Shown here: positions 1 through 64,000 of the stretch, one piece after another
Numbering within the stretch: the stretch's first letter is position 1
Layout of the letters: every line of letters begins with the position of its first letter
DNA from: a bacterium
GTDB taxonomy: Bacteria > Krumholzibacteriota > Krumholzibacteriia > LZORAL124-64-63
Assembly: GCA_018814885.1 (NCBI GenBank)
Contig: JAHIYU010000026.1
Coordinates: forward strand, 30,079 to 94,078
Direction: 5' to 3'
Length of the DNA stretch: 64,000 bases
Notes under the pieces: generated by a model
Databases searched by the model: none
Told to the model about the DNA's origin: nothing
Seen by the model: the letters and a program-made list of their open reading frames with translations, nothing else
Program-made: the position numbers and the translations under genes

Positions 1-600
1 GGGACGCAGGTAGGGATCGATCTTCTCCTGCATGTCGCCCGGCAGAAAGCCTAGTTGCTCGCCCGCCTCTACGGCAGGGCGCACTAGGACGACCCGTTCG
101 ACGAGCCCCCGCTTCAGGTAATCCATGGCCAGCACGACCGCCAGGTAGGTCTTGCCCGTGCCGGCCGGCCCGATGGCGAACACCACGTCGTGATCGCGGA
201 TGGCTTCCACGTAGGCCTGCTGCCCGACGGTCTTGGCGCGGATGGCGCGCCGGGTCCCGGTGGCGTAGAAGAGCGTTTCGCCCCCAGCGGGCTCCTCCCC
301 GGGCTCGCCCGCGAGATGTCGCTCGATGACATAGTTGACCGAGACGGGGTCCAGCTCGTGTTGCCGCATCAAAAGATCGATCAGTTTGAGCACCACGCCG
401 CTCAGGGTCTCGATCTCGTCCTGTGGTCCCTTGAGGACCATGCTCTCGCCCCGCACGGTTATGGAACCGTTCAGGCGGGCCTCCAGCAGGCGCAGATTCC
501 GGTCTTCAGCACCGAGCAGCGCGAACTGATCCACGCCCGCGAGGGAGATATGCATTTCGTCGGGACCCAGCGAGCTTATCCTCTTCTTGTGAGCGGTCAT
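1..600 (-). CDS. phoH: PhoH family ATPase (3' part runs off the left edge)
   Basis: Manual translation from ATG at 600 gives [14 protein letters not shown] (Walker A) and [32 protein letters not shown]. Start overlaps the aspS stop (ATGA). Confidence 0.93.
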
Positions 601-2375
601 GGCTCCTCGTCTCCGGCCACGATTTCCAGTCCGAGTTCGGAGAGCTGCTGATCGCTGATCGGTCCCGGCGAATTGTCCAGCGGCGAAGCGGCAAGGTGCG
701 TCTTGGGAAAGGCGATCACGTCTCGCAACGAGCTGCTGCCGGTCATGAGCATCACGATGCGGTCCAGACCGAGTGCGATGCCTCCGTGGGGCGGGGCACC
801 GTATTCCAGGGCGTCGAGGAAGAAGCCGAACTTGCCCTCGTATTCCTCTCTCGTCATGCCGACGGTCCTGAAGATGGCTTCTTGGATTTCCCGCCGGTGC
901 ACGCGGATACTGCCCGAGCCGAGTTCCACGCCGTTGCAGACCAGGTCGTAGAGCTGACCGCGGCAGGCTCCCGGGTCGGTTGCCAGCGAAGCCAGGCTGT
1001 CGTCGTCCGGCATGGTGAACATGTGGTGACAGGCCGTCCAGCCGCCGGTCACCCCGTTTCGCTCGAAGAGCGGGAAATTGCGTACCCAGGCGAAAGACCA
1101 GGCACCGTCGGGGATCCAACCCTCGCGCTCCGCCAGGGCCAGACGCACTGCACCGAGGGGTGCCAGAACGCAGGCGTCTTCACCGGCCCCGAAGAGCAGC
1201 AGATCGCCGGCCCGGGCTCCTGCACGTGCGCAGAGCGCGGTGGCGAACTCGGCGTCCAGGAACTTGCTGATGCCCGCTTCCAGTCCGTCGGCGCCCACCT
1301 TGGCGAAGGCCAGCCCCTTGGCTCCATGCTTCTTGGCCAGTTCCTCCAGTTCGCCTATCTGCTTGCGGCTGTATGCCGAACAGCCCGCGGCCACCAGGCA
1401 CCTTATACCGCCCCCGTCCGAGATCGCCCCGGTGAAGACTCCGAAACCACAATCGCCGGCGAGGTCGGTCACATCGTGAATGGGGCATCCGAAACGGAGG
1501 TCGGGCTTGTCCGAGCCGTACGAGCCCATCGCCGCGTCGTAGTCCAGCCGCGGGAAGGGCGTCGAGATCCCGATACCCGCCGCGTCGGCGAACATCGTCG
1601 ACACCATGCCCTCGACCAGTTCGAAGATCTCGTCTTCGCGCACGAAGCTCATTTCCAGGTCGATCTGGGTGTGTTCAGGTTGACGGTCCTTGCGCAGGTC
1701 CTCGTCGCGCAGGCACCGCGGCAGCTGGAAGTACCGGTCCACGCCTGCGACCATCAGGATCTGCTTGTAGAGCTGGGGGGATTGCGGCAACGCGTAGAAA
1801 CTGCCGGGTTGAATCCGGCTGGGCACGACATAGTCACGCGCCCCCTCGGGCGTGGTCTTGATCAGCAGAGGGGTCTCGACTTCAAGGAAATCGCGATCGG
1901 ACAGGTAACGCCGCACCGACTGGGCTGCCCGATGGCGGATTCTCAGGTTCTCCGCCATGCGCGGTTGGCGCAGATCGACGTAGCGGTATTTCAGACGCAA
2001 TTCATCGGAGGCCTGCGCCGCCTGGTCGAGTTGGAAGGGCAGCGGCTTGCTGGGGTTGAGGATCTCGAGCGCCGATACGGCGACCTCGACGGCGCCGGTG
2101 GCCATGTTCTCGTTGACCATCCCTTCGGGACGGGGCCGCACCCGACCGGCGACGGCGATCACCGATTCGAGTTTCACGCTGCCGCCCGCGGCGGGCAGAT
2201 CGCCGTCCTCGAACACGGCCTGCACGGTGCCATAGCGATCGCGCAGGTCGATGAAGGTGACGCCCCCCATGTCCCTGATCTTGGCGGCCCAGCCGGCCAG
2301 GCGCACTTCCTCGCCGATCAGGCGCGAGTCGATTCCGCCACAACGATGGGTGCGGATGCGTTTGTTGTCGTTCAC
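597..2375 (-). CDS. aspS: Aspartate--tRNA ligase
   Basis: RTHRCG N-terminus, [62 protein letters not shown] start overlaps the hisS stop; the track ORF is over-extended to 3140. Confidence 0.97.
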
Positions 2376-3646
2376 GAGCCGAGCACCTCCCGCACCGTCT
2401 CCAGGAGCCTGACGTTGGCCACCTCCTGTTGGTGCCCGGTGTCGAGGTCCTTGAGTTGGAAACAATCCCCGGCAATCTCCTCGTCGCCGGCGATGACCAC
2501 GAGTTTCGCCGTGCGCGAGTCGGCGCTCTTCATCTGAGCCTTGACGCCCCGGCCCGAGGTGTCGACCTCCACCCGGCAGACGCCGCGAAGACGATCGGCG
2601 TGGGTGAGGGAGTATCCCTGGGCCGCATCCCCCAGACAGACCATGTATACATCTACCGGCGCCTGCCGGCTCCGTTGCAGGTCCACGGCATCGGTGTAGA
2701 GATGCTTGACTACCCTGTCGATACCCAGGGAAAAGCCCACCGCAGGCGTGGCAGGGCCCCCGCACTGCTCCACCAGGTCGTCGTAGCGACCACCGCCGCA
2801 CAACGCACTCTGCTGCTTGTCCTGGTATGTGGAGATCTCGAATGTCGTGCGCGTGTAGTAGTCGAGCCCACGGACCAGCGCAGGATCCCGGCGATAGCTC
2901 ACGGACATGTCGTCGAGCGTGCTGCACAGCTTTTCGTGGTGAGCGGCGCAGTCGGCACAGACCGCCTCGTTGATGGGCGGGTACTGTTCGAGCAGTCTCC
3001 GGCAATCCACGACCTTGCAATCGAACAGTCTCAAGGGGTTCTTCTCCATGCGGACCCGGCAGGTCTCGCAGAACCCGTCGGCCCGCTCGCATACCCAGTC
3101 GCGCAGCCCCGCCACATACGCAGGGCGGCAGGCCGCACAACCGATGGTGTTGATCTGGAGATCGATCTCATCGGCGTCCACCGCCTCGAACAGGGCCATG
3201 GCGGTGCGGATGACCTCCGCATCGAGGACGGGTGACGGTGAACCGATCGCCTCCACACCGACTTGATGGAATTGCCTGTAACGTCCCGCCTGGGGGCGAT
3301 CGTACCTGAACATGGGGCCCAGGTAGTAGAACTTGAGAGTGCCCGGTTGCCGGGTCAGCCCGTTCTCGAGATAGGCGCGCACCACGGACGCCGTCGCCTC
3401 CGGGCGGAGCGTGACGCTTTCCCGACCCTTGGTCTCGAAGGTGAACATCTCCTTGTCCACGATGTCGGTGCCCGAGCCGACCGACCTCACGAACAGGTCC
3501 GTCGACTCGATGATGGGCGTCCTGATCTCACCATAGCCGTATCTCTCGAGCACTTCGCGCCAGCGGTCCTCGCACCAGCGCCAACGCACCATCTCCTCGA
3601 GCATGATGTCCCGCGTCCCCTTGGGGCGGCGGTATCTCTTGTCCAT
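2372..3646 (-). CDS. hisS: Histidine--tRNA ligase
   Basis: [66 protein letters not shown]. Start is 3646 or 3652. Confidence 0.97.
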
Positions 3647-3719
3647 CCTCATCTCCCGTCCGGATTCTTCAGGAAACAACGCGCGGATTCCGTTGTGCAA
3701 GGCGGTGCCGTCCTGCCAG

Positions 3720-4652
3720 TCATGGGGCTCCGTCGCGGTGCGGGGCTCCGCCCACGACGAGCATGAACTCCTCCGGATCCAGGGTGATCAACCGGCAATG
3801 TTCCGGAAGCATCACCTCGGGCCTCACCGTATGCGCCCCGGAATCCAGACCCGACGACGACACGGTCAAGGAGATCGACGAGGCGGTGAGGACCGCGAGC
3901 GACTCCACCGGACCACTGATCTCCACGCTCGCCACGGGCGGGAAAACCTCGACATGAGGCTGCCCGGTGTCAAGCAGCGGCACCAACGGCACGTGTTCGA
4001 ACACACGTCGCCCGACCGCCGCGGCCTCCACGAACACCTGCACGGATTCCTGTAGGGGATCGAGATGAGGATGGGGCGAGACGAGTCCGCGCTTGATCGT
4101 TCCCGAGCCATGAATCCGCGAGAGGTCCACGGCCACGGTCCTGAGCAGCAGGTCCCGGGACAGGAAACGGGACGGGCCTGCCAGGGGCACGGAATCCGGC
4201 ACTGCCCTGAGTGGAGACAGCAGCATCCATTCGGCGGACAGCTCCCCCTTGGTCGCGACCGCCACGGCGACCGGCAGCGAATCGAGGCGATCGACGTCGA
4301 GCTCCAACCTGTCCGGATCGAGGACCACGACTTCGGTCAGAGACGTTCTCACGTCGCCGGCCGTGAGATCCTTGACGTAGCGTATGCCGGGATCGACGCC
4401 AGAGAGGTCCACCACGACTTCGCCGGGCCGATTGCCGAAATACCGCGACAGGAAGAAACGCCACTTGCTGCCCCGCGCGCGCAACCGCACCGTCTCGGGC
4501 CATTCGTTGCCCGCGAGGGTCAGGTTCCCGGGCAGGCCATCGAAGCGCAGGGGGAGATCGACCTCTCGTACGCGCATGACGCCAGACGCCACCTGGATCC
4601 AGATCAGGACCGAGGCGAAGAGGCAAAAGAGCTTCAGTACATGTTTGTTCAT
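3720..4652 (-). CDS. YbbR/CdaR-like domain membrane protein
   Basis: N-terminal TM helix (KLFCLFASVLIWIQV) followed by repeated YbbR-like beta units (P..V.L.GP/RARGS; PPVASVEISGP). Confidence 0.7.
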   Translation of the reverse strand: MNKHVLKLFCLFASVLIWIQVASGVMRVREVDLPLRFDGLPGNLTLAGNEWPETVRLRARGSKWRFFLSRYFGNRPGEVVVDLSGVDPGIRYVKDLTAGDVRTSLTEVVVLDPDRLELDVDRLDSLPVAVAVATKGELSAEWMLLSPLRAVPDSVPLAGPSRFLSRDLLLRTVAVDLSRIHGSGTIKRGLVSPHPHLDPLQESVQVFVEAAAVGRRVFEHVPLVPLLDTGQPHVEVFPPVASVEISGPVESLAVLTASSISLTVSSSGLDSGAHTVRPEVMLPEHCRLITLDPEEFMLVVGGAPHRDGAP

Positions 4653-4704
4653 GCCACCTCTTGTCTTCCCTGCCGCCGAAGCCGGGATTGCCTTCTAGGC
4701 GGCG

Positions 4705-6069
4705 TCACGGCAACAACAAGGACTGGCCGACCGACAGGTTATCCGAATCCAGCCCGTTGCGATCGCGTATCTCCCGCACGGACGTGGCGTGGCGCAGGGC
4801 CAGCCTCCACAACGTGTCGCCGCTTCTCACCCTGTATGGCGTCACCCATCGTCGCGGCTCGCCGCCGAGATCGGGACGTTCGTCTCCCCGATGGTTCACC
4901 ACGCCTTCGCACAGCAACCCCGCCAATTCTCTCTGCCCCGCACGGCTGCGCAGGAGCTCCCGGTCCGACCCGTTGGACAGGTAGGCGGCCTCGACCAGGA
5001 CTGACGGCATGGCCAGGCTGCGCAGGACCATGAAACCAGCCTGCTTGACCTTGCGGCCCTCGACGGAGCCCGACCTGCGGGCCGAGCCGATCAGATGCTC
5101 GGCCAGGCGATTCGACTGCGTGAGGATCCGGCTCATGCGTAGATCCATCAGTATCGAGATCACATCGTCCTGACGCTCCGCCGGTGAAAGTCCCACGCGG
5201 TCGGCGGCGTTCTCCTGATCCGCCAGAGCTTGGGCCTCGCTGTCGGTCGCCCGCTCCAGGCTGAGGAAATAGGTCTCCAAGCCCGACGTTGCGGAGTTCG
5301 CGTGGGTGTTGGCGTGGATCGAGAGGAACAGGTCGCCCCGTGCCTTCTCCGCGATTTGCACCCGTTCGGCCAGACTGACGAAATAATCACCGGTACGTGT
5401 CAGCACGGCCCGGTAACCTTCGCGCGCATCCAGCAATTCCGCCAGTTCGCGGGCGATCGCCAGGACTACATCCTTCTCCCGCACACCCTTGCGGATGGCT
5501 CCCGGGTCCATGCCGCCGTGGCCCGGATCTATGACCACCGTGTACCGGGGTGACGCAGGCGCCACGATCGCCCCTGCGGCCGCCGGGTCGGTGCCGACGA
5601 GAGGGGCCCGGTCCGCTGCCGGCCCATCGCGGCTCTCCGGCCTGAAGATATCCACCACGATCCGGTCGGGCCTGCCCCCTTCCGCCAGCAGCGCGAAATG
5701 CCTGAACACCGGATCCCCGTCCAGATCCAGCACGACCTGAGCCTTGTCGCTCAGGACGTTGCGGCGGATTCTGAGCACCATGCCGTCGCCGACGACAATG
5801 GTTCCATGTTCGCGGAAGATCGCCCCGGGTATATTGAGGGCGATCCGATCGGGATGCCCCACCCGCCGCAAGTCGTAGGCTACTCCCCCCGAGAGATCGA
5901 GCACGACGCGCGTGCTCCCGGGCGATGTCCAGTAACGGATCTTGGTGATCTCGACCCCGGCGCGCACGCTGGACGCGGCGCAGCAACAGGAGACGATCGC
6001 AACCGAAAGCAACGGCAGCCACGTACAAACACGCCTGCTGCCACGGATCAGGTCATTCCGGGGCCTCAT
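4705..6069 (-). CDS. N-acetylmuramoyl-L-alanine amidase (AMIN + Amidase_3 + LysM)
   Basis: Signal-like N-terminus, TRVVLDLS/RIVVDI AMIN motifs, VVIDPGHGG, SIHAN, VLVEAAYLSN, C-terminal LysM YRVRSGDTLWRLA. Confidence 0.92.
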   Translation of the reverse strand: MRPRNDLIRGSRRVCTWLPLLSVAIVSCCCAASSVRAGVEITKIRYWTSPGSTRVVLDLSGGVAYDLRRVGHPDRIALNIPGAIFREHGTIVVGDGMVLRIRRNVLSDKAQVVLDLDGDPVFRHFALLAEGGRPDRIVVDIFRPESRDGPAADRAPLVGTDPAAAGAIVAPASPRYTVVIDPGHGGMDPGAIRKGVREKDVVLAIARELAELLDAREGYRAVLTRTGDYFVSLAERVQIAEKARGDLFLSIHANTHANSATSGLETYFLSLERATDSEAQALADQENAADRVGLSPAERQDDVISILMDLRMSRILTQSNRLAEHLIGSARRSGSVEGRKVKQAGFMVLRSLAMPSVLVEAAYLSNGSDRELLRSRAGQRELAGLLCEGVVNHRGDERPDLGGEPRRWVTPYRVRSGDTLWRLALRHATSVREIRDRNGLDSDNLSVGQSLLLP

Positions 6070-6153
6070 GCCGAGTCAACGCTCCTCTTCCCGGACCGGC
6101 ACGGCCCAGGCGCCTGGAAAATACCACAGCCGTACGGCCATGCAAACAGGAGA

Positions 6154-7074
6154 TCAGCGGGTGGCGTAGTTGTCGAGGACGTAGGGCAGGGGATTGACAT
6201 GTCGGCCACCGACGGCGACCTCGTAGTGCAGATGCGGCGCGGTCGACCGTCCCGTGTTGCCGGAGCGCCCGATCACCTCGCCACGCGCTACGCGCTGGCC
6301 GATTCGGATGGACCAGTCCGACAGGTGCGCGTAGGTCGTGGTGATGCGATTGCCGTGATCGATCCGGATCATCTTGCCGAGCCCGCGATCGTGCTTCAAG
6401 GAAAGGATGATCCCGCCGGCGACGGCGCGCACCGGCGTGCCCGAGGGGACCGAATAGTCCAGGCCGCGGTGGAAACGCGATTTCCCGGTGAAGGGGTCCT
6501 TGCGATAACCGTAGGTGGAACTGAGCCAACCGGTATCCACGGGGCGGATCGAGGGTAGATGGTCGATCGTCGTCTGTCTCGAGGTCAGCGTATCGAGCAG
6601 GGTCTGGTACCCCTTGTGCTGTATCCGCGCCTGCCTCAGCAGCTTGTTGAGATCGTGCTCGAGAGTGACGGCGGGCCTCACCCCGGCCGCAACGTCCGCG
6701 ACGAAGACGTGCGCCAGCGAGCGACCGCCGACACCGGCTTCCCTCACGTCGGGATCCACCGGGTCCAGGCCGATCGCCGCCGACACCATCTCCTGGAAGC
6801 GGTACGAGCGGTTGAGGTGATCCCGGAGCGTCTCGACCTTGTCGCCCAACTGGACCAGCTCATCGCTGAGACGCGCGTTCTCCCTCTGCAGCTCCGAGCC
6901 GCCGGGCAACCAGCTGGATCCGTGGAACAGGCCGAATACGTAGAAGGCCGCCAAGGTGAGCAGGGCGAGGGTTGCGGCACCCCCCGACACGGCCACCAAC
7001 CGCGGCACATTCAACTCGCGCGTCGCGGCGTGGTCCTCTGGCACGTACAGGAATGTGTATTTCTTGCGTAGCAT
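6154..7074 (-). CDS. M23 family metallopeptidase
   Basis: N-terminal TM plus coiled coil, then HRGLD, YAHLS, GNTGRSTAPHLHYEV. Start placed at MLRKKY. Confidence 0.9.
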   Translation of the reverse strand: MLRKKYTFLYVPEDHAATRELNVPRLVAVSGGAATLALLTLAAFYVFGLFHGSSWLPGGSELQRENARLSDELVQLGDKVETLRDHLNRSYRFQEMVSAAIGLDPVDPDVREAGVGGRSLAHVFVADVAAGVRPAVTLEHDLNKLLRQARIQHKGYQTLLDTLTSRQTTIDHLPSIRPVDTGWLSSTYGYRKDPFTGKSRFHRGLDYSVPSGTPVRAVAGGIILSLKHDRGLGKMIRIDHGNRITTTYAHLSDWSIRIGQRVARGEVIGRSGNTGRSTAPHLHYEVAVGGRHVNPLPYVLDNYATR

Positions 7075-7186
7075 GTCGGAACGGAACCAGCCTGGTAATA
7101 ACACCCGGAAACATCCACCGAGCCAAGATACCTGTATCATACCGGATGTCAACCCCGGCCGCACCGCCGCTGCGGCCGGGGCTTCG

Positions 7187-8035
7187 CTACAGGTAATCGC
7201 GCAACAACGACCGTCCGGCCGTCTGACGCATCTTGCGCAGCGCCTTTTCCTTGATCTGTCGGATGCGCTCGCGGGTCAGCCCCAGGCGCTTGCCGATGGC
7301 CTCCAGGGTCAGGGCCTCCTCCTCGCCCAGCCCATAATAGAGACTGATGATCATGGCTTCGCGTGCGGAGAGCGATCGCAGGCTTCGGCGTACGTCCTCG
7401 CGCATGACACGATCGTAGAGCCTGTCGTCCGAGCCCGGCTGCGAGTCCGCGGCCAGGGTCTCGATCAGGGGGCGGTCGTCCGTGCCCTGATCGTCCAACC
7501 CCACTTCCCCACCGTTGAGCTCCAGGGAACGTCTCACGTCCTGCGGCGACAGGTTCAGCTCGTTGGCGATCATATGATCGGTCGGGTTCTCGTTGCCCTC
7601 GCTCTGCAGCTTGGTGCGGGCCCGATTGATCTTGAGCAGCTGGGCGGTCTGGTTCTGCGGCAGCCGCACCAGCCTGGAATGATCCAGCAGGGACTGCAAG
7701 ATCGACTGCCTGATCCACCATACGGCATAACTGATGAACTTGAAGCCACGCGTCTCGTCGAAACGGTCGGCGGCCTTCAGCAGACCGATGTTGCCCTCGT
7801 TGATGAGGTCCGCCAGCGTCAACCCCTGATGGACGTAACGCTTGGCCACCGTGACCACGAAGCGCAGGTTAGCGTTGACCAGGCACTTGAGGGCTTCCTG
7901 ATCCCCTTGGTGTATGCGAGAAGCCAACTCTGTCTCATCTTCGCGGGACAGCAACTTGTACCTGTTGATCTCCTTGAAGTAGATCTCCAGGCTCTTCTCA
8001 TGAGTGGGAGGCAGGATGGACGTTCTGGTAGCCAT
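7187..8035 (-). CDS. Short RpoD/SigA-family sigma70 factor (regions 1.2-4, no region 1.1)
   Basis: YFKEINRYKLLSREDE, LVNANLRFVVTVAKRY, GFKFISYAVWWIRQSI, LTRERIRQIKEKAL. Confidence 0.93.
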   Translation of the reverse strand: MATRTSILPPTHEKSLEIYFKEINRYKLLSREDETELASRIHQGDQEALKCLVNANLRFVVTVAKRYVHQGLTLADLINEGNIGLLKAADRFDETRGFKFISYAVWWIRQSILQSLLDHSRLVRLPQNQTAQLLKINRARTKLQSEGNENPTDHMIANELNLSPQDVRRSLELNGGEVGLDDQGTDDRPLIETLAADSQPGSDDRLYDRVMREDVRRSLRSLSAREAMIISLYYGLGEEEALTLEAIGKRLGLTRERIRQIKEKALRKMRQTAGRSLLRDYL

Positions 8036-8098
8036 GATGTCCTCCTCTCGTGGGGTGCGCATCCGGCTGGAGTCCGGGGGCGGGGCCGGGATGAAGCC

Positions 8099-9547
8099 CT
8101 AGCCCTCTCTCGCTCCAGGATCGGGTTCGAGCAGGCGGTATCCATCCATGCCGCCGGACTCTATCAGCAGGGATAAGGTCTCGCTGCTGCCCGCCAGTTC
8201 CTCCCGGAGTCGCTGAAAATCCTCGGCGCCGGCAACCGACCGGCCGTTGATCTCCAGGATTACGTCCCCGGGCTGCAGACCCGCGTCGGCCGCCGGTCCG
8301 TCCGGCGCCACTGCGATGACCATCATTCCCCGTTCTCCTTCGACGCCGAGGGCGTCCTTCAAACGCCGCACGCGGGGATCGCCGCCGCCCAGGGGGGCTA
8401 CGGACATCCCGTGCCACGTATCTTCCCGGGCCGTATTTTCGCTTCCGGCCTCCGGCTCCTCCGCCGGCACGACCTCGAGCTCGATCCGTCGCCCGTCACG
8501 CAGGACCAGGCAGGAGGTGGCCTGTCCGATCTCCGCATCGCTGACGAGGAACTGCAGATCGTGGTCGTCCGCCACGTCCTCCCCGGCGAAACCTATGATC
8601 ACGTCGTTCGCGAGCAGCCCGGCGGTCTGCGCAGGCGAACCAGGCAGCACCGCCTCTACCAGCGCGCCCTGTCGTTTTCCGTCCTGCAGGTGGTCGCTGG
8701 TGCGCGCCCCCAGGTAGCCGCGAATCATGCGGCCATGAGCCACGATCTGTTCCAGGACACGGCGAGCGTAATTGCTCGGTATGGCGAATCCGATGCCCTG
8801 GGCGGATTTGTTGATCGCCGTGTTGACGCCGATCACCCGACCGCCCAGATCGAGCAGGGGGCCGCCGCTGTTGCCGAAGTTGATCGCGGCATCCGTCTGC
8901 AGGAAGTCCTGATACCTGGGTGCTCCACCGTGAATGACGAGGTCGCTGCGTCCCTTCGCGCTGACGACGCCCACAGTGACGCTGCCTTCCAGATTGCCGA
9001 AGGGGTTGCCCACGGCTATGGCCCAGTCGCCTACCCGCACGATGTCCGAGTCGCCGAAAGAAAGAGGTGTCAGGGGAGCGCTTCTCTCGATCTTGAGCAC
9101 GGCCAGATCGCTGCCGGGATCGCTGCCGACGACCACCGCTTCGTAGGTGTGGCTCTCCCCCCTGAAGCGGACGCTCACCGCGTCGGCCCTGTCGATCACG
9201 TGGAGGTTGGTGAGGATGTGTCCGTCCCGGCTGACCACGAAGCCCGTGCCGCTGCCCGTGGGATTGAAAGGCGCGCCCTCTCCCCTGTCGTCGGGGAAGT
9301 AGCGCCTGTACAGTTCGTCCATCGGGTCGAGATCCAGGCCGCCGCCGGTAACGGAGCGTTCGGCGCGGATGCTGACCACGAGATCGCGTGCGCTGGAAAC
9401 CACGGCGGTGAACGGAGAAGCCGGTGCCGGGGTATCATCCACCCGTGCCAACCCCTGGGCGCAGGCGCCTGACGTCGAGAGCGCGCCCAGCATCGCGCTC
9501 GACAACGCGATGCACGCCATGAAGGTAAATGATGAACGCACGGACAT
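8099..9547 (-). CDS. DegP/HtrA serine endoprotease with two PDZ domains
   Basis: GSGTGF, catalytic H (LTNLHV), D (SDLAVL), S (INFGNSGGPL), two PDZ units, signal peptide. Start uncertain (9547 or 9595). Confidence 0.92.
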   Translation of the reverse strand: MSVRSSFTFMACIALSSAMLGALSTSGACAQGLARVDDTPAPASPFTAVVSSARDLVVSIRAERSVTGGGLDLDPMDELYRRYFPDDRGEGAPFNPTGSGTGFVVSRDGHILTNLHVIDRADAVSVRFRGESHTYEAVVVGSDPGSDLAVLKIERSAPLTPLSFGDSDIVRVGDWAIAVGNPFGNLEGSVTVGVVSAKGRSDLVIHGGAPRYQDFLQTDAAINFGNSGGPLLDLGGRVIGVNTAINKSAQGIGFAIPSNYARRVLEQIVAHGRMIRGYLGARTSDHLQDGKRQGALVEAVLPGSPAQTAGLLANDVIIGFAGEDVADDHDLQFLVSDAEIGQATSCLVLRDGRRIELEVVPAEEPEAGSENTAREDTWHGMSVAPLGGGDPRVRRLKDALGVEGERGMMVIAVAPDGPAADAGLQPGDVILEINGRSVAGAEDFQRLREELAGSSETLSLLIESGGMDGYRLLEPDPGAREG

Positions 9548-9707
9548 CTCAGCTTGCTCCCTGCTCCAATGCACCGACACCATCGTCGGCAACACACGGA
9601 GCCGCTGGAAAGCGGCTCAAGCCGGACGCTTCGTGGGAAAAGCGACAGGGTGGGATGAATCACGTTTCGCCGGAGCCGTTGCGCCGGCCAGTTGCAGGGA
9701 TGGAACG

Positions 9708-9737
9708 ATCCTACCAGACATTCATAATCTCGGTCAA
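9708..9737 (-). promoter_or_regulatory. Putative sigma70 promoter for the degP-sigma-M23-amidase cluster
   Basis: Minus strand TTGACC-N18-TAGGAT upstream of degP. Confidence 0.45.
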
Positions 9738-9753
9738 GTGGATTCGCAACTGC

Positions 9754-10206
9754 TCAGTCCGTTTTGTTTTTCTCGCCGGCAATGGGATCACCTTCGCCTG
9801 CGACAGGCATTCCCGCCGCCGAGGCCCCGCTGTAGTCGCCAGGTTCGTCCGCTTCACCGGATGTTCCCGGAGTTGCGCCTGCGGCTGCCGCTCGGCTCGC
9901 ATGGCGCTGGCCCGCAGCCGTCTTGATCTCCGAGATCTCCTTCTCCTTCGACTGCAACTCCCCCTCCAGGTCGCGGACCTTTCCCACCAGGGAGAGCAGC
10001 ATGGGGTCATCGAGCACGCCAGGGCGCTCCTCGTTGAGCGCGTTGTAGACCAGGCTGCCGATCTCGCTGAAATGCCGCTCGATATCGCGGCTCAGCCCGA
10101 AGATGTCGTAACGTCGGAGACCGACCTTGGCCAGTTCCCCCGTCTTGTCCGCAGCCACGCTGTACCATTCGGTCAGGTTCACCTTCACGTCGTCCCACAA
10201 CGTCAT
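9754..10206 (-). CDS. Hypothetical coiled-coil protein
   Basis: 150-aa ORF with SD (GGAGGGGAG), helical N-terminal ~95 aa and a low-complexity acidic tail. Confidence 0.7.
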   Translation of the reverse strand: MTLWDDVKVNLTEWYSVAADKTGELAKVGLRRYDIFGLSRDIERHFSEIGSLVYNALNEERPGVLDDPMLLSLVGKVRDLEGELQSKEKEISEIKTAAGQRHASRAAAAGATPGTSGEADEPGDYSGASAAGMPVAGEGDPIAGEKNKTD

Positions 10207-10281
10207 AACGACTCCCCTCCGTTCGTTGTGCGCGGAAAATATCTTGCCGTCCCAGGACTATTCATATACTAATCACTTCCC

Positions 10282-11031
10282 ATGGGCAAGGCCGACCAGC
10301 ACACTATCCTCTTCGTTTCCGACACGCACTTCCATCTCGAGCCCGAGCCGGACGAGAGGGAACGGGTCGCATTGTTCCTGGAATTCCTGAAAATGGCAGG
10401 ACGTGCGGACGAGCTCGTTCTGCTCGGCGACATCTTCGACTTCTGGTTCGATTACCCGCACTTCCGACTCAAGGGTTACGAGGAGCTGCTGGCCGGGCTC
10501 GACGAGGTGCATGCCTGTGGAACCCGGATGCACTTCATCGGCGGCAACCACGACATATGGGCCGCCGACTACATGCATCGCCGCTACGGCTGCCGCCCCG
10601 GCGGAAAGGCCATTACTTTGCAGGCCCAAGGCCTGCGCTTGAACCTCGTGCACGGGGACGGTCTGCTGATCAGGGATCGGCTCTACAGCACATTCCGCTG
10701 GCTGGTCAGGCAGAGGATCGGCATAGCCTTCGCCAAGTCCCTCCACCCAGAGTTGCTCTACGCTTTTTCGCGCTGGCTCAGCCACACCAGCCGCCAGGTT
10801 TCCCGAGATGAGGCGGCGATAATCGAGAAACGAGCGGCGGCCTACCTGGATCACGATAGCGACGACTGGGATCTGCTGCTGATCGGGCACCTGCATCACC
10901 CATTCCGGTTGACTGAAGGCAGGCGTACCCTCGCCGTCCTGGGCAGCTGGTTCGATGGAGCCAGTTACGGGATCATGCGTGAGGGCAGGTTCGAACTCCT
11001 GGATTTCGCATCGGATCCCCATCCCCTCTGA
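10282..11031 (+). CDS. lpxH: UDP-2,3-diacylglucosamine diphosphatase (LpxH-like metallophosphoesterase)
   Basis: SDTH, LLGDIFDFW, GGNHD, HGD, GHLH metallophosphoesterase motifs. Confidence 0.82.
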   Translation: MGKADQHTILFVSDTHFHLEPEPDERERVALFLEFLKMAGRADELVLLGDIFDFWFDYPHFRLKGYEELLAGLDEVHACGTRMHFIGGNHDIWAADYMHRRYGCRPGGKAITLQAQGLRLNLVHGDGLLIRDRLYSTFRWLVRQRIGIAFAKSLHPELLYAFSRWLSHTSRQVSRDEAAIIEKRAAAYLDHDSDDWDLLLIGHLHHPFRLTEGRRTLAVLGSWFDGASYGIMREGRFELLDFASDPHPL

Positions 11032-11060
11032 GACGGTCGACGGTGACCTTCGCTGGTGGG

Positions 11061-12011
11061 TCAGAAGTCACCGGAGCCGAAGCCCATCTCCAGGGCGAAG
11101 CGATGGCCGTCCCCCAGGTCGTTCAAGGCGTCCTGGTAGGCATAGCTGACTGTGATGTCGCCGCGCGTGAAGCCGGCACCCGCAGTCAGGCCCTGGGACG
11201 TGTAGTTGATCTTGGTGCCGAAACGCAGGGCGAGGGCAGGCACCATCCTGTACTCCACGCCCACATGGGCCTTGGAATTCCCGTCGTTGGGAAAGACGAT
11301 GTCTCCGGCCAGGGTCACCTTGTCCGCGAAGATGTCATGTGCAGGATCGAAAGCCATGCCGACCCGCAGGATGGTTGGCAAGGGGTAGGACTCGCTGTTC
11401 AAGGTCAGGCCCTGACCGAAATGATTGAGAGAGGCGCCGAACCACAGACCTTCGATAATGGCCTTGTGAGCGATCGACAGGTCGTACGCCAGCCCCGTAT
11501 CGCCGTACATGTCGATCTCTTCGTGCAGCAACTTGATCATGGCGCCTGCGGCGAAGGTCTCTGAGATCTTGCGGGCATAGGAGAAGCCGAGAGCGACCTG
11601 GTAAGGCCGGAATGTCCCCAGCGGGACGCCCACGTTGACCTCTTCGTATCGCTCCATCTCCTCGGCGTAGAAGCCCGAGAACATGAAACCCAGGGCCCCG
11701 AGATCGGTGCGGTGGGCGATGCTCGCGGTCTCCTTGTCGAAGAGGCCCCACATGCGCTGGTGTTGCAACAGCAGGTCCGTGCCGTTCTCCTCGAAGACGA
11801 GCAGGGCCGGATTCCAGTATACCGCGGCTGCGCCCCTGGAAAGGGCCACGCCTGCTCCGCCCATGGCCGCCTCGCGCGCACCGACGGCGGTGCGCAGCGA
11901 GAGAAATCCGGACTCTCCCGGCGTGCCGGCCGACGCCAGGGTGCAAAAAGACAGCACGAGGATGCCCAAGGCGGGGGCGGTGAGACGGTGCATCAGGCTG
12001 GTTCTGCTCAT
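11061..12011 (-). CDS. PorV/PorQ-family outer-membrane beta-barrel
   Basis: FLSLRTAVGAREAAMGGA and YWNPALL PorV-like N-terminus, alternating beta strands, GHRFALEMGF end. Start at MSRTSL. Confidence 0.8.
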   Translation of the reverse strand: MSRTSLMHRLTAPALGILVLSFCTLASAGTPGESGFLSLRTAVGAREAAMGGAGVALSRGAAAVYWNPALLVFEENGTDLLLQHQRMWGLFDKETASIAHRTDLGALGFMFSGFYAEEMERYEEVNVGVPLGTFRPYQVALGFSYARKISETFAAGAMIKLLHEEIDMYGDTGLAYDLSIAHKAIIEGLWFGASLNHFGQGLTLNSESYPLPTILRVGMAFDPAHDIFADKVTLAGDIVFPNDGNSKAHVGVEYRMVPALALRFGTKINYTSQGLTAGAGFTRGDITVSYAYQDALNDLGDGHRFALEMGFGSGDF

Positions 12012-12094
12012 TCCCGATCCTTTCCACCGCGCAGCGGGCGCGGGTGCTTGTCCGGGTCGGACTTCATCCTCATCCAGTCGCTTGCCGACCGGCA

Positions 12095-15000
12095 TCAACG
12101 GGCGATCACCACGGGGCGCACACTCACCTCTCGGGAGCCGCCATCGTCGGCGATCAGACGGCAGATGTACACGCCCGACACGACGGACTCTACGTCCAAC
12201 AGGATCTCGACGGGGCCGCCGCGCGCCTGCACGACTGCCGAAGTCCGCACTTCCTCTCCCTCGAGATTGTACAAGTATGCCCGCACCTGGCAATCACGAT
12301 TCGCCAGCGCGCGCACGTGCAGTTCCTCGCCGGTCAGGGGTGTAGGGTAGCAGATATGGCTGCTGGATGTGAGCAGGGCTGCCCCTACCGGCGGCGCCGT
12401 CACGGCCCCAGCCGTTTCCGCACGTCGATCGGAGCCGCCCCACATGGGCCAGATCTCCACGGCGTCCGCGGTTCCCGGCAGACTCCACGCGGAGAGCCTG
12501 GAGACCGGATCCCCCGTGGGATCGCCAGAATCGTCATATCCACTGATACGCAGAATCGAGCCCACCGCCACCAATTCCAGCCCGGGCATCCCATCCAGAT
12601 CCATCAACAGCGGCGTGCCGGCGGTCTCTCCGGGACCCGCCAGCGGCCACCCGGACGCGAGCCGCCCGTCCCGATCGTACAGAAAGAGACGGCCGTCTCG
12701 CGATGCGAAGAGTGTATAGGCTCTTCCGCCGATCTGGGCCACGAGGGGCGATGGAGCACCGGCACCCCCGGTCGCCGTCACGGAGATCCGGGGCGCCACA
12801 GGCCATCCGGTGAGCGGGAAGCCACCCACGCCCGCCAAGACGAATCCAGCCTCGGCCACATAGCCGAGGCCCGGAGCCAGCGGCGAGGTCACGCCGGCCC
12901 ATTCCGGCCAGGCCTCGACCCCGGCAGCTTGGGGGCCATCCCAGATCATGGCGCCGCCAGTGATGGCAGGGATGATCAGAACGTCTTGTCCCGCAAACAT
13001 CAATACGCCGGAAGGTTGTCCGGGAAGCTCTACGAAACTGTCATTTTCACAATCTGCCAGGCGCCAGACGGCATCCACATCATCATACACGGGCAGCAAT
13101 GTGAGTCCACGCCAGCGGGTGGGAGGTGAGACCGCCTCGAGACCGGTGTCCGTCAGGATGTGGATCTCTTCTTCTGCCAGGTTCCAGTAGTGCAGACGCA
13201 GCCGCCCGTCCACATCCCGGCGTTCGACGATGATGGCCACATCCCTCTCCGCAGCCGAGAGCGCCATCGGGACCACGACGGTCGGTTGGCTGCAATGCTC
13301 CAGGGGCAGCACCAGCCCGTAGCTGGCGCCGTCCGCGTCGCCGTCGATCATTTCGCTGCCGTCCTCGCCGTTGAACGCGTACAACCCGGAATCCGCCGTC
13401 AACAATATTTCCGGCAGGCCGTCGAGATCGAGATCGCCCACGGCCGCCGGACCGTTCCAGCTCACGGGCTCCCCGCCCGGCCCCTTGCCCACGGCGAACA
13501 GGCCGGTCAGGGGTGAGCCTTCGCGGAAGCTCTCGAGATCATGATCGAACGCGAAGACGCGTCCCCTATCTCCCGTGGCCACGATCTCCAGCACGCCGTC
13601 CCCGGAACAGTCAAGGTCGACGGCCAGCAGGTGCGAACCGCGCAGGTCGACGTCATTCAACTGGAGAGTGGCCACGGGTTCGGGCGCGCCGCTGGCGGTC
13701 ACGTCCGTCCGACGGCACCGGAAGGTCATGGAGCCCGCGTACCGGATCACGGTATCCCCTGAGAATGGAACCACATATGCCGAATCGGCCACCACGTTGC
13801 TGATCATGTCGATGAGGATGCCGGTGGGGACGCCGCCCGACGTATCGGTCGAGGGAGAGGTCTCGGGGCCGAAGACACTGGAGTCCTCCCCCCGGAAACT
13901 GTCGTAGTCGGCACCGAGCACCCACGCCGAGGGGATCCGGCGGTCGAGATCCTGGATGCCATCGGCTTCCTCCAGATCCACCGACTTGCGAGCCGGGTCG
14001 GCGTTGAAGATGTTCTGTTCAGAGAGGAAAGCGGCCTGGATCACACCCTCGTCGATGTGCCAGATGTACAGACCGCTGCCGGCCCCCTTTGCGCCGTCCA
14101 TGCGAGCGTCGTTTTCGCTCATGAAGAAATCGAATTCCGCCCCGAAGAGCCATTCGCGTTCGTCGTGCTCCGGGTCGTACCAGCTCGTGGGAGTTCCGTC
14201 GCGGTAAATCGAGTCAGCGTCGTAGAAGTCGGGTATGTTGTTGCCGTTCAGGTCGCCCGGGAATGAGAAGATTCCGTTGCCGTCCGGATCCTGCTTGCGG
14301 TATTCTAGCAGCCAGTATTCGCTCGGTCCGATCTCGACGCGCGCCAGCGCCGAATCCGCGGCAGCGTGTTCTGCGGGATACAGCCGGAAGAAGCCGTCGG
14401 CGTCCGGATCGATTGTGTAGGGGTCCAGCCAGCCCATGAGCATCTTGTTGAAGGCGCAGGGATGGGCCGGGATGAAGCCGGCCCCGACGAACAGACCATA
14501 CCCCATCAGGCCGAACTCCCCGATGCCCTGGCTGTCGGGATGGCCGGACGGCGTGAAATCGCTCAGCGACAGCATACCCAGGCGCAGTCCCACCTCGAAG
14601 CAATAGACGCCGAGGGAGCCGAAATAGCCGCCGACACTGGCCACCGAGTCCTGGAACTCGTTTTCCGGCAGGACCAGCACCTGGTCTATGGTCACGGGCT
14701 CCCCGCCGGCGTACGCGTCGCCCGTGGGCAGCCACGGGTCGGGTATGATGTCCTCGTCCCTTGCCTCCGCGAATGCCTCCAGTCCCAGGTAGCTGCTGTA
14801 GATCTGCTCGGGCGAGTCACCGAGAATGTCGGTTTCCTCGCCGGCTCCGGCGTGAATCAGGACCACCGTGTCGAAGCGCGAGAAATCGACCTCACCGTCC
14901 AGCAAGGTGACAGCGTCCAAGGCCATTAGCACCTTCTGCTCCCCTAGTTCGGGATGATTCCCGTACCAGTTCATCGGATGAGGCAGGTTCGCCACGTTAC

Positions 15001-15492
15001 CGGCAACTTCGAAGGCGAAGGTGAAATGTCCCCCGCTGACGACATCGAAATAGGCCTGCACGTCGGTCATCTGGTGTTGATAGTAAGTCGAGTCGTGGGC
15101 CAGATAATAGAAATCGCTCTGGGCGGGGGGGGGAAATCTCCGGAGACCTGTCCATACCTGCCATAGAACAAACTGTCGGCGAAATCGCACATCAACACGA
15201 CTGCGAACAGGCTGTCGGGCGCTGCGTGGCCAGCCATACGGGCGGCCTGCAAGGACCGCGATCCTTCCTCCATCAGACGTCGCGCGCTCGCGCTCAGAGC
15301 CGGCTGGGCGTGCACGGACCAGGTTTGCCCAGGTCCGAGAGCGGCTGCTCGCGAACCGTCGGGTCTCGACGGGGGCCCGGCCGCGGCATGGACCGCGCAT
15401 ATGGCCAGCGACAGCCCCCACAACGCAACGGCGAACGCCGCCCGTCGGCATGCCGACGGGATGGCACCTCGGGCCTCGTCCCGGGTCAGCAT
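12095..15492 (-). CDS. Secreted M6/InhA-like protein with FG-GAP/VCBS-like repeats and T9SS-like CTD; frameshifted at a C9 tract; zinc motif degenerate
   Basis: Signal peptide and VVLMCDFAD in one frame (track ORF 15067..15510). The rest (YFDVVSGG, IHAGAGEE, EYWLLEYR, GLYIWHIDE, DLEEADG, GDLDLDGLPEI, YPTP..SGVY) is in another frame (12095..15451). The junction is at 15125-15133. Confidence 0.8.
15125..15133 (-). repeat. C9 homopolymer at the frameshift junction
   Basis: Plus strand c-GGGGGGGGG-aaa. C10 or C7 would join GDF-PP(P)-AQSDF in frame. Confidence 0.85.
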
Positions 15493-15552
15493 GGACTCTC
15501 CACCTTTCAAGATCGGGGAGCGAAAACCGGATCAGCGCCGCTGGATACGTGC

Positions 15553-15581
15553 ATAATAGGCTCCCGCTCCGGGAGCGTCAA
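15553..15581 (-). promoter_or_regulatory. Putative sigma70 promoter for the M6-like/porV operon
   Basis: Minus strand TTGACG-N17-TATTAT about 60 nt upstream of ATG 15492. Confidence 0.65.
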
Positions 15582-15817
15582 TCGACGCCTAGGCACCGCC
15601 ACTCACGAATCGCCGGGGAAACGATGGCAGTGGAGCTGGAGATCTAACGCCGCCACCCCTGATTGGCATTGTCTTCACTCCCGCTCCACTGCATCTCGTC
15701 GGTGATCGGCCGCTGACCGGATCGGCTGCCCGTTCCCGCTCGGTGCCAACCTCTTCAAGGATCAGGTCCTTTCCGGCCAGCCAGCGATGGGGGGATTGAT
15801 CACTCGACTCCCTGCCG

Positions 15818-17602
15818 CTAGCGCTTTGCGCCGCGGTTTGAACTTGACCTGCCGCCACCCTTGCCGCGCGGCGACGATGAGGAGCCGGAGCCTTGGCTGC
15901 GTGTCGAGCCGTCACTCTTGCTCCCGCTGTTGGACTTGGGCTTCACCGATGAGGGTGAGCGTTCGTTCGGCGTATTGCCGCCCTCCGGCTTTGCCGTCTG
16001 AGGCTTGCGCGTCGGGGTCTTATCGCCATCGGATCGTGGTTTGGCCTCCGGTGCCTTGCGTGTCGGTTCGTCATTTCCTGGGCGAGGCTTGACGGTACGC
16101 GCAGGCTTCTGGTCGCGGCTGCCACCTTGCCAGATCCGCGAACCCTGAGTGTGGGGCTTGACAGGGCGCACGGCGCGGACGTCGTTCACCTGGGGTGCGG
16201 TCCGGGTGCCGGGCGACACGCGAATGGGCTGCTGGCCTTCGGAGGCATCGGGTCGCACGGGACGGGCATCCTCCCGGCCGTCGCGGCCTGTGGCGGGGTT
16301 GGGCCTCACTGCGGGCCCGTCGGTGCTGTTGCGACCGACGCCGCTCGGCATCCTGATACCCGGCGCCCGCTCGTCGCGGGGCTGCTTAGTGAAACCGGCG
16401 ACCGGCTTCACGGCTCGGCCGGTGTCCTTGAACTCGCGGCGTGCGTCCACTCTCTGGTCGGACCTGCCGAGTTCCTGCTTGCGGATCGCCTCCTTGCGGT
16501 TCATGGACGCCACCATGTCCTTGGTGGGACGCGGCGTCTTCACGATCGCACCAGGATGTTCGTAGTCTCGTTCACCTTGGTTGTCTGCGTACCGGTGGTT
16601 CTTGACGATCGGCCGGTAACGCTGGCGGCCTTCCTTGTATCTGACCCAGACATCCCCGCGCCAGTACGGCGAGTAGTTCCAGACGTAGCAGTCGAAATCC
16701 CAGACGGAATACCCCCACGTAGGCCAGGCGTACCAGGGCCGGTACCAGTAGTTGATCCACGGGCGCCAGGTCCAGGGATCCACGTAGTAGTAGACGGGGT
16801 AGTAGTAGGCGGGGTAATACTGGTAGCGGCCGTACCAGTCGTTATCCCAGCTGTAATCGTGATGGATCTCGATCAAGCAAGTATCGCTGTAGGGCTGGTA
16901 ACTGCTGTCGTCGTGGCACTGCGTGCACATGTAACGGGGGTAATCGACCTTGCGGTGCACATAGTAGCTCAGATAGTTGGTCACCACGTAGTCGGAAGGA
17001 TCCTCGAGCCCGGTCACGGCGTAGTTGACGTCGTTCATGGCCAGGAATGGATCGCCAGCCACGTAATAACCTTGCTCCTCTTGCCCGCTTTCGTGGTGGA
17101 AATCCACCTCCAGGTTACGCAGGTCGAAGGGGTAGGCGGAAACGAGAACCTGCACATATTCTACACCTTCCGTGCCGGCGGTCCTGATGCGTTCGGCGCC
17201 CGGTGTTGGCAGGTTGTATGTGTGATTGCCGAAGACGAAACCGTCGTCGTAGCGGCTTCGCGGCCAGAGTATGGACACCAAGCCTTCGGCATCGATACGA
17301 TACACCACGGCATAGGCGTCGCTGTTGGCCTCGAAATGGATGCGAACGGCCTCCCCGCGCTGGTAAATCTCGTCGTCCCCGCGATCGTGCCAGATGTTCA
17401 CACGGTAGGGCTGGTTCTCGAACCCGTTCCAGCCGTCCGACATGGCGGGTGTCCCTTCGGCAGGCTGGGCCCTGGCCGTAGCGAAGCCCACCGCGAGAGC
17501 CAGTGCGATCAACACTGACATCGCCACGCGCAGCCCCGGACTGGGCTGGGACGATGTTGCTCCGCAGGCCGGCTTGAAGTTCATCACTCGTTTCGTCTTC
17601 AT
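15818..17602 (-). CDS. Secreted DUF4384-domain protein with CxxCH, Trp/Tyr-rich middle and disordered basic tail
   Basis: Signal peptide (ALAVGFATARA), DUF4384-like YQRGEAVRIHFEANSDAYAVVYRIDAEG..ILWP, CTQCH, YYPAYYYPVYYY, P/K/R/S-rich C-terminus. Confidence 0.75.
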   Translation of the reverse strand: MKTKRVMNFKPACGATSSQPSPGLRVAMSVLIALALAVGFATARAQPAEGTPAMSDGWNGFENQPYRVNIWHDRGDDEIYQRGEAVRIHFEANSDAYAVVYRIDAEGLVSILWPRSRYDDGFVFGNHTYNLPTPGAERIRTAGTEGVEYVQVLVSAYPFDLRNLEVDFHHESGQEEQGYYVAGDPFLAMNDVNYAVTGLEDPSDYVVTNYLSYYVHRKVDYPRYMCTQCHDDSSYQPYSDTCLIEIHHDYSWDNDWYGRYQYYPAYYYPVYYYVDPWTWRPWINYWYRPWYAWPTWGYSVWDFDCYVWNYSPYWRGDVWVRYKEGRQRYRPIVKNHRYADNQGERDYEHPGAIVKTPRPTKDMVASMNRKEAIRKQELGRSDQRVDARREFKDTGRAVKPVAGFTKQPRDERAPGIRMPSGVGRNSTDGPAVRPNPATGRDGREDARPVRPDASEGQQPIRVSPGTRTAPQVNDVRAVRPVKPHTQGSRIWQGGSRDQKPARTVKPRPGNDEPTRKAPEAKPRSDGDKTPTRKPQTAKPEGGNTPNERSPSSVKPKSNSGSKSDGSTRSQGSGSSSSPRGKGGGRSSSNRGAKR

Positions 17603-17638
17603 GGCCGTACCTCCTGGTCCGGACCTTGGAATCGCCCC

Positions 17639-18556
17639 TTAGAAGCGAACGATCTCGTCTTTTCTGGCGCCACCGGATTCCCTATCGGCTCGCACCTTCA
17701 GTTCCCTGTTGAAATTGTCGATCTGGTAGGCCCAGTCCACGTCTACGTAGTTTTCTTCCTCGGCGTACACATAGAACTTGGCGTAATGCACGTTCGTATC
17801 AGGATCTTCCGTGATCTTGACGATGTAGGAATGCCCCTCGATCAATTCGGCCCGACCCGCGTTGGAATATCCCGAATCGGGAGCGTAATCGACATAGTCC
17901 AGGGGTATCGTACCGTAATCCTGGAGATGCACGATGTCCGGTCGCGCGGCGATCACGAAGGGGACGCCCTCCGCGAAGGCGACATAGATGTCTGCAGTGG
18001 GCGCGTCCCAGGCCATGCGACCGTCAGCCAGCCGGCTGAAGTCGAAACCGCTGCGATCGGGATGAGCGCCGTACCTGTCATATAGCAGAAGTTCGTACCC
18101 GGCCGGACGGGGCGTATCCACGACCGTTTCGAAGCTCAGCGTGCTCTCGTTGCCACTTTCGTCGAAAGCCAGCACGGCATAGTAATAGGTCTCGCCGTTC
18201 ACGACATCCTCATCGTCAAACCAGTGCAGAAGCGTCTGCTCGTCGAAATTCTCGTCCCAGGCCACATCGCCCAGCCAGTAGTAGGCACCGTAGACGGGAT
18301 TGTTTCCGTCATGGCGGTAGACGGCATAGCCGATCAGGTCGAGCTCGTATATGTCGTTCCAGTACACCGAGACAACTTCGTCGCCGGTCACAGTGAATAC
18401 CCCGGTCGGCACCGCTGGCGGATCATCGTCGATGTACGTCACATCCTCGTCGCAACCCAGCATGGCCACCGAGAAGATCAGGACTGTCATGAGCCCCATG
18501 AATCTGCCCAGACCGGCACCAAGATGCCTGGTGTGTACTGGATGATTGGTTCCCAT
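17639..18556 (-). CDS. Lipoprotein with FN3-like domain and an uncharacterised (possibly HmuY-like) C-terminal beta domain
   Basis: Lipobox AMLG-C, PPAVPTG..VYW..YAVYR..GETYYYAVLAFD..GNES FN3 pattern, then GFDF..GHSYIVK..YAKF..DWAYQ. SD GGGAGG. Confidence 0.7.
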   Translation of the reverse strand: MGTNHPVHTRHLGAGLGRFMGLMTVLIFSVAMLGCDEDVTYIDDDPPAVPTGVFTVTGDEVVSVYWNDIYELDLIGYAVYRHDGNNPVYGAYYWLGDVAWDENFDEQTLLHWFDDEDVVNGETYYYAVLAFDESGNESTLSFETVVDTPRPAGYELLLYDRYGAHPDRSGFDFSRLADGRMAWDAPTADIYVAFAEGVPFVIAARPDIVHLQDYGTIPLDYVDYAPDSGYSNAGRAELIEGHSYIVKITEDPDTNVHYAKFYVYAEEENYVDVDWAYQIDNFNRELKVRADRESGGARKDEIVRF

Positions 18557-18606
18557 GATTCACCTCCCGTCTGGTTCAGCAGTCAGGTATTCCTGATTCC
18601 CTATTA

Positions 18607-18622
18607 CGCACGGGACGTGCCA
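18607..18622 (-). promoter_or_regulatory. Putative sigma54 (-24/-12) promoter for the lipoprotein-DUF4384 operon
   Basis: Minus strand TGGCACGTCCCGTGCG with GG and GC 10 nt apart, about 50 nt upstream of ATG 18556. Confidence 0.65.
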
Positions 18623-18892
18623 ACAGGCAGACCGAGCCTCTCGCAGACGTCGAACAGCCGTCCGGTATGTACGTTCCTGGCCGTATCTCCTTTATTTACC
18701 GGGGAATTCAGGGGGTATACCACGTGCCACGATTGGCAATTGGCAAGGGAACTCCAGAATCGCTTACGGGAGCGGAGAGATCATATGTCTCTCCTGATGA
18801 TCAACCGATCCCCGAATGAGGACGGTGCGGCACGAGGCACGGGTCCCCTAGTCGATTCCCGCATATCGGCTCCGTTGCGTCCATCGGCGGTC

Positions 18893-19221
18893 GATAAGAG
18901 AAAGAAAGAGCCTCCAGCCCGCCATCGGGCTGCCCGGTCCTGAGTCTCGCCACATCAGGATCGGGGTGGCTCTTTCTTCTCAATCATGATCTTGTAGAAC
19001 GGATATTCGGAAGGGAAAGGATTCACAGCTTTCTCCACTCGGTGTGCGGATCGGCCTGGACCCCACATCCAGATCAACTCGACACGAGTCTCATCGTTGA
19101 AAACTCCCCTCATACAGCCGGTTGTTGATGAGGGCGTGAATCCGTTCCCCTTTCCGGGTTCCTTGATGAATCAATGGGTCGGTGCAAGTCCATCCCTGCA
19201 ACTGCTCCCACCCTCTTTCGA
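18893..19221 (-). ncRNA. Candidate sigma54-dependent small RNA (GGA-rich 5' part, three-way junction and U-rich 3' end)
   Basis: No credible ORF. Begins ~12 nt downstream of the -12 element at 19233, has 8 GGA motifs in 19105-19208, and ends in a multi-stem structure at 18902-18978 followed by CUCUUUCUUUCUCUU. Confidence 0.4.
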
Positions 19222-19231
19222 GAGCAATCAT

Positions 19232-19247
19232 TGCAGGCCGCATGCCA
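19232..19247 (-). promoter_or_regulatory. Putative sigma54 (-24/-12) promoter directly downstream of the TPR activator
   Basis: Minus strand TGGCATGCGGCCTGCA with GG-N10-GC spacing, close to consensus TGGCACGNNNNTTGCW. Confidence 0.6.
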
Positions 19248-19385
19248 ACGTCCTACTTGGCAGTAACTTTGTAACTGACTTTCTCCATTGAGATTACAGA
19301 CGCAATCCCGCCAGCTCGTATGACAAGGCCATGACCATGGGCAATAGAGTTCGCATCTGTACCATCGATATCATAACTTCCTTCA

Positions 19386-19398
19386 AATCAACATGTTG
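19386..19398 (+). promoter_or_regulatory. IHF-like site in an AT-rich tract
   Basis: AATCAACATGTTG matches WATCAANNNNTTR. 19381-19440 has only 19/60 G+C. Confidence 0.35.
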
Positions 19399-19455
19399 TG
19401 ATATAAATATATTTTACACCCACTCAGGGTAAGATAACAGGAATTGCCATATGGG

Positions 19456-22400
19456 TCAGGAGTTGTCGAGGCCGTAGACACGGACCTTCTTTAGCAGATT
19501 CGGGTAGCTGATCCCCAGCAGACGAGATGCTTCAGCCTTGTTTCCGCCCGTGTGTTCGAGGGTCCGCATGATCTCTCGGGCCTCGACCGCGCCGATGGTT
19601 TCGCGCAAGGGGGAAATCGCGCGCGCGCCATCGCCGTCGGGAAGAGATCTTGTGACCTCGGGAGGCAGATGTGATATGCGCAACATGGGCTCGCCATGGG
19701 CGAGCACGATGGCTCGGTTGATCGATTTGACCAGTTCGCGGACGTTGCCAGGCCAGTCATGCTGCGCCAGGGCCTCCATGAAGGAGGAGGTGCAGCCGGG
19801 AGTCTCGATCCTCGTTAGCGCGACATAGCGGGCTATGAAGTGCGTGGCCAGCAAAGGAATGTCATCCTGGCGGTCGCGCAGGGGGGGGACAACAACCGGG
19901 AAATCGAGCAATCTGTAGTACAGATCCTCTAGATAAGTGCCACATCCGACTTTCTCCTTCAGATCGCTCTTCGTGGCGCAGACGATCCGCACATCCACAA
20001 CGCGGCTACGATTGGACCCCACCGGCCTCACCGTATGCGTATCGATGAAGTGAAGGAGCTTGCCCTGCATGCCCAGCGGCAGTTTCCCGATTTCGTCCAG
20101 GAACACTGTGCCGCCCGCGGCCTCGGCGAGCAGACCCGTCTTGTCAGCGATAGCGCCTGTGAAACTGCCCTTCACATGTCCGAAGAGTTCGCTTTCGAGC
20201 AGCGATTCGGGGATGGCCGCGCAATTGATGGCGAGGAACTTCCGGTCCCTTCGCTCGCTGAGCCTATGGATGGCATGGGCCAGCAGCCCCTTGCCGGTCC
20301 CTGTCTCGCCTTGCAGCAGCACCGTCAACTCGCTCGCAGCTACCTTGCGAATCAGGACCAGCATTTCCCGCATCTCGGCATTGCGGGTGATGATCTGGGA
20401 GAAGGCCTCGTGCCTGTCGCTCTCATCCCAGGAGACGGCGACCGGCCTGTTGCGTTCCTCCTCCGCGAGCGACATGGCAAGATAACCAGCCGCCGCGGCC
20501 ATGTGGTCGAGTACGGGTTTCAGAGCCAGACCATCGTCTTCGTCCCTGGTGCGTGACCCCAGGCAGAGCACGCCGTAGCATTTATCCGGCACGGCCACGG
20601 GCAGGAACAGGCATGAATTGCAGTTGGATGCCAGGCCGGGCACTTCCTCCAGGACATCCTGGGCCAGATCGGTGCGCGTCAAAAGTCGGGGTGTAGGAAC
20701 TTCATCCACGCGCGTCTCCGTAAACCAGAACGCCGCCTGATGTGCCACAGGGCGTGAGAGTCCTCTGGTCACGATCCTGGCGCCACCGCCAACAGGTGCC
20801 GCCCAGGGTTCGAGGACGACAAATCCCATGTCCGCCGAGGCGCGCGACATGCACGAATCAAGGAAAGTGGCCAGGGTATCTTCGGTGATCGAGCCATTTT
20901 TCAGCGATATGACAGGCGCTACCGGAACCTTCATCTCAATGGATGGCCATGCGCCGACCAGGGCCTTTTCGATGCGAATGCGCAGATCGCCGTGCCGTGA
21001 AAGCAGATCCGGATCGTCAACGTTCTCAGCGGCGCGTTCGAACTCGCTGGCCGTCAACAACGCTTCGTCCAGGTCGCCGAGCCGCAGCAGCACCTCGGCC
21101 AACCCGGCTTGCAGGCGGCAATAGAGGAGATCGTCTGCCCGGGATTGGGCACCTTCGAGAGCATCGTGGAGACTGCGGCGCAGACGCAGCAACTGACTGC
21201 GGCCTCCGCGTTCCAGGCTGAAGTCGAGGCTGGCCAGGATGGCTCTCGATGCGAGCCGCGGCAAACGCTGAGAATTGAAAATCTTGATCGCCCCGCGGAA
21301 ATGATCGTCGGCTTGATCGTCTTCACCGAGATTGGCCAAGGCTTCGGCCAGGGCCAGATAGCAGAATCCGAGTTCGTAATCCTCTCCACAACTCTGGCAA
21401 ACAGTGATGGCAGCCCGGGCGAATTCGGCCGCCTGCAGCCAATCGCTCGCCTGGAGGCTGGCCTCGGCGCAACGGCGCAGCAATTCGCCTTCGAGATCGG
21501 TGAGCGTGTTGATGCGTTTGGTCTTCTCGAGGCCGAGGCCGTAATTGTAAAGGGCCTTCTCGCTTTCTCCGCGCTCGAGCAGCAGATCACCCATGTACTC
21601 GTCGGCAATTATCGATTCGCGCATGAAGCCGGCTTCATCGGAGATGTGCTTGCCGGTGAGGATGAGTTCCTCGGCGCGCAACAGATGGCCCTCTATGAGT
21701 TCCAGTTGACCGAGCGCCAGGCTGGCCTTGGCCTGACGGTCCATATCCCCGAGACTGACGGCAAGACGCAAGCTCTTCTCGAAGGCCGCGCGCGCCTCGC
21801 CCGGAGATTCGGCCTTGCGCAGGATGATGCCTTCGTTCAGGTGCAAGCGGGCCAGCAGGTGGGACGCGCCATGCTCGCTGGCCAAGGCGATGGAGCGGTT
21901 CTGGTACTCCATTGCCTTGTCCCAGCGACACGCGTTCTTGTGTACCAAGGCAAGGTTGTTGTAGAGGGAGGCCATACCGAGTTCATCGCTGATACGACGG
22001 AAAGTCGCCAGGGCGTCGGTGTAGAATTCCTCGGCTTTGTCGAGTCGGCCAAGCCGATGATGACAGACACCCATGGTGACCTGGAGGTTGGCCACTTCGA
22101 CGTGATCGTCGGTGACGGCCAGTACTGCGAACGCACGTTTGCATATCTGCAAGGCGTCCTTGTATGCGCCACGCTGCGTGTAGAGGGCGGCGTGGCGTCC
22201 CAGGAGCGGTGCTATCAACAGCCGTTCATCGGCCGGGTCGAGGTTCTCGACGGTCGCTATGAAGCCATCGGCATCATGCAGCAATCGCTCGGCCAAGGCG
22301 AGGTCACCCAAATTGAGCGCCGCATCTATACTCTTGCGGCAGATCTCCAGGATATGAGAGACCTCGAGCTGGTTCAGGGCCGCGGAGGCGAGGATGCGCT

Positions 22401-22557
22401 GGTAATAGTCCAGGGAAGTCGAGAAGGCCGAGGCTTCGAAGTGCAGATCACCCACTTCCTCGAGGCGCACGAGAGCGGCAAGATCCGCGGGCACGCCATG
22501 CCTCATGGATTCAGTTTCGTCTTGTCGTCGTCTTTCAAACTGGTGATCCATCGACAT
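19456..22557 (-). CDS. TPR-GAF-sigma54 AAA+-Fis HTH transcriptional activator (bEBP without receiver domain)
   Basis: ~500 aa of TPR-like helices (e.g. MGVCHHRLGRLDKAEEFYTDAL, LYNNLALVHKNACRWDKAMEYQ), a GAF-like segment, GETGTGKGLLA, ESELFGHVKGSFTGA, FLDEIG, WPGNVREL and GNKAEASRLLGISYPNL. Start 22551-22596. Confidence 0.92.
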   Translation of the reverse strand: MSMDHQFERRRQDETESMRHGVPADLAALVRLEEVGDLHFEASAFSTSLDYYQRILASAALNQLEVSHILEICRKSIDAALNLGDLALAERLLHDADGFIATVENLDPADERLLIAPLLGRHAALYTQRGAYKDALQICKRAFAVLAVTDDHVEVANLQVTMGVCHHRLGRLDKAEEFYTDALATFRRISDELGMASLYNNLALVHKNACRWDKAMEYQNRSIALASEHGASHLLARLHLNEGIILRKAESPGEARAAFEKSLRLAVSLGDMDRQAKASLALGQLELIEGHLLRAEELILTGKHISDEAGFMRESIIADEYMGDLLLERGESEKALYNYGLGLEKTKRINTLTDLEGELLRRCAEASLQASDWLQAAEFARAAITVCQSCGEDYELGFCYLALAEALANLGEDDQADDHFRGAIKIFNSQRLPRLASRAILASLDFSLERGGRSQLLRLRRSLHDALEGAQSRADDLLYCRLQAGLAEVLLRLGDLDEALLTASEFERAAENVDDPDLLSRHGDLRIRIEKALVGAWPSIEMKVPVAPVISLKNGSITEDTLATFLDSCMSRASADMGFVVLEPWAAPVGGGARIVTRGLSRPVAHQAAFWFTETRVDEVPTPRLLTRTDLAQDVLEEVPGLASNCNSCLFLPVAVPDKCYGVLCLGSRTRDEDDGLALKPVLDHMAAAAGYLAMSLAEEERNRPVAVSWDESDRHEAFSQIITRNAEMREMLVLIRKVAASELTVLLQGETGTGKGLLAHAIHRLSERRDRKFLAINCAAIPESLLESELFGHVKGSFTGAIADKTGLLAEAAGGTVFLDEIGKLPLGMQGKLLHFIDTHTVRPVGSNRSRVVDVRIVCATKSDLKEKVGCGTYLEDLYYRLLDFPVVVPPLRDRQDDIPLLATHFIARYVALTRIETPGCTSSFMEALAQHDWPGNVRELVKSINRAIVLAHGEPMLRISHLPPEVTRSLPDGDGARAISPLRETIGAVEAREIMRTLEHTGGNKAEASRLLGISYPNLLKKVRVYGLDNS

Positions 22558-22640
22558 TGTCCCCCGGCGAGAAGGCGGGCAATTCGACTCGGTCACGACT
22601 CCTGAAGGCTGGGCCTGATCCGGCGCTCAAATGGAGGCAA

Positions 22641-22970
22641 TCAGATCAGACCCTGATACAACAGCATCGTCAATAGCGCGAGCCACTGGTCAAAATCGGC
22701 TTCATTCAGATCTGGTACCCCCGCAAGGGCAGAGAGATCGAAAGTATCGCCTGTTGCACCATTGTTCCGGTTTCCGGTGATGGCGTCATCGGGATCGCCC
22801 AGGCACTCGAATTCATCACCCGGTACGACATTCTGGGGAGAGTTCGTGGCTGGTGAATCCTCTTGAAGCATGATGTCCTGAGCAGACGCTGCCGCTCTGG
22901 CGATACCGGGACCGGTCGATACCGCTGCCAGGGTCAGGAGCAGGCTTAAACTGATAAGTGCTCTTTTCAT
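22641..22970 (-). CDS. Small secreted acidic protein (109 aa), candidate signalling-peptide precursor
   Basis: SD GGAG, Sec signal MKRALISLSLLLTLAAVSTGPGIARA, acidic middle with CLGDPDD, hydrophobic end FDQWLALLTMLLYQGLI. Confidence 0.7.
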   Translation of the reverse strand: MKRALISLSLLLTLAAVSTGPGIARAAASAQDIMLQEDSPATNSPQNVVPGDEFECLGDPDDAITGNRNNGATGDTFDLSALAGVPDLNEADFDQWLALLTMLLYQGLI

Positions 22971-23077
22971 GATCCCACTCCACATTCTCGAGATCGGGGC
23001 GGCTGTTTCCCCGAAATAGGTGTTCAAGACGAACACGCAGGACGAACCGCATGTCACCTCAAGTCCTTACCCCTTAT

Positions 23078-23106
23078 ATTCTATGGGTGTTTTGGATATC
23101 TGTCAA
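23078..23106 (-). promoter_or_regulatory. Near-consensus sigma70 promoter for the small-protein/TPR-activator operon
   Basis: Minus strand TTGACA-N17-TAGAAT. Confidence 0.8.
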
Positions 23107-23121
23107 TAGACCGGGGGCTAT

Positions 23122-24483
23122 TCATTCGCCAGCCTGGGTCTGCAGCCCATATTTGCTGATCTTCTTGTACAGGTTGCTGCGTTGCATACCGAGCTGTTCG
23201 GCGGTGCGGCTGACATTGAAGCGGTTCTCGCGCAGTTTAGCCTGTAGGTACATCGATTCGGAACGAGCCTTGAACTCCTGGAAATCGGTGCAGCTCATCC
23301 AGTCCCACTCTCCAGCCCTGGTCTCGGGTCCGCTGCCTGATAGGACGGGCAGATCCTTCGGTCTGATCAGATCGCCAGGGACGAGAATCATCAGCCTTTC
23401 CACGAGATTGCGCAGTTCGCGCACGTTACCGGGCCAGGCATAGGTGCGAAGCAGGGCGAGTGTCTCCGCCGTGAAGGTCTTCGGCTTCTTTTTGAGCTGG
23501 ACCGCCATCGCGGACATGAAATGCTCCAGCAGAAGACTCACGTCCCCTCCCCTCTCACGCAGGGGGGGCAGTTCGACGGACAGCACGTTCAAACGGAAAT
23601 ACAGGTCCTGGCGGAAATTGGCTGCGGGACCGGTGAGGTCTCGGTTGGTTGCGGCCACGATCCGTACATCGACCTGACGCGCTTCGCGACCACCGACACG
23701 CTCGAAGCGGCTCTCCTCCACGGCCTTGAGCACCTTCGCCTGGGCTTCCTCGCTCATGTCGCCGATCTCGTCGAGGAACAGCGTGCCACCGTCGGCCTGT
23801 TCGAACTTTCCCACGCGCATCTTATCTGCCCCGGTAAAGCTGCCTTTCTCGTGGCCGAACAGCTCGCTCTCGACGAGTTCGCGCGGAATGGCCGCGCAAT
23901 TGACCTCTACGAGAGGCATGTCCCGACGAGGACTGCCGGCATGGAGGGCCCGTACCACCAGCTCCTTGCCCGTTCCATTCTCGCCGGTGATCAGGACGGT
24001 CGCAGCGGTAGGTGCGACGCTGTCGATGAAATCGCGGACCTCGCGGATACGCGCGCATTCTCCGATCAACGGCTTGTTGTAGCCGCTGCGATCGCGCAGA
24101 TCCTCTGTCTGCCCGCGCAGGCCGAAGTGATCGAGGCAGTTCTGGAGGGTCAGCAGCAGACGCGACCTGTCAAGCGGCTTCTCGAGAAAATCGTAGGCGC
24201 CCTTACGAACGGCCTCCACGGCGGTCTCGACGTTGCCGTGGCCGGAGACCACGATGACGGGGACCTCGAACCCGGCGTCGGTCATCCTCTCCAGGACCTC
24301 GAAACCGTCCATGTCGGCCATCTTGATGTCCAGCAGCATTACATCGATCCTCTTGTCCGCGAGGATCGCCAGGGCTGCGGCGCCATTGGCGGCCAGCTGC
24401 ACCGCGTATTGCTCGTAGGTCAGCAGCTGCTCGAGCGTCTGCCGGATCGCGGCTTCGTCGTCTACGACCAGGATCGTGCGCAA
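23122..24483 (-). CDS. NtrC/NtrX-family sigma54-dependent response regulator
   Basis: ILVVDDE, LLDIKM receiver; GENGTGKELV, ESELFGHEKGSFTGA, WPGNVRELRN; Fis HTH. Confidence 0.93.
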   Translation of the reverse strand: MRTILVVDDEAAIRQTLEQLLTYEQYAVQLAANGAAALAILADKRIDVMLLDIKMADMDGFEVLERMTDAGFEVPVIVVSGHGNVETAVEAVRKGAYDFLEKPLDRSRLLLTLQNCLDHFGLRGQTEDLRDRSGYNKPLIGECARIREVRDFIDSVAPTAATVLITGENGTGKELVVRALHAGSPRRDMPLVEVNCAAIPRELVESELFGHEKGSFTGADKMRVGKFEQADGGTLFLDEIGDMSEEAQAKVLKAVEESRFERVGGREARQVDVRIVAATNRDLTGPAANFRQDLYFRLNVLSVELPPLRERGGDVSLLLEHFMSAMAVQLKKKPKTFTAETLALLRTYAWPGNVRELRNLVERLMILVPGDLIRPKDLPVLSGSGPETRAGEWDWMSCTDFQEFKARSESMYLQAKLRENRFNVSRTAEQLGMQRSNLYKKISKYGLQTQAGE

Positions 24484-24659
24484 GAATGTCCCTCCCGGAC
24501 TTCAGAGCTTCTTGCCCCGGGATCGATGATGATATACCTCTGTGGTCACCCGGTCACACCATGGGCAGTCCATCACGCCGGTGTCAAGAGGTGATGCGCG
24601 AACGGTGCCCGGCGCCAGCCGGCCTCTTGACTGCCCGACTCCCTCAGCCCGGAGGCGCG

Positions 24660-25730
24660 ATGTACGGGGATGCGAGGCCACTCATGCGGGACGTGCCCGT
24701 CGCGGAGCTGCGGAGCCTGATGAAAGCCAGGCGCGAACCGGAGTATCGCGGCGACCAGCTGGCGCGTTGGCTGTACCGGGATGCCGTATGGCACTGGGAC
24801 GACATGCGCAATCTGCCCCGACACCTGCGCGACGGTCTCGCGGAGGATCACGATCTGCAGGGTCTGCACCCTGCCGAGCACCAAGTCTCCCGGGACGGGA
24901 CACGCAAGTACCTCTACACTCTGCGCGACGACCACCGGATCGAGAGCGTGATCATCCCCATGGAGTCGCACGCCACCTTCTGCATCTCCTCGCAGGTGGG
25001 CTGCGGCATGGCGTGCAGCTTCTGCGCCACGGCGCGCGGTGGTCTCGTCCGCAACCTGAGCTCCGGCGAGATCATCGAACAGGTCCTGCGCCTCGCCGAC
25101 GACCTGCGAACCGAGCCCCGGCAAGTGCTCGGCGACCGTGGCTACAACATCGTTTTCATGGGTATGGGCGAGCCTCTGGACAACCTGGACGCCGTCGAAT
25201 CTGCCATCGCGACCTTCGTGAACGGACAAGGACTGGCCATGTCTCCCCGGCGGATAACCATCTCCACCTCCGGCCACGTCGAGGGACTGATGCGCCTCAT
25301 CTCGTCGGCGATGACCGTCGGTCTGACGATATCGGTGAACAGCAGCCGACCGGAGCTGAGGCGCAGATTGATGCCCGTACCCGGGCGCACGCCGCTGGCC
25401 GAGACCCTGGAACTCGCCGAACGATACGCCCAGACGAGGCACCGCAGGGTGACCATCGCCTATGTGCTCATGGATGGCATCAACGATGGCGACGGCGAAG
25501 CGTCGGCCCTGGCGCGAATCCTGGCGGGGCGGCCTTTCAAGGTCAATCTCATCCCCATGAACCGCATCGACGGGAAGCAGGGGCCGCCACCGGCCGAGCG
25601 AGTCCTCGGTTTCCAGGCCAGACTACGCGATGAAGGTGTGGAGGCATACGTGAGGATCAGCGGTGGAGACGACATCGCGGCCGCCTGCGGTCAGCTGCGT
25701 GACAAGCGCGGCCACGAAAAGAAACTCTGA
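24660..25730 (+). CDS. rlmN: Dual-specificity rRNA/tRNA methyltransferase RlmN (radical SAM)
   Basis: SRDGTRKYL, CISSQVGCGMACSFCATA, FMGMGEP, VNLIPMN, DIAAACGQL. SD GGAGG before ATG 24660. Confidence 0.94.
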   Translation: MYGDARPLMRDVPVAELRSLMKARREPEYRGDQLARWLYRDAVWHWDDMRNLPRHLRDGLAEDHDLQGLHPAEHQVSRDGTRKYLYTLRDDHRIESVIIPMESHATFCISSQVGCGMACSFCATARGGLVRNLSSGEIIEQVLRLADDLRTEPRQVLGDRGYNIVFMGMGEPLDNLDAVESAIATFVNGQGLAMSPRRITISTSGHVEGLMRLISSAMTVGLTISVNSSRPELRRRLMPVPGRTPLAETLELAERYAQTRHRRVTIAYVLMDGINDGDGEASALARILAGRPFKVNLIPMNRIDGKQGPPPAERVLGFQARLRDEGVEAYVRISGGDDIAAACGQLRDKRGHEKKL

Positions 25731-25764
25731 TTCGGCAAGGCCAGGCCCGATCATCTGACGGCGC

Positions 25765-26163
25765 CTAGATCAGATCCTGCAGGGTGGTCTCCTCGAGGGC
25801 CTTCGTCATGGAGGCCTGGGCGGTTGCCCATACCTTGCTCACCTTGCATTCGCTGGTTCGGTCGCAGGTATTGATTTTGCGCAGGCAGTGGTTCAAGGCG
25901 ATACCGCCTTCACAGATCTCGACGATCTCGCGCAAGGAGATCTTGTCCTTATCCCGGCCAAGCGAAAAGCCGCCCTTAACGCCTCGGTGGGATTTGACGA
26001 CATTGTGTTGCGAGAGCATCTGAAAGATCTTGGCCAGGAACGCTTCCGACACGTCGCAGGCTTCGGCAAGCGTCTTCAAGCGGATGGGAGTGCCGTTTCC
26101 CCTTTCCGCAAGTTCCAGCAGGCCCCTGATGGCATACTCAGTCTGGCGCGTGATCTGCAACAT
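25765..26163 (-). CDS. Rrf2 family transcriptional regulator with Cys ligands
   Basis: QTEYAIRGL, FLAKIFQML, VKSHRGVKGGFSL, CLRKINTCDRTSEC. Confidence 0.9.
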   Translation of the reverse strand: MLQITRQTEYAIRGLLELAERGNGTPIRLKTLAEACDVSEAFLAKIFQMLSQHNVVKSHRGVKGGFSLGRDKDKISLREIVEICEGGIALNHCLRKINTCDRTSECKVSKVWATAQASMTKALEETTLQDLI

Positions 26164-26274
26164 GGCGTGACTACCTCTCTGTACTGCTCTATTACCCGCC
26201 CCTGGTGCCGAACCTGCACAATCAGGACGGGATAACTCCTTGTGAAGTAAATGATGTGAATCGGGATCTGAAAT

Positions 26275-26296
26275 GTCAATCCTCAACTGGATTGAC
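26275..26296. promoter_or_regulatory. Palindromic operator candidate between rrf2 and fadD
   Basis: GTCAATCC-N6-GGATTGAC perfect inverted repeat overlapping a TTGACA -35 that points to rrf2. Confidence 0.55.
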
Positions 26297-26447
26297 GTTG
26301 ACATCAAACCCGCGCTGCTGATAAGGGTTAGTAATCGTTTACGTTGGCAGCCGTCGTACCGGGCTCGCCGGCTCCGACACTGGAACCGGCGTTTTCATGG
26401 CATGGAGCCCGGCCCCGGCTCGTATCATCCCGGCCCCAGGAGTTGTT

Positions 26448-28244
26448 ATGACAGTCACGACGATTCCCCAGCTGTTCTATGCTTCGGTTAAGGAGAGGCC
26501 CCGCGCGGACCTGTTCTCGTCGAAGGACGCAGAGGGCGTGTATCGGGACGTATCCAGCGCCGAGACGCAGCGACTCGTACGGGCCATCCGTCTGGGCCTG
26601 GATTCCCTGGGTGTGGGCCGCGGTGACCGGGTGGCGATACTCTCGGAGAACCGGCTCGAATGGGCCCTGGCAGATCTGGCCGCGCTGAGTCTGGGCGCGG
26701 TGGATGTCCCCATCTACCCGACGCTGCTGCCGGACACCATCGAGTTCATCCTCAAGGACTGCGCGCCGGTGGCCGTCTTCGTCTCCAACGCGGAACAGGC
26801 CGCCAAGATCGCCGCGATTCGCGGCCGACTGCCTTTCTTGCGCGAGATGATCTCGTTCGACCACGTGCAGTTTCCCGACGTCCTGCATCTCGACAAGCTG
26901 ATCAAGATCGGACATAACCTGGCCGACAAACACCCGCAGAACCCGGCCGACGATGTGGGCCCGGCGGACAGGGACGATCCCTGCAGCATCATCTATACCA
27001 GCGGCACCACGGGAAACCCCAAGGGCGTGGTGCTGACCCACTGGAATTTCGTCTCCAACGTGCTGACGATCGCGTCCATAATCCCGCTCGGCCCCGACGA
27101 CAAGATGCTCTCGTTTTTGCCGCTGTCCCACGTGTTCGAACGGATGGCGGGGTACTATACCCCCCTGCATATCGGGATCGGCATAGCCTATGCGGAGAGC
27201 GTGGAGACGGTGGCGGCGGACATGGGACTTGTGCGGCCCACGCTCATGGTGAGCGTGCCTCGCCTCTACGAGAAGATCTACGACCGCGTCACCACGACAG
27301 CCATGTCCGGCAGTCCCGTCAAGCGAGCGATCTTCCAGTGGGCACGGAAGGTCGGACAGGAATGGGGCGAGAAGAAACGCGCCGGCGCCAAGATCCCCGG
27401 CGGGCTCGCCCTGCAGTATCGCATCGTCGACAAGCTGGTCTTCGCCAAGCTGCGGGCCCGCACCGGCGGCCGGCTCCGGTTCTTCGTCTCCGGCGGCGCG
27501 CCCCTGGCCACGCATATCAACGAGTTCTTCTACGCGGCGGGCATGATGATCCTGGAGGGGTACGGCCTCACGGAAACCTCGCCAGTCGTCTCTTGCAACT
27601 CCTTCGAGGATTTCAGGATCGGCAGCGTCGGCAAGGTGATACCGGACACGGAGGTCAAGATCGCCCCGGACGGCGAGATCGTCGTGCGGGGGCCCCAGGT
27701 CATGTCGGGATACTACAACAACGAGGAGGCCACGCGTGAGGTCCTGACCGAGGACGGCTGGTTCCACACCGGCGACATCGGACATTTCGACGACGATGGA
27801 TTCCTGTACATCACGGACCGCAAGAAGGACCTCATCGTCACCTCGGGGGGCAAGAACATCGCTCCGCAACCGATGGAAAACGCCTTCAAGAAGAACAAGT
27901 TCATCAGCCAGATCGTGGTGCTCGGCGACCGCCACGCCTATCTGGTGTGCCTGATCGTCCCCAATTTCGAGAACCTCGAAGCATGGGCCAGCGAGCGCAA
28001 GCTGAGCTGGACGGATCGGGACGATCTGCTCCGCAATCCCGAGATCACGGCCAAGTACCAGCGCGGCCTGGACCGGACCAATCGCAAGTTCCCGAGCTTC
28101 AGCACCGTGAAGAAATTCACCCTGCTGAAGGAGGAATTCACGCTCGAGAGCGGCGAGTTGACACCCACCCTCAAGGTGAAACGCAGGGCGATACAGGAAC
28201 GGTACGGGGAACTGATCGAGTCGCTCTACACCGAGGAGTCCTGA
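26448..28244 (+). CDS. Long-chain fatty acid--CoA ligase
   Basis: IIYTSGTTGNPKGV AMP-binding motif, EGYGLTE, WFHTGDIG, ITDRKKDLIVTSGGKNIAP. Confidence 0.93.
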   Translation: MTVTTIPQLFYASVKERPRADLFSSKDAEGVYRDVSSAETQRLVRAIRLGLDSLGVGRGDRVAILSENRLEWALADLAALSLGAVDVPIYPTLLPDTIEFILKDCAPVAVFVSNAEQAAKIAAIRGRLPFLREMISFDHVQFPDVLHLDKLIKIGHNLADKHPQNPADDVGPADRDDPCSIIYTSGTTGNPKGVVLTHWNFVSNVLTIASIIPLGPDDKMLSFLPLSHVFERMAGYYTPLHIGIGIAYAESVETVAADMGLVRPTLMVSVPRLYEKIYDRVTTTAMSGSPVKRAIFQWARKVGQEWGEKKRAGAKIPGGLALQYRIVDKLVFAKLRARTGGRLRFFVSGGAPLATHINEFFYAAGMMILEGYGLTETSPVVSCNSFEDFRIGSVGKVIPDTEVKIAPDGEIVVRGPQVMSGYYNNEEATREVLTEDGWFHTGDIGHFDDDGFLYITDRKKDLIVTSGGKNIAPQPMENAFKKNKFISQIVVLGDRHAYLVCLIVPNFENLEAWASERKLSWTDRDDLLRNPEITAKYQRGLDRTNRKFPSFSTVKKFTLLKEEFTLESGELTPTLKVKRRAIQERYGELIESLYTEES

Positions 28245-28250
28245 ACGTCC

Positions 28251-29174
28251 GTGACTAGAGAATCATCCGGCGACGCCGATCGCAGCCATGTCCTGCTGCG
28301 TCCGATGGTCTGCACCGTCGTGGGCATGGCGGGCAACCTGCTGCTGACCGTGGGCAAGTTCATCATCGGGTTCGTGGCCAACTCCGCGTCGCTGGTCGCG
28401 GACGGCGCCCACTCGTTCTCAGACCTCGCCAGCGACGTCGGCGTCGTCATCGCGCTGAAGGCGGGGGCGCGCCCTCCCGACCGCAACCACCCCTACGGCC
28501 ATCACAACTACGAGACGCTCGGCGCCCTGGCGGCCTCCCTGTTGCTGCTGGTGACGGGCTTCGTGCTGGGCAAGGAAGCCGTGGAGAATCTCCTGGCAGG
28601 CGTGTCCACCACGCCGCGCTGGGGCGCGCTTATCGCCGCGATCGTCTCGATCATCGCCAAGGAGGCCATGGCCCGTTACACGGACCGTGCCGGCCGCATC
28701 CACAACTCGCCTGCCCTGATCACCAACGCCGTGCACCACAGATCGGACGCCCTGTCGTCTCTGGCCGCGGCCATCGGCATCACGGGCGCCCGTTGCGGCG
28801 CACCGTTTCTGGACAGCGTGGCCGCCCTGGTCATCGCCGTCTGGATCGTCTGGATCGGCTGGCAGCTGATGAAGAACAACACGGACATCCTGATGGAGAC
28901 CCGTCCCGGCGACGAGTTCGTGTCGCAGGTACACGATGTCGCTCTCTCCGTCGAGGGCGTGGAGGCGGTGACGTTCCTGGTCGTCAGACCGAGAGGTTCG
29001 GTCTATCTGGCAGATATCGCCATCGCCGTCCGCCCCGACATGAGCGTGTCCGAAGGCCACGGCCTGGCCCACGCCGTGGAGGACGCGCTCAGGGAGGACG
29101 TCGTGCGCCTGATCGGCGTGACAGTCCACGTGGAGCCCCACACCGCGAGAGGGACTATTGCGGACGGTTCCTGA
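28251..29174 (+). CDS. Cation diffusion facilitator family transporter
   Basis: ADGAHSFSD, HPYGH, HHRSD, TM helices and a C-terminal dimerisation domain ending VHVEP. Confidence 0.92.
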   Translation: MTRESSGDADRSHVLLRPMVCTVVGMAGNLLLTVGKFIIGFVANSASLVADGAHSFSDLASDVGVVIALKAGARPPDRNHPYGHHNYETLGALAASLLLLVTGFVLGKEAVENLLAGVSTTPRWGALIAAIVSIIAKEAMARYTDRAGRIHNSPALITNAVHHRSDALSSLAAAIGITGARCGAPFLDSVAALVIAVWIVWIGWQLMKNNTDILMETRPGDEFVSQVHDVALSVEGVEAVTFLVVRPRGSVYLADIAIAVRPDMSVSEGHGLAHAVEDALREDVVRLIGVTVHVEPHTARGTIADGS

Positions 29175-30408
29175 GCGTGACCATGAAGATAAGTCGCTCT
29201 TCCCCGCGCACCACGATCGCATCGACGGACAGTCCGGGACCGTTCTCCTGCAAGGCGGCGGTCAGATCCTGCAGTCCGGTGATGGTGCGATCACCAAGCT
29301 GGACGAGAACGTCTCCTGCCTGCAGGCCGCTCTCCTCGGCTGGGCCGCCGGGCATCACACCGGCCAGTCGCACGCCATCGACGCCTTCGACGAAGTCCGG
29401 GATCGTGCCCAGCCAGGCGCGCTCGCGACCGCTTATCGCGGGGGCCCGCGGCGGCAGCTCCGCCTGTGCGGTGTAGGGGATTGCACCGGGATGGAGGCGT
29501 GCCGCGGCAGCCAAGTCGCCGGCGTAGGACGCGACACGGGCCAGACCTTCGCCGGAGACCAGTTCCCAGCGATCCGCGGTGGAATGGTACTGGGGGTGGG
29601 GTCCCGTGAACAGGAAGAGGACGGGAATCCCGGCCGAGTCGAATGGCACGTGATCGCTGGCGTCCCACCCGCTGTCGCTCATTTCCAGGCGCAAGCCGTG
29701 GCCCGCATTGGCATCCGTGACCAGGGTGCGCAATACGGGAGACGAGCCGAGGCCGCCCACATAGAGCCTGTCGCCACGTAGACGTCCCACCGAATCGAGG
29801 TTCATCATCAGATCCACAGCGCCCGCGGGCCATGGCGGATGCTCCACCAACCAGGACGATCCCAGCAGCCCTATCTCCTCGCCGGCGAAAGCCACGAAGA
29901 GACAGCTGCGCCGCTCGTCGCCGGGCCCGGCCGCGAGCAACCCGGCCAGCTCGACCAGCACGCTCACGCCCGAGGCGTTGTCCTCTGCGCCGTGATAGAT
30001 GCCGATCACGGTCTCGCCGTCGTCAGCCAGCCTGACGCCGAGATGGTCGTAATGGGCGCCGATGACCATGATCCGCGCGGCCAACACGCCCATACCCGGC
30101 AGCCAGCCGAGTACACTGCGTCCGAAACCGGCGGCTTCATCACCAGGCAGGGGAAAATCCTGGAACCAGCCCTCCCGAGAGGGGACCGTGCTCAGTCCGG
30201 CGTCCGCAAACCAGGCCGCGATGGTGTCAGCCGCCGCCAGCGCCTCAGCCGTACCGTTGCCGCGGCCGGACATTTCCGCGGCGGCGAGGACCCTGACCCG
30301 ATGCGCGAGCCCGGCCGCATCCGGCGCGGCGGCCGTGCCGGCGCTGGACGCGACTGCGGCCAACAAGCCGAGCAGACCGACGGCAAAAAGATGACACCTG
30401 CTCAACAT
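29155..30408 (-). CDS. M28 family peptidase with PDZ domain, secreted
   Basis: IGAHYDHLG, GAEDNASG, FAGEEIGLLGS, SDH, YH, then LGTIPDF..GGPAEESGL PDZ. Confidence 0.88.
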   Translation of the reverse strand: MLSRCHLFAVGLLGLLAAVASSAGTAAAPDAAGLAHRVRVLAAAEMSGRGNGTAEALAAADTIAAWFADAGLSTVPSREGWFQDFPLPGDEAAGFGRSVLGWLPGMGVLAARIMVIGAHYDHLGVRLADDGETVIGIYHGAEDNASGVSVLVELAGLLAAGPGDERRSCLFVAFAGEEIGLLGSSWLVEHPPWPAGAVDLMMNLDSVGRLRGDRLYVGGLGSSPVLRTLVTDANAGHGLRLEMSDSGWDASDHVPFDSAGIPVLFLFTGPHPQYHSTADRWELVSGEGLARVASYAGDLAAAARLHPGAIPYTAQAELPPRAPAISGRERAWLGTIPDFVEGVDGVRLAGVMPGGPAEESGLQAGDVLVQLGDRTITGLQDLTAALQENGPGLSVDAIVVRGEERLIFMVTLRNRPQ

Positions 30409-30461
30409 CGTGGAATACTCCCCGGGCAGACTGCGATCATACACGACAAGGTGCAGCCAAA

Positions 30462-31814
30462 ATGACCGACGTCAAGCCGGACTTCGATGACAGGTTTCGG
30501 GAACTACCGCCGGAAGCGGGCGCGGCCGTTGACGTGATCGAGCGCCTGACCGGAGCCGGCCACGCGGCGTTCCTGGTGGGCGGCGCGGTCCGGAACCTCG
30601 CGCTCGGGCTGCCACCCGGGGATTTCGATGTCGCCACGGCGGCGCGGCCCGAGCGGATCGCGGAGCTGTTCCCGCACACCAAGTTCGTGGGCGCCGCCTT
30701 CGGCGTGACGCTGGTGGTCGTGGGGGACCACCGCATCGAAGTGGCCACTTTCCGCCGCGAACGATCCTATCTGGATGGGCGTCATCCCGATAAAGTCGAG
30801 TTCAGCGATTCGCCCGCCGAAGATGCCCTGCGCCGCGACTTCACGGTCAATGCGCTCTACCTGGATCCGCGCTCGGGCGAGATCCTCGATACCGTCGCGG
30901 GGCTCGACGACTGCCGCGCACGCATTCTGCGCACCGTGGGCGTTCCGGCCGATCGCTTTAGCGAGGACGGCTTGCGCCTGTTGCGGGCCTCCCGTCTGGC
31001 GGCAGGCTGCGAACTCGAGGTCGCGCAAGGCACCCTGGACGCGATGCGCGACTGCCGCGACATGTTGCGCGCCGTGTCACCCGAGCGTCTCGGCGAAGAA
31101 CTGAGTGCGATGTTGACCGGCCCCTCCCCCTCCCGCGCCCTGAACCTGCTGCGCGAGACCGGGTTGCTGGACCTGTTCCTGCCCGAGGTCAGCGCCCTGC
31201 ACGGGGTTCCTCAACCACCGGACTATCACCCCGAGGGAGATGTCTGGACCCACACGATGCTCATGCTGGATCAAGTGAAGCAACCCGACCTCGTTCTCGC
31301 TCTCGGCGTCTTGCTGCACGACATCGGGAAACCGACCGCTTTTCGCCAGGTGGACGGCCGCATCCGGTTCCATGGTCACGAACGCTCAGGCGAGGTCATG
31401 TCCCGGGACGTTCTCGACCGCCTCCGCTTCCCGCGCGCGATTGCGGAGCGGGTGTCATGGCTGGTCTCGCAACACATGCGCTTCTTCGACGCCCGGCTGA
31501 TGCGTCCCTCGACGCTCAAGCGATTCATCCGTCAGGAACACTTCCCCGCCTTGCTCGAACTGCATCGGCTGGACAAGGCCGCGGCAGACGGTGACATGTC
31601 CCTGCACGATTTCTGCCGCGAGCGACGGGCCGCAGCGACCGCCGAGGAACTGGCCCCGCGCCCCCTGTTGAGCGGCGAGGACCTGCTGGCGCTGGGCGTA
31701 CCGCCCGGTCCGCGCGTCGGCGCGCTGCTGCGGGAGTTGGAGACGATGCAGCTGGAGGGTCGCCTGCGCGATCCGGAAGCCGCGCGGCGCTGGGTGCGGG
31801 ATCGCCTCCGGTGA
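30462..31814 (+). CDS. cca: CCA tRNA nucleotidyltransferase / poly(A) polymerase family with HD domain
   Basis: VGGAVR, DFDVAT, EVATFR, DALRRDFTVNAL, RFSED.LR, HPEGDVWTH, LLHDIGK. Confidence 0.88.
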   Translation: MTDVKPDFDDRFRELPPEAGAAVDVIERLTGAGHAAFLVGGAVRNLALGLPPGDFDVATAARPERIAELFPHTKFVGAAFGVTLVVVGDHRIEVATFRRERSYLDGRHPDKVEFSDSPAEDALRRDFTVNALYLDPRSGEILDTVAGLDDCRARILRTVGVPADRFSEDGLRLLRASRLAAGCELEVAQGTLDAMRDCRDMLRAVSPERLGEELSAMLTGPSPSRALNLLRETGLLDLFLPEVSALHGVPQPPDYHPEGDVWTHTMLMLDQVKQPDLVLALGVLLHDIGKPTAFRQVDGRIRFHGHERSGEVMSRDVLDRLRFPRAIAERVSWLVSQHMRFFDARLMRPSTLKRFIRQEHFPALLELHRLDKAAADGDMSLHDFCRERRAAATAEELAPRPLLSGEDLLALGVPPGPRVGALLRELETMQLEGRLRDPEAARRWVRDRLR

Positions 31815-31872
31815 CTCGATCGCACGATCGCCGGCAGCCCAGCGGCGATACGACAATGCGGATCTCCACGAT

Positions 31873-32586
31873 TCAATCACTCGAACGGGAGTCTCGGGAG
31901 GTATGCAACAGCCCGGTGCACGGTGCGCGACCGCCGCAATGGGTCGTCGTCAGATCGACGAAGCGGGCCACATGCTCACGCATGCGGGCGCGGGGGTAGG
32001 AAGAAGTGGCCATGACCGCCACCAGCAGGCTATCCGTATCGCCGGTGACGGCCGTGCGCAGGGAGTCGCTCGTGGGGGAACCGAATGGACCCTCGTCATC
32101 GAAGAGACCGAGCCGCCCGGTGAGATGTACCGGTCCCTTGCGAATGCCCGGGTACTCCTCGCCGGCGCGCCCCAGCCTGAAAGTCACGTCGCCGCGGATC
32201 CTGGAAAGATCGTACAGGCCGATGGGCAGCAGGAACTCCAGGCTGGCCAGATTGCAGACATCGACGGCATTGTTAATCGCGTACAGTTCACCGCCCTTCA
32301 GGATACGGCGCAGCAGCGCCTCGGACGAAGGTCGCGTACGGGTCGGCTGGATGCCGACGGATTTGTAGAGCGTGCGGGCTTCCTGCAGCGGCGCGATCTC
32401 GGATGGCAACAGCCCGCCGTACAATTCGCGAAGCGCAGCGGTCCGGATGACGATCTCCGGCCGGACCGAGTCGCCGGTTTCGACGACGATGCCGTCGATG
32501 GCGGCCAGCCCTACGCACAGCACCGGTCGCACGTCCTCGGCGAGTCGCACCGTTCGTCCTGCGGGCAGATCGAGCGTGAGGTTCAT
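31873..32586 (-). CDS. B3/4 domain protein (PheT-beta editing-like)
   Basis: PTRTRPSSEALLRRIL, INNAVDVCN..S..PIGLYD, D.EGPFGSPTSDS. Confidence 0.85.
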   Translation of the reverse strand: MNLTLDLPAGRTVRLAEDVRPVLCVGLAAIDGIVVETGDSVRPEIVIRTAALRELYGGLLPSEIAPLQEARTLYKSVGIQPTRTRPSSEALLRRILKGGELYAINNAVDVCNLASLEFLLPIGLYDLSRIRGDVTFRLGRAGEEYPGIRKGPVHLTGRLGLFDDEGPFGSPTSDSLRTAVTGDTDSLLVAVMATSSYPRARMREHVARFVDLTTTHCGGRAPCTGLLHTSRDSRSSD

Positions 32587-33608
32587 CCGGACGAATACCG
32601 TCCCCGGTCGCCGTACATCGTCTCATAGTAATCCCGGTAGGCGCCGCTGCGGACCTGCTCCCACCAGTCGCGGTGCTCGAGGTACCAGTCGACCGTGGCG
32701 CGAATGCCCCCGTCGAACTCGTACCGCGGGACCCAGCCGAGCTCGCTTCTGATCCGGGAGGCGTCGATGGCGTATCGTCGATCGTGACCGGGACGGTCGG
32801 CGACGAACGAGATCAACGACTCGTCCTTGCCCAGCATCTCGAGCAAGAGGCGGACGATACGGATGTTCTCCATCTCGTTGTTGCCGCCGATGTTGTACAC
32901 CTCGCCGGGGCGACCCCGGCGCAACACCAGATCGACCGCTTCGCAATGATCGCCTACATAGAGCCAGTCGCGGACGTTCAAGCCGTCGCCGTAAACAGGC
33001 AACGGCTTGTCTTCGAGGGCGTTGGCGATCATCAAGGGAATCAATTTCTCGGGGAATTGGTACGGCCCGTAATTGTTGCTGCATCGCGTGGTCAGGACCG
33101 GCAGGTCGAAGGTATGGAAGTAGGAGCGGCAGACCATGTCGGCGGCCGCCTTGGATGCGGCGTACGGAGAGTTGGGCTGCAAGGGGCTCTCTTCCGTGAA
33201 GAAACCCTCGGATCCCAGCGAACCGTAGACCTCGTCCGTACTGACCTGCAGGAAGCGGGCGACACCCGCCCGGCGCGCAGCTTCCAGCAGCGTCTGCGTT
33301 CCCATGATGTTGGTATCCAGGAACTCGCGCGGACCTTCGATCGAGCGATCCACGTGGCTCTCGGCGGCGAAGTTGACGATCGCCTCGATCTTCTCCTCTG
33401 CGAGTATGCGGTCGATCAGGCCGCGGTCGCGGATGTCGCCGCGCACGAACCTGTAGGCCTCGTAATCCTCGTAACCGGACAGGTTCTCCAGATTCCCCGC
33501 ATAGGTCAACGCATCCAGGTTCACGATCTTGTCCTGGCCGCGTGCCAGCAGCAGGCGGACGTAGTTGGCACCGATGAAACCGGCACCGCCGGTCACCAGG
33601 AGATTCAT
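32583..33608 (-). CDS. rfbB: dTDP-glucose 4,6-dehydratase
   Basis: MNLLVTGGAGFIG, NFAAESHVDRSI, QVSTDEVYG, YAASK, NNYGPYQFPEKLIP, DRPGHDRRYAID. Confidence 0.96.
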   Translation of the reverse strand: MNLLVTGGAGFIGANYVRLLLARGQDKIVNLDALTYAGNLENLSGYEDYEAYRFVRGDIRDRGLIDRILAEEKIEAIVNFAAESHVDRSIEGPREFLDTNIMGTQTLLEAARRAGVARFLQVSTDEVYGSLGSEGFFTEESPLQPNSPYAASKAAADMVCRSYFHTFDLPVLTTRCSNNYGPYQFPEKLIPLMIANALEDKPLPVYGDGLNVRDWLYVGDHCEAVDLVLRRGRPGEVYNIGGNNEMENIRIVRLLLEMLGKDESLISFVADRPGHDRRYAIDASRIRSELGWVPRYEFDGGIRATVDWYLEHRDWWEQVRSGAYRDYYETMYGDRGRYSSG

Positions 33609-34432
33609 CGCAGCCCCCTGTCTGTGGATTCGCGCATCGCGGCCACGAACGATATGACGCGCTCCGGATCGATACGGTGGCGCCCGGTGTCGGCGGCGGA
33701 TTTCAGCGACGACCCAACGATGAACCCGTCGGCGCCGGGCAGGAAGCGGGACAGGTTCCCGCGCGCCGCGCCGCTGCCGATCAACAGCGGACAGTCGGGC
33801 AGTTCGGCGCGGGCCGCGGTCAGCTCGGCTGGGTCCGCCGCTTCGCCGGTGGCGGGACCCGAGATGATGACGGCGTCCGCGAGACCGCGCCTGCGCAGGT
33901 CGCCGGCCTCCTCGGCCAAGGGACGTGGCGCGAGCGGGACCGCATGCTTGACGCGCAGGTCGGCCATGATGCCCACACCGGGGGCGAGGATCCTCCTCGA
34001 CCGCAACGTTTCGGCCGCCCGGCCCTGCAGGAGACCCTGGTCGGTCAGGGCCGCTCCCGTGTGCACGTTGACGCGTATGAACGAGGCGCCGACCGCCGCC
34101 GCGACGCCCAACGCCGCACGGGCATCGTTGCGGAGCACGTTGATCCCCAGGGGCAGCCCGGCGCAGGCTTCCCGTACCGCTGCGGCGGCGCGCGTGATGG
34201 CAGCCACGGTCTCGGGGGGCACCTGCTCGGCGAAGAACGGAACGTCGTGGTAATTCTCCACCATCACCGCGCCCACGCCGCCGTCCGCCAACGCCGCGGC
34301 ATCCTCGCCGGCCGCCGCCAAGACGGCGCCCATGTCGCCGCCCCAGTCCGGAGAACCCGGCAGAGGCAGCAGATGCACCATGCCGATGACGGGCATGGGC
34401 ATCAAATCCCGGAAGTATTCCCTCGTCCACAT
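33605..34432 (-). CDS. BtpA/SgcQ family protein
   Basis: VIGMVHLLPLPGSP, VENYHDVPF, GINVLRND, FIRVNV, ADLRVKHA, SGPATG, LIGSG, IVGSSLK. Confidence 0.9.
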   Translation of the reverse strand: MWTREYFRDLMPMPVIGMVHLLPLPGSPDWGGDMGAVLAAAGEDAAALADGGVGAVMVENYHDVPFFAEQVPPETVAAITRAAAAVREACAGLPLGINVLRNDARAALGVAAAVGASFIRVNVHTGAALTDQGLLQGRAAETLRSRRILAPGVGIMADLRVKHAVPLAPRPLAEEAGDLRRRGLADAVIISGPATGEAADPAELTAARAELPDCPLLIGSGAARGNLSRFLPGADGFIVGSSLKSAADTGRHRIDPERVISFVAAMRESTDRGLR

Positions 34433-34438
34433 CGGTCG

Positions 34439-34467
34439 ATTATAACACCTGTCAACTGGGCGGCAAA
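34439..34467 (-). promoter_or_regulatory. Extended -10 promoter, probably leaderless, for btpA-rfbB-B3/4
   Basis: Minus strand TG-T-TATAAT only 6 nt before ATG 34432, with TTGCCG 16 nt upstream and no SD. Confidence 0.55.
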
Positions 34468-34564
34468 GCCGCATCAGGCCCCCGGCAATACGGACTGGTC
34501 AAGATCGGACGGGTCGGGTACATTGCTCGGGTCCTCGGCAATAGCAACCAGGAGCGATTAACCG

Positions 34565-35155
34565 ATGCAGATCATCCACGGCAAGACCGGCTGGATAGAA
34601 GTCATCTGCGGCCCCATGTTCAGCGGCAAGAGCGAGGAACTCATCCGCCGCATCAGGCGGGCCCAGATCGCCCGGCAGCGGATCCAGCTCTTCAAGCCGA
34701 ACATCGACGACCGCTACAGCGAGCACGAGATCGTCACCCACAGCCAGCAGCGACTGCCCAGCACGCCGGTGGCGTCCAGTCCCGACATCCTGGAATGTCT
34801 GCACGACAAGACCGAGGTGGTGGGCATCGACGAGGCCCAGTTCTTCGACGACGACATCACCGAAGTCTGCAACAAGCTGGCGAACCTGGGCAAGCGGGTG
34901 ATCGTGGCGGGGTTGGATATGGACTTCCGCGGCGAACCCTTCGAACCCATTCCCAGGTTGATGGCCATCGCAGAGTACGTCACCAAGCAACTGGCAATCT
35001 GCGTGCGGTGCGGCAACCCGGCGAACCATACGCAACGCCTGACCGACAACACGCAGAAGATCGTAGTGGGAACACAGGGCACCTATGAAGCCCGCTGCCG
35101 ACAATGCTTCGAGCATCCGCAGATACCAGCCGCAGGCGAGGCCGAAGAATCCTGA
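34565..35155 (+). CDS. tdk: Thymidine kinase
   Basis: ICGPMFSGKSEELIRR, GIDEAQFF, AGLDMDF, CVRCG..YEARCRQC. Confidence 0.96.
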   Translation: MQIIHGKTGWIEVICGPMFSGKSEELIRRIRRAQIARQRIQLFKPNIDDRYSEHEIVTHSQQRLPSTPVASSPDILECLHDKTEVVGIDEAQFFDDDITEVCNKLANLGKRVIVAGLDMDFRGEPFEPIPRLMAIAEYVTKQLAICVRCGNPANHTQRLTDNTQKIVVGTQGTYEARCRQCFEHPQIPAAGEAEES

Positions 35156-35161
35156 GCGGGA

Positions 35162-36694
35162 TCAGTCGAGATCGTCGAGTGAGACGTCGACCAGCCGGCG
35201 CGCAAGGGTACCGAACAACTCAAGGTCCACACCGAGCTTGCGGGCGGCGGCGCTTTCGCGATGGTAGCGTTCCCACGACCAGGGATCCTCGACCTCGGCG
35301 CATTGGACCAAGTCCTCGCCAAGCCCGATCACCGTGCCGAGTCCCTCCGGGTCGTTGTCGAGCTCCAGATCGTGGTGGTGTCTGACCGCCTGGGCGAGCC
35401 GCCTGCTCAGTCCCCAGTCGTCGATCAGCAATGCGCCCAGGGTGCCGTGATCGTAGCCCAGGAGCTCCTTCTCGACCCTCCAGAGCGGGACCTCCCGCTC
35501 GAGGCTGGTCTGCTCGATATGCTCGCAGAGTCCCGGGAGAGCCCTGGCCAGGATGAGTTGCCCGATATTCTGCATCAGCCCACCGACGAAGGCGATCTCG
35601 CAGTCGTCGAGCCCCCGCTCCTCGGCCACGATCTGGCTGGCCACTGCGGATCGCACGGAGCGGGACCAGATGCGGTGCAGCAGGGGGCTGGTGTCCACGC
35701 CGGGGAAGACCGCACGCGAGGCCGCGACGAGGGTCCAGTTGCGCACGGTCTTGAAACCCAAGCGTACGACCGCGTCGCGGATCGCCTTGATCTCGCTGTT
35801 GCCTTCGTAGAAAGACGAGTTGGCCACGCGCAACATGCGTGCCGTCAACACCAGGTCGCGGGCGATCTCCTTCTCCAGCTGGGCCGCCGTCGTGCGCGGA
35901 TCGCCGAGCAGTTCCAGGATGCGCCCGGCCACCTGCGGCAAGGCGGTGAGTTCGCCCAGCATCCCGAAGATCCGCTCCGGCGGCAGCTCACCCGGTTTCA
36001 AGTCGGCACAACTCGTCAGCTCCCGCTCGTGCTGGGCTTTCATCTGGGCCGCGTGGATCGTCTGTGTGTGCAGCCCCACCGGTAATACGTCGTGTTCCAG
36101 GCCGTGAAGACGCATGACGGCGTAACGCGCCAGCGCGGTGACTCCCCTGATACGCTCGGCGCCTTCGAAGCTGAGCCAATCCAGGTAGAGATATGTGCCC
36201 CAGCGTCCGCGCAGCGGCAACGGCACCAGCAGGATGGGACGATCCTCCGAGGCATGGAGAACCCGTGACAGTTCGGGCGGGAAATACTCGAGAGGGAACG
36301 GACCGCTGTAGACCACCTTCTCGCGCGAGAGCACCATGAAGATATCCGTCTCCCGCAGGGCGATCACCTTCGGTCTGATCGACTTCGGGTCCAGCAGGCG
36401 CGGGGGCAACTCGACGCCTTGCGCCAGCATCACGCGCAGCCCTTCACCCCAGTTGCGCAGCAGGAGCAGCCGGCCGCCCTGGCGCTCGGCGAGATCGACA
36501 AAGATGCGCACGACATCGCCGGCTTCGACGACCTTGTCGAGGGCTTCCAGACCGGAGATGAGATCCGGGAGCACGGTGGCTGGATCCGTTTGCCGCACGC
36601 CGCCGAGCACGTCGACACCTGCCAGGCATCTCAGTTCCCTTTCCTGTATTTGCTTTTCGTGGTGCGTGAGCACGATCTCGTCTAATTGGCCCAA
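35162..36694 (-). CDS. HDOD-domain signal protein with GAF-like N-terminus
   Basis: LTALPQVAGRIL, IARD.VLTARMLRVANSSFY, AVVRLGF, GGLMQNIGQL, HGTLGALLIDDWGL..AVRHHH. Confidence 0.85.
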   Translation of the reverse strand: MGQLDEIVLTHHEKQIQERELRCLAGVDVLGGVRQTDPATVLPDLISGLEALDKVVEAGDVVRIFVDLAERQGGRLLLLRNWGEGLRVMLAQGVELPPRLLDPKSIRPKVIALRETDIFMVLSREKVVYSGPFPLEYFPPELSRVLHASEDRPILLVPLPLRGRWGTYLYLDWLSFEGAERIRGVTALARYAVMRLHGLEHDVLPVGLHTQTIHAAQMKAQHERELTSCADLKPGELPPERIFGMLGELTALPQVAGRILELLGDPRTTAAQLEKEIARDLVLTARMLRVANSSFYEGNSEIKAIRDAVVRLGFKTVRNWTLVAASRAVFPGVDTSPLLHRIWSRSVRSAVASQIVAEERGLDDCEIAFVGGLMQNIGQLILARALPGLCEHIEQTSLEREVPLWRVEKELLGYDHGTLGALLIDDWGLSRRLAQAVRHHHDLELDNDPEGLGTVIGLGEDLVQCAEVEDPWSWERYHRESAAARKLGVDLELFGTLARRLVDVSLDDLD

Positions 36695-36874
36695 TTATCC
36701 ACTCCCTCTGTCATCCGGCGCACCGGCGCCAAAAGAAGGCATCCGACGTTGTTATCGGCCGTCAACCGGGATAATTAAGCCGGATTACTGGCAAATAGCG
36801 GTGGATGTTATATGCTGGTGCGCGTGCAATCGGTAGACGAGGATCCCTGGAAACCGCTTGGAAAGAGGTCGGCC

Positions 36875-37240
36875 ATGTCCAACCGGATCACCAAGTCGTT
36901 CACGTTCGATTCCGCCCACTGGCTGCCCAACGTCCCGCAGGGCCACAAGTGCGGCCGGATGCATGGGCACACCTACACCATCGTCATCGGCGTCGAGGGC
37001 GAGGTCGATCCGGAGTCGGGCTGGATCGTCGATTTCGGGGACATCAAGGCCGCCTTCAAGCCGTTGGAAAAGATCATGGATCACCGTTGCCTCAACGAGG
37101 TCGAAGGACTCGAGAATCCGACGGCCGAGAACATGGCCCGCTGGATCTACACGCGGATGAAGAGCGACCTGCCGCAGATAGCCGACGTCACCGTGAGGGA
37201 GACGCCCACGTCCGCCGCGGTCTACCGCCGCGAGGATTGA
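36875..37240 (+). CDS. queD: 6-carboxy-5,6,7,8-tetrahydropterin synthase
   Basis: FDSAHWLP, CGRMHGHTY, GWIVDFGDIK, MDHRCLN, NPTAENMA, VRET. Confidence 0.92.
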   Translation: MSNRITKSFTFDSAHWLPNVPQGHKCGRMHGHTYTIVIGVEGEVDPESGWIVDFGDIKAAFKPLEKIMDHRCLNEVEGLENPTAENMARWIYTRMKSDLPQIADVTVRETPTSAAVYRRED

Positions 37241-37255
37241 CGCCCCAGCCCGGCC

Positions 37256-39271
37256 TCAATGGGTCCGCAGCCATTCCCGCGCATGCGCGTCCGCGGGATT
37301 CAGCCGCAGCAGTCTCTGGTACGCGCTCCGCGCCTCGGCCATGCGCCCCGCACGATCGTGGATCTCTGCCAGATTACCGAGAGCCTGCCAGTAGCCCGGA
37401 CTCATTTCCAGGACCTGCCCGAAAGCCGATTCGGCTTCGCGATCCCGGCCGAGCGACATCAGGCACATACCGGCGCCGAACAGGGCACCGGTCTCGCGCT
37501 GCTTGCGGTTCAGGGTCTGGAAACGCCTCAGGGCCATGCCGTACTCGCCGTTGTGGTAGGCCACCCAGGCGGAACCGAGCATGGCCCCCCGGTCATCGGG
37601 ATTCGAGCGCAGGACGATCTCGAACTGGACCTCCGCCTCGTCCACGCGTCCCGCAGACAACAGCAGGTCGCCCAGCTTCAGCCGGGCCGTATGCGAATTG
37701 GGACTCGCATCCACCCATTGGAGGGTCGCCTGCAGCGCTTCGTTCTCCCGGCCTTCCCTGCGCAAGGCGTCGCCGAGGGCGTCGTAGAGATTGTCCTGCA
37801 CGAGATCGAAGTGCCGGTTCGGGTAGCGGCGTTGGACGGCGAGCGCTTCGCGGTAGGCTGCAACGGCCAGATCCGTGTCGCCCCGGGTGATGTAGGCGTT
37901 GCCCAGGGTGAAGTGATAGAAGGGATTCGCTTCGGTCCGGTGCTCCTCGAAGCTGAGGAAATCGCTCAGCGAGAAGGCCAGCAGGGACAAGGCGAGGAGC
38001 GGGCCGATCAAGCCGTGCTCCCAACAGCGCCGCCGGCCGGCCGATACCAGGGCGTCCAATCCCGCACCTGCGGGGATGGTCATCATCGCGGCGAGGGGGA
38101 GGCGGAACCTCGCGTTGACGAAGAAGAGCAGTATGGACACGCCATAGGCCGAGACGGCTCCCAGCAGCAGGGTTCGCGATCGGGAATCCCCGTCCCGCCT
38201 CGACCAGCCGAGCACGGCGAGGAACAGCAGGGCCGGCCATCCTACCAGCAAGGGGACCTTCAACAACGGCGACCACTCCCGCCAGGCGTAGATGTACTTG
38301 TTGTTGGACCGCTCCCCCGCCCCCAGCAACATGCTCAGTTTGCGCCAGTACAGGGCCGCCGCCGCCGCCGGCTCCTCGATCCAGAAGGCGAGGCCGCGCT
38401 CGAGGAAATACCGATCGATCTCCGAATGCTTCAGCTGCCGGCCCTCGGCACGTTCGGCCATGGCCACGGCGTCGTCGTAGCCACCCTGCCAGGTGGGACG
38501 GGTGCCCGGCACGATGGCGGTGCGCCCGTCCGAAGCCGGATTGTTGCCGATGAAGAAGTTCACGCCGCCCTGGCTGGCGATCGGGACCAGGTCGCCGCTC
38601 CGCACCAGGTTCGACACGGACACCGGCGCGATCGGCAGGGCGAGCCCCACGGCCAGCATCACCCATCCCGCCGGACGCACCCGGAGCGCGCGCCAGACGT
38701 ACCAGGCCAGCACCGGCAGGACGATGAGGATGTTGGGTCTGGCGATCACCGACAGACCCAGGATCAGCCCCACCAGGAACAGACTTCGCGCGCGGGGGTG
38801 TGCGCCCACCCGCAGGAGCAGCCACAACCACAACAGGTTCAAGGTAGTGGGGACCGTGACGAGCAGCAGTTCGGCGGAGAAGTAGATGCTGGTCCACAGG
38901 GCGGCTAGCAGGAATCCGGCCAGATAGCCCGCTCGCCTTCCCCACAACCTGTCGGCGGACAACGCCGCCAGTCCGGCGCCCAGAGCTGACACGGCCACGT
39001 GCACGAGTTGCACCGGGAATCGCGCGCCGTCGAAAATCCAGTAGAGTCCCGCCAGCAGGTAGGGATAGAGAGGAGCCCGGAAGAAGGGCTCGGCGCCCGG
39101 CCAGGTGCCCGCGAGAATGCCCCGCGCCCAGGCGTCGTGCATGGCGGCGTCCATGATAGGCTGCTCGAAAAGGGGATTCCCGCGCATGAACCATAGATGG
39201 ACCAGGCGCAGCGCGAAGGCCGCGCCCGTCACGATCCAGAACATCCGGCTCTGTCCGGTGATCGACTTCAC
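37256..39271 (-). CDS. ArnT/PMT-like (GT-C) membrane glycosyltransferase with C-terminal TPRs
   Basis: MDAAMHD, PFFRAPLYPYLLA, multiple TM helices, ARPNIL, GVNFFIGNNP, C-terminal TPRs. GTG start overlaps the batD stop (TAGTG). Confidence 0.78.
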   Translation of the reverse strand: MKSITGQSRMFWIVTGAAFALRLVHLWFMRGNPLFEQPIMDAAMHDAWARGILAGTWPGAEPFFRAPLYPYLLAGLYWIFDGARFPVQLVHVAVSALGAGLAALSADRLWGRRAGYLAGFLLAALWTSIYFSAELLLVTVPTTLNLLWLWLLLRVGAHPRARSLFLVGLILGLSVIARPNILIVLPVLAWYVWRALRVRPAGWVMLAVGLALPIAPVSVSNLVRSGDLVPIASQGGVNFFIGNNPASDGRTAIVPGTRPTWQGGYDDAVAMAERAEGRQLKHSEIDRYFLERGLAFWIEEPAAAAALYWRKLSMLLGAGERSNNKYIYAWREWSPLLKVPLLVGWPALLFLAVLGWSRRDGDSRSRTLLLGAVSAYGVSILLFFVNARFRLPLAAMMTIPAGAGLDALVSAGRRRCWEHGLIGPLLALSLLAFSLSDFLSFEEHRTEANPFYHFTLGNAYITRGDTDLAVAAYREALAVQRRYPNRHFDLVQDNLYDALGDALRREGRENEALQATLQWVDASPNSHTARLKLGDLLLSAGRVDEAEVQFEIVLRSNPDDRGAMLGSAWVAYHNGEYGMALRRFQTLNRKQRETGALFGAGMCLMSLGRDREAESAFGQVLEMSPGYWQALGNLAEIHDRAGRMAEARSAYQRLLRLNPADAHAREWLRTH

Positions 39272-41916
39272 TAGTCCCCCTCCGCCTCTACCCGCACGTG
39301 CGCCAGTGTGGCGGACGGCACCCACCCGTTCCACTCGCCGCCGAGTGTGACCTGGGACCAGCCTTCGCGCAAGGCCCGCACCTGCAGGGTCAAGCCGTCG
39401 TGCACCTGGAAGACGACGGGGAACGTCGTCTCCGGACCGCTTTGCACGGAAACCTCGGGCACGACCACGACCGCGACGTCCAGCAGACGTTCCTCGTACC
39501 ATAGCCACGAGGCGACCGAGAGAATGGACAACGAGAGCACGCCAGCCGACAGGCCGAGCCGCCTCATGGCGACCGTCCAGCCCGTGCGCCACCACGACCA
39601 GGCGACGACCAGGCACGCCAGCCAGACCGACGCGACCAGAGCGAGACACCACTCGTCCAGGGACAAGGCAACCAGCCCCGCCCGCATCTGCTTTAGCACG
39701 GGCGGCAGCGGCGCACCTTCCAGTTCGATGTCCCGCGTATGGGAGCGGACCCACGCCAGGTTCGCACGAATGTCGGAATCCCGCGGCTTCATCCGCAAGG
39801 CGCGCAGATAGTGCACGACAGCATGGCCCAGCTCTCCCCTTCGCGCATGGGCGTTGCCGAGATTGTAGCAGACGTCGGCATCGTGAGTGACCGCAGCGGC
39901 TGCCTGGAACCTGGCAATCGCCTCCTCGGTCTCGCCGTCGGTGTAGGCCCGCACGCCCTCCGCCATCAAGCGCACCGGATCTTCGCCGCCGGCGAGGGAC
40001 ACGTCCTGCGCCACGGCCGCCGAGCCCTGGATCATGGCAACGGCCAGCATCCACGGGAGCACGCAGCGCAGCACGGCGGTCGGGGTCTTCGCGTCCGCCG
40101 CTTCGAGGTCCTGCAACAGGGACAAGGCTTCTTGCACCATCTCCCCCACATCGAGCGGACCCGTGGTGTCCGCACTGCCATAGCGCACCGCTTCGCAGCG
40201 CCGAACGAGTGCCGTCAGCTTCTCGCCGGTCTCGATACGATCGACAGCTGCCGCGTATGCCACGATCTGGGCCATCTGCATGCTCGCGGCCGAACGACCC
40301 GTCTTGTCGGCCACATATCCCTGCACGGCCTTGATCACCCGCGCGCCATCCACCGCTTCGCCACCGGGCCTCCCGGCTTCGTGCAGCAACGACTTCGCCC
40401 GGCGAAGGGCGCTGCGTCGGCGAGTGCCCAGGGGATCGCGCAGGCGGGACGCTTCCCGCGACAGATGCCAGCGCATCATCCCCAGAAGACCAAGCGGTGC
40501 GAGAAGACTCGCCCACCAGATCGGTCTCGACGCCAGCGGTTCGCTGCGCGTGCGCAGGTTGCGCGAGGCGGGATGCGCGAAGCGCAGGTCGCTCGCGAGA
40601 CGCTCGATCTCCGCCCGCATCGACTGCGCCGGCGTATCGCCGGCCACGGGGCGGTCTCCCTGGACCACGGTGAGGGATCCGACACTCCGAGAAATCTCGG
40701 CGTAGCGCGCCGTGGCCGGATCGAAATACACGATCGTGACGGGCGGTATCTCCAGCTCTCCCTCCTCGAGGGGGATCAGCACCTTCTCCTGGTTCAGGCG
40801 ACTGAAGAGCCTGCCGTGATCCTTCTTGGTCTCCAGACCGCCGCCCGCCTCGTGGACCTGCAGGTTCGCCGGGGCCTTCCACGGCAGGTCGGAGACGCTC
40901 TTGAGCAACCCGTCCGCCCCGAGCGACAGCGACAGGCTCACCGGTTCACCCCGGGGCACGGTATCGCGATCGATGTTCGCGCTCAGATCCACCTGCCGAG
41001 ACACGATGCCGGAAAAATCCGCAGGCGATGGTCGAGGCAGGTCCTGCACGCGAACCTCCAGGGCCTCGGTGGAGAGACGAACCGGTCCAGCGCGCTGGCT
41101 GCGACGTCGTAACGAGAAGAAATCGGCGAAGGGGTCGGTCGGCAGCGTCACGGCCGCGGGCTCGATGGTCAGGACGCCTGGCCGCGTGGGGAACAGGGCG
41201 TAGCGTATCTCGGTGATCTCGTATTGCTGGCCTCCGATGTTCTCCTGATAATTCCGGTTGGGAGGCAGATCTTCGCGCCAGAAGCCCTCGGCCCGCGGCG
41301 GCGTGTACTGTGGCCGGTCGAGACCGCGAGCGTAGGGATTCGCGTAGTACCTGAACACGAGCACCACCTGTTCACCGACATAGGCCATCTCGCGGTCCAG
41401 CGAGAGGGAGACGAAATGGTCGTCACCCGGTCCCGGCTCAGCGGTCTGGCCGCGCACGGCGTCACCGGCGGAATGGTCGCTTGAGTCACCGGACGCGCCC
41501 GGCCGGGACGCACCGCCCTGGACATGGATGGTGACTGCCTCGCTGCCGAGCTGCCGGCCGTCGATCGACACCTGCAGGGCGGGGATCGTCACGTCATCGT
41601 CCGTCACGATGTGGAGGTAATAGGTCCAGGTGACGGAGGTCGACACGGCGCCGTTGATCATCTGGAAGTTCTGGCTCGTGCCGCCCCGGCTCACGACGAC
41701 TCCCGGGATCTCCGGCAGATCCGGCGTCGGCAGGTTGCGGTCGTCGCCGGTGACGGTGATCGTGAGCAGGACCTGATCGCCACGGGATGCCACGTCGCGA
41801 TCGACTTGCGCGGTCAAGTCGGCCGCCATCGCGTGAATGGCGCCGTTCAGGCACAGAAGCATAAGCAACAGGCCGGCGCGAGGTCCGATCCGTTTCCGTG
41901 AAACGACGACTCTCAT
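39271..41916 (-). CDS. batD: BatD-BatE fusion (Bat beta domains + TM + TPR + SH3-like)
   Basis: Signal peptide, SQNFQMING..TWTY, YVGEQV, YALFPTRPG BatD patterns. After a TM, YNLGNAHAR..HYLRALRMKPRDSDIRANL and SVQSGP..VHDG..GWVP are BatE-like. Confidence 0.8.
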   Translation of the reverse strand: MRVVVSRKRIGPRAGLLLMLLCLNGAIHAMAADLTAQVDRDVASRGDQVLLTITVTGDDRNLPTPDLPEIPGVVVSRGGTSQNFQMINGAVSTSVTWTYYLHIVTDDDVTIPALQVSIDGRQLGSEAVTIHVQGGASRPGASGDSSDHSAGDAVRGQTAEPGPGDDHFVSLSLDREMAYVGEQVVLVFRYYANPYARGLDRPQYTPPRAEGFWREDLPPNRNYQENIGGQQYEITEIRYALFPTRPGVLTIEPAAVTLPTDPFADFFSLRRRSQRAGPVRLSTEALEVRVQDLPRPSPADFSGIVSRQVDLSANIDRDTVPRGEPVSLSLSLGADGLLKSVSDLPWKAPANLQVHEAGGGLETKKDHGRLFSRLNQEKVLIPLEEGELEIPPVTIVYFDPATARYAEISRSVGSLTVVQGDRPVAGDTPAQSMRAEIERLASDLRFAHPASRNLRTRSEPLASRPIWWASLLAPLGLLGMMRWHLSREASRLRDPLGTRRRSALRRAKSLLHEAGRPGGEAVDGARVIKAVQGYVADKTGRSAASMQMAQIVAYAAAVDRIETGEKLTALVRRCEAVRYGSADTTGPLDVGEMVQEALSLLQDLEAADAKTPTAVLRCVLPWMLAVAMIQGSAAVAQDVSLAGGEDPVRLMAEGVRAYTDGETEEAIARFQAAAAVTHDADVCYNLGNAHARRGELGHAVVHYLRALRMKPRDSDIRANLAWVRSHTRDIELEGAPLPPVLKQMRAGLVALSLDEWCLALVASVWLACLVVAWSWWRTGWTVAMRRLGLSAGVLSLSILSVASWLWYEERLLDVAVVVVPEVSVQSGPETTFPVVFQVHDGLTLQVRALREGWSQVTLGGEWNGWVPSATLAHVRVEAEGD

Positions 41917-41919
41917 CTT

Positions 41920-43746
41920 CTACCACCGCTTTCCACTGGCGGCCTCCCGGCCCTTGAGCCGTTTCTGCAGGGAACGTCGCAACTCTTCCTCGTCACGATC
42001 CAGGGCCTTCAGGATCGACAACGCCCGTTCCTGCGAAATCTCCTCGGCATCTTCCTGCGCGGATTCCGCGGATTCCGGTGGGGCGTCTTCCGCCTGCTGC
42101 GGCTCGGGTTGGGACTGCTCCTGTCGTTGTCCTTCTTGCTGCTCGCCTGCTTCGCCTTGCTGCTCCTGCTGCTGGCCGTCCTGCTGCTGCTCCCCGTGCT
42201 GGTTCTGCTGGCCATCCTGCGGTTGATCGTCCTGATCGCCCTGCTGGCCATCCTGTGATTCCTGCGATTGCTCTGGCGGGGGTTGTTCGAGCAGGCGCAT
42301 GGCGTATTCCAGGTTGCGCAACGTATCGATGCGCTCGGGCTCGATGTTCAGCGCACGACGCAGCTGTTCCAGGGCGCGGGCCGGATCACCCGCCGCGAGG
42401 GCGTCCGTACCGGCGTTGTAGAGGGCCTCCGCGCGCAGCTCGGGATCATCGGTCAGGGACATCACCCGCGAGAATTCCCGGGCGGCTTCCTCGTGTCGCT
42501 CCAGACGCGACATGGCCTCGCCCACGGCCAGGGCCAGGCGCGGGTCGTCCGGATCCAGGGCACGGGCTTCCAGGAACGCTTCGAGGGCAGTCTCATAATC
42601 GCCTGTCCGGTAGCTTTCGAGGCCGCGTGTGACGGCCGCAGCTCCCGGCGGGGTCAGAACCGCAGCCGTCGCCGGCGCCGGCGCGATCGCCAGCACCAGG
42701 AACGCCAGGCCGAATGCCGGGACCATGGGTGACCTCCTGACCGAACGCGCCCTGACAAGAGTCCGGGCCCACAGGGAAGCGAAGGCCAGGATCAGCGGCC
42801 AGACGAAACGTTCCTCGTACTGGGTGATGTGCCGCCCGTCGAGTTCGCGTTCGCCGAGCCCGGCGACGAGCGCCTGCAGCGTCTCGCTATCCAGGCCCTG
42901 CGCCCCGATGCGAAACACGACACCCTCGCCGTAGTCGGCCAGCCGCTGGAGCGAGGCCAGATCGAGGCGACTCATGACGACGTTGCCCTCTGCGTCCTTC
43001 AGGTAACCCGCCGCTTCCGGCGTGTCCCCCGGCAGCGGGATCAGGCCTCCCGTCTCCTCGCCCACGCCGATGGGGATCACCGTGATGCCCAGTTCCCGGC
43101 AATGCTCCGCGGCATCCTGCCAGCCGCCCTCGAGATCCTCGCCGTCGGTGGCCAGCAGGATGGCGCGGCGGACTCCCGCGGCGCTCTCTCCCGCGCCGCC
43201 GACGAGCAGGTCGGCGCTCACGCTCAGGGCCGATTCCAGCGCGGTGCCCTGGGCCGAGATCATGTCGGGATCGGCCATGCGCAGAAAGAGACGCGCGGTG
43301 CCCAGGTCGAGCGTCAGCGGACATTGCACGAATGCCTGTCCGGCGAAGAGCACCAGGCCGATGCGACCACGGTCGAATGTCTCGAGGAACGTCCCCAATT
43401 CAGCGCGCGCTCTCGCCAGACGGCTGGGCACCACGTCCTCGGCCCGCATGGAATTGGAGATGTCCAGAGCGATCACGACGTCGGTCCCGCGTTGCTGGAC
43501 CACGACCTCGTGCGCGCCCCATTGCGGACGCGCCAGCGCCAGGATCAGCAAGGCGATTCCCGCCAGCAGAAAGAAACGCCGCCATTGCCTGGCCGACGGT
43601 GGCATGTGCTCAACGTGCTCGCCGGCCCGAGGCCCGAGCAGGGCGGCGAGAAGACGGCGCGCCCGGCCGTCTCCCCAGCGCATGAAGAGCCACAGTACCG
43701 GGACCGAGCCCAACAGCAACAGCCATTGTCCGGCGGCGAATCTCAC
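41920..43746 (-). CDS. batB: BatB-BatC fusion (VWA + TPR + Gln-rich tail)
   Basis: ALARPQWG, LDISNSM MIDAS, GLVLFAG, PLTLD, TDGED. After a TM, TPR YNAGT..RNLEY and a Q-rich tail. GTG start. Confidence 0.8.
   Translation of the reverse strand: MRFAAGQWLLLLGSVPVLWLFMRWGDGRARRLLAALLGPRAGEHVEHMPPSARQWRRFFLLAGIALLILALARPQWGAHEVVVQQRGTDVVIALDISNSMRAEDVVPSRLARARAELGTFLETFDRGRIGLVLFAGQAFVQCPLTLDLGTARLFLRMADPDMISAQGTALESALSVSADLLVGGAGESAAGVRRAILLATDGEDLEGGWQDAAEHCRELGITVIPIGVGEETGGLIPLPGDTPEAAGYLKDAEGNVVMSRLDLASLQRLADYGEGVVFRIGAQGLDSETLQALVAGLGERELDGRHITQYEERFVWPLILAFASLWARTLVRARSVRRSPMVPAFGLAFLVLAIAPAPATAAVLTPPGAAAVTRGLESYRTGDYETALEAFLEARALDPDDPRLALAVGEAMSRLERHEEAAREFSRVMSLTDDPELRAEALYNAGTDALAAGDPARALEQLRRALNIEPERIDTLRNLEYAMRLLEQPPPEQSQESQDGQQGDQDDQPQDGQQNQHGEQQQDGQQQEQQGEAGEQQEGQRQEQSQPEPQQAEDAPPESAESAQEDAEEISQERALSILKALDRDEEELRRSLQKRLKGREAASGKRW
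42080..42270 (-). repeat. Gln/Glu-rich low-complexity coding repeat (QDGQQ-like units)
   Basis: Repeated ctgctg/gccatcctg units encoding EQSQESQDGQQGDQDDQPQDGQQNQHGEQQQDGQQQEQQ. Confidence 0.75.
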
Positions 43747-43789
43747 TCTTGTCTCCTTCCCGTCCGGCGGGTGCGCTCCCCGGCCGGTT

Positions 43790-44779
43790 TCAGGGCAATC
43801 GACGCAGCCAAGCCGCGCCGAGCAGGGCGTCGACCAGCAGCAGCAGCAGGGCCGGCGAAGCGAACCAGGCCATGCGCTCCTCGTACCAGGTCGTGACCGT
43901 CGTCCGGTAGCGGCTGGTCTCGAGCGCGTCGATGGTAGCGAAGATCTGCGCCAGGGCCTCCGCATCGACAGCGCGGAAATAGCTGCCCCCCGTCACCTTA
44001 GCGATCTCCTGCAACAGCTCCTCGTCCAGGGGCATCTCCACCATGCGCGTGCGGCCGCTCGCGGCGAACCTGTCGTCGGGAAAGGGCACCAGCCCGTGCT
44101 TGCCGACGCCGACCGTGTAGACCCTCACGCCGAGCGAGCTCGCCAGCTCGGCCGCCGTCTCGGGCTCCAGCGTGGGGACGTTGTTGCTGCCGTCGGTCAG
44201 CAGGATGACCGTACGGCTCGTCGCCTCGGAGTGGCGCAGCCTGTTGACGGCCGTGGCGAGTCCCAGGCCGATGGCCGTACCGTCCTCGATCAAGCCGATC
44301 TGCACCTCGTCCAGGAAGCCGGTCAGGATGGAGCGGTCCAGCGTCAACGGGCACTGGGTGAACGCCCGCGAAGCGAAGACGACCAGACCGATGCGATCCT
44401 CGCCGCGACCGAGCACGAAATCCCTGATGATGGACTTGGCGACCTCGAGACGGTTATCCGGTTGGAAATCAAGGGCTCGCATGCTCCCGCTGATATCCAA
44501 CGCCACGACGATGTCGATGCCCTCCCCCTCCACCTCGTGCAGGTTGTGCACTTCCCGGGGTCGGGCGAGGGCGACCACCAGGAGCAGCAGAACGACCAGA
44601 CGCAGCCATGGCAACAGCGAGCGCATGCGTACGCGCAGACCCGGCCCGGCATCGGCCATGAGCGCCAGGTGGGAATGGCGCAGCACCGCCGTGTCCACCC
44701 GGCGCCTGCGCAGGATGAAGGCGGCCGCGACGACCGGGACCGCCAGGAACAGCACCAGGGGTCGAGCCAGTTCAAACAC
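43790..44779 (-). CDS. batA: BatA VWA-domain protein
   Basis: LARP, DIVVALDISGSM, RIGLVVFA, QCPLTLD, GTAIGLGLATA, LLTDGSNN, GGSYFRA. Confidence 0.9.
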   Translation of the reverse strand: MFELARPLVLFLAVPVVAAAFILRRRRVDTAVLRHSHLALMADAGPGLRVRMRSLLPWLRLVVLLLLVVALARPREVHNLHEVEGEGIDIVVALDISGSMRALDFQPDNRLEVAKSIIRDFVLGRGEDRIGLVVFASRAFTQCPLTLDRSILTGFLDEVQIGLIEDGTAIGLGLATAVNRLRHSEATSRTVILLTDGSNNVPTLEPETAAELASSLGVRVYTVGVGKHGLVPFPDDRFAASGRTRMVEMPLDEELLQEIAKVTGGSYFRAVDAEALAQIFATIDALETSRYRTTVTTWYEERMAWFASPALLLLLVDALLGAAWLRRLP

Positions 44780-45818
44780 GGCCGCCTCCTTCTGGCGCCG
44801 GTACGGCCTGGGGCACGATCTCCCGCAACCTGTCCCAGCTCAGATGTGCCTCGATCTCCAGCTCCGGCGGAACAGGCGTATATCGCGCCATGACGCGCGT
44901 CTCCGCCACCGCGTCGATCACGGCGCGCAACTGTGCGAGACAGACGGAGACGGCGACCTCGTCGGGCGCGAAGCGCAGCAGATCGCAGCGGGACAGGATA
45001 GCGACTGCGCGTGCCGGGATCCACGCGGGATAACGGCGCAATGCGAGCGCCTCCGCGATCTCATCCGGCGTCATCTCCACCGCCTTGATGTGGAAGCGGC
45101 CGGCGAGAAAACGCCTGTAGATCGTGGCCAGCTCGTGCAGGAAAGCCCGGCCCTCCCCCCGGGCGGCCAGGCCGCCGTCCGCGAGATCGCGCAAGGAGAC
45201 GGCCGCAGGCATCCAGGCCGGGGGCGTCAGGAGGTCGCTGAAGCTCGGCTCCGGGTCGCGTCGCCGGCGCAAGCGCAGGATCAGCAACAGCAAGGCGAGG
45301 GCAGCTAGCAGGGCCAGCAGCAGACGCCACCGATACCAGCCGAGGCTCCTCGGATCGCGGAGCGGAGACGGCTGGTCGGTCGGCCCCAGCCTGCCGGTCA
45401 CATGGAAGACCTGCTCGGTCCGGTGACCGTCCCCCCAGGCCAGACGGTAGGGACCCACGCGGCCGAGGCGCAGACTGATGGCCACCTCGGTGCCGTCGGC
45501 CGCCGGTTCGTCCATCTTCTCGGCACCGGTCACCTCGGCCCATGGCGTGCGAGAGATCAGCGAATCGAGCGAGACGTCGCCGGCGGCGGCCGGGAAAGCG
45601 CAGTGCACGATGATCTCGTCGCCGAAGAGGATCGAATCCGGACCGGCGAAACGCAGGCTCGGCACCGGCACGGCGCTCTTCGAGTCCAGCAGCAACGTCG
45701 CGGTATCGGGAGACGCCGCGATCGTGGGGGACGTCAAGCCGCCCGTCTGCGCCTCGCCCCTCCCGGCGCAGCACAGTGTCGCGATCGCGCAGACGACAAT
45801 CCCGTGCAACGGCTTCAT
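44772..45818 (-). CDS. Bat-operon accessory membrane protein (DUF4381-like)
   Basis: Signal peptide, TM WRLLLALLAALALLLLILRLRRRR, helical C-terminus, located between DUF58 and batA. Confidence 0.65.
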   Translation of the reverse strand: MKPLHGIVVCAIATLCCAGRGEAQTGGLTSPTIAASPDTATLLLDSKSAVPVPSLRFAGPDSILFGDEIIVHCAFPAAAGDVSLDSLISRTPWAEVTGAEKMDEPAADGTEVAISLRLGRVGPYRLAWGDGHRTEQVFHVTGRLGPTDQPSPLRDPRSLGWYRWRLLLALLAALALLLLILRLRRRRDPEPSFSDLLTPPAWMPAAVSLRDLADGGLAARGEGRAFLHELATIYRRFLAGRFHIKAVEMTPDEIAEALALRRYPAWIPARAVAILSRCDLLRFAPDEVAVSVCLAQLRAVIDAVAETRVMARYTPVPPELEIEAHLSWDRLREIVPQAVPAPEGGGRV

Positions 45819-46768
45819 AGCCGCCTCCCGGCCCTGCGTACGCGGCGCATGAAGAATCGTCGCAGTGGGTCCACGTATGATGAAGTGATATCGACATCTA
45901 TGATATCCACGCGCGAGCGCCGGAACAGATCCTGCAATGCATGATCGTGACGTGCGGCGCTCGCCGTGAGCGAATCGTGAACGGAGACCCGCGACGTGTC
46001 CACGAGCATTTCGCGCCCCGTCTCGGCGTCCGCCCAGCGCACCAGACCGCACCAGGCCAGAGCCGTCTCCCGTGGATCCCGCACCCTCACGGCGACCAGA
46101 TCGTGACGGCGCGAGACGATCTGCAGGGGACGATCGAAATCACCGGTCCAGAAATCGGACACCAGGAAGACGGTCGCCTTGCGCTTCAGCACCGAGCCGA
46201 GCAGCTCCAGCGGCGCCGACAGGTCCGTGCCCGCGCCCTCCGCCTCGGCCGCCAGCAGTTCCCGTATGATGCGCAGGACGTGCCCGCGTCCCCGGGCGGG
46301 CGGGATATAGAGCTCGACGCGGTCCGAGAAGAGGACCAGCCCGACCTTGTCGCGGTTGGCGGTGGCGGCCAGCGCCAGCACGCCGCACAGTTCCGCGGCC
46401 ACTTCCAGGCGCATCCGTTCACCCGAGCCGAAGCGGCCGGACCGGCTCACGTCCACCGCCAGCATGACCGTCAATTCGCGTTCCTCGTCGAACTGCTTGA
46501 CGTAGGGTGCGTCCGCCCGTGCGGTGACGTTCCAGTCGATGGCGCGCACGTCGTCGCCGGGAACGTATTCCCTCACCTCGCGGAACTCCACGCCGCGTCC
46601 CTTGAACACGGAGTGGTATTCGCCGGAAAACGTCTCGTCGACCAGGCGACGGGCACGGATCTCGATCCGGCGCACGGCCTCGAGCATCTCGGGCGTGATC
46701 GCGCAGCGGCCGCCGGGAAGCGCCCGCTCGCCGCCTGTATCCTGCGGGCGTCTAAGGAACTTCCACAT
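45815..46768 (-). CDS. DUF58 family protein
   Basis: GEYHSVFKGRGVEFREVREYVPGDDVRAIDWNVTAR, DVSRS, VSDF. Confidence 0.93.
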   Translation of the reverse strand: MWKFLRRPQDTGGERALPGGRCAITPEMLEAVRRIEIRARRLVDETFSGEYHSVFKGRGVEFREVREYVPGDDVRAIDWNVTARADAPYVKQFDEERELTVMLAVDVSRSGRFGSGERMRLEVAAELCGVLALAATANRDKVGLVLFSDRVELYIPPARGRGHVLRIIRELLAAEAEGAGTDLSAPLELLGSVLKRKATVFLVSDFWTGDFDRPLQIVSRRHDLVAVRVRDPRETALAWCGLVRWADAETGREMLVDTSRVSVHDSLTASAARHDHALQDLFRRSRVDIIDVDITSSYVDPLRRFFMRRVRRAGRRL

Positions 46769-47732
46769 GGTCGAGTAGGCGGTCTATGATTTCGTCGCTG
46801 GTGAGTCGCTCCGCCTCGGCTTCGTAGGTGATCAGGATGCGATGACGCAGTGCCGCATGGGCCGTCGTCTTGACGTCTTCCGGCACCACGAAAGATCTGC
46901 CCGCCAGCAGGGCTCGCGCTCTGGACGCCTGCGTCAGGGCCAGAGTGGCCCTTGGCGACGCTCCATAAGCTATCAGATGCGCCGCATCCAGGCCGTAGGC
47001 CGCGGGTTCCCGCGTGGCGAAGACGAGATCCAGGACGTAGTCCTTGACCTTCTCGTCCACGAACACGCCGTTCACGACGCCACGCAGCGCACGGATCTCC
47101 TCCGGTCCCAGTACCGGATTGACGCGCGGCGGGATTCTGCCGGCCATGCGCTCGAGAATGATCCGCTCCTCGTCGCGGGACGGATATCCCACCTGGAGCT
47201 TGAGCAGGAAGCGGTCGACCTGCGCTTCGGGCAGCGGGTACGTCCCCTCCTGCTCGATGGGATTCTGGGTGGCGAGCACCAGGAAAGGATCGTCCATGGC
47301 GAAGGTCTCTTGGCCGATGGTGACCTGTCGCTCCTGCATGGCTTCGAGCAGGGCGCTCTGCACCTTGGCCGGCGCGCGGTTGATCTCGTCGGCGAGCACG
47401 ATGTTGCTGAAGATGGGTCCCTTCTTGACCGTGAAGGATCCGGTCTCGTGCTGGTAGATGGTGGTGCCGATGATGTCCGCGGGCAAGAGGTCGGGCGTGA
47501 ACTGGATGCGCTGGAAGCCCGTGTCCAGCACTCCGGCGAGGGTCTGCACCGCCAGGGTCTTGGCCAGGCCCGGTACGCCCTCCAGCAGGACGTGGCCGCC
47601 GGTCAGCAGACCGAGCAGCAGCCCCTCCAGCATCCGACGCTGTCCCACGACGACCTTGCCAACCTCGGCCAGCACAGCCTCCAACCGCTGTGACGCCTCC
47701 TCGACGCGTGCTATGTCCAGGCTCTCGGTCAC
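46752..47732 (-). CDS. moxR: MoxR family AAA+ ATPase
   Basis: LEGVPGLAKT, RIQFTPDLLPADIIG, LADEINRAPAKVQSALLEAM, TQNPIEQEGTYPLPEAQVDRF. GTG start at 47732. Confidence 0.95.
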   Translation of the reverse strand: MTESLDIARVEEASQRLEAVLAEVGKVVVGQRRMLEGLLLGLLTGGHVLLEGVPGLAKTLAVQTLAGVLDTGFQRIQFTPDLLPADIIGTTIYQHETGSFTVKKGPIFSNIVLADEINRAPAKVQSALLEAMQERQVTIGQETFAMDDPFLVLATQNPIEQEGTYPLPEAQVDRFLLKLQVGYPSRDEERIILERMAGRIPPRVNPVLGPEEIRALRGVVNGVFVDEKVKDYVLDLVFATREPAAYGLDAAHLIAYGASPRATLALTQASRARALLAGRSFVVPEDVKTTAHAALRHRILITYEAEAERLTSDEIIDRLLDHVEVP

Positions 47733-47959
47733 TGATCCGTTCTCCTTGCTGAAGTCAGAAGATTCCCAGCCGGCTTGTTTCCCAGCCTGCCAACGACACG
47801 GCGCGCTTGTACACGACACGTACGTCCCGGTTCCGACTGTGGGTACACGTCCAGGTCCAGTAGGGTAAGTGATGGATTTGAACTTGCCAAGTGATTGGAA
47901 AAGGCGTTGTATGGTCCCATCGAATCCGGCACAACGACTTCGAGTACGGGGAGACGGCC

Positions 47960-48241
47960 GTGCGACTGTCACCGAACAAGATAGATTTCCTGGCGGAGAA
48001 GGTGCTCGAGATGATCGAGCGCGCGCCGGAAATCCACATTCAGACCAATTCCGACCTCGTCTATCGTGTCATCGCCGACACCTTCTTCGACGACATGCGC
48101 GCCGAAGAGGACCTGGAGGCCGAGGTCGACGAGCTGCTCAAGGAACATCGCGGCGAGATCCAGGCCATGGACATGGACTACGGCGCGTTGCGGGCCAAGA
48201 TGAAGCGCGAGATCGCCAAGAAGCGCGGCTTCACCCTCTGA
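47960..48241 (+). CDS. DUF507-like protein
   Basis: VRLSPNKIDFLAEK..EEDLEAEVDELL..KMKREIAKKRGFTL. Confidence 0.7.
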   Translation: MRLSPNKIDFLAEKVLEMIERAPEIHIQTNSDLVYRVIADTFFDDMRAEEDLEAEVDELLKEHRGEIQAMDMDYGALRAKMKREIAKKRGFTL

Positions 48242-48265
48242 CCGGAGATGTCGGGAGACCAGGAC

Positions 48266-48550
48266 ATGAGGCTTTCCGAAGAACGCATCCAGAAGATCGC
48301 CGTCCAGATCGCCGACACGTTGCTCGACGAGGAGCACGTGGATCTGGTGATCGCAGAAGACCGTTTCACCCATCTGATCGAGAGCAAGATCACCGAGTTG
48401 TTGCGCGTCGAGGACGAGATCGACGAGGAAGCCGCCGCCTGGATTCATCTGAACAAGTCCTACCTGGAGGACGGAACTCCTGAATTCGAAGTCGAGCTCG
48501 AAAAGGTCAAGAAGAACCTGGCGGACTCCAAGGGATACGTTCTCTACTGA
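48266..48550 (+). CDS. DUF507-like protein (tandem paralog)
   Basis: MRLSEERIQKIA..EDEIDEEA..KVKKNLADSKGYVLY, with the same layout as the upstream gene. Confidence 0.65.
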   Translation: MRLSEERIQKIAVQIADTLLDEEHVDLVIAEDRFTHLIESKITELLRVEDEIDEEAAAWIHLNKSYLEDGTPEFEVELEKVKKNLADSKGYVLY

Positions 48551-48562
48551 TCCGGAAGCTCC

Positions 48563-49813
48563 ATGCGGGTGATGCTCATCTCCCCCTATCTGCCCCACCG
48601 CCGCGTCGGTCACGGCGGCGGCGTTGCCATCCGCGACATGGTGCGCCACCTCGGACGACGGCACGAGATAACCCTGGTTTCTCTGGAACGCTCCGGCGAC
48701 CGGGGCCTCGCCGCCGAGGTCGGCGCGGAACTCGGCGTGGACGTGCGCACCATTCCCTTCCTCGACGCGGGCGCACGCGGTCTGCCCCGGCTCGGGCTGT
48801 TCGCGGGGCGTGCGGCGGCTCTATGCCGCGGTTTGGCGCAGGGACATCCCTACTACGTCTCCAAGTACTGGTCGCGACGGATTTCAGCCGCCATCCTGGA
48901 AGCGGCAGCCGCCACCGATCCGGATGTTATCCACGTGCAATGCATGCAGCTCACCCTCTACCTGCGCGATCTGCGACGGCTGCGGGACGCCGGGGGTCTG
49001 ACCTCGCGCCTCGTCCTCGGCAGCGACGAAGTGAGTTCGCTGCCCTGGGGCCGCAGGATGTCAGCCACACGGAATCCCCTGCTCCGCAGCATCCTGCGTC
49101 ATCAGTACCGCGCCTGGCGGCATCTCCAGACCGCCGCCACCGACTGGGCCGACATCACCTTCTGCGTGACGGACCAGGACCGGGACCTGCTCCTCGCCGA
49201 CGGCGGGCGCACCTGTCATACGGTGCCCCTGGGCGTGGACATCGAGTCGATCGCGCCAGCATGGGAGCCCACCGAACCGCCCAGGCTGCTGTTCGTGGGC
49301 AGTTTCGCGCACCGCCCGAACCGCACGGCCGCGGGATTTCTGGTTGACAAGGTATGGCCTATCATCTCCAAATACCGTCAGGACATGGAATTGGTGCTCG
49401 TCGGCCGGGGGGCGCGGCGTTTTTTGGCTGCGTCCGGCGGCGGGGATCGGTCCATCACCGCACTGGGCTACGTCGAGGACTTGACGGATCTGTACCGACG
49501 GTGCCGTCTCTTTGTCGCTCCCTTGACCGAGGGCGGCGGCATCAAGATCAAGATCCTCGAGGCGATGGCCCACGGCATACCGGTGGCGACGACGCCAACC
49601 GGCGCCGAGGGCATAACGGACGATGAAGAAGGGGCGATCTGGATCGGTGAAGCCGACGACGCGTTCGCCGACATGATCCTACGCATGTTGGTCGACCACG
49701 ATGAGGCGACCAAGAGAGCCCATAAGGCGCGCACGGTCATCGAGGAACGGTTCGGATGGCCCGCCATCGTACGGAGGATGACCGACTTGTACTCCAGTCC
49801 GGAGAGGGGGTGA
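48563..49813 (+). CDS. Glycosyltransferase family 4
   Basis: GHGGG, VPLGVD, LLFVGSFAHRPN, GYVEDL, GGIKIKILEAMAHGIPVATT. Confidence 0.9.
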   Translation: MRVMLISPYLPHRRVGHGGGVAIRDMVRHLGRRHEITLVSLERSGDRGLAAEVGAELGVDVRTIPFLDAGARGLPRLGLFAGRAAALCRGLAQGHPYYVSKYWSRRISAAILEAAAATDPDVIHVQCMQLTLYLRDLRRLRDAGGLTSRLVLGSDEVSSLPWGRRMSATRNPLLRSILRHQYRAWRHLQTAATDWADITFCVTDQDRDLLLADGGRTCHTVPLGVDIESIAPAWEPTEPPRLLFVGSFAHRPNRTAAGFLVDKVWPIISKYRQDMELVLVGRGARRFLAASGGGDRSITALGYVEDLTDLYRRCRLFVAPLTEGGGIKIKILEAMAHGIPVATTPTGAEGITDDEEGAIWIGEADDAFADMILRMLVDHDEATKRAHKARTVIEERFGWPAIVRRMTDLYSSPERG

Positions 49814-49898
49814 TATCGATCTGATAGGTTGCACGGCCGCATGTCGGCCGCAGAGGATCGATGTGACCTGATCTTGTCTCTTCACGGAGGAGTGGACA

Positions 49899-51110
49899 AT
49901 GTTGAAAAGAATAGCATACCTGATGTTCGCCCTGGCCCTGCTGATCGGCATGGGCGTCACCGCGAACGCCCTGGCCGGGGATACCAGCGGCAGCATGGTC
50001 TACCGCTGGCAGGGCATGAACAACATGGACCAGGACAGCGACCTGGACGATGCGCAGGGTGCCGGCCACATGCGCACCCGCGTGACCTTCGCCGGCGATG
50101 TCGACCACAACGCCTCGTACAACCTCACCGTCGAGAACTACCAGATCTTCGGCGACGCCGGACCCGACGCCAATTCGATCTACCAGGCCACCTTCACCAT
50201 GAAGGATTTCCTCTTCGAGGACTTCGACGTGACCCTCGGCCGCATGCCCGTGGCCTACGGCCGCGAGCGCGTGATCGGCGTCGAGGACTGGGATCTGGCC
50301 ACCAACATCCTCTTCGAGGGCCTGCGTGGACGCTACAGCTTCGAGAGCGGCTGGCTGGACTTCTTCAACTTCAAGCTCATCGAGACCTTCGGCGGCAAGT
50401 ACGTGGATCCTGCCGGCGAGGGCGACACCGACATCATGGGCCTCTACCTGCACTACGACGCCAGCCCCGACTTCTACTTCGAGCCCTATGTGATTACCGC
50501 GACCACCGAGAACTGGGCCGATCCCGACATCGACAACGACAGCATGTTCATGTTCGGCGGCCTCTTCGATTACATCCACGAGGGCATCCACTTCTACGGC
50601 GAGGTGGTGGCCCAGTCCGGCACGATGTACGTCCCGGCGGAAATGGACCAGTCCGCCCTGGGTTACTACGCCGGACTGTTCTACGACTTCGAGAGCGAGG
50701 TCGAGCCGTACATCGGCTTCGAGTACAACTACGCCAGCGGCGACGATATCACGACCGCCGGCAAGGACGAGGGCTTCGGCGCGCCCTTCGGCTCGGTCAG
50801 CGACTTCCTGGGCATCATGAACGTCGTGGACTGGTGCGACGTGACCGCCCTGCGCTTCGCCGGCGGCTTCACTCCCACCGAGGGGCTCACCGCGTCCGCC
50901 GACTTCTTCCTCTTCACCCTGGCAGAGGCCGTCGGCGGCGACGACGCCATCGGCAACGAGATCGACATAATGTTCGACTACCTGCTCAACGACGACGTCG
51001 ACCTGGAGGCGGGACTCGGCATGTTCTCCTACGACGAGAAGAGCACCATGTATGTGAATCCGGGCGACTCCCGGTACTTCGTCTGGGCCGGCGCCAGCCT
51101 GGACTTCTGA
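49899..51110 (+). CDS. Alginate-export (AlgE)-like outer-membrane porin
   Basis: SD GGAGG, signal peptide, LGRMPVAYGRERVIG, FEG.R, YNYASGD, GNEIDIMFDY, terminal aromatic SLDF. Confidence 0.75.
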   Translation: MLKRIAYLMFALALLIGMGVTANALAGDTSGSMVYRWQGMNNMDQDSDLDDAQGAGHMRTRVTFAGDVDHNASYNLTVENYQIFGDAGPDANSIYQATFTMKDFLFEDFDVTLGRMPVAYGRERVIGVEDWDLATNILFEGLRGRYSFESGWLDFFNFKLIETFGGKYVDPAGEGDTDIMGLYLHYDASPDFYFEPYVITATTENWADPDIDNDSMFMFGGLFDYIHEGIHFYGEVVAQSGTMYVPAEMDQSALGYYAGLFYDFESEVEPYIGFEYNYASGDDITTAGKDEGFGAPFGSVSDFLGIMNVVDWCDVTALRFAGGFTPTEGLTASADFFLFTLAEAVGGDDAIGNEIDIMFDYLLNDDVDLEAGLGMFSYDEKSTMYVNPGDSRYFVWAGASLDF

Positions 51111-51125
51111 TCTCCGTCCGAAGAA

Positions 51126-51153
51126 GACGGGGAGGGCCTGCGCCATCCCCGTC
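51126..51153 (+). terminator. Intrinsic terminator after the porin gene
   Basis: GACGGGGA-N12-TCCCCGTC followed by GCTTTTC. Confidence 0.6.
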
Positions 51154-51194
51154 GCTTTTCTCGGCAAGCTAGCCCAGGTCGGGGCCACGGGATA

Positions 51195-51839
51195 TCAGCG
51201 CCGGCGCGCCTCCCTGACGAGTTCCCGCTGCCGCCGGGTCAGACGCACGCCGCCCCCCAGCCGTTTGGCGCCGAGCGCGACCTCGGCCAGGCGCTCCACC
51301 GTTTCCAGCCGCTGGTAGGCTTCGGCGAGGCTCGAGCCGACGGTCACGACGCCGTGGTTGGCCAGCAGCAGGACATCGCGATCCTCGATCCTCCCCCGCA
51401 GGGATGCCGCCAGTTCATCGGTGCCCGGCGTGATGTACGGCAGCAGGGGCACGTCATCGCCCAGGATCAGCAAGGCCTCCGGCAACAGCGAGACCGGCAG
51501 TTCCGTCCGGGCGCAGGCGAAAGCGGTCGCACAGGCGGGATGACCGTGGCAGACGGCCGCCACATCCGTTCGCAAGCGGTAGATCTCGGCATGCATGCGC
51601 CACTCGGAACTGGGTGGCGGCGCCTGGCCGTCGGCGGCCGCGGCGTGCAAATCGAGCTCCACGAGACGGGAAGCGTCGAGTTCGCCCTTGCTGACGCCGG
51701 CCGGTGTGATGAGAAAGCGCCCTGCCGCGATACGCACCGAAAGATTGCCCTCCGTCGCGACCACGTAGCGGCGATCATACAGGAGACGCCCGATCCGGAC
51801 GATCTCGTCGGCGGATCGGGCGTCGGGACCGGGTATCAT
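51195..51839 (-). CDS. Class II aldolase/adducin family protein
   Basis: EGNLSVR, ITPAG, PSSEWRMH, HGH, LLANHGV. Confidence 0.9.
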   Translation of the reverse strand: MIPGPDARSADEIVRIGRLLYDRRYVVATEGNLSVRIAAGRFLITPAGVSKGELDASRLVELDLHAAAADGQAPPPSSEWRMHAEIYRLRTDVAAVCHGHPACATAFACARTELPVSLLPEALLILGDDVPLLPYITPGTDELAASLRGRIEDRDVLLLANHGVVTVGSSLAEAYQRLETVERLAEVALGAKRLGGGVRLTRRQRELVREARRR

Positions 51840-51842
51840 CGC

Positions 51843-53228
51843 CTACCAGTTTGACAGAAGGTAGACGTGACTCATGACGTTCTCGAAAAACGCCAGCTCC
51901 TCGCGCACGTCGTCAGCATAAGCTCTCACCTGCAACACGTTCATGTCCGGATGGTCCTGCGCATACTGATCGTAGGTCTCCTGCCAGATCTGGTCCAGGA
52001 TCTCCGTCGGGAAACCGAGAGAGCTGGTAAGCAGCATCTCGCGGCCCGGGCCTCCCGTGAACAGCGGCGCCTTGTCGTCGGAGCGGCTGAAGAAAGCGAT
52101 CCGCGGATCCAGGCTGCCATCGGCCGGTATGTACCAGATATTCCGCTCGGTCAGGGTGATCGTCGGCACTCTGCGGTCCGAAACGAAAGCGATGATGGTG
52201 CCGTCGGCGGAGTACGCGGGCTCCTGGTTGCGCACCACGAAGCTGCTGCCCTCTGCGGGTGGCGAAAAAGTCAGGCGTTCCAGGTTCCTGTTCAGCTCGA
52301 CCGCGCCGTTCTCGGCGTAACCCGTCGTATCGAAATCGACCGTGAAGATTTCCTGTGTGTAATAGCCCTCGTGCGCGCCCGAGAGATCCAGGGAGGCGTA
52401 GAAAACCAATTTTCTGCTGTCCGGCGACCAGGCCGGCCCGTCGCAGAGCGAAGCCTCGGTCGTCACCGGGAAGACGATACTGGTCAAGCTGCCGTAAGCG
52501 GGTACGGCACAGACCCATATACTCTGGCGCGTGGATTGATGCAACGAATCGGCGTCCGTATGCCCATAGCGGCTGAAGGCGATCCAGCGCCCGTTCGGCG
52601 AGACGCGGGGCGAGAGATGCTCCCAGAACATCCAGTTGAGCTCCAGGTCGTCGTCGGGTTCCCGGTAGATGAGCTTGGCGTCGGTGGCGTCGCCGTTCTG
52701 GAATCCGGGTCCGATCGGCGTTCTGAAGAGTCTGGCGCCGCGCGAGGTCTGCATCCAGAACACCAGATTGTCGTCATCCAGCCAGCGAGGCGTTCCCTTC
52801 TGCCAGTCCACGTTGGGTCTCATGCGCTCCTGAGTGTTTCCCGATCTGAACTGAAGATCGTTCAGATCGACTAGGGACGCGCCCTGGGAGGCCAACGAGG
52901 GCTGGGCGCCGAAGCGGGGTTCCAGGTCGATGATGGCCATCTGCCGGATGAGGGGGGGGACGTCGGGCAGGATCCCCGAAGGAGGTAGAGCCGGCCAATC
53001 CAGGGTGAACGCGACCCTGGTGCCGTCGGGCGAGAGATCGGGATCCTGGTACTTGTAGCCGCTGGATGCGGTATCCGCCGTCACCATGTTCAGATCGCCC
53101 GCGGTGTGGTTTCCGCTCATATTCAGTGTCTCTGACGTCTGCGGCCGCGTCGAGCAGCCGACGAGCGCCAGCAAGACGACCGCAAGCCCCGTCACTACCA
53201 GGGTTCGATGATCCGAGTGTCTCTTCAA
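51843..53228 (-). CDS. Lipoprotein with TolB/PD40-like beta-propeller repeats
   Basis: Lipobox LVG-C; repeats PDLSPDGTRVAF, PRVSPNGRWIAF, PAWSPDSRKLVF, PAYSADGTIIAFVS. Confidence 0.78.
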   Translation of the reverse strand: MKRHSDHRTLVVTGLAVVLLALVGCSTRPQTSETLNMSGNHTAGDLNMVTADTASSGYKYQDPDLSPDGTRVAFTLDWPALPPSGILPDVPPLIRQMAIIDLEPRFGAQPSLASQGASLVDLNDLQFRSGNTQERMRPNVDWQKGTPRWLDDDNLVFWMQTSRGARLFRTPIGPGFQNGDATDAKLIYREPDDDLELNWMFWEHLSPRVSPNGRWIAFSRYGHTDADSLHQSTRQSIWVCAVPAYGSLTSIVFPVTTEASLCDGPAWSPDSRKLVFYASLDLSGAHEGYYTQEIFTVDFDTTGYAENGAVELNRNLERLTFSPPAEGSSFVVRNQEPAYSADGTIIAFVSDRRVPTITLTERNIWYIPADGSLDPRIAFFSRSDDKAPLFTGGPGREMLLTSSLGFPTEILDQIWQETYDQYAQDHPDMNVLQVRAYADDVREELAFFENVMSHVYLLSNW

Positions 53229-53412
53229 AATCTCGACCTCCGGTGCGCGAGACGGACAGGCCCGTCACACAGCGAGAGCCCGCGGTCACCGCGAAGGGCG
53301 CATGGCCTGACAAATTCCGAGCTCGATTAAAATAAGGCCACTTGCCCCCCGAAATCAACCGGGAGTTCGTGCGAGGGTGCTCGTCCCGCACGAGCGGACG
53401 CGCAAGGACCTG

Positions 53413-54312
53413 TCACCGAAACGCCACCGTGGCACGTACCCAGGACCATACGGGGTATTTGCCGAGACGGCCAGGGGCGAACTCGGCCTGTCTCATGGCG
53501 CTGACCGCAGCCTCGCCGAGGCGGCGGTCCGGGCTGGAGGCCACCGAGACCTGCGAGACCCGGCCGGTCGGCCCTACGAGCAGATCCAGGACCACCTCGC
53601 CGGAGATCCCGTCACGAGCGGCGGCGGCGGGATATTCCGGTTCGACACCTCCGGTCTGCGCCGCGGGATGGGGATTCAAGCCCTGATAGCGGACCAGTAC
53701 CGCAGTACTGGACGCGAGCGTACACTTGCCCAGACCTTGCTCGACCAGGGCGGCAGCGGCGGGCATGTCCCCTCGCGCACGCGCCGCGTCCGCGAGCAGG
53801 AAATCCACGACGCTGTCGTCGGGCCTCAGAGACGCGGCCACGCGCAACACCTTCTCGGCCCGCGCCAGCAGACGCGGGCGGTCGACGTCCCAATCACCGG
53901 TTATCGCCCCCGGCCCCTCGCGCGGCTCGATCGACGGTTCCCCCTGTCCCGCCAGCACATACAATTGGCCTAGCGTCAGCCATGCCAGGCCCTCCCCGCG
54001 CCCCTGCCCGGACAGGTAGAGCTCGAGTTCGATCACCGCATCTCCCCCCTCGCCCACGAGGAACAAGGCGTGGGCTGTGGACAGGACCTCGAGCGCGTCG
54101 CGGCAAGGCACGGCCTGGTCGGCCCCGACGCAACGGCTCAGTTCGTGCGGTCGCCAGGGGCCGTCGGGAGGAACCATCTCGCGCAGCACGACGTCGCCGC
54201 TGCCCCGACCCGGGACGGACTGTCGCGCCGCGCACCCGTCGAGCAGACAGAGAGGGGCCGGGAACAGGAACGCCGACAATGCGCACAGGCGGAGGATCCC
54301 GCTGGATCGCAT
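53413..54312 (-). CDS. TonB C-terminal-domain lipoprotein with TPR-like region
   Basis: Lipobox LDG-C, helical TPR-like middle, then PEYPAAAARDGISGEVVLDLLVGPTGRV..F.PG TonB_C. Confidence 0.75.
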   Translation of the reverse strand: MRSSGILRLCALSAFLFPAPLCLLDGCAARQSVPGRGSGDVVLREMVPPDGPWRPHELSRCVGADQAVPCRDALEVLSTAHALFLVGEGGDAVIELELYLSGQGRGEGLAWLTLGQLYVLAGQGEPSIEPREGPGAITGDWDVDRPRLLARAEKVLRVAASLRPDDSVVDFLLADAARARGDMPAAAALVEQGLGKCTLASSTAVLVRYQGLNPHPAAQTGGVEPEYPAAAARDGISGEVVLDLLVGPTGRVSQVSVASSPDRRLGEAAVSAMRQAEFAPGRLGKYPVWSWVRATVAFR

Positions 54313-54337
54313 CCCGCACCTCCTGGCAAGTCGATGA

Positions 54338-55393
54338 TCAAGGGCTGTCGCTCGGGGCGCCGGCGCGAGCAGGGTCGAGCGCGATCAGCAGTTCCCAGTC
54401 GCGGTCCGCCTCGCGCGTTCGCCCCAGCCGACGCAACACTAGAATGCGGTTGTTGAGGTATCCCGCATGGCGGGGGTCGAGTTCGATGGCCCTGTCTATC
54501 AGGACGAGGGCCTCCACGTCCTTGCCGGCATCTATGCAGATCAAGGCGGCCTGTGACCAGAGATCCGGGTCGGTCGACAGTCCCGCCCCGGCGCCGAGGG
54601 ACAGGGCGAGCGATACCGCATGGTCCGTCCGTCCGAGCGAGCGATCCGCCTCCAGGATAATCCTCATGTCCCGATCGCCGAGACCGTCGTGCCAGGTATG
54701 CGCCAGCAGCGCCAAGGCCCCCGGAGCCTGATCGTTTCGTAGTCGCGCCAGGGCCAGCAGCGAGCGGATCTCCTGATCGTCCGGCCGGAGCTCATGCAGG
54801 TGCTCGAGATGGGGCAGCGCACCGGTGTAGTCCTCTTGCTCCAGACACAAACGGCTCCACGCCCGGTGCACTTCCGGACAGTCGGGACAGATGGCCGCGG
54901 CCTCGGTGAAGGCCCTCTCCGCCAGGATATCCTGGCCGTAGACCATCAGGACGTTGCCGTATTCGAGCAGATAGACCCAGTTGCGGGAATCCAGCTCGCA
55001 GGCCTCGCGGTACTCGGAGAGCGCGCGCCCGGGCCTCTCCATCTCGACCATCAAGGTGGCCAGGTTGCGATGATTGACCGCCTCCGTCTGAGCCCAGAGG
55101 ACGGCCTGCTCGAGATGGGTCAGCGCCTCGTCATAGCGCCCCAGCTTCTGCAGCGCCAGACCGGCCCGCTGGTGCAAGGGCCACCGCTGATGCTGGAAAA
55201 GCCGGTTGTCCGCCAGCAGCGCGATCGCCGAAGCCGCCGCATCCTGATAATGGCCCGCTGACATCAGAGAGTCGGCCGCGGCGATCGTGCGCTGAAATGC
55301 GCGCTGGGGATCGTAATCGTCCGGAGAAGGGCCTGCGAGAGCGGCGACCGCCACGAACGAGGCGATGGACATCGTGAAGATCCTGATGGTCAT
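54338..55393 (-). CDS. Secreted tetratricopeptide repeat protein
   Basis: Signal peptide and repeated TPR patterns (AGLALQKLGRYDEAL, NLATLMVEMERPGRAL, YLNNRILVLRRLG). Confidence 0.75.
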   Translation of the reverse strand: MTIRIFTMSIASFVAVAALAGPSPDDYDPQRAFQRTIAAADSLMSAGHYQDAAASAIALLADNRLFQHQRWPLHQRAGLALQKLGRYDEALTHLEQAVLWAQTEAVNHRNLATLMVEMERPGRALSEYREACELDSRNWVYLLEYGNVLMVYGQDILAERAFTEAAAICPDCPEVHRAWSRLCLEQEDYTGALPHLEHLHELRPDDQEIRSLLALARLRNDQAPGALALLAHTWHDGLGDRDMRIILEADRSLGRTDHAVSLALSLGAGAGLSTDPDLWSQAALICIDAGKDVEALVLIDRAIELDPRHAGYLNNRILVLRRLGRTREADRDWELLIALDPARAGAPSDSP

Positions 55394-55533
55394 ACCCCAC
55401 CCCGGCACGCAAACCACGGGCCTCGATCACAGATCGATGCGCCACCCGGCGCACCCTCTCAGGTTAAGGGCCCCGCGACGTCCGGGCAAGGTTTCAACGT
55501 CCGCATGACCGAGTCAAGTTCTTCAATAGCCTG

Positions 55534-55653
55534 CTAGGCCAGGGCGGCGGCCACGTACGCGGCGGAAATGGCGACGACGACGATAACGAATATCACGAAC
55601 TTGGCCGTCAGCCCCATACCGCATCGATCAGGCAAGCGCCACGATCCGCTCAT
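55534..55653 (-). CDS. Small membrane protein (39 aa), below the ORF-track cutoff
   Basis: SD GGAGGTG 6 nt before ATG; MSGSWRLPDRCGMGLTAKFVIFVIVVVAISAAYVAAALA with one hydrophobic helix. Confidence 0.55.
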   Translation of the reverse strand: MSGSWRLPDRCGMGLTAKFVIFVIVVVAISAAYVAAALA

Positions 55654-55715
55654 CGCTTTCACCTCCGCGATCCCACATGTGCGACCGACACACGGTGCGC
55701 GTCACCACATCCGCT

Positions 55716-55741
55716 GCGGCCCCCACCGGAGCGGGGGCCGC
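55716..55741. terminator. GC-rich hairpin downstream of the HExxH gene
   Basis: GCGGCCCCC-N8-GGGGGCCGC, 9-bp stem without a clear U tract. Confidence 0.4.
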
Positions 55742-55783
55742 GCTCGCAGTCATCCCCTGAGCCTGCGACGGAAGATCATCACC

Positions 55784-56836
55784 TCATTTGACCAGGGTCA
55801 CCGCGCCCCGTCCCCGCAAGTCGCGCCAACCCGCCACGTACAAGTACCGGCCGCTGGGCGCCCGGTTGCCCGCATCGTCCCGGCCGTCCCAGGTCAACAG
55901 CAAGCGGTCGTTGCTGAAAACGCCGCCCGCGACCGTGCAGACGCATCGGCCCCGCATGTCGAAGACCTCGAGCGTCGCGGTCGACGCATCCCGCTGCATC
56001 CCGTCGGATATCGCCGTCATCTCGATGGTAGTCCTCGGGTTGCAGGGATTGGGAAAAGCGCTGCAGACCGGCATCATGCACGAGACGGGACGCCCTTGCA
56101 TGGCTGCGGCCAGGAAACCGGAGAGACCGACGACTTCATCCGGCAGCGCCAGTCGTGCATTCTCGATGGCACCATAGACGTTGGCCGAGCCGCCGCCGAA
56201 GAGATAGCGAATGTCTTCGGCGAGGATCTCGCGCGCACGATCGGCGTGTCTCGCCCCCGGACCGTTGCGTCCGCGGTCCAGCCCACGCATGGACATGTAG
56301 GCGTCCCACAGTTCCGCTCTGGGATCGAAATACACCCAGGTCAGGACGTGACCCAATTCGTGAACCGCGACCGAGGCCACGGCGCTGTCGTCGATATCCC
56401 CGAACGACGGCGCCAGCAGGATGGCGTCGCGGCGGGCAAAGCTGCTCGACGTGAGCACCGGCGGCGCCGGCAGCAGGAAGACATCCACTTCCACGTCGAT
56501 GTCCAGCGCATGTACGTCGCTCAAGGCACGGATCACCACATCCGCGGGCAGAGGTCGGAATTCGACGACATCCTGGCGGGGGAAGCGGGGATCGTCCGGC
56601 CCCCGGTACAATTCGACATCGCCGAGACCGGGATAGCGCAACAGCAGGGCGCCGTTTTCCCTGACCAGGCAGTCGGCCAGGTCGTCGCCGGAATGTACGC
56701 GAGCCGTGACGCCGTTGTCGGCCTCGATCGTCAGGCACGCAACGGCGGCAGACGTCCACGGGCCCGCGCCCAGCGTCGTCAGGATCAGCGACCAGATGAA
56801 CATTCCGCGTAACGATCGACCAGGATGCGCCATCAT
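55784..56836 (-). CDS. Secreted zincin-like (HExxH) protein with FlgD/T9SS-like CTD
   Basis: Signal peptide, AVHELGHVL, EILAED, then FPNPCNPRTTI..FDMRGR..WDGRDDAGNRAPSGRYLY. Confidence 0.72.
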   Translation of the reverse strand: MMAHPGRSLRGMFIWSLILTTLGAGPWTSAAVACLTIEADNGVTARVHSGDDLADCLVRENGALLLRYPGLGDVELYRGPDDPRFPRQDVVEFRPLPADVVIRALSDVHALDIDVEVDVFLLPAPPVLTSSSFARRDAILLAPSFGDIDDSAVASVAVHELGHVLTWVYFDPRAELWDAYMSMRGLDRGRNGPGARHADRAREILAEDIRYLFGGGSANVYGAIENARLALPDEVVGLSGFLAAAMQGRPVSCMMPVCSAFPNPCNPRTTIEMTAISDGMQRDASTATLEVFDMRGRCVCTVAGGVFSNDRLLLTWDGRDDAGNRAPSGRYLYVAGWRDLRGRGAVTLVK

Positions 56837-57120
56837 GGACCCTCGTGGTGATCTGCCCCCCCCTCAGGGACATGGCTCGTGCGTCGAACACAGGAACCGC
56901 AGGTAACGTGCCTCGGCGCGCGAAGGGTCGCCATCTGTTCGAGATTCCGTGCCTTGATCGTCCAATTAGATGCTATACAAAAAGTTGGAGCGACGGTCGT
57001 ATTGCCCGTCGACACCCCGACGCTGTGCATGCGAACACCGGGTGGGAGATACCCGTCAAGCCAGAAGGGGAAAATCGCGCAGGTGCGGAAAAGCAGGCGG
57101 CAGGGTCGGGGTCGGTTCCA

Positions 57121-58512
57121 TCAACTCGCCCTGGACCCGAAGCGGCTGCCCAGGACCGCTCCCGAGCCGAAACAATAGACCGTCAGATGCACGGCCAGGC
57201 TGACGAGTTCGAAGAGGCGCCCGAAGGGCTTGAATCCGGCCAGGCCACCGAAGAGCGTGCCCAGAATGCCGGGCAGGAGGATGATCAGCAGACCGACCAG
57301 CAGGGTCCACCACGCCGCCCTGTCACCCGAACAGAAGCGTTGACAGAGGCGCGCTCCGAGCACCCGGGCGACCACGCCGATCGAGATGATGCCCAGCAGG
57401 AGATAGGCGATCCCGAGCAGTGCGGCTACCGGTATGCCGATCACGGTCAGGATCAACAAGGCCAGCGCCAGCAGTAGCAGCATGTGCCCGATGGTCGCCC
57501 AGAGCAGGCCCGCGGCGAAGGAGCGGCCGGCGGTCCGGGTCAGATAGCGCTCGGTGGCGTCCAGCCTGCCGTGCGGCAGCAAGGCGAAAACGAGCAGGAT
57601 GAGCAGACCGAGCACCAGCAGCCCGCTCAACTTGATGATCACTCCGGTGAAACCGTAGGCCAGATCGGGCAGACCGACGATATCTCCCGCGAGGCCCTCC
57701 CCGCCTATGGACACGACCGTGCCGCCCACCGTGGCGTCGTCGTGTCGACGGAGCGATCCGAAAAGGGATACGACGTCGCCGTGAACGTGCGCGTCCTCGC
57801 CAAGGTTCAACGCGCCACCGATGACCACGACGTTGTCATCGACCGTGCCCATGATCGTCGCATCGCCCAGCAGGACGACCACGCTGCCGGCGACGCGCTC
57901 TCCGGCCGCCACCACCACATCATCGCCGGTACTGAAGATCTCGTCGCCGATGATCTTGAGCTTCGGTTCGCAGTGCTCATCCTCGTCCAGGATGTCGATA
58001 CGCCACGATTCGGCCGTCCGCTGGAAATCCTGCAGCCCTCGCTCGATGTCCAGCGTATCCGGCAGTTCGGACAGGATGGTGGCCGTGATGGCGCTGAGTC
58101 CCTGGCTGACCCGCTCGCCCCAGTTCGCGGGTATGTCGATGCGCAACTCCCCGTCCGGGCTGGAGAACTTGAGCATCTCGTCATCGATGGTGATGTCGAT
58201 GTCGCGCAGCTGCTCCTCGAGTTCCTGGAAGACCTGGCCCAGGTCCTCAATGGCTTCGGTGAACTCTTCCTCGTGCTGGATGGAGAGGGAGTCCCTGAGC
58301 TCGCCGATGCGGAGCAGCCGTCGTTCGATGGAGTGTCGCAGGGAGTCTCCACGAGAGGAGGCGGTTTCGTCGGCGGCAGAGGCCGGGGCCGCGAGCGACA
58401 GAAGCGCCGACAGCAGCAAAAGGAGGCCCAGCGTGGAGGTCGAGCCCACACGCCGGTGGCGGAACGGGGTCCGCCGGCTAGCGAGTTGAAGGATGATGCA
58501 TGACACCGGCAT
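57121..58512 (-). CDS. Membrane protein with bactofilin-like (polymer-forming) beta repeats and C-terminal TM bundle
   Basis: GSVVVLLGDATIMGTVDDNVVVIGGALNLGEDAHVHGDVVSLFG repeats, followed by about 5 TM helices. Start uncertain. Confidence 0.7.
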   Translation of the reverse strand: MPVSCIILQLASRRTPFRHRRVGSTSTLGLLLLLSALLSLAAPASAADETASSRGDSLRHSIERRLLRIGELRDSLSIQHEEEFTEAIEDLGQVFQELEEQLRDIDITIDDEMLKFSSPDGELRIDIPANWGERVSQGLSAITATILSELPDTLDIERGLQDFQRTAESWRIDILDEDEHCEPKLKIIGDEIFSTGDDVVVAAGERVAGSVVVLLGDATIMGTVDDNVVVIGGALNLGEDAHVHGDVVSLFGSLRRHDDATVGGTVVSIGGEGLAGDIVGLPDLAYGFTGVIIKLSGLLVLGLLILLVFALLPHGRLDATERYLTRTAGRSFAAGLLWATIGHMLLLLALALLILTVIGIPVAALLGIAYLLLGIISIGVVARVLGARLCQRFCSGDRAAWWTLLVGLLIILLPGILGTLFGGLAGFKPFGRLFELVSLAVHLTVYCFGSGAVLGSRFGSRAS

Positions 58513-58993
58513 AAATCCTCCGGGACGCGCTCTGAAGAAGCACCAGTGCTTCCGGCAGGGCACCGGCGACCATCAGGATCGCCCAGCCTCCGGAAAGTGC
58601 ATCGGTCGCCAGACCGACGGCCGTCAGGACGGTTATCAATCCGCCCACGGCTCGAGTGCCCCTCGCACGGACGAAGGCGGGCAAGGCCTCCTCGTCCAGG
58701 ATGACCGGCATGCGTTCGCGTCGAAGGGGTTCCATGGCCCGATAGGCCGCATAGGGCACCGACTCCAGGATGCGCGCGTCGAAATCCTCCGGCGGCTGCA
58801 CGGGCGGCAAGCCGCCCAGCAGGCCGTTGAGACGCTGCATCTCCTCTAGGTCCTTGCCGCAGCTGTCGCATTCGCGGATGTGCAGGAACAGCGACATCGA
58901 TTCCTTGCGCGGCAAGTCGCCGTCCAGGTAGTCCTGCAGGCGGGTGCGTATCTCGGTACAGCTCGGTGCGTTCATCGACTTCGTCTCTTTCAT
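58478..58993 (-). CDS. Zinc-finger (zf-HC2) anti-sigma factor
   Basis: C..IRTRLQDYLDG..HIRECDSC motif and a C-terminal TM, directly after the ECF sigma. Confidence 0.85.
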   Translation of the reverse strand: MKETKSMNAPSCTEIRTRLQDYLDGDLPRKESMSLFLHIRECDSCGKDLEEMQRLNGLLGGLPPVQPPEDFDARILESVPYAAYRAMEPLRRERMPVILDEEALPAFVRARGTRAVGGLITVLTAVGLATDALSGGWAILMVAGALPEALVLLQSASRRIYAGVMHHPSTR

Positions 58994-59110
58994 GTTGCTT
59001 TCCCTCCAGGGTCTCCTTCCCTCGGAACGGAGGCAGGACGGGTCGGGTCCTCTAACGGGTGGCGCCGGTCATGCCGACGGCGCCATGCTGACCACCCCTT
59101 CCCGCTTCCC

Positions 59111-59136
59111 TACGAGCGCTGCGACCGGAGGTTGCA
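59111..59136 (-). promoter_or_regulatory. ECF (SigW/SigM-like) promoter between sigma and anti-sigma
   Basis: Minus strand TGCAAC-N16-CGTA in the 170-nt intergenic gap. Confidence 0.55.
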
Positions 59137-59163
59137 CGTCGTTTCGACCTTTTTCGTCCTGGA

Positions 59164-59745
59164 TCATATCTCATATGATCGGACTTTCAACATCTGCTGT
59201 ACCATGGCCCTGGCACGATGGATACGGGCCTTGACCGTTCCCAGCGGCAGATCAAGCACGGTCGCGATTTCCTCGTAGGAGAACTCCTGGTCGTGTCGCA
59301 GCAGGATGATCGCCTTGTAATGGGGAGGCAGGTCCGCGATGACTTCTTCCAGCTTGTCCATGGCCTGACGTTGCTCCAGCACGCGATCGGGCTGGGCCGC
59401 CTTGTCGGGCACCGGGATCTCGACCTCGTCGCCATCGGGCGAGGTATATCCTTCCAGGGACAGGAAACGCAGGCGGTTGCGCCTGAGGTGGTCTATGCAG
59501 TGGTTCGTGGCGATGCGGAAGATCCAACTCGAAAAGGCGAAGCTCTCGTCGTACCTGTCCAGCAGCGAGAACACCTTGATGAACACTTCCTGGGCCAGAT
59601 CGCGGGCGTCCTCGGCACTCCGGGTCATGCGATAACACAGGCCGTAGATGGCGCTCCGGTAACGGGTCAGAAGCTCCTGGAACGCCCCCTCTTCACCGCG
59701 TTTGCAGCGTTTGATGAGTTTCAGGTCCTGCTTGCGGTCGAACAT
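59164..59745 (-). CDS. ECF sigma factor (SigW/RpoE-like)
   Basis: DARDLAQEVFIKVF, FSSWIFRIATNHCIDHLRR, SYEEIATVLDLPLGTVKARIHRAR. Confidence 0.94.
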   Translation of the reverse strand: MFDRKQDLKLIKRCKRGEEGAFQELLTRYRSAIYGLCYRMTRSAEDARDLAQEVFIKVFSLLDRYDESFAFSSWIFRIATNHCIDHLRRNRLRFLSLEGYTSPDGDEVEIPVPDKAAQPDRVLEQRQAMDKLEEVIADLPPHYKAIILLRHDQEFSYEEIATVLDLPLGTVKARIHRARAMVQQMLKVRSYEI

Positions 59746-59844
59746 CGGATCCTCTCCGGGCGACGGCCGGGATCAAGCTGTCATCCAGTCGTCGGTTCCG
59801 GCGAAGATAGGCTCGCGACACGCTGCCGGTCAACAAACGTCCTG

Positions 59845-61605
59845 TCAACGCACGAGCGTGGCCGGGCGCGAGTAGCGCAAGCCGGCGACCTCGAGCGTAA
59901 AGTGGTACACACCCGACGGTAACATCCTGCCGCGAGAATCGCGGCCGTCCCATCTCACACGGGTGAGTCCGGCAGGACACATCTCCCCGTCCAGCAACCG
60001 GCGCACTTCGCGGCCGCGCGCGTCGGCGACGGTCAACCGTGCCGGCGCCGGATCGCGCAGTTCGAAGGAGAAGGTCGTCGACGGATTGAAGGGGTTGGGC
60101 CGGTTGGGCAGCAGACGGGCCGCGGCGGGAGGTCCGGACACGTCCGTGGTCTGCCGGAGGATGGGAAACCCGTACCAGTGCCCTGGGGCCGTACGGGGCA
60201 TCCCCTCGCTGCGCCCCGCCAGATCGGCCGCCAGGACGTAATATTCCACGGTCGTGTCGAACAGGGGCGCGGGTATGACACCCTTGTAGAGGTCATCGCC
60301 GAGGGCGGTCATCTCCACCGTGGTCCAGCCCTCGCCCGCGAAGCGGTAGACCAGACGCACGAAGTCGAGGCCGGCCTCGCTGCGATCGTCGACGAAGGAG
60401 GTTACGGCCACCGGTCCTTCCGACGCCTCGCGTATCGGCACGTGGCCAACCCGCAGCATTCCCCGATCGTAGACGCCCTTGGCACGACAGTGGAGGGCGT
60501 CGTCGGACAGGAAGCCGCTGTAGTAGTACCCCTCGACCTGGTAGCCCGGCGCCGCCGCCTGGTAGGCGGCGATGGCGGCCTGGTCGTACGCCGCATTCCC
60601 GAAGAACGGCACGTAGATCCTGTCGTTGAGGAAGAGGCTGTTGGTATACGAGGCGGGATCGCCACCGCCTATGTCGTAGCAGTAGACGCGGGACACCTGG
60701 TAATTGCGCCCGGTCGAAGCCGTCAGCGACGCCAGCAGGACGGCCCGTTGCTCCAGCTCGTCGTAGGTGTGGTGCGCTGCCCAGACCTCCTTGAGCAGGA
60801 TCGTCTCCTCGTCCAGAAATTTGGCCCAGGTGTCGATGTGATGGATCCCGCCGGATTCGATGTATTCGAGCGTGTAGTACGTCGAGATGCCGTAGTAGTC
60901 CGACATGAGTTGGTCGACCTCGGCTGCGGACATGCCGTTTTCCGACCAGGCCTCGTCGATCACCAGATCGGTGGACATGCCCACGCCGGCGCCGTCGGTC
61001 ATGTAGTTGCCGCCGGTGTGGTACATGTCGTGACTGATGACCGGCAGCCCTTGCTGCTGGGCGAAGTAGATCGGGATGAGATTGTCGTTCGGGCGCCACG
61101 GTCGGTTGTAGGTGTGGTCGATGATCGTCAAGGTGCCGGTGCCGTCGAAGACATACCAGGGGCCGTAGTCGCGGGTCCAGATCGAGTCGTTTGCCCGGAC
61201 CAGGAACTCGACCCTGGCCATGTCCACACCGTTGGCGGCGAGGTTGCTCTGCGCGGCGGACTGGTAGCCGCTGGAGACCACCACATGCAGCGTGACGTCG
61301 TCGTCCAGGTCGGTGAGCAGGTCGTAGGGCAGGCCCAGCGGATAGCGGATCAGCACGCCGGTGGCCGGTTCCCATTCGGCGACGTTGCGCACGGGCGCCA
61401 CGGGTGGCGCGTCGGCCTTGGCGCCTCGGGTCGGCATGAGGTGCTCCCGACCGCGCCAGAATTCGCGCTCGGCCGCCGTCTCGTCTCGGGGCAGAAGATC
61501 TTCGAGATCATCCACGTCGCGTTGCGGCACGGGGCCGGGCGCCGCCAGAACGCCGACGGCGAGCAGCGATGACAGACAAAGCACTGACAGACAGCGGCTG
61601 AGCAT
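59845..61605 (-). CDS. Secreted agmatine/peptidylarginine deiminase family protein with FlgD/T9SS-like CTD
   Basis: Signal peptide, AEWEP, WTRDYGP, GGNYMTDG, HHID, YTNSL, LHC, then PNRPNPFNPSTT..WDGRD..PSGVY. Confidence 0.87.
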   Translation of the reverse strand: MLSRCLSVLCLSSLLAVGVLAAPGPVPQRDVDDLEDLLPRDETAAEREFWRGREHLMPTRGAKADAPPVAPVRNVAEWEPATGVLIRYPLGLPYDLLTDLDDDVTLHVVVSSGYQSAAQSNLAANGVDMARVEFLVRANDSIWTRDYGPWYVFDGTGTLTIIDHTYNRPWRPNDNLIPIYFAQQQGLPVISHDMYHTGGNYMTDGAGVGMSTDLVIDEAWSENGMSAAEVDQLMSDYYGISTYYTLEYIESGGIHHIDTWAKFLDEETILLKEVWAAHHTYDELEQRAVLLASLTASTGRNYQVSRVYCYDIGGGDPASYTNSLFLNDRIYVPFFGNAAYDQAAIAAYQAAAPGYQVEGYYYSGFLSDDALHCRAKGVYDRGMLRVGHVPIREASEGPVAVTSFVDDRSEAGLDFVRLVYRFAGEGWTTVEMTALGDDLYKGVIPAPLFDTTVEYYVLAADLAGRSEGMPRTAPGHWYGFPILRQTTDVSGPPAAARLLPNRPNPFNPSTTFSFELRDPAPARLTVADARGREVRRLLDGEMCPAGLTRVRWDGRDSRGRMLPSGVYHFTLEVAGLRYSRPATLVR

Positions 61606-61664
61606 GGGACGGTCCCTTTCGTGTGCCGTAAAAAGTCGCGGGGCGGGGTTGAACTGCTTCGCTG

Positions 61665-61693
61665 ATTATAGCACATGACCCCTGCGGGCGTAA
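61665..61693 (-). promoter_or_regulatory. Putative sigma70 promoter for the deiminase gene
   Basis: Minus strand TTACGC-N17 with TG-C-TATAAT extended -10. Confidence 0.5.
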
Positions 61694-63064
<1,371 letters not shown>

Positions 63065-63115
63065 CCACTGCGGGACGCCGCACCCGGCACGACCATGGGA
63101 TTCAGGGAGGAACTC

Positions 63116-63514
63116 ATGGCACCCGACCATCGCAAGAGACGGAACACCTCGACGGCCGGCCCTTACCTGCGGGGCGGCCCGCCGGCGCGCCGGCGGATTC
63201 GCAGACCCGTGCTCTGGCTCGGCGGCGCCGCGGTGGTCGTGTTGTTGGTGGTGGCCCTGCTGGGTGAAAACGGCATGCGAACGTATCTCGGGCTGCGCGC
63301 CGAACGGGTCCGGCTCGAGGAGGACGTGCAGAGGCTGCGCACGCAGCGCGAGGACCTCGAAGCGGGACTGACCGCACTCGACGAGCAGACCGGCGATCCC
63401 GAGGCGCTGGAGCGCGTGGCCCGCGAGCGCTACCGCATGCGCAAGCCCGGCGAGACCGTCATCGAGGTGGTCGGCGAGGATGAGCTGACCACCGAAACCG
63501 CACACGACGAATGA
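63116..63514 (+). CDS. ftsB: Septum formation initiator FtsB/DivIC family protein
   Basis: TM helix, GENG, coiled coil, ERVARERYRMRKPGE; classic position after eno; SD GGAGG. Confidence 0.82.
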   Translation: MAPDHRKRRNTSTAGPYLRGGPPARRRIRRPVLWLGGAAVVVLLVVALLGENGMRTYLGLRAERVRLEEDVQRLRTQREDLEAGLTALDEQTGDPEALERVARERYRMRKPGETVIEVVGEDELTTETAHDE

Positions 63515-63532
63515 ACCTCCCATGCCACCAAC

Positions 63533-63562
63533 TTGACAGGCGGCGGCTCCGCCTCTTATATT
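63533..63562 (+). promoter_or_regulatory. Putative sigma70 promoter for the tRNA
   Basis: TTGACA-N18-TATATT about 40 nt upstream of the tRNA. Confidence 0.6.
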
Positions 63563-63602
63563 GGCCCCCGCTTCCTCAGGGGAGCGACATATCAGACACG
63601 GT

Positions 63603-63679
<77 letters not shown>

Positions 63680-63686
63680 AATAGAA

Positions 63687-63716
63687 ACGACCCCCGGTCG
63701 CGAGACCGGGGGTCGT
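63687..63716. terminator. Strong hairpin terminator after the tRNA, probably bidirectional
   Basis: ACGACCCCCGGTC-GCGA-GACCGGGGGTCGT, perfect 13-bp stem between convergent units. Confidence 0.75.
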
Positions 63717-63794
63717 CTTGTCGAGGGACAGGTCGGGCCCGTACCGCGGCATGTATAGTGGAGAGTGCCGCCCGTATCATCCAGGCCGGGCACA

Positions 63795-64000
63795 TCATCC
63801 GGAGAACCTGAAGAAAGCCAGGCTGAGCGCGCCGAGCAGGGCTATGCCACCCAGGGTGATGACCCCGCCGATCAGGATCATCTTCATGCGCGCTCTCTCG
63901 CGGGCGTCGTGCAGCATCCGCAACTCGGCGTCCGGCGAGAGACGATAGGCCGGCATCGCACCGGTCAACCGATCGCTCTCCCGCAGCCGCGCGGCGAAAT
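63795..64000 (-). CDS. C-terminal fragment of a membrane-anchored protein (5' end off the right edge)
   Basis: Open frame ..RERARMKMILIGGVITLGGIALLGALSLAFFRFSG* ending at TGA 63795. Confidence 0.55.
   Translation of the reverse strand, partial: FAARLRESDRLTGAMPAYRLSPDAELRMLHDARERARMKMILIGGVITLGGIALLGALSLAFFRFSG

Follow-up and report, generated by a model that had tools for sequence, protein, structure and literature searches.

The closest described counterparts of the locus analysed here are modules in which a bacterial enhancer-binding protein (bEBP) acts on sigma-54-dependent RNA genes. Directly after cbrB comes crcZ, the gene of an A-rich, weakly structured RNA of a few hundred nt, CrcZ, that works as a sponge for Hfq/Crc. 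The Qrr sRNAs are about 100 nt long and Hfq-dependent. The sigma-54-dependent genes crcZ and crcY of Pseudomonas are direct targets of CbrB, which activates them via the subsites TGTTAC/GTAACA together with IHF (PMC6296734). In the LuxO-Qrr system of Vibrio, sigma-54/bEBP-dependent RNAs belong to a quorum-sensing circuit with sRNA negative feedback (PMC2680268), and the luxO mRNA is a Qrr target (PMC3262071). For the norVW genes, multiple enhancer sites lie upstream of the sigma-54 promoter (PMC2831303). In the RRNPP signature, the receptor has 250-500 aa and the propeptide 10-100 aa, with 21-50 aa in validated cases (PMC10075063).

We suggest that a 64-kb stretch of DNA (the window) contains a sigma-54 regulatory module that has been kept across Krumholzibacteriota, an uncultured phylum. 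This is the best explanation of our data, and we consider it probable. The genes, the domains, both sigma-54 promoters and both enhancers are conserved, and a structured RNA is expressed with its 5' end at promoter P1. The elements listed in the original prediction were all found at their predicted positions, each conserved in relatives, and its view of a local sigma-54 circuit with outputs encoded alongside is supported. The genes, the RNA elements, the two sigma-54 promoters with their enhancers and the sigma-70-type promoter of the small gene lie on the minus strand. No rpoN gene is present within the 64-kb window.

The activator gene (19456..22551) encodes a TPR-GAF-bEBP of 1031 aa, as judged from Pfam, orthologs, AlphaFold and Foldseek. 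The protein consists of a TPR superhelix (residues 24-532; 20956-22482), a GAF-like domain (residues 557-700; 20452-20883), a sigma-54 AAA+ domain (residues 720-885; 19897-20394), a lid (residues 892-972) and a Fis HTH (residues 988-1024; 19480-19590). Its Pfam matches are TPR_12 (three times), TPR_MalT, Sigma54_activat (E=1.8e-62), AAA_lid_14 and HTH_8, with no Response_reg match, which bears out the architecture predicted for a protein of ~1030 aa with TPR, sigma-54 AAA+ and Fis HTH and no receiver. Translation starts at the ATG at 22551 and not at the GTG at 22596. Orthologs form 117 full-length clusters at 44-100% identity. The AlphaFold pLDDT is 86 for the full-length protein and 94.9 for the TPR domain alone, a 13-repeat superhelix whose structural matches include LGN, TSK, APC5 and MalT domain III (Foldseek, E about 1e-9 to 1e-7; TMt 0.74 for MalT domain III). 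The AAA+ domain resembles ZraR, FleQ, FlrC and LuxO at TM 0.92 (Foldseek). The predicted GAF-like region holds: the orthologs match GAF_2 at about 1e-6 across the full domain, and residues 557-700 form an alpha/beta fold in the AlphaFold model, but the Pfam GAF match is weak in the window copy (E=0.02-0.06). We favor the view that the TPR superhelix and the GAF-like domain together make up the sensory part, in place of a receiver domain.

Downstream of the activator gene, the sigma-54 promoters P1 (TGGCAT-N5-CTGCA, TGGCATGCGGCCTGC; 19233..19247) and P2 (TGGCAC-N5-GTGCG, TGGCACGTCCCGTGC; 18608..18622) are the only two matches to TGGCAY-N6-TGC in 64 kb, where chance predicts about 1.5 per window, both strands counted. 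In the 899-bp gap on that strand, about 0.011 are expected, and the chance of two is ~6e-5 by arithmetic. More tellingly, both of these predicted GG-N10-GC promoters are conserved in position, P1 in 17/17 related loci (consensus tTGGyAyG-N5-TGC) and P2 in all 16 loci that reach far enough downstream (consensus TGGCAyg-N5-TGC), 50-90 nt upstream of a lipoprotein gene. Their dependence on sigma-54 is predicted from these sequences and from the RNA 5' end. Upstream of P1, enhancer region 1 (19270..19418; alignment of 17 loci) contains the palindrome TGTAAA-N5-TTTACA as E1 (19402-19418) and E3 (near 19337-19357, degenerate in the window copy), and TAAC-N17-GTTA as E2 (19374-19398) and E4 (19270-19298, in an IHF-like position). 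Across about 12 kb of each locus, the former palindrome type occurs almost nowhere else. Upstream of P2, enhancer region 2 (18786..18823; alignment of 16 loci) differs in its motifs, with two tandem (T)GTCC-N8-GGACA palindromes about 20 bp apart and 165-200 bp upstream of P2. The original prediction had overlooked that the two enhancer types differ.

It had also overlooked a second candidate activator, the product of an adjoining bEBP gene (23122..24483), which encodes a protein of 453 aa with REC, sigma-54 AAA+ and Fis HTH (Pfam: Response_reg 4.5e-31, Sigma54_activat 5e-65, HTH_8). This REC-bEBP is an orphan with no kinase adjacent, scores below the NtrX, NtrC and AtoC cut-offs of NCBIfam, and is found at the equivalent place in the 12 loci of the main clade, truncated in L208 where the contig stops. 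Its target could be P1 or P2. With two activators and two enhancer types, the TPR protein may thus serve one promoter only, or neither. It is possible, though we doubt it, that P1 and the RNA are under the REC-bEBP and not the TPR protein, in the manner of CbrB and CrcZ, or that the REC-bEBP serves both promoters, with the TPR protein acting elsewhere or modulating the REC-bEBP. The locus has two bEBP genes for two promoters with two kinds of conserved enhancer, which would fit this, as would the likeness of the TAAC-N17-GTTA hexamers to the CbrB subsites TGTTAC/GTAACA (PMC6296734). In the distant ortholog L212 (35% identity), the TPR-bEBP occurs without the REC-bEBP, the RNA or any sigma-54 site nearby, and therefore the RNA and the REC-bEBP may belong together, but L212 sits on a contig of just 6.7 kb. 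Furthermore, a target promoter usually adjoins the gene of its cognate bEBP, and the P1 enhancer begins 38 bp past the TPR-bEBP stop codon. The loop of hairpin P8 in the RNA also matches the leader of the TPR-bEBP and not that of the REC-bEBP. The TPR protein is the more likely activator of P1.

On its other side, the activator gene is preceded by a small gene (22641..22970) for a secreted protein of 109 aa, served by a sigma-70-type promoter, TTGACA-17-TAGAAT (23078..23106). This promoter, which had been predicted, scores 11/12; across 11 orthologous loci the -35 element TTGAC[AG] is invariant, and in most of them the -10 element has the form TAnnnT at 17-bp spacing. It probably serves the small ORF, and the activator too by read-through. 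The signal-peptide gene was likewise predicted correctly and is a real protein family by its ORF and ortholog alignments, with 47 clusters, every one 93-114 aa long and unnamed, and no match in Pfam or NCBIfam. The protein (MKRALISLSLLLTLAAV...ARA/AAS) has a Sec-type signal peptide with an n/h/c layout as judged by eye, a variable acidic linker, the motif GDPDDAITGNR(G), in which G-D-P and one later G are invariant in the alignments, and a W/L-rich hydrophobic C-terminal tail. A metatranscriptome RNA contig covers the ORF at depth 9. The original prediction was to be refuted by homologs that lack a small secreted-protein gene next to them; this refutation does not arise, since the small ORF lies directly upstream of the activator in 13/13 loci (12 main-clade loci and L212), including synteny-poor L212. 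The receiver-type activator, the RNA and the output operon no longer adjoin the pair there. For the main clade, this linkage is weaker evidence, because most loci share a large part of the gene order around it.

What the activator senses may be read in several ways. One possible but tentative reading is that the small protein works together with the TPR activator by a route other than an imported peptide, or that the small protein is simply a co-expressed envelope protein. As partners, an un-exported precursor that reports envelope, Sec or T9SS status might, speculatively, be captured by the TPR domain; as a co-expressed protein, it would leave sensing to the activator itself, whose GAF-like domain or CxxC...C cluster would respond to a small molecule, a metal or redox state. 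The conserved pairing and the nature of the outputs, which are secreted, T9SS-type surface proteins, speak for this reading. Small ligands are also sensed by GAF-bEBPs such as NorR (PMC2941729), and MalT domain III, a good structural match, is a small-molecule sensor. The GAF-like domain and the CxxCGExYExGFC cluster, near-invariant in orthologs, could be the real sensor instead, but the cysteines of the cluster are not fully conserved.

The original prediction had the small protein exported and processed to a peptide (e.g., around GDPDDAITGNR) that returns to the cytoplasm and docks in the TPR groove, switching on the activator as RRNPP-like quorum sensing wired to sigma-54 in a diderm. We consider this unlikely. 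It is consistent with the persistence of the pair where other synteny is lost, with the fast evolution of the small ORF outside one 12-residue acidic motif, with the numerous invariant Arg, Lys and Asn residues of the TPR domain in orthologs, and with structural matches that include peptide-binding TPRs such as LGN/Pins, the nearest fold, which holds extended peptides in its groove. As with Rap, NprR, PlcR, PrgX and Rgg, a cytoplasmic TPR regulator is co-inherited with a small Sec-signal gene beside it, and three of five RRNPP criteria are matched by a TPR receptor, a Sec-type propeptide and adjacency at 44-136 bp (PMC10075063). The remaining two are not, the receptor having 1031 aa against 250-500 and the propeptide 109 aa against 10-100. 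The receptor also carries a C-terminal AAA+ domain and Fis HTH, whereas RRNPP receptors have an N-terminal HTH, which it lacks; the phylum is diderm and outside the Firmicutes; and the fold is nearer to LGN and MalT, with no RRNPP receptor among the top 50 Foldseek matches of the TPR domain. No importer or processing protease is known here, and a cell-cell signal must cross the outer membrane. The motif is nearly invariant across the phylum, unlike diversifying pheromones; other sensors are on offer in the GAF-like domain and the Cys cluster; and adjacency equally fits an envelope factor that is expressed with the activator, or a protein that binds it. The RRNPP-like reading is partly supported.

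The 899-bp gap contains an RNA gene, the main P1 output, that the original prediction had overlooked. P1 likely transcribes this structured non-coding RNA of ~325 nt (18897..19221), which ends in an intrinsic terminator and is previously undescribed and abundantly expressed. In the alignment, its 5' part forms hairpin P1 (loop UACAGGGA) and a long-range helix P2 (~18 bp) that surrounds P3 (loop ACCGGC), P4 (GUUYUC:GARAAC) and P5/P6 (loop GGUGGGG); its 3' domain consists of P7, P8 (loop GGCGAGA) and P9, followed by the U-run of the terminator. Compensatory changes are seen in 28/45 pairs by RNAalifold; in a count of 50 pairs, 91.8% are paired and 31 have double changes, where 0/500 shuffles are as good and slid controls give 37-55%. 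The architecture recurs in 17 independent MFE folds, the folding z-score is z=-4.49, the strand is fixed by G-U pairs, and a profile matches in 24 loci, with no Rfam family match. In a groundwater metatranscriptome, which is unstranded and may contain DNA, an RNA contig covers 19006-19219 at depth 42.8, ~10x deeper than the neighbouring mRNAs (3-9). A DNA run gives an even depth of about 13x. The RNA contig has its 5' end at 19219, 2 nt from the start at 19221 predicted from the -12 GC of P1. Related RNA contigs occur in three other metatranscriptome studies. The abundant contig ends at 19006. In the same library, the 3' domain that contains the GGCGAGA loop and the terminator is less abundant by at least 10-fold, which could reflect processing of the RNA, selection by size or a break in the assembly.

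It is improbable that the element instead acts in cis on the downstream operon, as a leader of the riboswitch or attenuator type in which a signal lets transcription pass the terminator. The element does lie upstream of the operon on the same strand with a terminator at its end, and an RNA contig of low depth (3.4) spans 18572-18849, upstream of P2. However, a conserved sigma-54 promoter and enhancer of the operon's own lie between the two, the spacer of 113-425 nt is variable and unconserved, 18850-19005 has no RNA coverage that would link to the RNA, and the RNA is 10x as deep as the operon. That the gap encodes small proteins is very improbable, since its open stretches of 50-70 codons in the window copy have neither a conserved start codon nor a conserved frame in related loci, there is no conserved ORF, a 1-nt indel falls between invariant motifs, and base pairs including G-U are preserved by covariation. 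We favor a trans-acting RNA made from P1.

A candidate target of the RNA is the leader of the activator mRNA, where a hairpin (22556..22583; conserved nucleotides in 11 loci and L212) has the stem AUUGCCC / GGG(GA)CAAU, with the Shine-Dalgarno GGGGA in its 3' arm, and a loop (U)CUCGCC complementary to the P8 loop. By RNAalifold it has 7 pairs, 4 with compensatory change, and weak energy. The complementarity holds in 11/11 loci, against 0-3/11 for 23 other loop x gene combinations. Since loop and leader are both invariant, covariation cannot prove the pairing. L212 retains the leader element, with no RNA or sigma-54 site on its contig. If the 3' domain of the RNA is removed and unstable, the case for loop-loop feedback is weaker.

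P2 probably drives an operon for the cell surface, and sigma-54 has been described as controlling the cell exterior (PMC3162934). Its first gene (17639..18556) encodes a lipoprotein of 305 aa with the lipobox LGC, an Fn3-like stretch seen by eye and no match in Pfam or NCBIfam. Next is a secreted DUF4384 protein of 594 aa (15818..17602; PF14326, 6.8e-13) with a basic, disordered C-terminus; both genes are syntenic in the 12 main-clade loci. A T9SS-type, M6-like (inactivated) metalloprotease homolog with FG-GAP repeats follows (12095..15451; NCBIfam NF052323, 8e-52, below cut-off), with a weak Por_Secre_tail match and a conserved sigma-70 promoter at 15553-15581. A PorV-like outer-membrane protein is a weak match (11061..12293; PF19572, E=2.8e-4, below cut-off).

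In the mechanism that we propose, the sigma-70 promoter would provide the small secreted protein and the cytoplasmic activator, the latter behind a leader hairpin that would sequester its SD. A signal read by the TPR/GAF region would release the AAA+ domain, which would oligomerise on the adjacent enhancer and open the sigma-54 closed complex at P1. P2 would be opened by the TPR activator or by the adjoining receiver-type activator, giving the surface operon. The RNA made from P1 would work in trans, and its predicted contact with the leader of its own activator, GGCGAGA with UCUCGCC, would provide feedback of the Qrr-luxO kind.

Like the GAF-bEBPs NorR, NifA and FhlA, the activator joins a GAF-like domain to AAA+ and Fis HTH, and like norVW, the module has multiple enhancer sites upstream of a sigma-54 promoter. 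The NorR profile aligns from residue 660 (1046-aa ORF numbering), and the NorR, NifA and FhlA equivalog cut-offs are not reached. Unlike these proteins, it has an extra 500-residue TPR superhelix N-terminal to a GAF-like domain that is weak in the window copy. The superhelix architecture and the Pfam TPR_MalT match recall MalT domain III, STAND-type sensors and LGN/Pins, but the activator has no NOD/NB-ARC ATPase and its output is a sigma-54 AAA+ motor. A Cloacimonadota protein fuses a probable N-terminal P-loop NTPase region (by eye) to TPR, GAF and sigma-54 AAA+, with neither a small ORF nor an RNA gap beside its gene.

As in CbrB-CrcZ/CrcY, a bEBP accompanies a non-coding RNA, here with a predicted dependence on sigma-54, and short inverted hexamer subsites, and gene order and RNA size match. 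However, CbrB is a response regulator that has a receiver domain and answers to the kinase CbrA, whereas the nearest activator here has TPR and GAF-like sensors, and the RNA here is G-rich and tightly folded, with covarying helices and a sequence unrelated to CrcZ. The AAA+ match to LuxO and the kind of feedback that leader-loop pairing would give recall LuxO-Qrr, but LuxO is controlled by phosphorylation, and the RNA here is three times larger than Qrr, with a pairing that is predicted. The module is best filed with the bEBP/sigma-54/sRNA modules CbrB-CrcZ and LuxO-Qrr.

At this locus lies a conserved sigma-54 module with two promoters, the first of which has a new structured RNA as its output. 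The bEBP encoded closest to them is an uncharacterised activator of TPR-GAF type, and a secreted mini-protein accompanies it. The genes of the module lie on the minus strand. Across the entire 64-kb window TGGCAY-N6-TGC has two matches only, P1 (19233-19247, minus strand) and P2 (18608-18622, minus strand), and both are found on the coding strand in one ORF-poor gap of 899 bp that separates the activator from the next gene. Both have the form GG-N10-GC and fit TGGCAC-N5-TTGCW, with GG at -24 and GC at -12 at fixed spacing. In alignments P1 is kept in 17 loci and P2 in 16, and the gap of each locus holds exactly two sigma-54 sites at conserved positions, P1 about 190-250 nt 3' of the activator stop codon and P2 50-90 nt 5' of the next gene. 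We infer that P1 and P2 are sigma-54 promoters, and their dependence on RpoN and a bEBP is predicted from the sequence; the Pfam-scanned ORFs in the window include no rpoN. Further upstream on the same strand are REC-bEBP (23122-24483), a neighbouring sigma-54 activator with REC, Sigma54_activat and HTH_8 domains by Pfam, a sigma-70-like promoter TTGACA-17-TAGAAT (23106..23078, score 11/12), and a small ORF of 109 aa (22641-22970) that encodes a Sec-type signal peptide, judged by eye, and is without a family match.

The segment between P1 and P2 (18897..19221, minus strand) holds about 320 nt with the invariant blocks CAGGGA, ACCGGC, GUUYUCAWC-N26/27-GAKGUGGGGUY and GGCGAGA, and its 3' end, AAAGAGCC...GGCUCUUUCUUUCU, is an intrinsic terminator. 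The terminator stem is the conserved, covarying helix P7 of the RNA (AAAGAGCC/GGCUCUUU) followed by UCUUUCU, and a terminator scan flags it at 18920-18908. Given 14 copies, RNAalifold predicts a fold of 45 pairs, and compensatory double changes occur in 28 of these. In the cleaned structure of 50 pairs, 91.8% are paired and 31 pairs show double changes (107 cells); none of 500 shuffles reaches it, and slid controls are 37-55% paired. When folded independently, 17 copies give one common architecture, and the window copy has -138 kcal/mol (z=-4.49). The strand is fixed because G-U pairs are frequent. The architecture consists of a 5' hairpin displaying UACAGGGA, a long-range helix of ~18 bp that encloses the ACCGGC hairpin, a GUUYUC:GARAAC helix and a long GGUGGGG-capped hairpin, and a 3' three-helix domain that displays GGCGAGA and is followed by the U-run. 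A protein-coding gap was rejected, since the copies share neither a start codon nor a reading frame, and a single-nucleotide indel falls between invariant motifs. RNase P, tmRNA, 6S and the large Rfam ncRNAs do not match: Rfam 15 gives no match at E<=1 for the window region and only chance-level matches for one ortholog (E>=0.49, far under gathering scores). A CsrB/RsmZ-type sponge was rejected as well, since GGA occurs 1-14 times per copy, at or near shuffle expectation in most of the 17 copies; the loop of RNA helix P1, UACAGGGAU, is the sole CsrA-site-like element. With a profile of the RNA, a single copy is detected in the window and 24 across the related loci collected, and a metagenome-contig scan with two RNA motifs, most of whose raw matches are chance, leaves at least ~14 true RNA loci after filtering.

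The RNA is also seen in nature. In run X4, a groundwater metatranscriptome, a 214-nt contig identical to window 19006-19219 has a depth of 42.8 and contigs over the flanking genes have 3-9, where metatranscriptome contigs are unstranded and can include DNA; in a DNA run from a source-like biofilm sample the coverage is even, at about 13x. Position 19219, where the RNA contig has its upper end, is 2 nt away from 19221, the start predicted by the -12 GC at 19233/19234. The contig of the activator mRNA ends at 19314, and no RNA in run X4 bridges it to the ncRNA. Three other metatranscriptome studies (marine sediment, salt marsh and sediment) also contain this segment, in contigs with 85-92% identity. 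The run X4 contig ends at 19006, precisely where the 3' strand of the long-range helix is complete, and those of the other three studies end within about 7 nt of this position, so that all four stop where the terminator domain begins. This suggests that the abundant species is a processed core of ~214 nt without the terminator domain. Alternatively, the small 3' domain, being very stable, may have been lost in library preparation or assembly instead of being processed away. That the ~325-nt RNA is a new structured family, outside Rfam and expressed in nature, is well supported. The original prediction had placed the outputs beside the circuit and had missed this RNA as the output of the first sigma-54 promoter.

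The two promoters have different predicted enhancers. Two copies of TGTAAA-N5-TTTACA and two of TAAC-N17-GTTA lie 5' of P1 in 17 loci (19270-19418 in the window), the last TAAC-N17-GTTA copy at an IHF-like position, and TGTAAA-N5-TTTACA is almost confined to this region in the roughly 12 kb searched per locus. Two tandem (T)GTCC-N8-GGACA sites, about 20 bp apart, lie 5' of P2 in 16 loci (18786-18823 in the window) and start just after the RNA terminator, with no P1-type palindromes there. The module has two types of palindrome as predicted enhancer sites, two promoters and two bEBP genes, and proximity favours the TPR-bEBP as the protein that would serve P1. The operon downstream of P2 begins with a lipoprotein (lipobox LGC, with an Fn3-like stretch by eye only) and a DUF4384 protein, followed by a homolog of the 'T9SS-dependent M6-like inactivated metalloprotease' that scores under the cut-off (NF052323, 8e-52) and has a weak T9SS sorting tail, and by a weak PorV-like protein. 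It has been proposed that sigma-54 mainly controls the cell exterior (PMC3162934), and the surface, T9SS-type outputs of P2 fit this view.

Within this operon there is a second conserved non-coding element (15582-15800, minus strand), which lies between the DUF4384 gene and the conserved sigma-70-type promoter of the M6-like gene (TTGACG-17-TATTAT, 15553-15581). It carries the invariant motifs UCCCCCCAUC, GAAGAGGUUGGCAC and AUCAGGGGUGGC, and RNAalifold gives 32 pairs in 10 loci, 19 of them with compensatory changes; run X4 has no RNA coverage of it. The element may represent another structured RNA, or else a 3'UTR or leader element. Envelope-related genes, all on the minus strand, also occur elsewhere in the window, at 6154-9595 and 39271-61605. 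The former range holds an HtrA-type protease (8099-9595), a sigma-70-family factor (7187-8062), an M23 peptidase and an AmiC-type amidase with LysM, and the latter a Bat/MoxR/DUF58/vWA cluster (39-48 kb), TolB/TonB_C genes (51.8-54.3 kb) and a Porphyromonas-type peptidylarginine deiminase with an FlgD_ig tail (59845-61605).

The activator (19456..22551, minus strand) starts at the ATG at 22551 according to alignments with 16 and then 73 orthologs, which gives 1031 aa; the GTG at 22596, which opens the longest ORF, was rejected by ortholog alignment. Pfam finds TPR_12 three times, TPR_MalT, Sigma54_activat (PF00158, E=1.8e-62), AAA_lid_14 and HTH_8 (E=7e-10), and no receiver domain. GETGTGKG and FLDEIG, the Walker A and B motifs of the AAA+ domain, are invariant, and the sigma-54 contact loop GAFTGA is here GSFTGA (ELFGHVKGSFTGA), of which G, F, T and A are invariant in 74 orthologs. 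Its AAA+ type and this loop identify the protein as a bEBP, with the function of the Ser variant predicted. By Foldseek the AAA+ domain superposes on ZraR, FleQ, FlrC, LuxO and NtrC1 (TM 0.92, rmsd 1.6 A). AlphaFold models the full-length protein with pLDDT 86 and the TPR domain alone with pLDDT 94.9 and pTM 0.92. The model shows 26-27 helices, about 13 TPR pairs, over residues 24-532, and then a disordered linker, an alpha/beta domain (557-700, pLDDT 58-87), the AAA+ domain and the HTH. The original prediction had described the activator as ~1030 aa with a TPR array, sigma54 AAA+ domain and Fis HTH and without a receiver, and Pfam bears this out. Its GAF-like region stands in part: GAF_2 is found in orthologs at about 1e-6, over 125 of 136 positions and at about the gathering score, and the fold is alpha/beta, whereas the GAF profile is weak in the window copy (E=0.02-0.06). 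A PDB sequence search with this region gave no match. The sigma-70 promoter, the two sigma-54 promoters and the 109-aa signal-peptide gene had likewise been predicted and are present, and the observed elements at the locus as a whole are confirmed. The TPR domain has many invariant charged residues. In one of its turns (residues 385-397; window 21361-21399, minus strand) CxxCGExYExGFC is near-invariant, and Cys208 is invariant; two orthologs lack one Cys each. These residues may form a metal or redox site.

There are 117 clusters of full-length activator orthologs (44-100% identity, all about 1020-1040 aa), which are 'Candidatus Krumholzibacteriia' wherever the source gives a name. We compared the genomic context of eleven orthologs, from 90% identity down to 45%, and found a common order: divergent RlmN, then REC-bEBP, a small ORF (100-110 aa) and TPR-bEBP, after which come 740-1050 bp where no gene is called and the genes for a ~300-aa protein, a DUF4384 protein and a ~1100-aa protein. 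In L208 the contig begins inside the REC-bEBP gene, so RlmN is outside view. The neighbourhood further upstream is also largely syntenic and differs in L209 and L210; adjacency within the main clade is therefore, by itself, a weak argument for a functional link. In one of these loci (L211, contig_55174) the activator appears split into ORFs of 726 aa and 324 aa, and RlmN and HhH-GPD are split too, so this is probably a long-read frameshift error and not a genuine two-gene variant. This is the locus of P0118, at first sight a 'TPR-only' relative, which was rejected as a new architecture because it is a frameshift-split ortholog with unchanged synteny. An exhaustive HMMER search with the TPR domain adds about 20 colinear relatives (~1000-1050 aa, 28-37% identity), one of which, L212 (Logan contig, 1954-5483; 35% identity), was compared in context. 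Here the TPR-GAF-bEBP gene has hemA/GlutR upstream and a convergent T9SS-CTD gene downstream, the 6.7-kb contig has no REC-bEBP, ncRNA or sigma-54 site, and RlmN and the P2 operon no longer adjoin the activator. Immediately upstream, L212 still has an ORF of 111 aa, in which the signal peptide, EGDPDSVTDGLG and the W/L tail are present. Since the small ORF is kept after the other neighbours are lost, it and the TPR-bEBP travel as a pair. This pairing is the best evidence for the sensing idea of the original prediction, and it points to coupling, not to a mechanism. A genome-contig scan, whose patterns fell on AAA+ motifs, gave generic bEBPs and only one full-length TPR match, a 1421-aa fusion in a Cloacimonadota MAG (L001, 532-4797). 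Its N-terminal P-loop NTPase region (GxxGxGKS, by eye), TPRs, GAF-like region, sigma-54 AAA+ domain and HTH appear to form a STAND-like bEBP architecture; as the same system it was rejected, being longer, a different fusion, and without an adjoining small ORF or gap.

The small protein belongs to a family of 47 clusters (93-114 aa, none named), whose contigs, where comparable, equal in length those that bear the activator. Each member begins with the signal peptide, continues through an acidic linker that varies and the motif GDPDDAITGNR(G), whose G-D-P and a later G are invariant, and ends in a hydrophobic tail rich in W and L; the n/h/c signal-peptide pattern, judged by eye, is kept in 22 aligned homologs, and GDPDDAITGNRG is the candidate peptide segment. 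A conserved small ORF beside TPR-bEBP homologs had been expected, and it is the direct neighbour of the activator in 13/13 loci, L212 included, at a spacing of 44-136 bp. In several orthologs the spacer (22597-22640 in the window, where the feature is weak) holds a G+C-rich hairpin with a T-run or a T-rich stretch behind it. This may be an attenuator that separates the small ORF from the activator, which would agree with RNA contig depths of 9x versus 4-5x. The original prediction saw an RRNPP-like peptide-sensing circuit here. Of the five points of the RRNPP signature (PMC10075063), a TPR receptor (TPR_12, TPR_MalT, 13-repeat superhelix) and adjoining receptor and propeptide genes are found, and Sec secretion, judged by eye only, would be a third. 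Both size points fail: the receptor has 1031 aa against ~250-500 aa (validated 285-473), and the propeptide 109 aa (family 93-114 aa) against a validated 21-50 aa and a detection range of 10-100 aa (PMC10075063). The nearest folds of the TPR domain are the peptide-binding LGN/Pins TPR, TSK, APC5, OGT and MalT domain III (TMt 0.74), and Rap, NprR, PlcR, PrgX and Rgg structures are not among its top 50 fold matches. Thus the system should not be filed as an RRNPP member, and we consider it unlikely that the circuit works like RRNPP peptide sensing though outside the signature. The predicted interpretation is partly supported: what stands is a local sigma-54 module with adjoining outputs, and the conserved pairing of the small ORF with the activator.

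A further element could link the RNA to the activator. Nucleotide-level conservation extends over the 35 nt 5' of the activator ATG in every locus, L212 included. These nucleotides form a hairpin with the Shine-Dalgarno sequence in its 3' arm and (U)CUCGCC in its loop, and L212 keeps this CUCGCC hairpin. The stem covaries, with AUUGCCC/GGG..CAAU in one group and CCGAUCC/GGAU.CGG in another. The loop sequence is perfectly complementary to (U)GGCGAG(A), the P8 loop of the RNA, which is invariant. Four loops of the RNA were compared with the regions of translation initiation of six genes in 11 loci, which are not independent: the P8 loop and the activator leader are complementary over 6-7 nt in 11/11 loci, and each of the 23 remaining combinations in 0-3 of 11. 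Unrestricted RNAduplex of the RNA against the leader gave long duplexes without meaning and was replaced by this exact-complement scan with controls. The pairing shows no covariation because both partners are invariant. We hypothesize that the loop-loop contact would tune translation of the activator. In the Vibrio Qrr circuit feedback is mediated by sRNAs (PMC2680268, PMC3262071), and the feedback proposed here would parallel it. One could combine these elements into a single scheme, in which the signal for the cytoplasmic TPR-GAF activator is the secreted mini-protein inherited with it, either whole, as a fragment or as the un-exported precursor, and the activator then switches on a new class of large structured RNA that kisses the activator mRNA leader. 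Surface or secretion status would then be coupled to sigma-54 feedback, phylum-wide and of a kind undescribed in diderm bacteria. We regard this full scheme as quite improbable.

The module defined here adds a new RNA family of ~325 nt from a phylum with almost no experimental biology. Since this RNA has a defined promoter type and candidate regulators, it can be tested directly. A further gain is an architecture of sigma-54 activators in which a TPR superhelix and a GAF-like domain replace the receiver; our literature searches found no described TPR-bEBP and no described sigma-54 biology for Krumholzibacteriota. Through the co-inherited mini-protein, sigma-54 systems may have a way to sense peptides or proteins beyond the Firmicutes-type RRNPP circuits, and the surface, T9SS-type outputs extend the cell-exterior view of sigma-54.

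By gene order and logic, the closest systems are the bEBP/sigma-54/sRNA modules CbrB-CrcZ/CrcY, LuxO-Qrr and GlrR-GlmY. GlrR-GlmY is such a module, and crcZ adjoins cbrB. CbrB directly activates the crcZ and crcY sRNA genes via TGTTAC/GTAACA subsites and IHF (PMC6296734). In contrast to these known modules, the sensor here has TPRs and a GAF-like region without a receiver, the RNA is large, G-rich, tightly folded and of a new family, and a secreted mini-protein is co-inherited with the activator.

Follow-up and report, generated by a model that had tools for sequence, protein, structure and literature searches.

Why should a sigma-54 promoter fire into a stretch of DNA in which no protein gene begins? 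The question is raised by an intergenic region on a Krumholzibacteriota contig, of which we analysed a stretch of 64,000 nucleotides (hereafter the window). The original prediction, made from the letters of the window, had placed a -24/-12 element at 19232-19247 with a start near 19221, had seen no protein gene until 18556 and had noted an accumulation of GGA motifs on the minus strand, from which it proposed a Csr/Rsm- or Qrr-like small RNA. We find that the region is the gene of a highly expressed, elaborately folded and conserved non-coding RNA (Table 1). This RNA, 19219..18894 on the minus strand, is likely to represent a previously undescribed family of structured, trans-acting RNAs that are linked to an activator gene and depend on sigma-54.

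Table 1. Features of the RNA gene and its neighbourhood, in positions of the window
Feature	Positions	Strand	Evidence or remark
NtrC-type response-regulator activator, part of the upstream module	23122-24483	-	Pfam, motifs
Small secreted protein with motif GDPDDAITGNR	22641-22970	-	conserved module 22641..24483
Sigma-54 activator with TPR, AAA+ (GSFTGA, Walker A/B) and HTH	19456..22596	-	Pfam and motifs
Candidate enhancer (UAS), imperfect palindrome GGTGTAAAATATATTTATATCAC	19398..19420	-	~200 nt upstream of the start site
Inverted repeat TGTAAT-N17-GTTACA	19270..19298	-	at about -79; second candidate activator element or IHF-region element
Sigma-54 -24/-12 promoter of the RNA gene, TGGCATgcggcCTGCA	19232..19247	-	motif scan; conserved in homologues
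Primary transcript of the structured RNA, ~326 nt, start site to U-tract	18894..19219	-	conservation block (blastn, nhmmer, covariance model)
Abundant 5' core, 214-nt metatranscriptome contig	19006..19219	-	word depth 42.8
P1 hairpin	19176..19213	-	loop 19201-19188; CCAG/CUGG vs GCAG/CUUGC compensation
P2, 5' strand (CGGAAAGGGGAAC-GGAUUCAC)	19135..19156	-	purine-rich, three GGA motifs; pairs with 19027-19008
P3 hairpin	19107..19134	-	loop motif ACCGGC at 19122-19117
P4-P5-P6 arm	19028..19104	-	P6 hairpin 19078-19050
P2, 3' strand (GUGAAUCC-UUUCCCUUCCG)	19008..19027	-	covariation
Linker, variable, A/U-rich, single-stranded	18980..19007	-	abundant RNA species ends there
P7 branched terminator domain	18901..18979	-	outer stem GAAGAAAGAGCC/GGCUCUUUCUUU, P7a, P7b, U-rich tail
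Second sigma-54 promoter, TGGCACgtcccGTGCG	18607..18622	-	serves the downstream operon
Downstream operon: FN3-like lipoprotein (305 aa), DUF4384 protein, M6-like/FG-GAP surface protein	12095..18556	-	domains, synteny

Two sigma-54 promoters in one intergenic region

The predicted element is present: positions 19247-19232 read TGGCAT-N5-CTGCA, with the correct spacing between the GG of the -24 and the GC of the -12 element. Sites of equal quality are rare: the 64-kb window holds only 13, counting both strands, and two of these lie, correctly oriented, in this single intergenic region of 900 nt. All of the homologues (32/32) carry a GG-N10-GC element, always at the same spacing ahead of the conserved RNA start. 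The proposed start near 19221 agrees well with 19219, where an RNA-seq contig ends, and with the point at which sequence conservation sets in. This 5' end, read from unstranded contigs whose ends can be trimmed, lies ~12 nt downstream of the -12 GC, and the contig of a relative ends at the equivalent base.

Further upstream, the imperfect palindrome GGTGTAAAATATATTTATATCAC is a candidate binding site for the activator; it recurs at -201 to -203 in nine of the closer homologues. The inverted repeat TGTAAT-N17-GTTACA, which is kept at -79 to -81 in six loci, may be another activator site or an element of the IHF region.

The first protein gene does begin at 18556, as had been stated, and it has a sigma-54 promoter of its own (18622..18607). 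This promoter is absent from the original prediction. It is found in all RNA-bearing loci with enough flanking sequence, 13-119 nt before the gene, and the conserved upstream elements differ between the RNA promoter and the operon promoter. The neighbouring NtrC-type response regulator probably acts on the operon promoter. The gene of the TPR activator, a protein that carries an HTH_8 domain and a GAFTGA-type loop (GSFTGA), always lies directly upstream of the RNA, and this adjacency, together with the co-occurrence of the two, suggests that the TPR activator switches on the RNA promoter. For the 305-aa protein at the head of the downstream operon, structure prediction followed by a fold search returned only a generic tandem FN3-like lipoprotein.

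A covarying fold with invariant loops

The minimum free energy of the RNA is -139.7 kcal/mol (z = -4.7). Its architecture consists of a P1 hairpin, a long-range helix of ~20 bp (P2) that closes a core made up of P3 and P4-P5-P6, a linker and P7, and the same architecture was obtained by group-wise alifold in five clades. A comparison of syntenic regions for covariation, which had been proposed as a check, showed that pairs are kept by compensatory changes beyond slid and shuffled controls. In the alignment of the 5' domain, where mean column identity is 59%, 80% of the cells are paired, compared to 40-52% when the partners are slid, and 228 cells carry double changes, compared to 69-126 after sliding; none of 500 shuffles reached the observed pairing. 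For the 3' domain (P7) the corresponding values are 82% and 38-54%, again with no shuffle out of 500 reaching the observed level. The individual helices behave in the same way: 13 of the 18 pairs of P2 are changed on both sides (80.6% of cells paired), as are six of the seven pairs of P3 and 10 of the 11 pairs of P6. The covariation alignment holds 31 homologues, and the counts for the promoter and for the P1 loop refer to 32.

Four loop motifs stand out. ACCGGC in P3, A-GUGGGGU in P6 (19068-19060) and GGCGAGA in P7a (18951-18945) are invariant across the 31 aligned sequences, and GCAGGGA in the P1 loop, which includes CAGGGAUG at 19198-19191, is nearly so (31/32 homologues). In a check by eye for pseudoknots, no loop-loop pairing longer than 3 bp proved to be conserved.

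Abundance and ends of the transcript

In a groundwater metatranscriptome, a 214-nt contig spans exactly 19219-19006, with a word depth of 42.8 compared to 2.9-5.2 for the flanking genes, a difference of about tenfold. RNA coverage is absent at 19220-19313 and then jumps tenfold, and the transcript is therefore not read-through from the activator gene, an explanation that we could rule out on these grounds. Low coverage persists over 18849-18572. Relatives of the RNA are also expressed in other metatranscriptomes: contigs of 210 and 235 nt from two other runs likewise end in the linker, and in group-B relatives transcript contigs reach the P7a loop or pass through it. The P7-crossing contigs of relatives in some runs may derive from DNA.

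A transcript of ~330 nt had been anticipated; the contig of high depth starts at 19219, is 214 nt long and stops at 19006, in the linker. The ~214-nt 5' core may be the stable mature form. A mature form of this length would lose P7 together with the invariant P7 loop.

The original prediction had also described a structured, U-rich end, and this corresponds to a long hairpin with branches (18979-18901) and the U-rich tract behind it. The G+C-rich hairpin and U-rich tail are present and covary; the RNA contigs end at 19006 and, in relatives, inside or beyond P7. As Logan contigs carry no strand information, the strand has to be deduced from other features, and the promoter, the terminator and an excess of G-U over A-C cells (242:116) all favour the minus strand.

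Homologues and gene order

We identified 32 homologues, on contigs from genomes and metagenomes that bear the labels Krumholzibacteriia, Latescibacteria or the like. All 32 lie between a TPR sigma-54 activator gene and the surface-protein operon, with an unchanged gene order at each locus whose flanks are long enough. The RNA is single-copy in the relatives examined, and the 64-kb window likewise holds one copy. All loci with the TPR activator (24/24) have a long gap that holds two sigma-54 promoters, while in six loci with only the response-regulator activator near the gene the gap is 125-182 nt and carries no RNA. When a covariance model of the 5' domain was run on 65 further loci (Zixibacteria, Poribacteria, KSB1 and others), the sole matches were L012 (E = 8e-6) and, at L022, the P6 hairpin (E = 0.002), which suggests that the RNA is confined to the TPR-activator lineages. 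In the distant locus L022 the P6 hairpin alone was detected. A mini version of 145 nt, found in loci labelled Eisenbacteria and Latescibacterota, keeps a GGGA loop and an ACCGGC loop.

The Infernal/Rfam search that had been suggested matched the RNA to no known family. At the gathering threshold, the whole window and 12 loci gave only chance matches, and so did the RNA region and one divergent homologue at E<=10.

The GGA motifs and other rival explanations

The GGA counts on which the Csr/Rsm reading had been built are correct. There are eight motifs on the minus strand in 19105-19208, seven of them in 19141-19208 (starts at 19208, 19195, 19191, 19162, 19155, 19148, 19143 and 19107), four are ANGGA, and the exact CAGGGAUG is where it had been reported. 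Eight GGA per 104 nt is the maximum of the window (mean 2.0-2.3) and is reached at only four places, all of them on the minus strand, so the density is beyond chance. The reasoning drawn from it fares less well: in the covariation-supported fold three of the eight (19155, 19148 and 19143) are part of the P2 duplex and another two belong to stems or stem ends, which leaves three single-stranded, and among these only CAGGGAUG in the P1 loop is conserved. Csr/Rsm sponges expose numerous GGA motifs (5-22), either in loops or in unpaired stretches, and as far as is known they owe their expression to GacA/UvrY-type regulators and not to sigma-54. The RNA described here shares with CsrB, CsrC and RsmX/Y/Z the high GGA density, a loop with the consensus-like CAGGGAUG and the high abundance, and differs from them in its single conserved loop GGA, in having most of its GGA motifs base-paired and in matching none of their Rfam models at E<=10. 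Since CAGGGAUG is the only conserved loop GGA, the idea of a sponge whose loop motifs titrate a CsrA-family translational repressor is weak, and we consider it improbable. It would fit the very high abundance of the RNA, the conserved P1 loop with CAGGGAUG, which we take to be an exact match to the core of the CsrA SELEX consensus RUACARGGAUGU, and the GGA(G/U)GUGGGG displayed at the P6 tip; it would not account for the other invariant loops (ACCGGC, GGCGAGA and GUGGGGU), which are not GGA motifs. As for the regulator itself, fliW-csrA lies directly upstream of the homologous operon in two KSB1-type loci, both of which are without the RNA. Neither the 64-kb window nor any of the RNA-bearing loci yielded a csrA gene, and in a CsrA protein search with a KSB1-type query none of the best 120 matches was named from RNA-bearing lineages. 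CsrA homologues have been reported in Krumholzibacteriota and Eisenbacteria (PMC13443453), and a weakened link to CsrA therefore keeps some probability.

The Qrr-like candidate of the original prediction did not hold up well either. Qrr RNAs are ~100 nt long, Hfq-dependent and base-pairing, and a chaperone-dependent RNA of this kind, with the invariant loops as seeds for several mRNAs, would explain why the single-stranded 6-7-mers are invariant, as seeds are, and why the RNA ends in a terminator-like hairpin and a U tail. The gene arrangement also agrees, with a sigma-54 promoter and adjacency to an activator gene as in luxO-qrr1 (in Vibrio one qrr gene adjoins luxO), and so would the dependence on sigma-54 and an activator that we infer here, with the RNA as the non-coding output of the pathway, as for Qrr1-5 and LuxO. 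Nevertheless, we regard a Qrr-like RNA as unlikely: no Rfam Qrr model matches at E<=10, the ~326 nt are three times the size of a Qrr RNA and include a long-range helix and a multi-helix junction, the window holds one copy only, and the activator is not a response regulator. The would-be seeds are G-rich, which is uncommon among base-pairing sRNAs and the opposite of the usual anti-Shine-Dalgarno seeds. None of the four loop motifs has a conserved reverse complement in the operon leader or around the start of the operon, and this 5' region therefore offers no evident target. A search for hfq, confined to the window and the compared loci, did not find the gene.

Two explanations that do without a trans-acting RNA were also considered. 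A cis-acting leader or attenuator, in which read-through of P7 controls the 305-aa gene, would be in keeping with the position of the RNA, always upstream of the operon and on its strand, with the low-level coverage at 18849-18572 and with the contigs of relatives that cross P7 in some runs (these may be DNA). However, a conserved sigma-54 promoter that belongs to the operon itself lies ~270 nt past the terminator hairpin, the depth of the RNA is ~10x that of the operon, and at L004 a transposase-like gene on the opposite strand parts the RNA and the operon by 1.4 kb with both promoters kept. We reject the leader on the strength of the second promoter and this insertion, and find it very hard to credit. 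A gene for a small protein, for example the 52-aa ORF 19113..18955, has in its favour that minus-strand ORFs of 50-60 codons exist. Yet the ATG of the 52-aa ORF is lost in L001 and the frame is broken by 1-nt indels or frameshifts in other homologues, the longest ORF measures anything between 0 and 90 aa across the 31 aligned homologues, and substitutions are compensatory in helices, not codon-periodic. The small-protein reading is ruled out by this lack of conservation of the ORF, and the region is ORF-less as originally described, in the sense that no conserved ORF was found among the 31 aligned homologues. A functionless chance feature is contradicted by the conservation, the expression and the conserved promoter; neither a small protein nor chance has any appreciable probability in our view.

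Relation to known activator-linked RNAs

The architecture that best compares to the one described here is that of cbrB-crcZ. crcZ lies directly downstream of cbrB, and CrcZ, about 400 nt long, carries repeated A-rich motifs for Hfq/Crc. The present RNA also lies directly downstream of a sigma-54 activator gene, has its own sigma-54 promoter and candidate upstream sites, and is long and abundant rather than short; CrcZ works by sequestering a protein regulator. CrcZ and CrcY of Pseudomonas are activated by the sigma-54 enhancer-binding protein CbrB, which binds upstream hexamer subsites TGTTAC/GTAACA (PMC6296734), and these subsites resemble the TGTAAT/GTTACA repeat found here. There are clear differences as well. 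CrcZ has no sequence or Rfam similarity to our RNA, in whose sequence we found no A-rich (AANAANAA) Hfq/Crc-binding repeats, the conserved motifs being G- or C-rich; instead, four differing conserved motifs are placed on a junctioned fold. The activator, for its part, differs from CbrB in having a TPR sensor in place of the receiver domain.

Other RNAs share some of these features. NrsZ, a processed repeat RNA, and GlnZ are unrelated to the present RNA in sequence and structure and are nitrogen-regulated. NrsZ of Pseudomonas aeruginosa is encoded just downstream of an activator gene, ntrBC, and both NrsZ and GlnZ (from the enterobacterial glnA 3'UTR) are RpoN-dependent and form a non-coding arm of the activator's regulon (PMC9731577). 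The similarity to raiA, OLE, ROOL and GOLLD is of a different kind: a length of a few hundred nt, a multi-helix covarying fold, nucleotides that are invariant in loops or junctions, and a first detection through comparative genomics of little-studied lineages. None of their models matches, and the RNA described here differs from them in having a defined regulated promoter and in being genetically fixed to a signalling protein.

Proposed model and implications

We propose that the TPR activator turns on the sigma-54 promoter of the RNA, which would then act in trans as the non-coding output of the signalling module, with the four conserved single-stranded motifs at the helix tips as its putative contact surfaces. 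The original prediction had anticipated that the output of the TPR activator includes a regulatory RNA, and this stands as far as the RNA is transcribed, conserved, structured and always linked to the activator gene; the activation itself we infer. The RNA is probably independent of the operon, given its own putative terminator and the transposase-like insertion at L004. How such an RNA would act can be suggested with less confidence. Our leading, if tentative, suggestion is a protein partner, the RNA serving as a decoy or scaffold for an RNA-binding regulator of G-rich, ribosome-binding-site-like loops. Base-pairing with C/U-rich targets is a possible mode that we hold to be somewhat doubtful.

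A more speculative extension, which we think has only a slim chance of being correct, is a self-contained circuit that leads from a secreted protein or peptide through the TPR activator to an RNA decoy. The ligand of the TPR domain would be the conserved secreted GDPDDAITGNR protein or a peptide that stems from it, recognised much as RRNPP receptors recognise their peptides. Sensing would lead the activator to turn on the abundant structured RNA, and this RNA would serve as a decoy that draws a regulator, of the CsrA family or of another kind, away from ribosome-binding sites. If true, uncultured Krumholzibacteriota, Eisenbacteria and Latescibacterota would possess a counterpart of LuxO-Qrr in function, assembled from unrelated parts, and with it an sRNA antagonist of a CsrA-family or RBS-binding regulator outside Proteobacteria; to our knowledge, no sRNA antagonist of such a regulator has been described there.

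Irrespective of the mode of action, the RNA adds a new family to a region of the bacterial tree with essentially no known regulatory RNAs, and this family is well supported by 32 members, a covarying fold, invariant or near-invariant loop motifs and expression in nature. It would extend the pattern of an activator gene followed by a sigma-54-dependent sRNA (LuxO-Qrr, CbrB-CrcZ, NtrC-NrsZ) from Proteobacteria to candidate phyla and, in addition, to a TPR-sensor activator outside two-component systems. With its constant neighbours, namely a surface-protein operon, a second activator and a small secreted protein, the locus is a compact and testable module. On a practical matter, the P2 helix illustrates that a high GGA count can reflect the purine strand of a long helix and not CsrA sites.

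Gene arrangement and promoters

The gap between the gene of the 1046-aa TPR-type activator and that of the 305-aa lipoprotein holds a genuine RNA gene of a new family: sigma-54-dependent, expressed, conserved and structured. The -24/-12 element claimed in the original prediction (TGGCATgcggcCTGCA) is present, and a simple consensus scan located 2 of the 13 sigma-54 sites of such quality in the window, both strands included, within this gap and in the same orientation. The second site (TGGCACgtcccGTGCG) is kept in all RNA-bearing loci with enough flank and has its own upstream elements (CGTCCYC...GRGGGACA), unlike those preceding the RNA promoter, and the module therefore comprises two sigma-54 promoters and two activators. 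At the RNA promoter, GG-N10-GC occurs at a constant distance in 32/32 homologues, and closer relatives share, at a fixed -201 to -203, an imperfect palindrome (GGTRTTAA-N5-TTAAYACC type) and, at about -79, TGTAAC-N17-GTTACA.

Alignment of homologues of the 305-aa protein, which come from metagenome-assembled genomes with labels such as Latescibacteria, Krumholzibacteriia and Zixibacteria, provided 80 genome loci; 48 metagenome loci were gathered with a DNA pattern of three conserved RNA motifs (17 of them true). This gave 32 distinct RNA homologues, including locus L012, which was recovered by a covariance model. Wherever the flank was long enough, the genes came in one order: NtrC-type response-regulator activator, small ORF, TPR activator, RNA, 305-aa gene, DUF4384 gene and large M6-like/FG-GAP gene. 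Within the gap, the stretch that blastn shows as conserved in the closest genome loci runs from the predicted start (19219) to the base of the terminal hairpin. Searches with a covariance model for the 5' domain found a single copy in the window and matched L012 (E = 8e-6) and an isolated P6 hairpin of L022 (E = 0.002), with no match in Zixibacteria, Poribacteria, KSB1 or other loci. A shorter RNA of ~145 nt follows the distal sigma-54 promoter in five loci labelled Eisenbacteria, Latescibacterota or Bacteroidota. It retains a 5' hairpin GGAGG[GGGGGA]CCUCC, a long hairpin looped by CACCGGC and a terminator, and probably represents a reduced relative of the window RNA.

Features of the window and of related loci (L-numbers)
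Feature	Position	Strand	Remark
Gap, 900 nt	19456 down to 18556	minus	stop of 1046-aa gene to start of 305-aa gene
1046-aa gene (TPR activator)	19456-22596	minus	upstream side of gap
305-aa gene	17639-18556	minus	downstream side of gap
RNA sigma-54 promoter	19247-19232	minus	consensus scan
Operon sigma-54 promoter	18622-18607	minus	consensus scan; ~50 nt before 305-aa gene
GGA	19208	minus	in P1 stem
GGA	19195, 19191	minus	P1 loop, single-stranded
GGA	19162	minus	linker, single-stranded
GGA	19155, 19148, 19143	minus	in P2 duplex
GGA	19107	minus	at P3 end
Low RNA coverage	18572-18849	minus	between RNA terminator and operon, upstream of proximal promoter
Small ORF, 109 aa	22641-22970	minus	between the two activator genes
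Envelope-related genes	4705-9595	minus	downstream of operon
tRNA gene	63603-63676	plus	
TGCACAAT-N3-ATTGTGCA palindrome	L019:3012-3035, L020, L021, L028, L034, L047		upstream of operon
~145-nt RNA	L044:5588-5752, L060:5591-5760, L064:5536-5705, L073:5566-5735, L077:4531-4702		
fliW and csrA	L069:4345-5118, L025:4574-5311		directly upstream of homologous operon, KSB1-type loci
271-aa ORF, transposase-like	L004:4816-5631	minus	between RNA terminator and operon promoter
Shared contig end	L006:5605		P7a loop

Transcription

An abundant, discrete RNA begins at the sigma-54 start site, as judged from contig ends, a jump in depth and contigs of relatives. In a public groundwater metatranscriptome (X4, unstranded contigs), a 214-nt contig covers exactly 19006-19219 at an assembler word depth of 42.8, compared with 2.9-5.2 for contigs on the activator gene, on the 305-aa gene and elsewhere in the gap, and no contig of this run covers 19220-19313. 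The upper end of this contig falls only a few nucleotides from the start near 19221 that the -12 element predicts. Relatives are represented in two other metatranscriptomes, by a contig of 210 nt at ~90% identity in one and by a contig of 235 nt, with its end equivalent to 19219, in the other. In a DNA run of the same organism the region was assembled uninterrupted at 13x, ruling out a hairpin-related assembly problem as the cause of the break at 19006. The 3' end may lie at about 18894 or, after processing, near 19006.

In a second clade (L006), contigs in two runs extend as far as the P7a loop of the terminal domain, and contigs in two further runs cross this domain but resemble DNA or read-through. 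Contigs of X23 and X24, two unrelated metatranscriptomes, stop at an identical base of this group-B homologue, between GGCGAG and A of the loop, which may reflect processing or an artefact of library preparation at the hairpin. The low coverage downstream of the RNA terminator in the window (depth 3.4) could represent weak read-through, another start site or library DNA.

Several observations set the RNA apart from the operon: it ends in a putative terminator of its own, the operon is preceded by a separate promoter, the RNA exceeds the operon transcript in abundance ~10x, and in L004 a transposase-like gene on the opposite strand, encoding 271 aa with an N-terminal zinc-finger-like motif, separates the two while both promoters are retained.

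Non-coding status and fold

The region had been described as ORF-less, and this holds for conserved frames: an overlapping 52-aa ORF was rejected as a coding gene, since its ATG is missing in L001, other homologues carry frameshifts, and the longest ORF ranges from 0 to 90 codons across the 31 aligned homologues. RNAalifold, applied to the whole set and then to seven clades separately, returned one architecture, clear in five of the seven. A 5' hairpin with a 14-nt loop carrying GCAGGGA (P1) is followed by a long-range helix of ~20 bp (P2, CGGAAAGGGGAAC-GGAUUCAC paired with GUGAAUCC-UUUCCCUUCCG), which encloses a core of P3, a hairpin with loop motif ACCGGC, and the P4-P5-P6 arm, at whose tip the P6 hairpin exposes A-GUGGGGU. 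An A/U-rich, variable single-stranded linker leads to P7, a long A-tract/U-tract stem around P7a (loop GGCGAGA) and P7b and then U residues, in agreement with the structured, U-rich end noted from the sequence.

Covariation in the syntenic gaps supports this fold. On MAFFT alignments not fitted to structure, 80.2% of cells were paired in the 5' domain and 82.3% in the 3' domain, compared with 40-52% and 38-54% with slid partners, and 0/500 shuffles reached the observed value in either domain. Both sides had changed in 228 cells of the 5' domain, as against 69-126 in slid controls, and the ratio of G-U to A-C cells (242:116) fits the minus strand. The minimum free energy of the single sequence (-139.7 kcal/mol, z = -4.7) matches the comparative structure.

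GGA motifs and known families

The eight GGA, four ANGGA and CAGGGAUG at 19198-19191 were counted exactly as claimed, and eight GGA in 104 nt is the window maximum (mean ~2). It is mostly the purine strand of one long helix that makes the region so GGA-rich. Three GGA lie in the P2 duplex and only two in a loop, that of P1; among the three single-stranded ones, only the first (CAGGGAUG) is conserved. For this reason chiefly, the RNA is not filed under Csr/Rsm. Rfam 15 gave no match at the gathering threshold for the window and 12 loci, and only chance matches at E<=10 for the RNA region and one divergent homologue; none was to CsrB/CsrC/Rsm, Qrr, 6S or another known family. Neither the Csr/Rsm nor the Qrr assignment was supported. 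In gene arrangement and logic the nearest systems are cbrB-crcZ, ntrBC-nrsZ and luxO-qrr1, in which a sigma-54 activator has an sRNA as its non-coding output (PMC6296734, PMC9731577), with CrcZ nearest in size, abundance and likely protein binding, but the window RNA differs from all of them in sequence, fold and motifs.

Link to the activator

The 1046-aa protein combines a TPR/MalT-like domain, a sigma-54 interaction domain, an AAA lid and a Fis-type HTH (Pfam) with GSFTGA and Walker A/B motifs. In 24/24 loci with a TPR activator beside the operon, distant ones (27-30% identity) included, the gap measures 580-2000 nt and holds two sigma-54 promoters. In six other loci, five of them labelled Zixibacteria or FCB group and one Hydrothermota, the NtrC-type activator alone lies near the operon; here the gap spans 125-182 nt without an RNA, and where any promoter scored in the scan there was just one. 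A palindrome common to these gaps (TGCACAAT-N3-ATTGTGCA type) precedes the operon promoter; it is likely the binding site of the NtrC-type activator and does not occur in the window's gap. From this co-occurrence and the differing upstream elements, we infer that the TPR activator would drive the RNA promoter and the response regulator the operon promoter. That the activator's output would include a regulatory RNA, as originally proposed, is well supported. The conserved small ORF between the activator genes recurs at the equivalent position of 13 distinct related loci. Its 109-aa product, unmatched in Pfam and NCBIfam, has a signal peptide, a conserved GDPDDAITGNR motif and a hydrophobic C-terminus, and may act on the TPR sensor as its ligand or partner.

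Possible mode of action

ACCGGC, A-GUGGGGU and GGCGAG(A) are invariant in 31/31 aligned sequences and GCAGGGA nearly so (GCUGGGC in L014, GUAGGGA in L012), at a mean column identity of 59% in the 5'-domain alignment and 53% over the full length. Because these motifs sit at helix tips on a conserved scaffold, they suggest specific recognition. Loop motifs such as GCAGGGA and, in most sequences, GGAGGUGGGG are G-rich and resemble ribosome-binding sites, properties more in keeping with a decoy for some protein that recognises these sites than with a seed for ordinary pairing with mRNA, and no conserved complement was found in the neighbouring operon leader. We therefore rank a protein decoy or scaffold, tentatively, above a base-pairing sRNA, for which G-rich loops would be a poor ordinary seed and which we regard as rather unlikely; the remainder falls to another mode, cis-acting or unforeseen.

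Within the decoy or scaffold reading, CsrA specifically is an improbable partner, with most GGA base-paired and a single one conserved in a loop, even though a 2026 survey reports CsrA homologues in Krumholzibacteriota and Eisenbacteria, few of them predicted to be canonical-CsrA-like (PMC13443453), and two KSB1-type loci have fliW-csrA immediately before the homologous operon. There, a single sigma-54 promoter (TGGCATATCCGTTGCA) follows fliW-csrA, and the L069 leader has two AAGGAU motifs. The arrangement may be fortuitous, or it may point to the operon as a CsrA target.

The second promoter precedes an operon for surface proteins, namely the 305-aa lipoprotein of FN3-like sandwiches (predicted model, pLDDT 84.6), a DUF4384 protein and an M6-like/FG-GAP protein that carries a weak T9SS sorting signal. 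This content fits the known bias of sigma-54 regulons towards the cell exterior (PMC3162934). Farther downstream, genes for a DegP/HtrA-type protease, a sigma-70-family factor, an M23 peptidase and an AmiC-type amidase with LysM form a cell-envelope neighbourhood.

Follow-up and report, generated by a model that had tools for sequence, protein, structure and literature searches.

Directly upstream of the gene for a large TPR-containing sigma-54 activator, on the minus strand of the window (the whole 64-kb stretch of DNA analyzed here), lies an open reading frame (ORF) of 109 codons, and the locus raises two questions: whether this frame is a gene, and what an exported small protein would do beside such a regulator. 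The translation is as a sequence-only reading had described it, with signal peptide cleavage at ARA↓A, an acidic mature part of ~83 aa, a GDPDD core and a hydrophobic C-terminal helix; that reading took either the core or the tail for a possible ligand of the neighboring activator. The features discussed below are collected in Table 1.

A small gene with its own promoter

ORF size alone is no proof of a gene here, because the GC-rich window contains dozens of spurious ORFs of similar size. The promoter TTGACA-17-TAGAAT, ~100 nt upstream of the small gene, is found again, −131 to −148 relative to the ATG, in each of the distinct orthologous loci examined (15/15). Among the 15 distinct orthologues, each of the 11 core codons shows synonymous variation at its third position, and the sole amino acid change in the core is from A to L at the sixth position of one sequence (across the 18 sequences of Table 1, this residue is A in 17 and L in 1). 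Whole-gene dN/dS values of 0.27 to 0.62 mean purifying selection on a few segments of a fast-evolving protein. Conservation does not extend to a longer, GTG-initiated version of 138 aa. The conserved promoter and GGAG, the homologues, the almost exclusively synonymous changes in the core codons and the dN/dS values together demonstrate, on comparative grounds, that 22641-22970 is a true gene under protein-level selection and with a predicted strong promoter.

A stable hairpin without a U-tract spans the stop codon; folding of three further loci gave hairpins of other sequence at the equivalent position, and inspection by eye shows them in most of the 15. This hairpin and the gene's own promoter suggest that the small transcript may be present at levels well above that of the activator, which fits a small product made in excess over its regulator. 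A G/C-rich hairpin in the 5′ leader, similar to that in Table 1, is visible by eye in most of the 15 orthologous loci and is clearest in g1 and its close relatives.

Table 1. Features of the small gene, the activator gene and their surroundings
Feature	Coordinates in the window	Strand	Basis
Small-protein CDS (P0001), 109 aa	22641..22970	(-)	Translation, homologues, codon variation, dN/dS
Predicted Sec signal peptide, residues 1-26, cleavage ARA↓A	22893..22970	(-)	Sequence features
Core GDPDDAITGNR, residues 58-68	22767..22799	(-)	10/11 residues unchanged among 18 sequences (identity as low as 32%)
C-terminal hydrophobic/amphipathic helix FDQWLALLTMLLYQGLI, residues 93-109	22644..22694	(-)	AF2 helix at 93-106
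Sigma-70-type promoter TTGACA-17-TAGAAT of small gene	23078..23106	(-)	11/12 consensus matches
Shine-Dalgarno GGAG of small gene	22978..22981	(-)	Context [GT]GGAG[TA]G/[TCA]GGG.. then ATG, kept in 15 loci
5′-UTR hairpin CGGGG-loop-CCCCG, ~25-45 nt before start codon	22995..23013	(-)	Read from sequence
Stable RNA hairpin across small-gene stop codon, no U-tract	22611..22653	(-)	-25 kcal/mol, z = -3.1
TPR(x13)-GAF-AAA+(sigma54)-HTH activator, 1033 aa, start ATG 22557 (MSMDHQ...)	19456..22557	(-)	Domain matches, conserved start
Conserved noncoding leader element GAGTCGAATTGCCCGCCTTCTCGCCGGGGGACA directly before activator start	22558..22590	(-)	Locus alignment
Sigma-54 promoter-like TGGCAT-N6-TGC	19233..19247	(-)	Motif search
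Sigma-54 promoter-like TGGCAC-N6-TGC, ~50 nt before 305-aa lipoprotein gene	18608..18622	(-)	Motif search
NtrC-type response regulator (REC-AAA+-HTH), orphan	23122..24483	(-)	Domain matches, ZraR-like scores

An exported, mostly disordered protein with one motif and one helix

The N terminus reads MKRALISLSLLLTLAAVSTGPGIARA up to the cleavage site and AASAQD after it, with a basic n-region, a 14-residue h-region and A-x-A at −3/−1; the export call is a heuristic one, made from such sequence features. All 54 sequences collected from genomes have a basic n-region and a hydrophobic h-region, most of them followed by a small-x-small (AxA-like) site, and 81 of 82 further database members begin with a signal-peptide-like N terminus. 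The mature part of 83 aa contains 15 Asp and Glu residues versus 1 Lys or Arg (pI ~4 or below), and 69% of it consists of G, N, D, E, P, S, T, Q or A.

When AlphaFold2 was run with the family alignment, the model reached a pLDDT of only 59, its ordered parts being the signal helix and the C-terminal helix alone. Searches at permissive thresholds recovered no relative of the small protein in Pfam, NCBIfam (both at E ≤ 1) or the PDB, and the earlier description of a secreted, low-complexity, nonenzymatic protein is supported; a full-text literature search for “GDPDD” returned irrelevant matches only. As predicted, the protein is exported and mostly intrinsically disordered, with one short linear motif and one helix. 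Linear motifs for binding or processing would be expected to look like this, with one short, strongly kept stretch inside a disordered protein that otherwise evolves fast.

Close relatives show no variation in the core of the signal peptide, in 10 of the 11 residues of GDPDD[A/L]ITGNR or in a C-terminal GLI. The single Cys to which the sequence-only reading drew attention is indeed present, just before the core (FECLGDPDD), but it is confined to one subclade, and a disulfide or thioether role was rejected on that ground.

A family found throughout the phylum

Homologues of 97 to 131 aa occur in public databases, where “hypothetical protein” is the only name given to any member. With 34 small-protein sequences as its basis, a profile retrieved 94 clusters among 5.8 billion proteins, so that at least 94 exist, of which none matches Pfam or NCBIfam; the 82 of these that were new all have both the core and the hydrophobic tail. 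Two database members are labeled Candidatus Krumholzibacteria. The NCBI labels of the related metagenome-assembled genomes (MAGs) are inconsistent (Fibrobacteraceae, Latescibacterota, Gemmatimonas or simply “bacterium”); with neighboring proteins 50-75% identical, these variously labeled MAGs evidently are one lineage.

The phylum set comprised 208 species genomes in one class and nine families, the name of the phylum following the record labels. The profile of close relatives detects the small protein in 34 of these genomes only, a limit that reflects its sensitivity and not absence of the gene: in “negative” genomes of the same family, an ORF of 99-115 aa with a signal peptide stands directly upstream of the activator gene in 20 of 20 cases. 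The remaining eight families contributed 20 genomes, 19 of which likewise have such an ORF; in the exception, locus L045, it is split over two frames. Altogether, a signal-peptide ORF of 91-117 aa directly precedes the ~1,030-aa activator in 39/40 fetched loci, with all 9 families represented.

At this depth, protein length stays strikingly uniform, and little sequence is retained. The core, which starts at residue 44-73 (54-73 in 53/54 collected sequences), has the phylum-wide consensus G-D-[PA]-[DG]-[DGE]-x3-G only, with variants such as GDPGGAGDGLG, GDPDELGGGFR, GDPGDAGDGYG, GDADDYANGRG and GDADGLSGLK. Its Pro is replaced by Ala in families f5-f9, and universal Asp-Pro autocleavage was therefore rejected; an RTX-type calcium repeat, considered for the GDPGGAGDGLG variants, was discarded because the register misfits GGxGxD and only a single copy is present. 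Conservation of the signal peptide, strong among close relatives, is gone at the family level.

The second phylum-wide element is an amphipathic segment of ~14 residues in which Leu, Trp, Phe and Met are abundant and Arg, Gln or Glu frequent. In 46 of the 54 collected sequences, the best interfacial-hydrophobic 14-mer lies no more than 14 residues from the C terminus, and the tails of families f2, f4, f8 and f9 are cationic amphipathic helices rich in Trp. All seven members from families f5-f7, however, have a polar C terminus, their best hydrophobic segment following right after the signal peptide, N-terminal of the core. This permutation, together with the short length and the internal charges, argues against a transmembrane anchor, a C-terminal recognition tag resembling MucE, a beta-signal or a sorting signal, and a C-terminal arrest motif; an interfacial tether or a helix for hydrophobic interactions would fit. 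The earlier suggestion of a membrane anchor fails accordingly: at ~14 residues the tail is too short, in many relatives it is too polar (often with R, D, Q or E inside), and in three families it is not C-terminal, leaving at most an interfacial amphipathic helix. Other C-terminal signals were rejected as well. An aromatic C-terminal tripeptide of the kind (such as WVF) that MucE-type activators of PDZ proteases carry does not apply, as GLI is invariant only in close relatives and others end in VR, SI, AP, IF or YR or have no hydrophobic tail; a PEP-CTERM-type sorting signal, in which a signature motif precedes a transmembrane helix and a basic cluster at the C terminus, gave no NCBIfam match, the tail being ~14 residues long and the kept motif lying 35-50 residues upstream of it.

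Syntenic loci thus retain the two segments that had been named as candidate ligands, the core and the hydrophobic tail. By these comparisons, the small protein is, as far as sequence can tell, the founding member of an unannotated small-protein family found throughout one uncultured phylum.

The small gene and the activator gene duplicate together

The gene order is rrf2, rlmN (on the opposite strand), response regulator, small gene and TPR activator, followed by ~0.9 kb without a called gene and then by genes for a 305-aa lipoprotein, a DUF4384 protein and a ~1,120-aa (M6-like) protein. This arrangement, from rrf2 to the gene for the ~1,120-aa protein, recurs up to the depth of the phylum, and the genes from response regulator to M6-like protein stay together across families. 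Because gene order is broadly frozen in the phylum, with rlmN and rrf2 equally kept, adjacency is a weak argument for a functional relationship.

Two duplications are more informative, and since adjacency alone is weak, the argument for coupling rests on them. A single 2.1-Mb contig of genome G110 encodes both its activator and a second, full activator with 46% identity along the entire protein. The second is surrounded by Big_5/GH16-like and M16 peptidase genes, with neither the response regulator nor the envelope operon. About 75 nt upstream of it is a signal-peptide ORF of 97 aa with the core GDPHDLGGGFR and the tail ISLITRLILLLMRSV, which corresponds exactly to an NCBI-called database protein labeled Candidatus Krumholzibacteria. 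Genome G178 carries the canonical response regulator, small gene and activator on one contig and, on another, a second small gene (GDADGLGGIK...WWKFLVWLK) with an activator and no response regulator, although only the upstream side of this cassette is covered (the contig ends inside the activator) and the MAG has 3% contamination. Within both genomes, the paralogous small proteins have two differences in the core and many more in the tail.

That the pair has twice been duplicated into a new context indicates that it behaves as a unit, and the cassettes that lack the response regulator (and, in G110, the envelope genes too) indicate that the small gene goes with the TPR activator. The functional link to the TPR activator that the sequence-only reading had proposed is thus independently supported, at the level of gene content, by two duplicated cassettes.

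The activator as candidate receptor

The activator gene is separated from the small gene by 80-140 nt and has its own ribosome-binding site. The leader element before it is nearly identical DNA in 8 loci and recognizable in the other 7; because an extra T breaks the frame within it in at least one locus (L012), we consider it noncoding. It is followed by a conserved ATG-TCG-ATG-GAT, and these kept sequences place the start of the activator at 22557 and not at the GTG at 22596.

Of 125 high-quality genomes of the phylum, 124 encode the sensor part of the activator, usually in a single copy. An AlphaFold2 model of residues 1-706 (pLDDT 84) shows ~13 TPR helix pairs (26-534), a linker and a GAF domain (559-700); a sigma-54 AAA+ domain and a Fis-type HTH (HTH_8) follow, and the protein contains neither a receiver domain nor a membrane segment. 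The best Foldseek matches of the TPRs are the superhelices of LGN/Pins and O-GlcNAc transferase (OGT), both of which wrap around peptide segments that are extended and disordered. No RRNPP receptor appears in the Foldseek top 50; phmmer detects weak similarity of the activator to NprR and RapF (E values of 4e-4 to 6e-3).

Candidate targets lie immediately downstream. The pattern TGGCAY-N6-TGC has two matches only in the 64-kb window, both of them in the 0.9-kb gap after the activator and directed toward the envelope operon. A search for sigma-54 promoters near the paralogous cassette of G110 yielded nothing above chance. Rfam recognizes no known RNA family between 15000 and 26000, and pairing of the activator leader with the putative small RNA region was, by RNAduplex, no better than with shuffled sequences (38 of 300 as good). 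A literature search combining TPR, enhancer-binding protein and sigma-54 returned only papers on PEP-CTERM and Chlamydia, and thus we found no precedent for an enhancer-binding protein that has a TPR sensor and is paired with an exported small protein.

Relation to known peptide-signaling systems

The pair resembles the RRNPP systems of the Bacillota (Rap-Phr, NprR-NprX, PlcR-PapR and AimR-AimP) in that a small Sec-exported precursor is encoded next to a cytoplasmic TPR receptor that controls transcription, in that the cassette duplicates as a unit, and in that one short segment is kept in an otherwise variable precursor. It differs in its candidate receptor (1,033 aa with GAF, sigma-54 AAA+ and Fis-HTH domains, as opposed to an HTH or phosphatase protein of 250-500 aa), whose TPR fold is closer to LGN/OGT-type superhelices than to RRNPP receptors; in its putative precursor, which is 91-117 aa long and encoded upstream, with a core invariant over several genera instead of being diversified into pherotypes; and in its host, which is diderm and outside the Bacillota. 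Five criteria have been published for RRNPP pairs, namely a propeptide of 10-100 aa, Sec secretion, a receptor of 250-500 aa, peptide-binding TPRs and gene adjacency (PMC10075063). The pair described here shows Sec secretion (by heuristic call) and adjacency; the precursor, at 109 aa (91-117 phylum-wide), is at or just above the upper size bound, and the activator, at 1,033 aa, falls outside the receptor range. At most, then, the pair works like an RRNPP pair and is not a member of that group.

The comparison with SHP/Rgg or ComS in the sequence-only reading likewise does not extend to membership, since SHP and ComS have fewer than 35 aa, carry no Sec signal peptide and rely on PptAB for export (PMC10075063). 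Those systems and the present pair share a hydrophobic, Trp-containing C-terminal segment and a neighboring TPR receptor, whereas the protein described here has a classic Sec signal, is 109 aa long and has relatives in three families that dispense with the tail at the C terminus. A RiPP precursor was also rejected, the sole radical-SAM neighbor being the housekeeping RlmN and a Sec signal being present.

Parallels exist in diderm bacteria, too. In the PatS/PatX-HetR system of cyanobacteria, a short motif kept across a diderm phylum resides in a small protein (in PatX, following a hydrophobic N-terminal region) and is read by a cytoplasmic transcription factor; unlike in the present pair, the fold of HetR is not TPR, the motif is RGSGR, transfer is through septal junctions and not by Sec export, and sigma-54 plays no part. 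LuxO-Qrr of Vibrio offers another likeness, with sigma-54 activators beside a sigma-54-driven small RNA and possible integration of an extracellular signal, but LuxO is governed by a phosphorelay from membrane receptors for small-molecule autoinducers and has neither a TPR sensor nor an adjacent exported protein.

Possible roles of the small protein

The reading that we favor, tentatively and at somewhat less than an even chance, is that the TPR superhelix of the activator reads the exported small protein as a signal precursor or co-sensor. After signal peptide cleavage, the small protein would be tethered at the membrane surface by its amphipathic helix, and proteolysis in the periplasm or outside the cell would free a short fragment (the core, the tail or both). 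The fragment would be taken up, for example through the phylum-wide Opp-type permease, and held in the inner groove of the 13-repeat superhelix, thereby switching the AAA+ domain; the activator would then switch the two downstream sigma-54 promoters and, with them, a small RNA and the lipoprotein/DUF4384/M6-like envelope operon. The overall logic would be that of RRNPP peptide signaling, with a sigma-54 output, in a diderm bacterium. In its most specific form, in which a Sec-exported proprotein yields a ~10-residue G-D-[PA]-D-D...G peptide that is reimported and clamped in the TPR superhelix to switch sigma-54 transcription of the small RNA and envelope operon, as a core circuit of the whole phylum, we regard the proposal as unlikely.

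The necessary conditions of a precursor (Sec signal, adjacent genes, TPRs and an Opp-type protein) hold but are unspecific. Of the high-quality genomes of the phylum, 124/125 encode an Opp/Dpp-type binding protein, but so do 11/14 control genomes; such proteins are common in bacteria, which makes this weak support. The main problem is one of compartments, the small protein being exported and the activator cytoplasmic, and the cassette has no gene for a processing protease or a dedicated importer. A core that stays invariant over several genera also counts against this reading, since RRNPP pherotypes diversify rapidly. Moreover, because the organism is diderm, a ~1-kDa peptide could act between cells only if it had a way through the outer membrane; a private loop from periplasm to cytoplasm, reporting envelope proteolysis, is equally possible.

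The compartment problem disappears if the small protein is instead a periplasmic accessory protein, tethered at the membrane surface, that modulates the proteins of the envelope operon or an unlinked sensor, such as a histidine kinase that would serve the adjacent orphan NtrC-type response regulator; it would act as ZraP/CpxP or a small connector does, without contacting the TPR activator. Export and an interfacial amphipathic helix whose position can be permuted are what one would expect of a tether, the small gene sits between two sigma-54 regulators, and its whole block, through to the M6-like gene, is conserved across families; ZraP, CpxP and Spy offer a parallel, the gene for a small exported protein lying next to that for a sigma-54 response regulator (here with ZraR-like scores). 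These, however, are folded, helical LTxxQ proteins, while the protein described here is disordered in the AlphaFold2 model and shows no sequence or fold similarity to them (no Pfam or NCBIfam match at E ≤ 1), and membership in that family was rejected. No histidine kinase is encoded on the contig of the window, and, most directly, the cassette can exist without the response regulator, as in G110 and G178, and in G110 also without the envelope operon. We therefore consider such an accessory role unlikely.

A nonregulatory role would make the protein the precursor of an envelope- or membrane-active peptide, with a signal peptide, an acidic pro-region and an amphipathic Trp/Arg-rich tail, and its position a mere consequence of frozen gene order. 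The tails of f2, f4, f8 and f9 are of the membrane-active kind, and unrelated housekeeping genes are just as syntenic. The gene is nevertheless a single-copy core gene in essentially every locus checked and not a variable accessory locus with immunity or export genes, it has been duplicated twice together with the activator, and its best-kept element is the acidic core and not the tail, all of which make this explanation quite improbable.

The TPR domain might also bind the precursor in the cytoplasm, with Sec export removing it, so that the activator reports the state of export or of the membrane; this would be the logic of FlgM or ExsE, but through Sec. Such a scheme solves the compartment problem without an importer, and it draws on the capacity of long TPR superhelices to bind extended, unfolded chains, on a signal peptide unusually well kept among close relatives, and on the fact that sigma-54 activators, for example PspF, govern membrane-stress responses. 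Sec export is fast and constitutive, however, so that the cytoplasmic pool would be tiny; the conservation of the signal peptide does not reach the family level; the strong constitutive promoter would go unexplained; and we know of no precedent for a Sec-exported antiactivator. We hold this scheme to be very doubtful.

It is scarcely credible that the ORF is a cis-acting leader whose translation, and not its product, controls the activator by arrest or attenuation as in SecM, VemP or MifM: its upstream, codirectional position, its signal peptide (as in Sec-monitoring leaders), the stop-codon hairpin and the conserved element before the activator start would suit one, but selection is strongest on an 11-residue motif 41 residues from the C terminus and not on a C-terminal arrest motif, the tail is kept in character and not in sequence and is absent from the C terminus in f5-f7, the next gene encodes a transcription activator and not a protein localization factor, and the intergenic spacing of 80-140 nt and the activator's own ribosome-binding site do not favor it.

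Implications for Krumholzibacteria

To our knowledge, cytoplasmic TPR receptors that read encoded peptide signals are regarded as a hallmark of the Bacillota, and the inputs of the sigma-54 activators that we know of are phosphorylation, small molecules and partner proteins, with no peptides among them. If the signaling model is wrong, the locus still defines a new family of small proteins that current annotation leaves “hypothetical.” If its most specific form is true, the activator would be the first peptide-sensing bacterial enhancer-binding protein, and the pair would be the first RRNPP-like encoded peptide-signaling cassette outside Gram-positive bacteria. Signaling as proposed would extend peptide signaling to a diderm candidate phylum and add a new type of input to enhancer-binding proteins, and the uncultured Krumholzibacteria would gain a testable circuit, consisting of a candidate ligand of 10-11 residues, a candidate receptor domain and two candidate promoters, whose components can be reconstituted in E. 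coli.

A conserved element and a hairpin between the small gene and the activator

The small gene, which encodes a 109-aa exported protein with a GDPDD core, is separated from the downstream TPR-GAF-AAA+(sigma54)-HTH activator gene by a short interval that contains the element GAGTCGAATTGCCCGCCTTCTCGCCGGGGGACA, nearly invariant across genera. An insertion that breaks the frame in at least one locus (L012) shows the element to be non-coding, and its position directly 5′ of the ATG at 22557 led us to reassign the activator start to that codon. Candidate roles are an operator, an sRNA target, or a site of translational control; pairing with the sRNA region 3′ of the activator was tested and was not significant. 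The small-gene stop codon itself is overlapped by a stable RNA hairpin that has no U-tract; other loci also fold into a hairpin at this point, although the sequences are unrelated. The hairpin may act as a 3′-end stabilizer, or as a partial terminator that uncouples expression of the small gene from that of the activator.

Features of the locus in the window and of the second cassettes in two other genomes of the phylum
Feature	Position	Strand	Remarks
305-aa protein	17639-18556	-	Lipobox VAMLGC|D, then FN3-like segment GYAVYR...YYYAVLAFDESGNES
Sigma-54 -24/-12-like site	18608-18622	-	Motif match, TGGCAY-N6-TGC
Sigma-54 -24/-12-like site	19233-19247	-	Motif match, TGGCAY-N6-TGC
Non-coding element GAGTCGAATTGCCCGCCTTCTCGCCGGGGGACA	22558-22590	-	Abuts activator start codon
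RNA hairpin	22611-22653	-	Overlaps small-gene stop codon; -25 kcal/mol, z = -3.1
NtrC-type response regulator, orphan	23122-24483	-	Upstream of small gene
Second cassette, G110	G110:C1:2051665-2053752 and upstream		Locus L067
Second cassette, G178	G178:C80		Locus L069

Flanking genes and sigma-54-like sites

The only two TGGCAY-N6-TGC matches in the 64-kb window both fall inside the 0.9-kb gene-free gap that follows the activator and are directed at the lipoprotein operon; the length of this gap is kept at about 800 to 1,000 nt in the loci examined. The operon's 305-aa protein, DUF4384 protein, and roughly 1,120-aa protein are conserved together in most families. On the other side, upstream of the small gene, lies the orphan response regulator, and none of the genome's 40 HATPase_c matches is on the window's contig.

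Variant small genes and second cassettes

In seven loci from families f5 to f7 (L047 to L052 and L058), the architecture of the small protein is permuted, such that the signal peptide is followed by an amphipathic aromatic helix and then by a GDADD core, with a polar C terminus. The small open reading frame is broken in two relatives, with signal peptide and core in different frames in one (L045, genome G026) and the N terminus missing in the other (L015, a long-read assembly); these disruptions are probably assembly indels rather than true losses. Two genomes, G110 and G178, carry additional stand-alone cassettes of a small gene and a TPR-sigma54 activator, in genomic contexts other than that of the locus described here. 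A search for a sigma-54 site near the G110 cassette found nothing above chance. The neighbors of this cassette are a gene for a Big_5/GH16-like secreted protein and two M16 peptidase genes.
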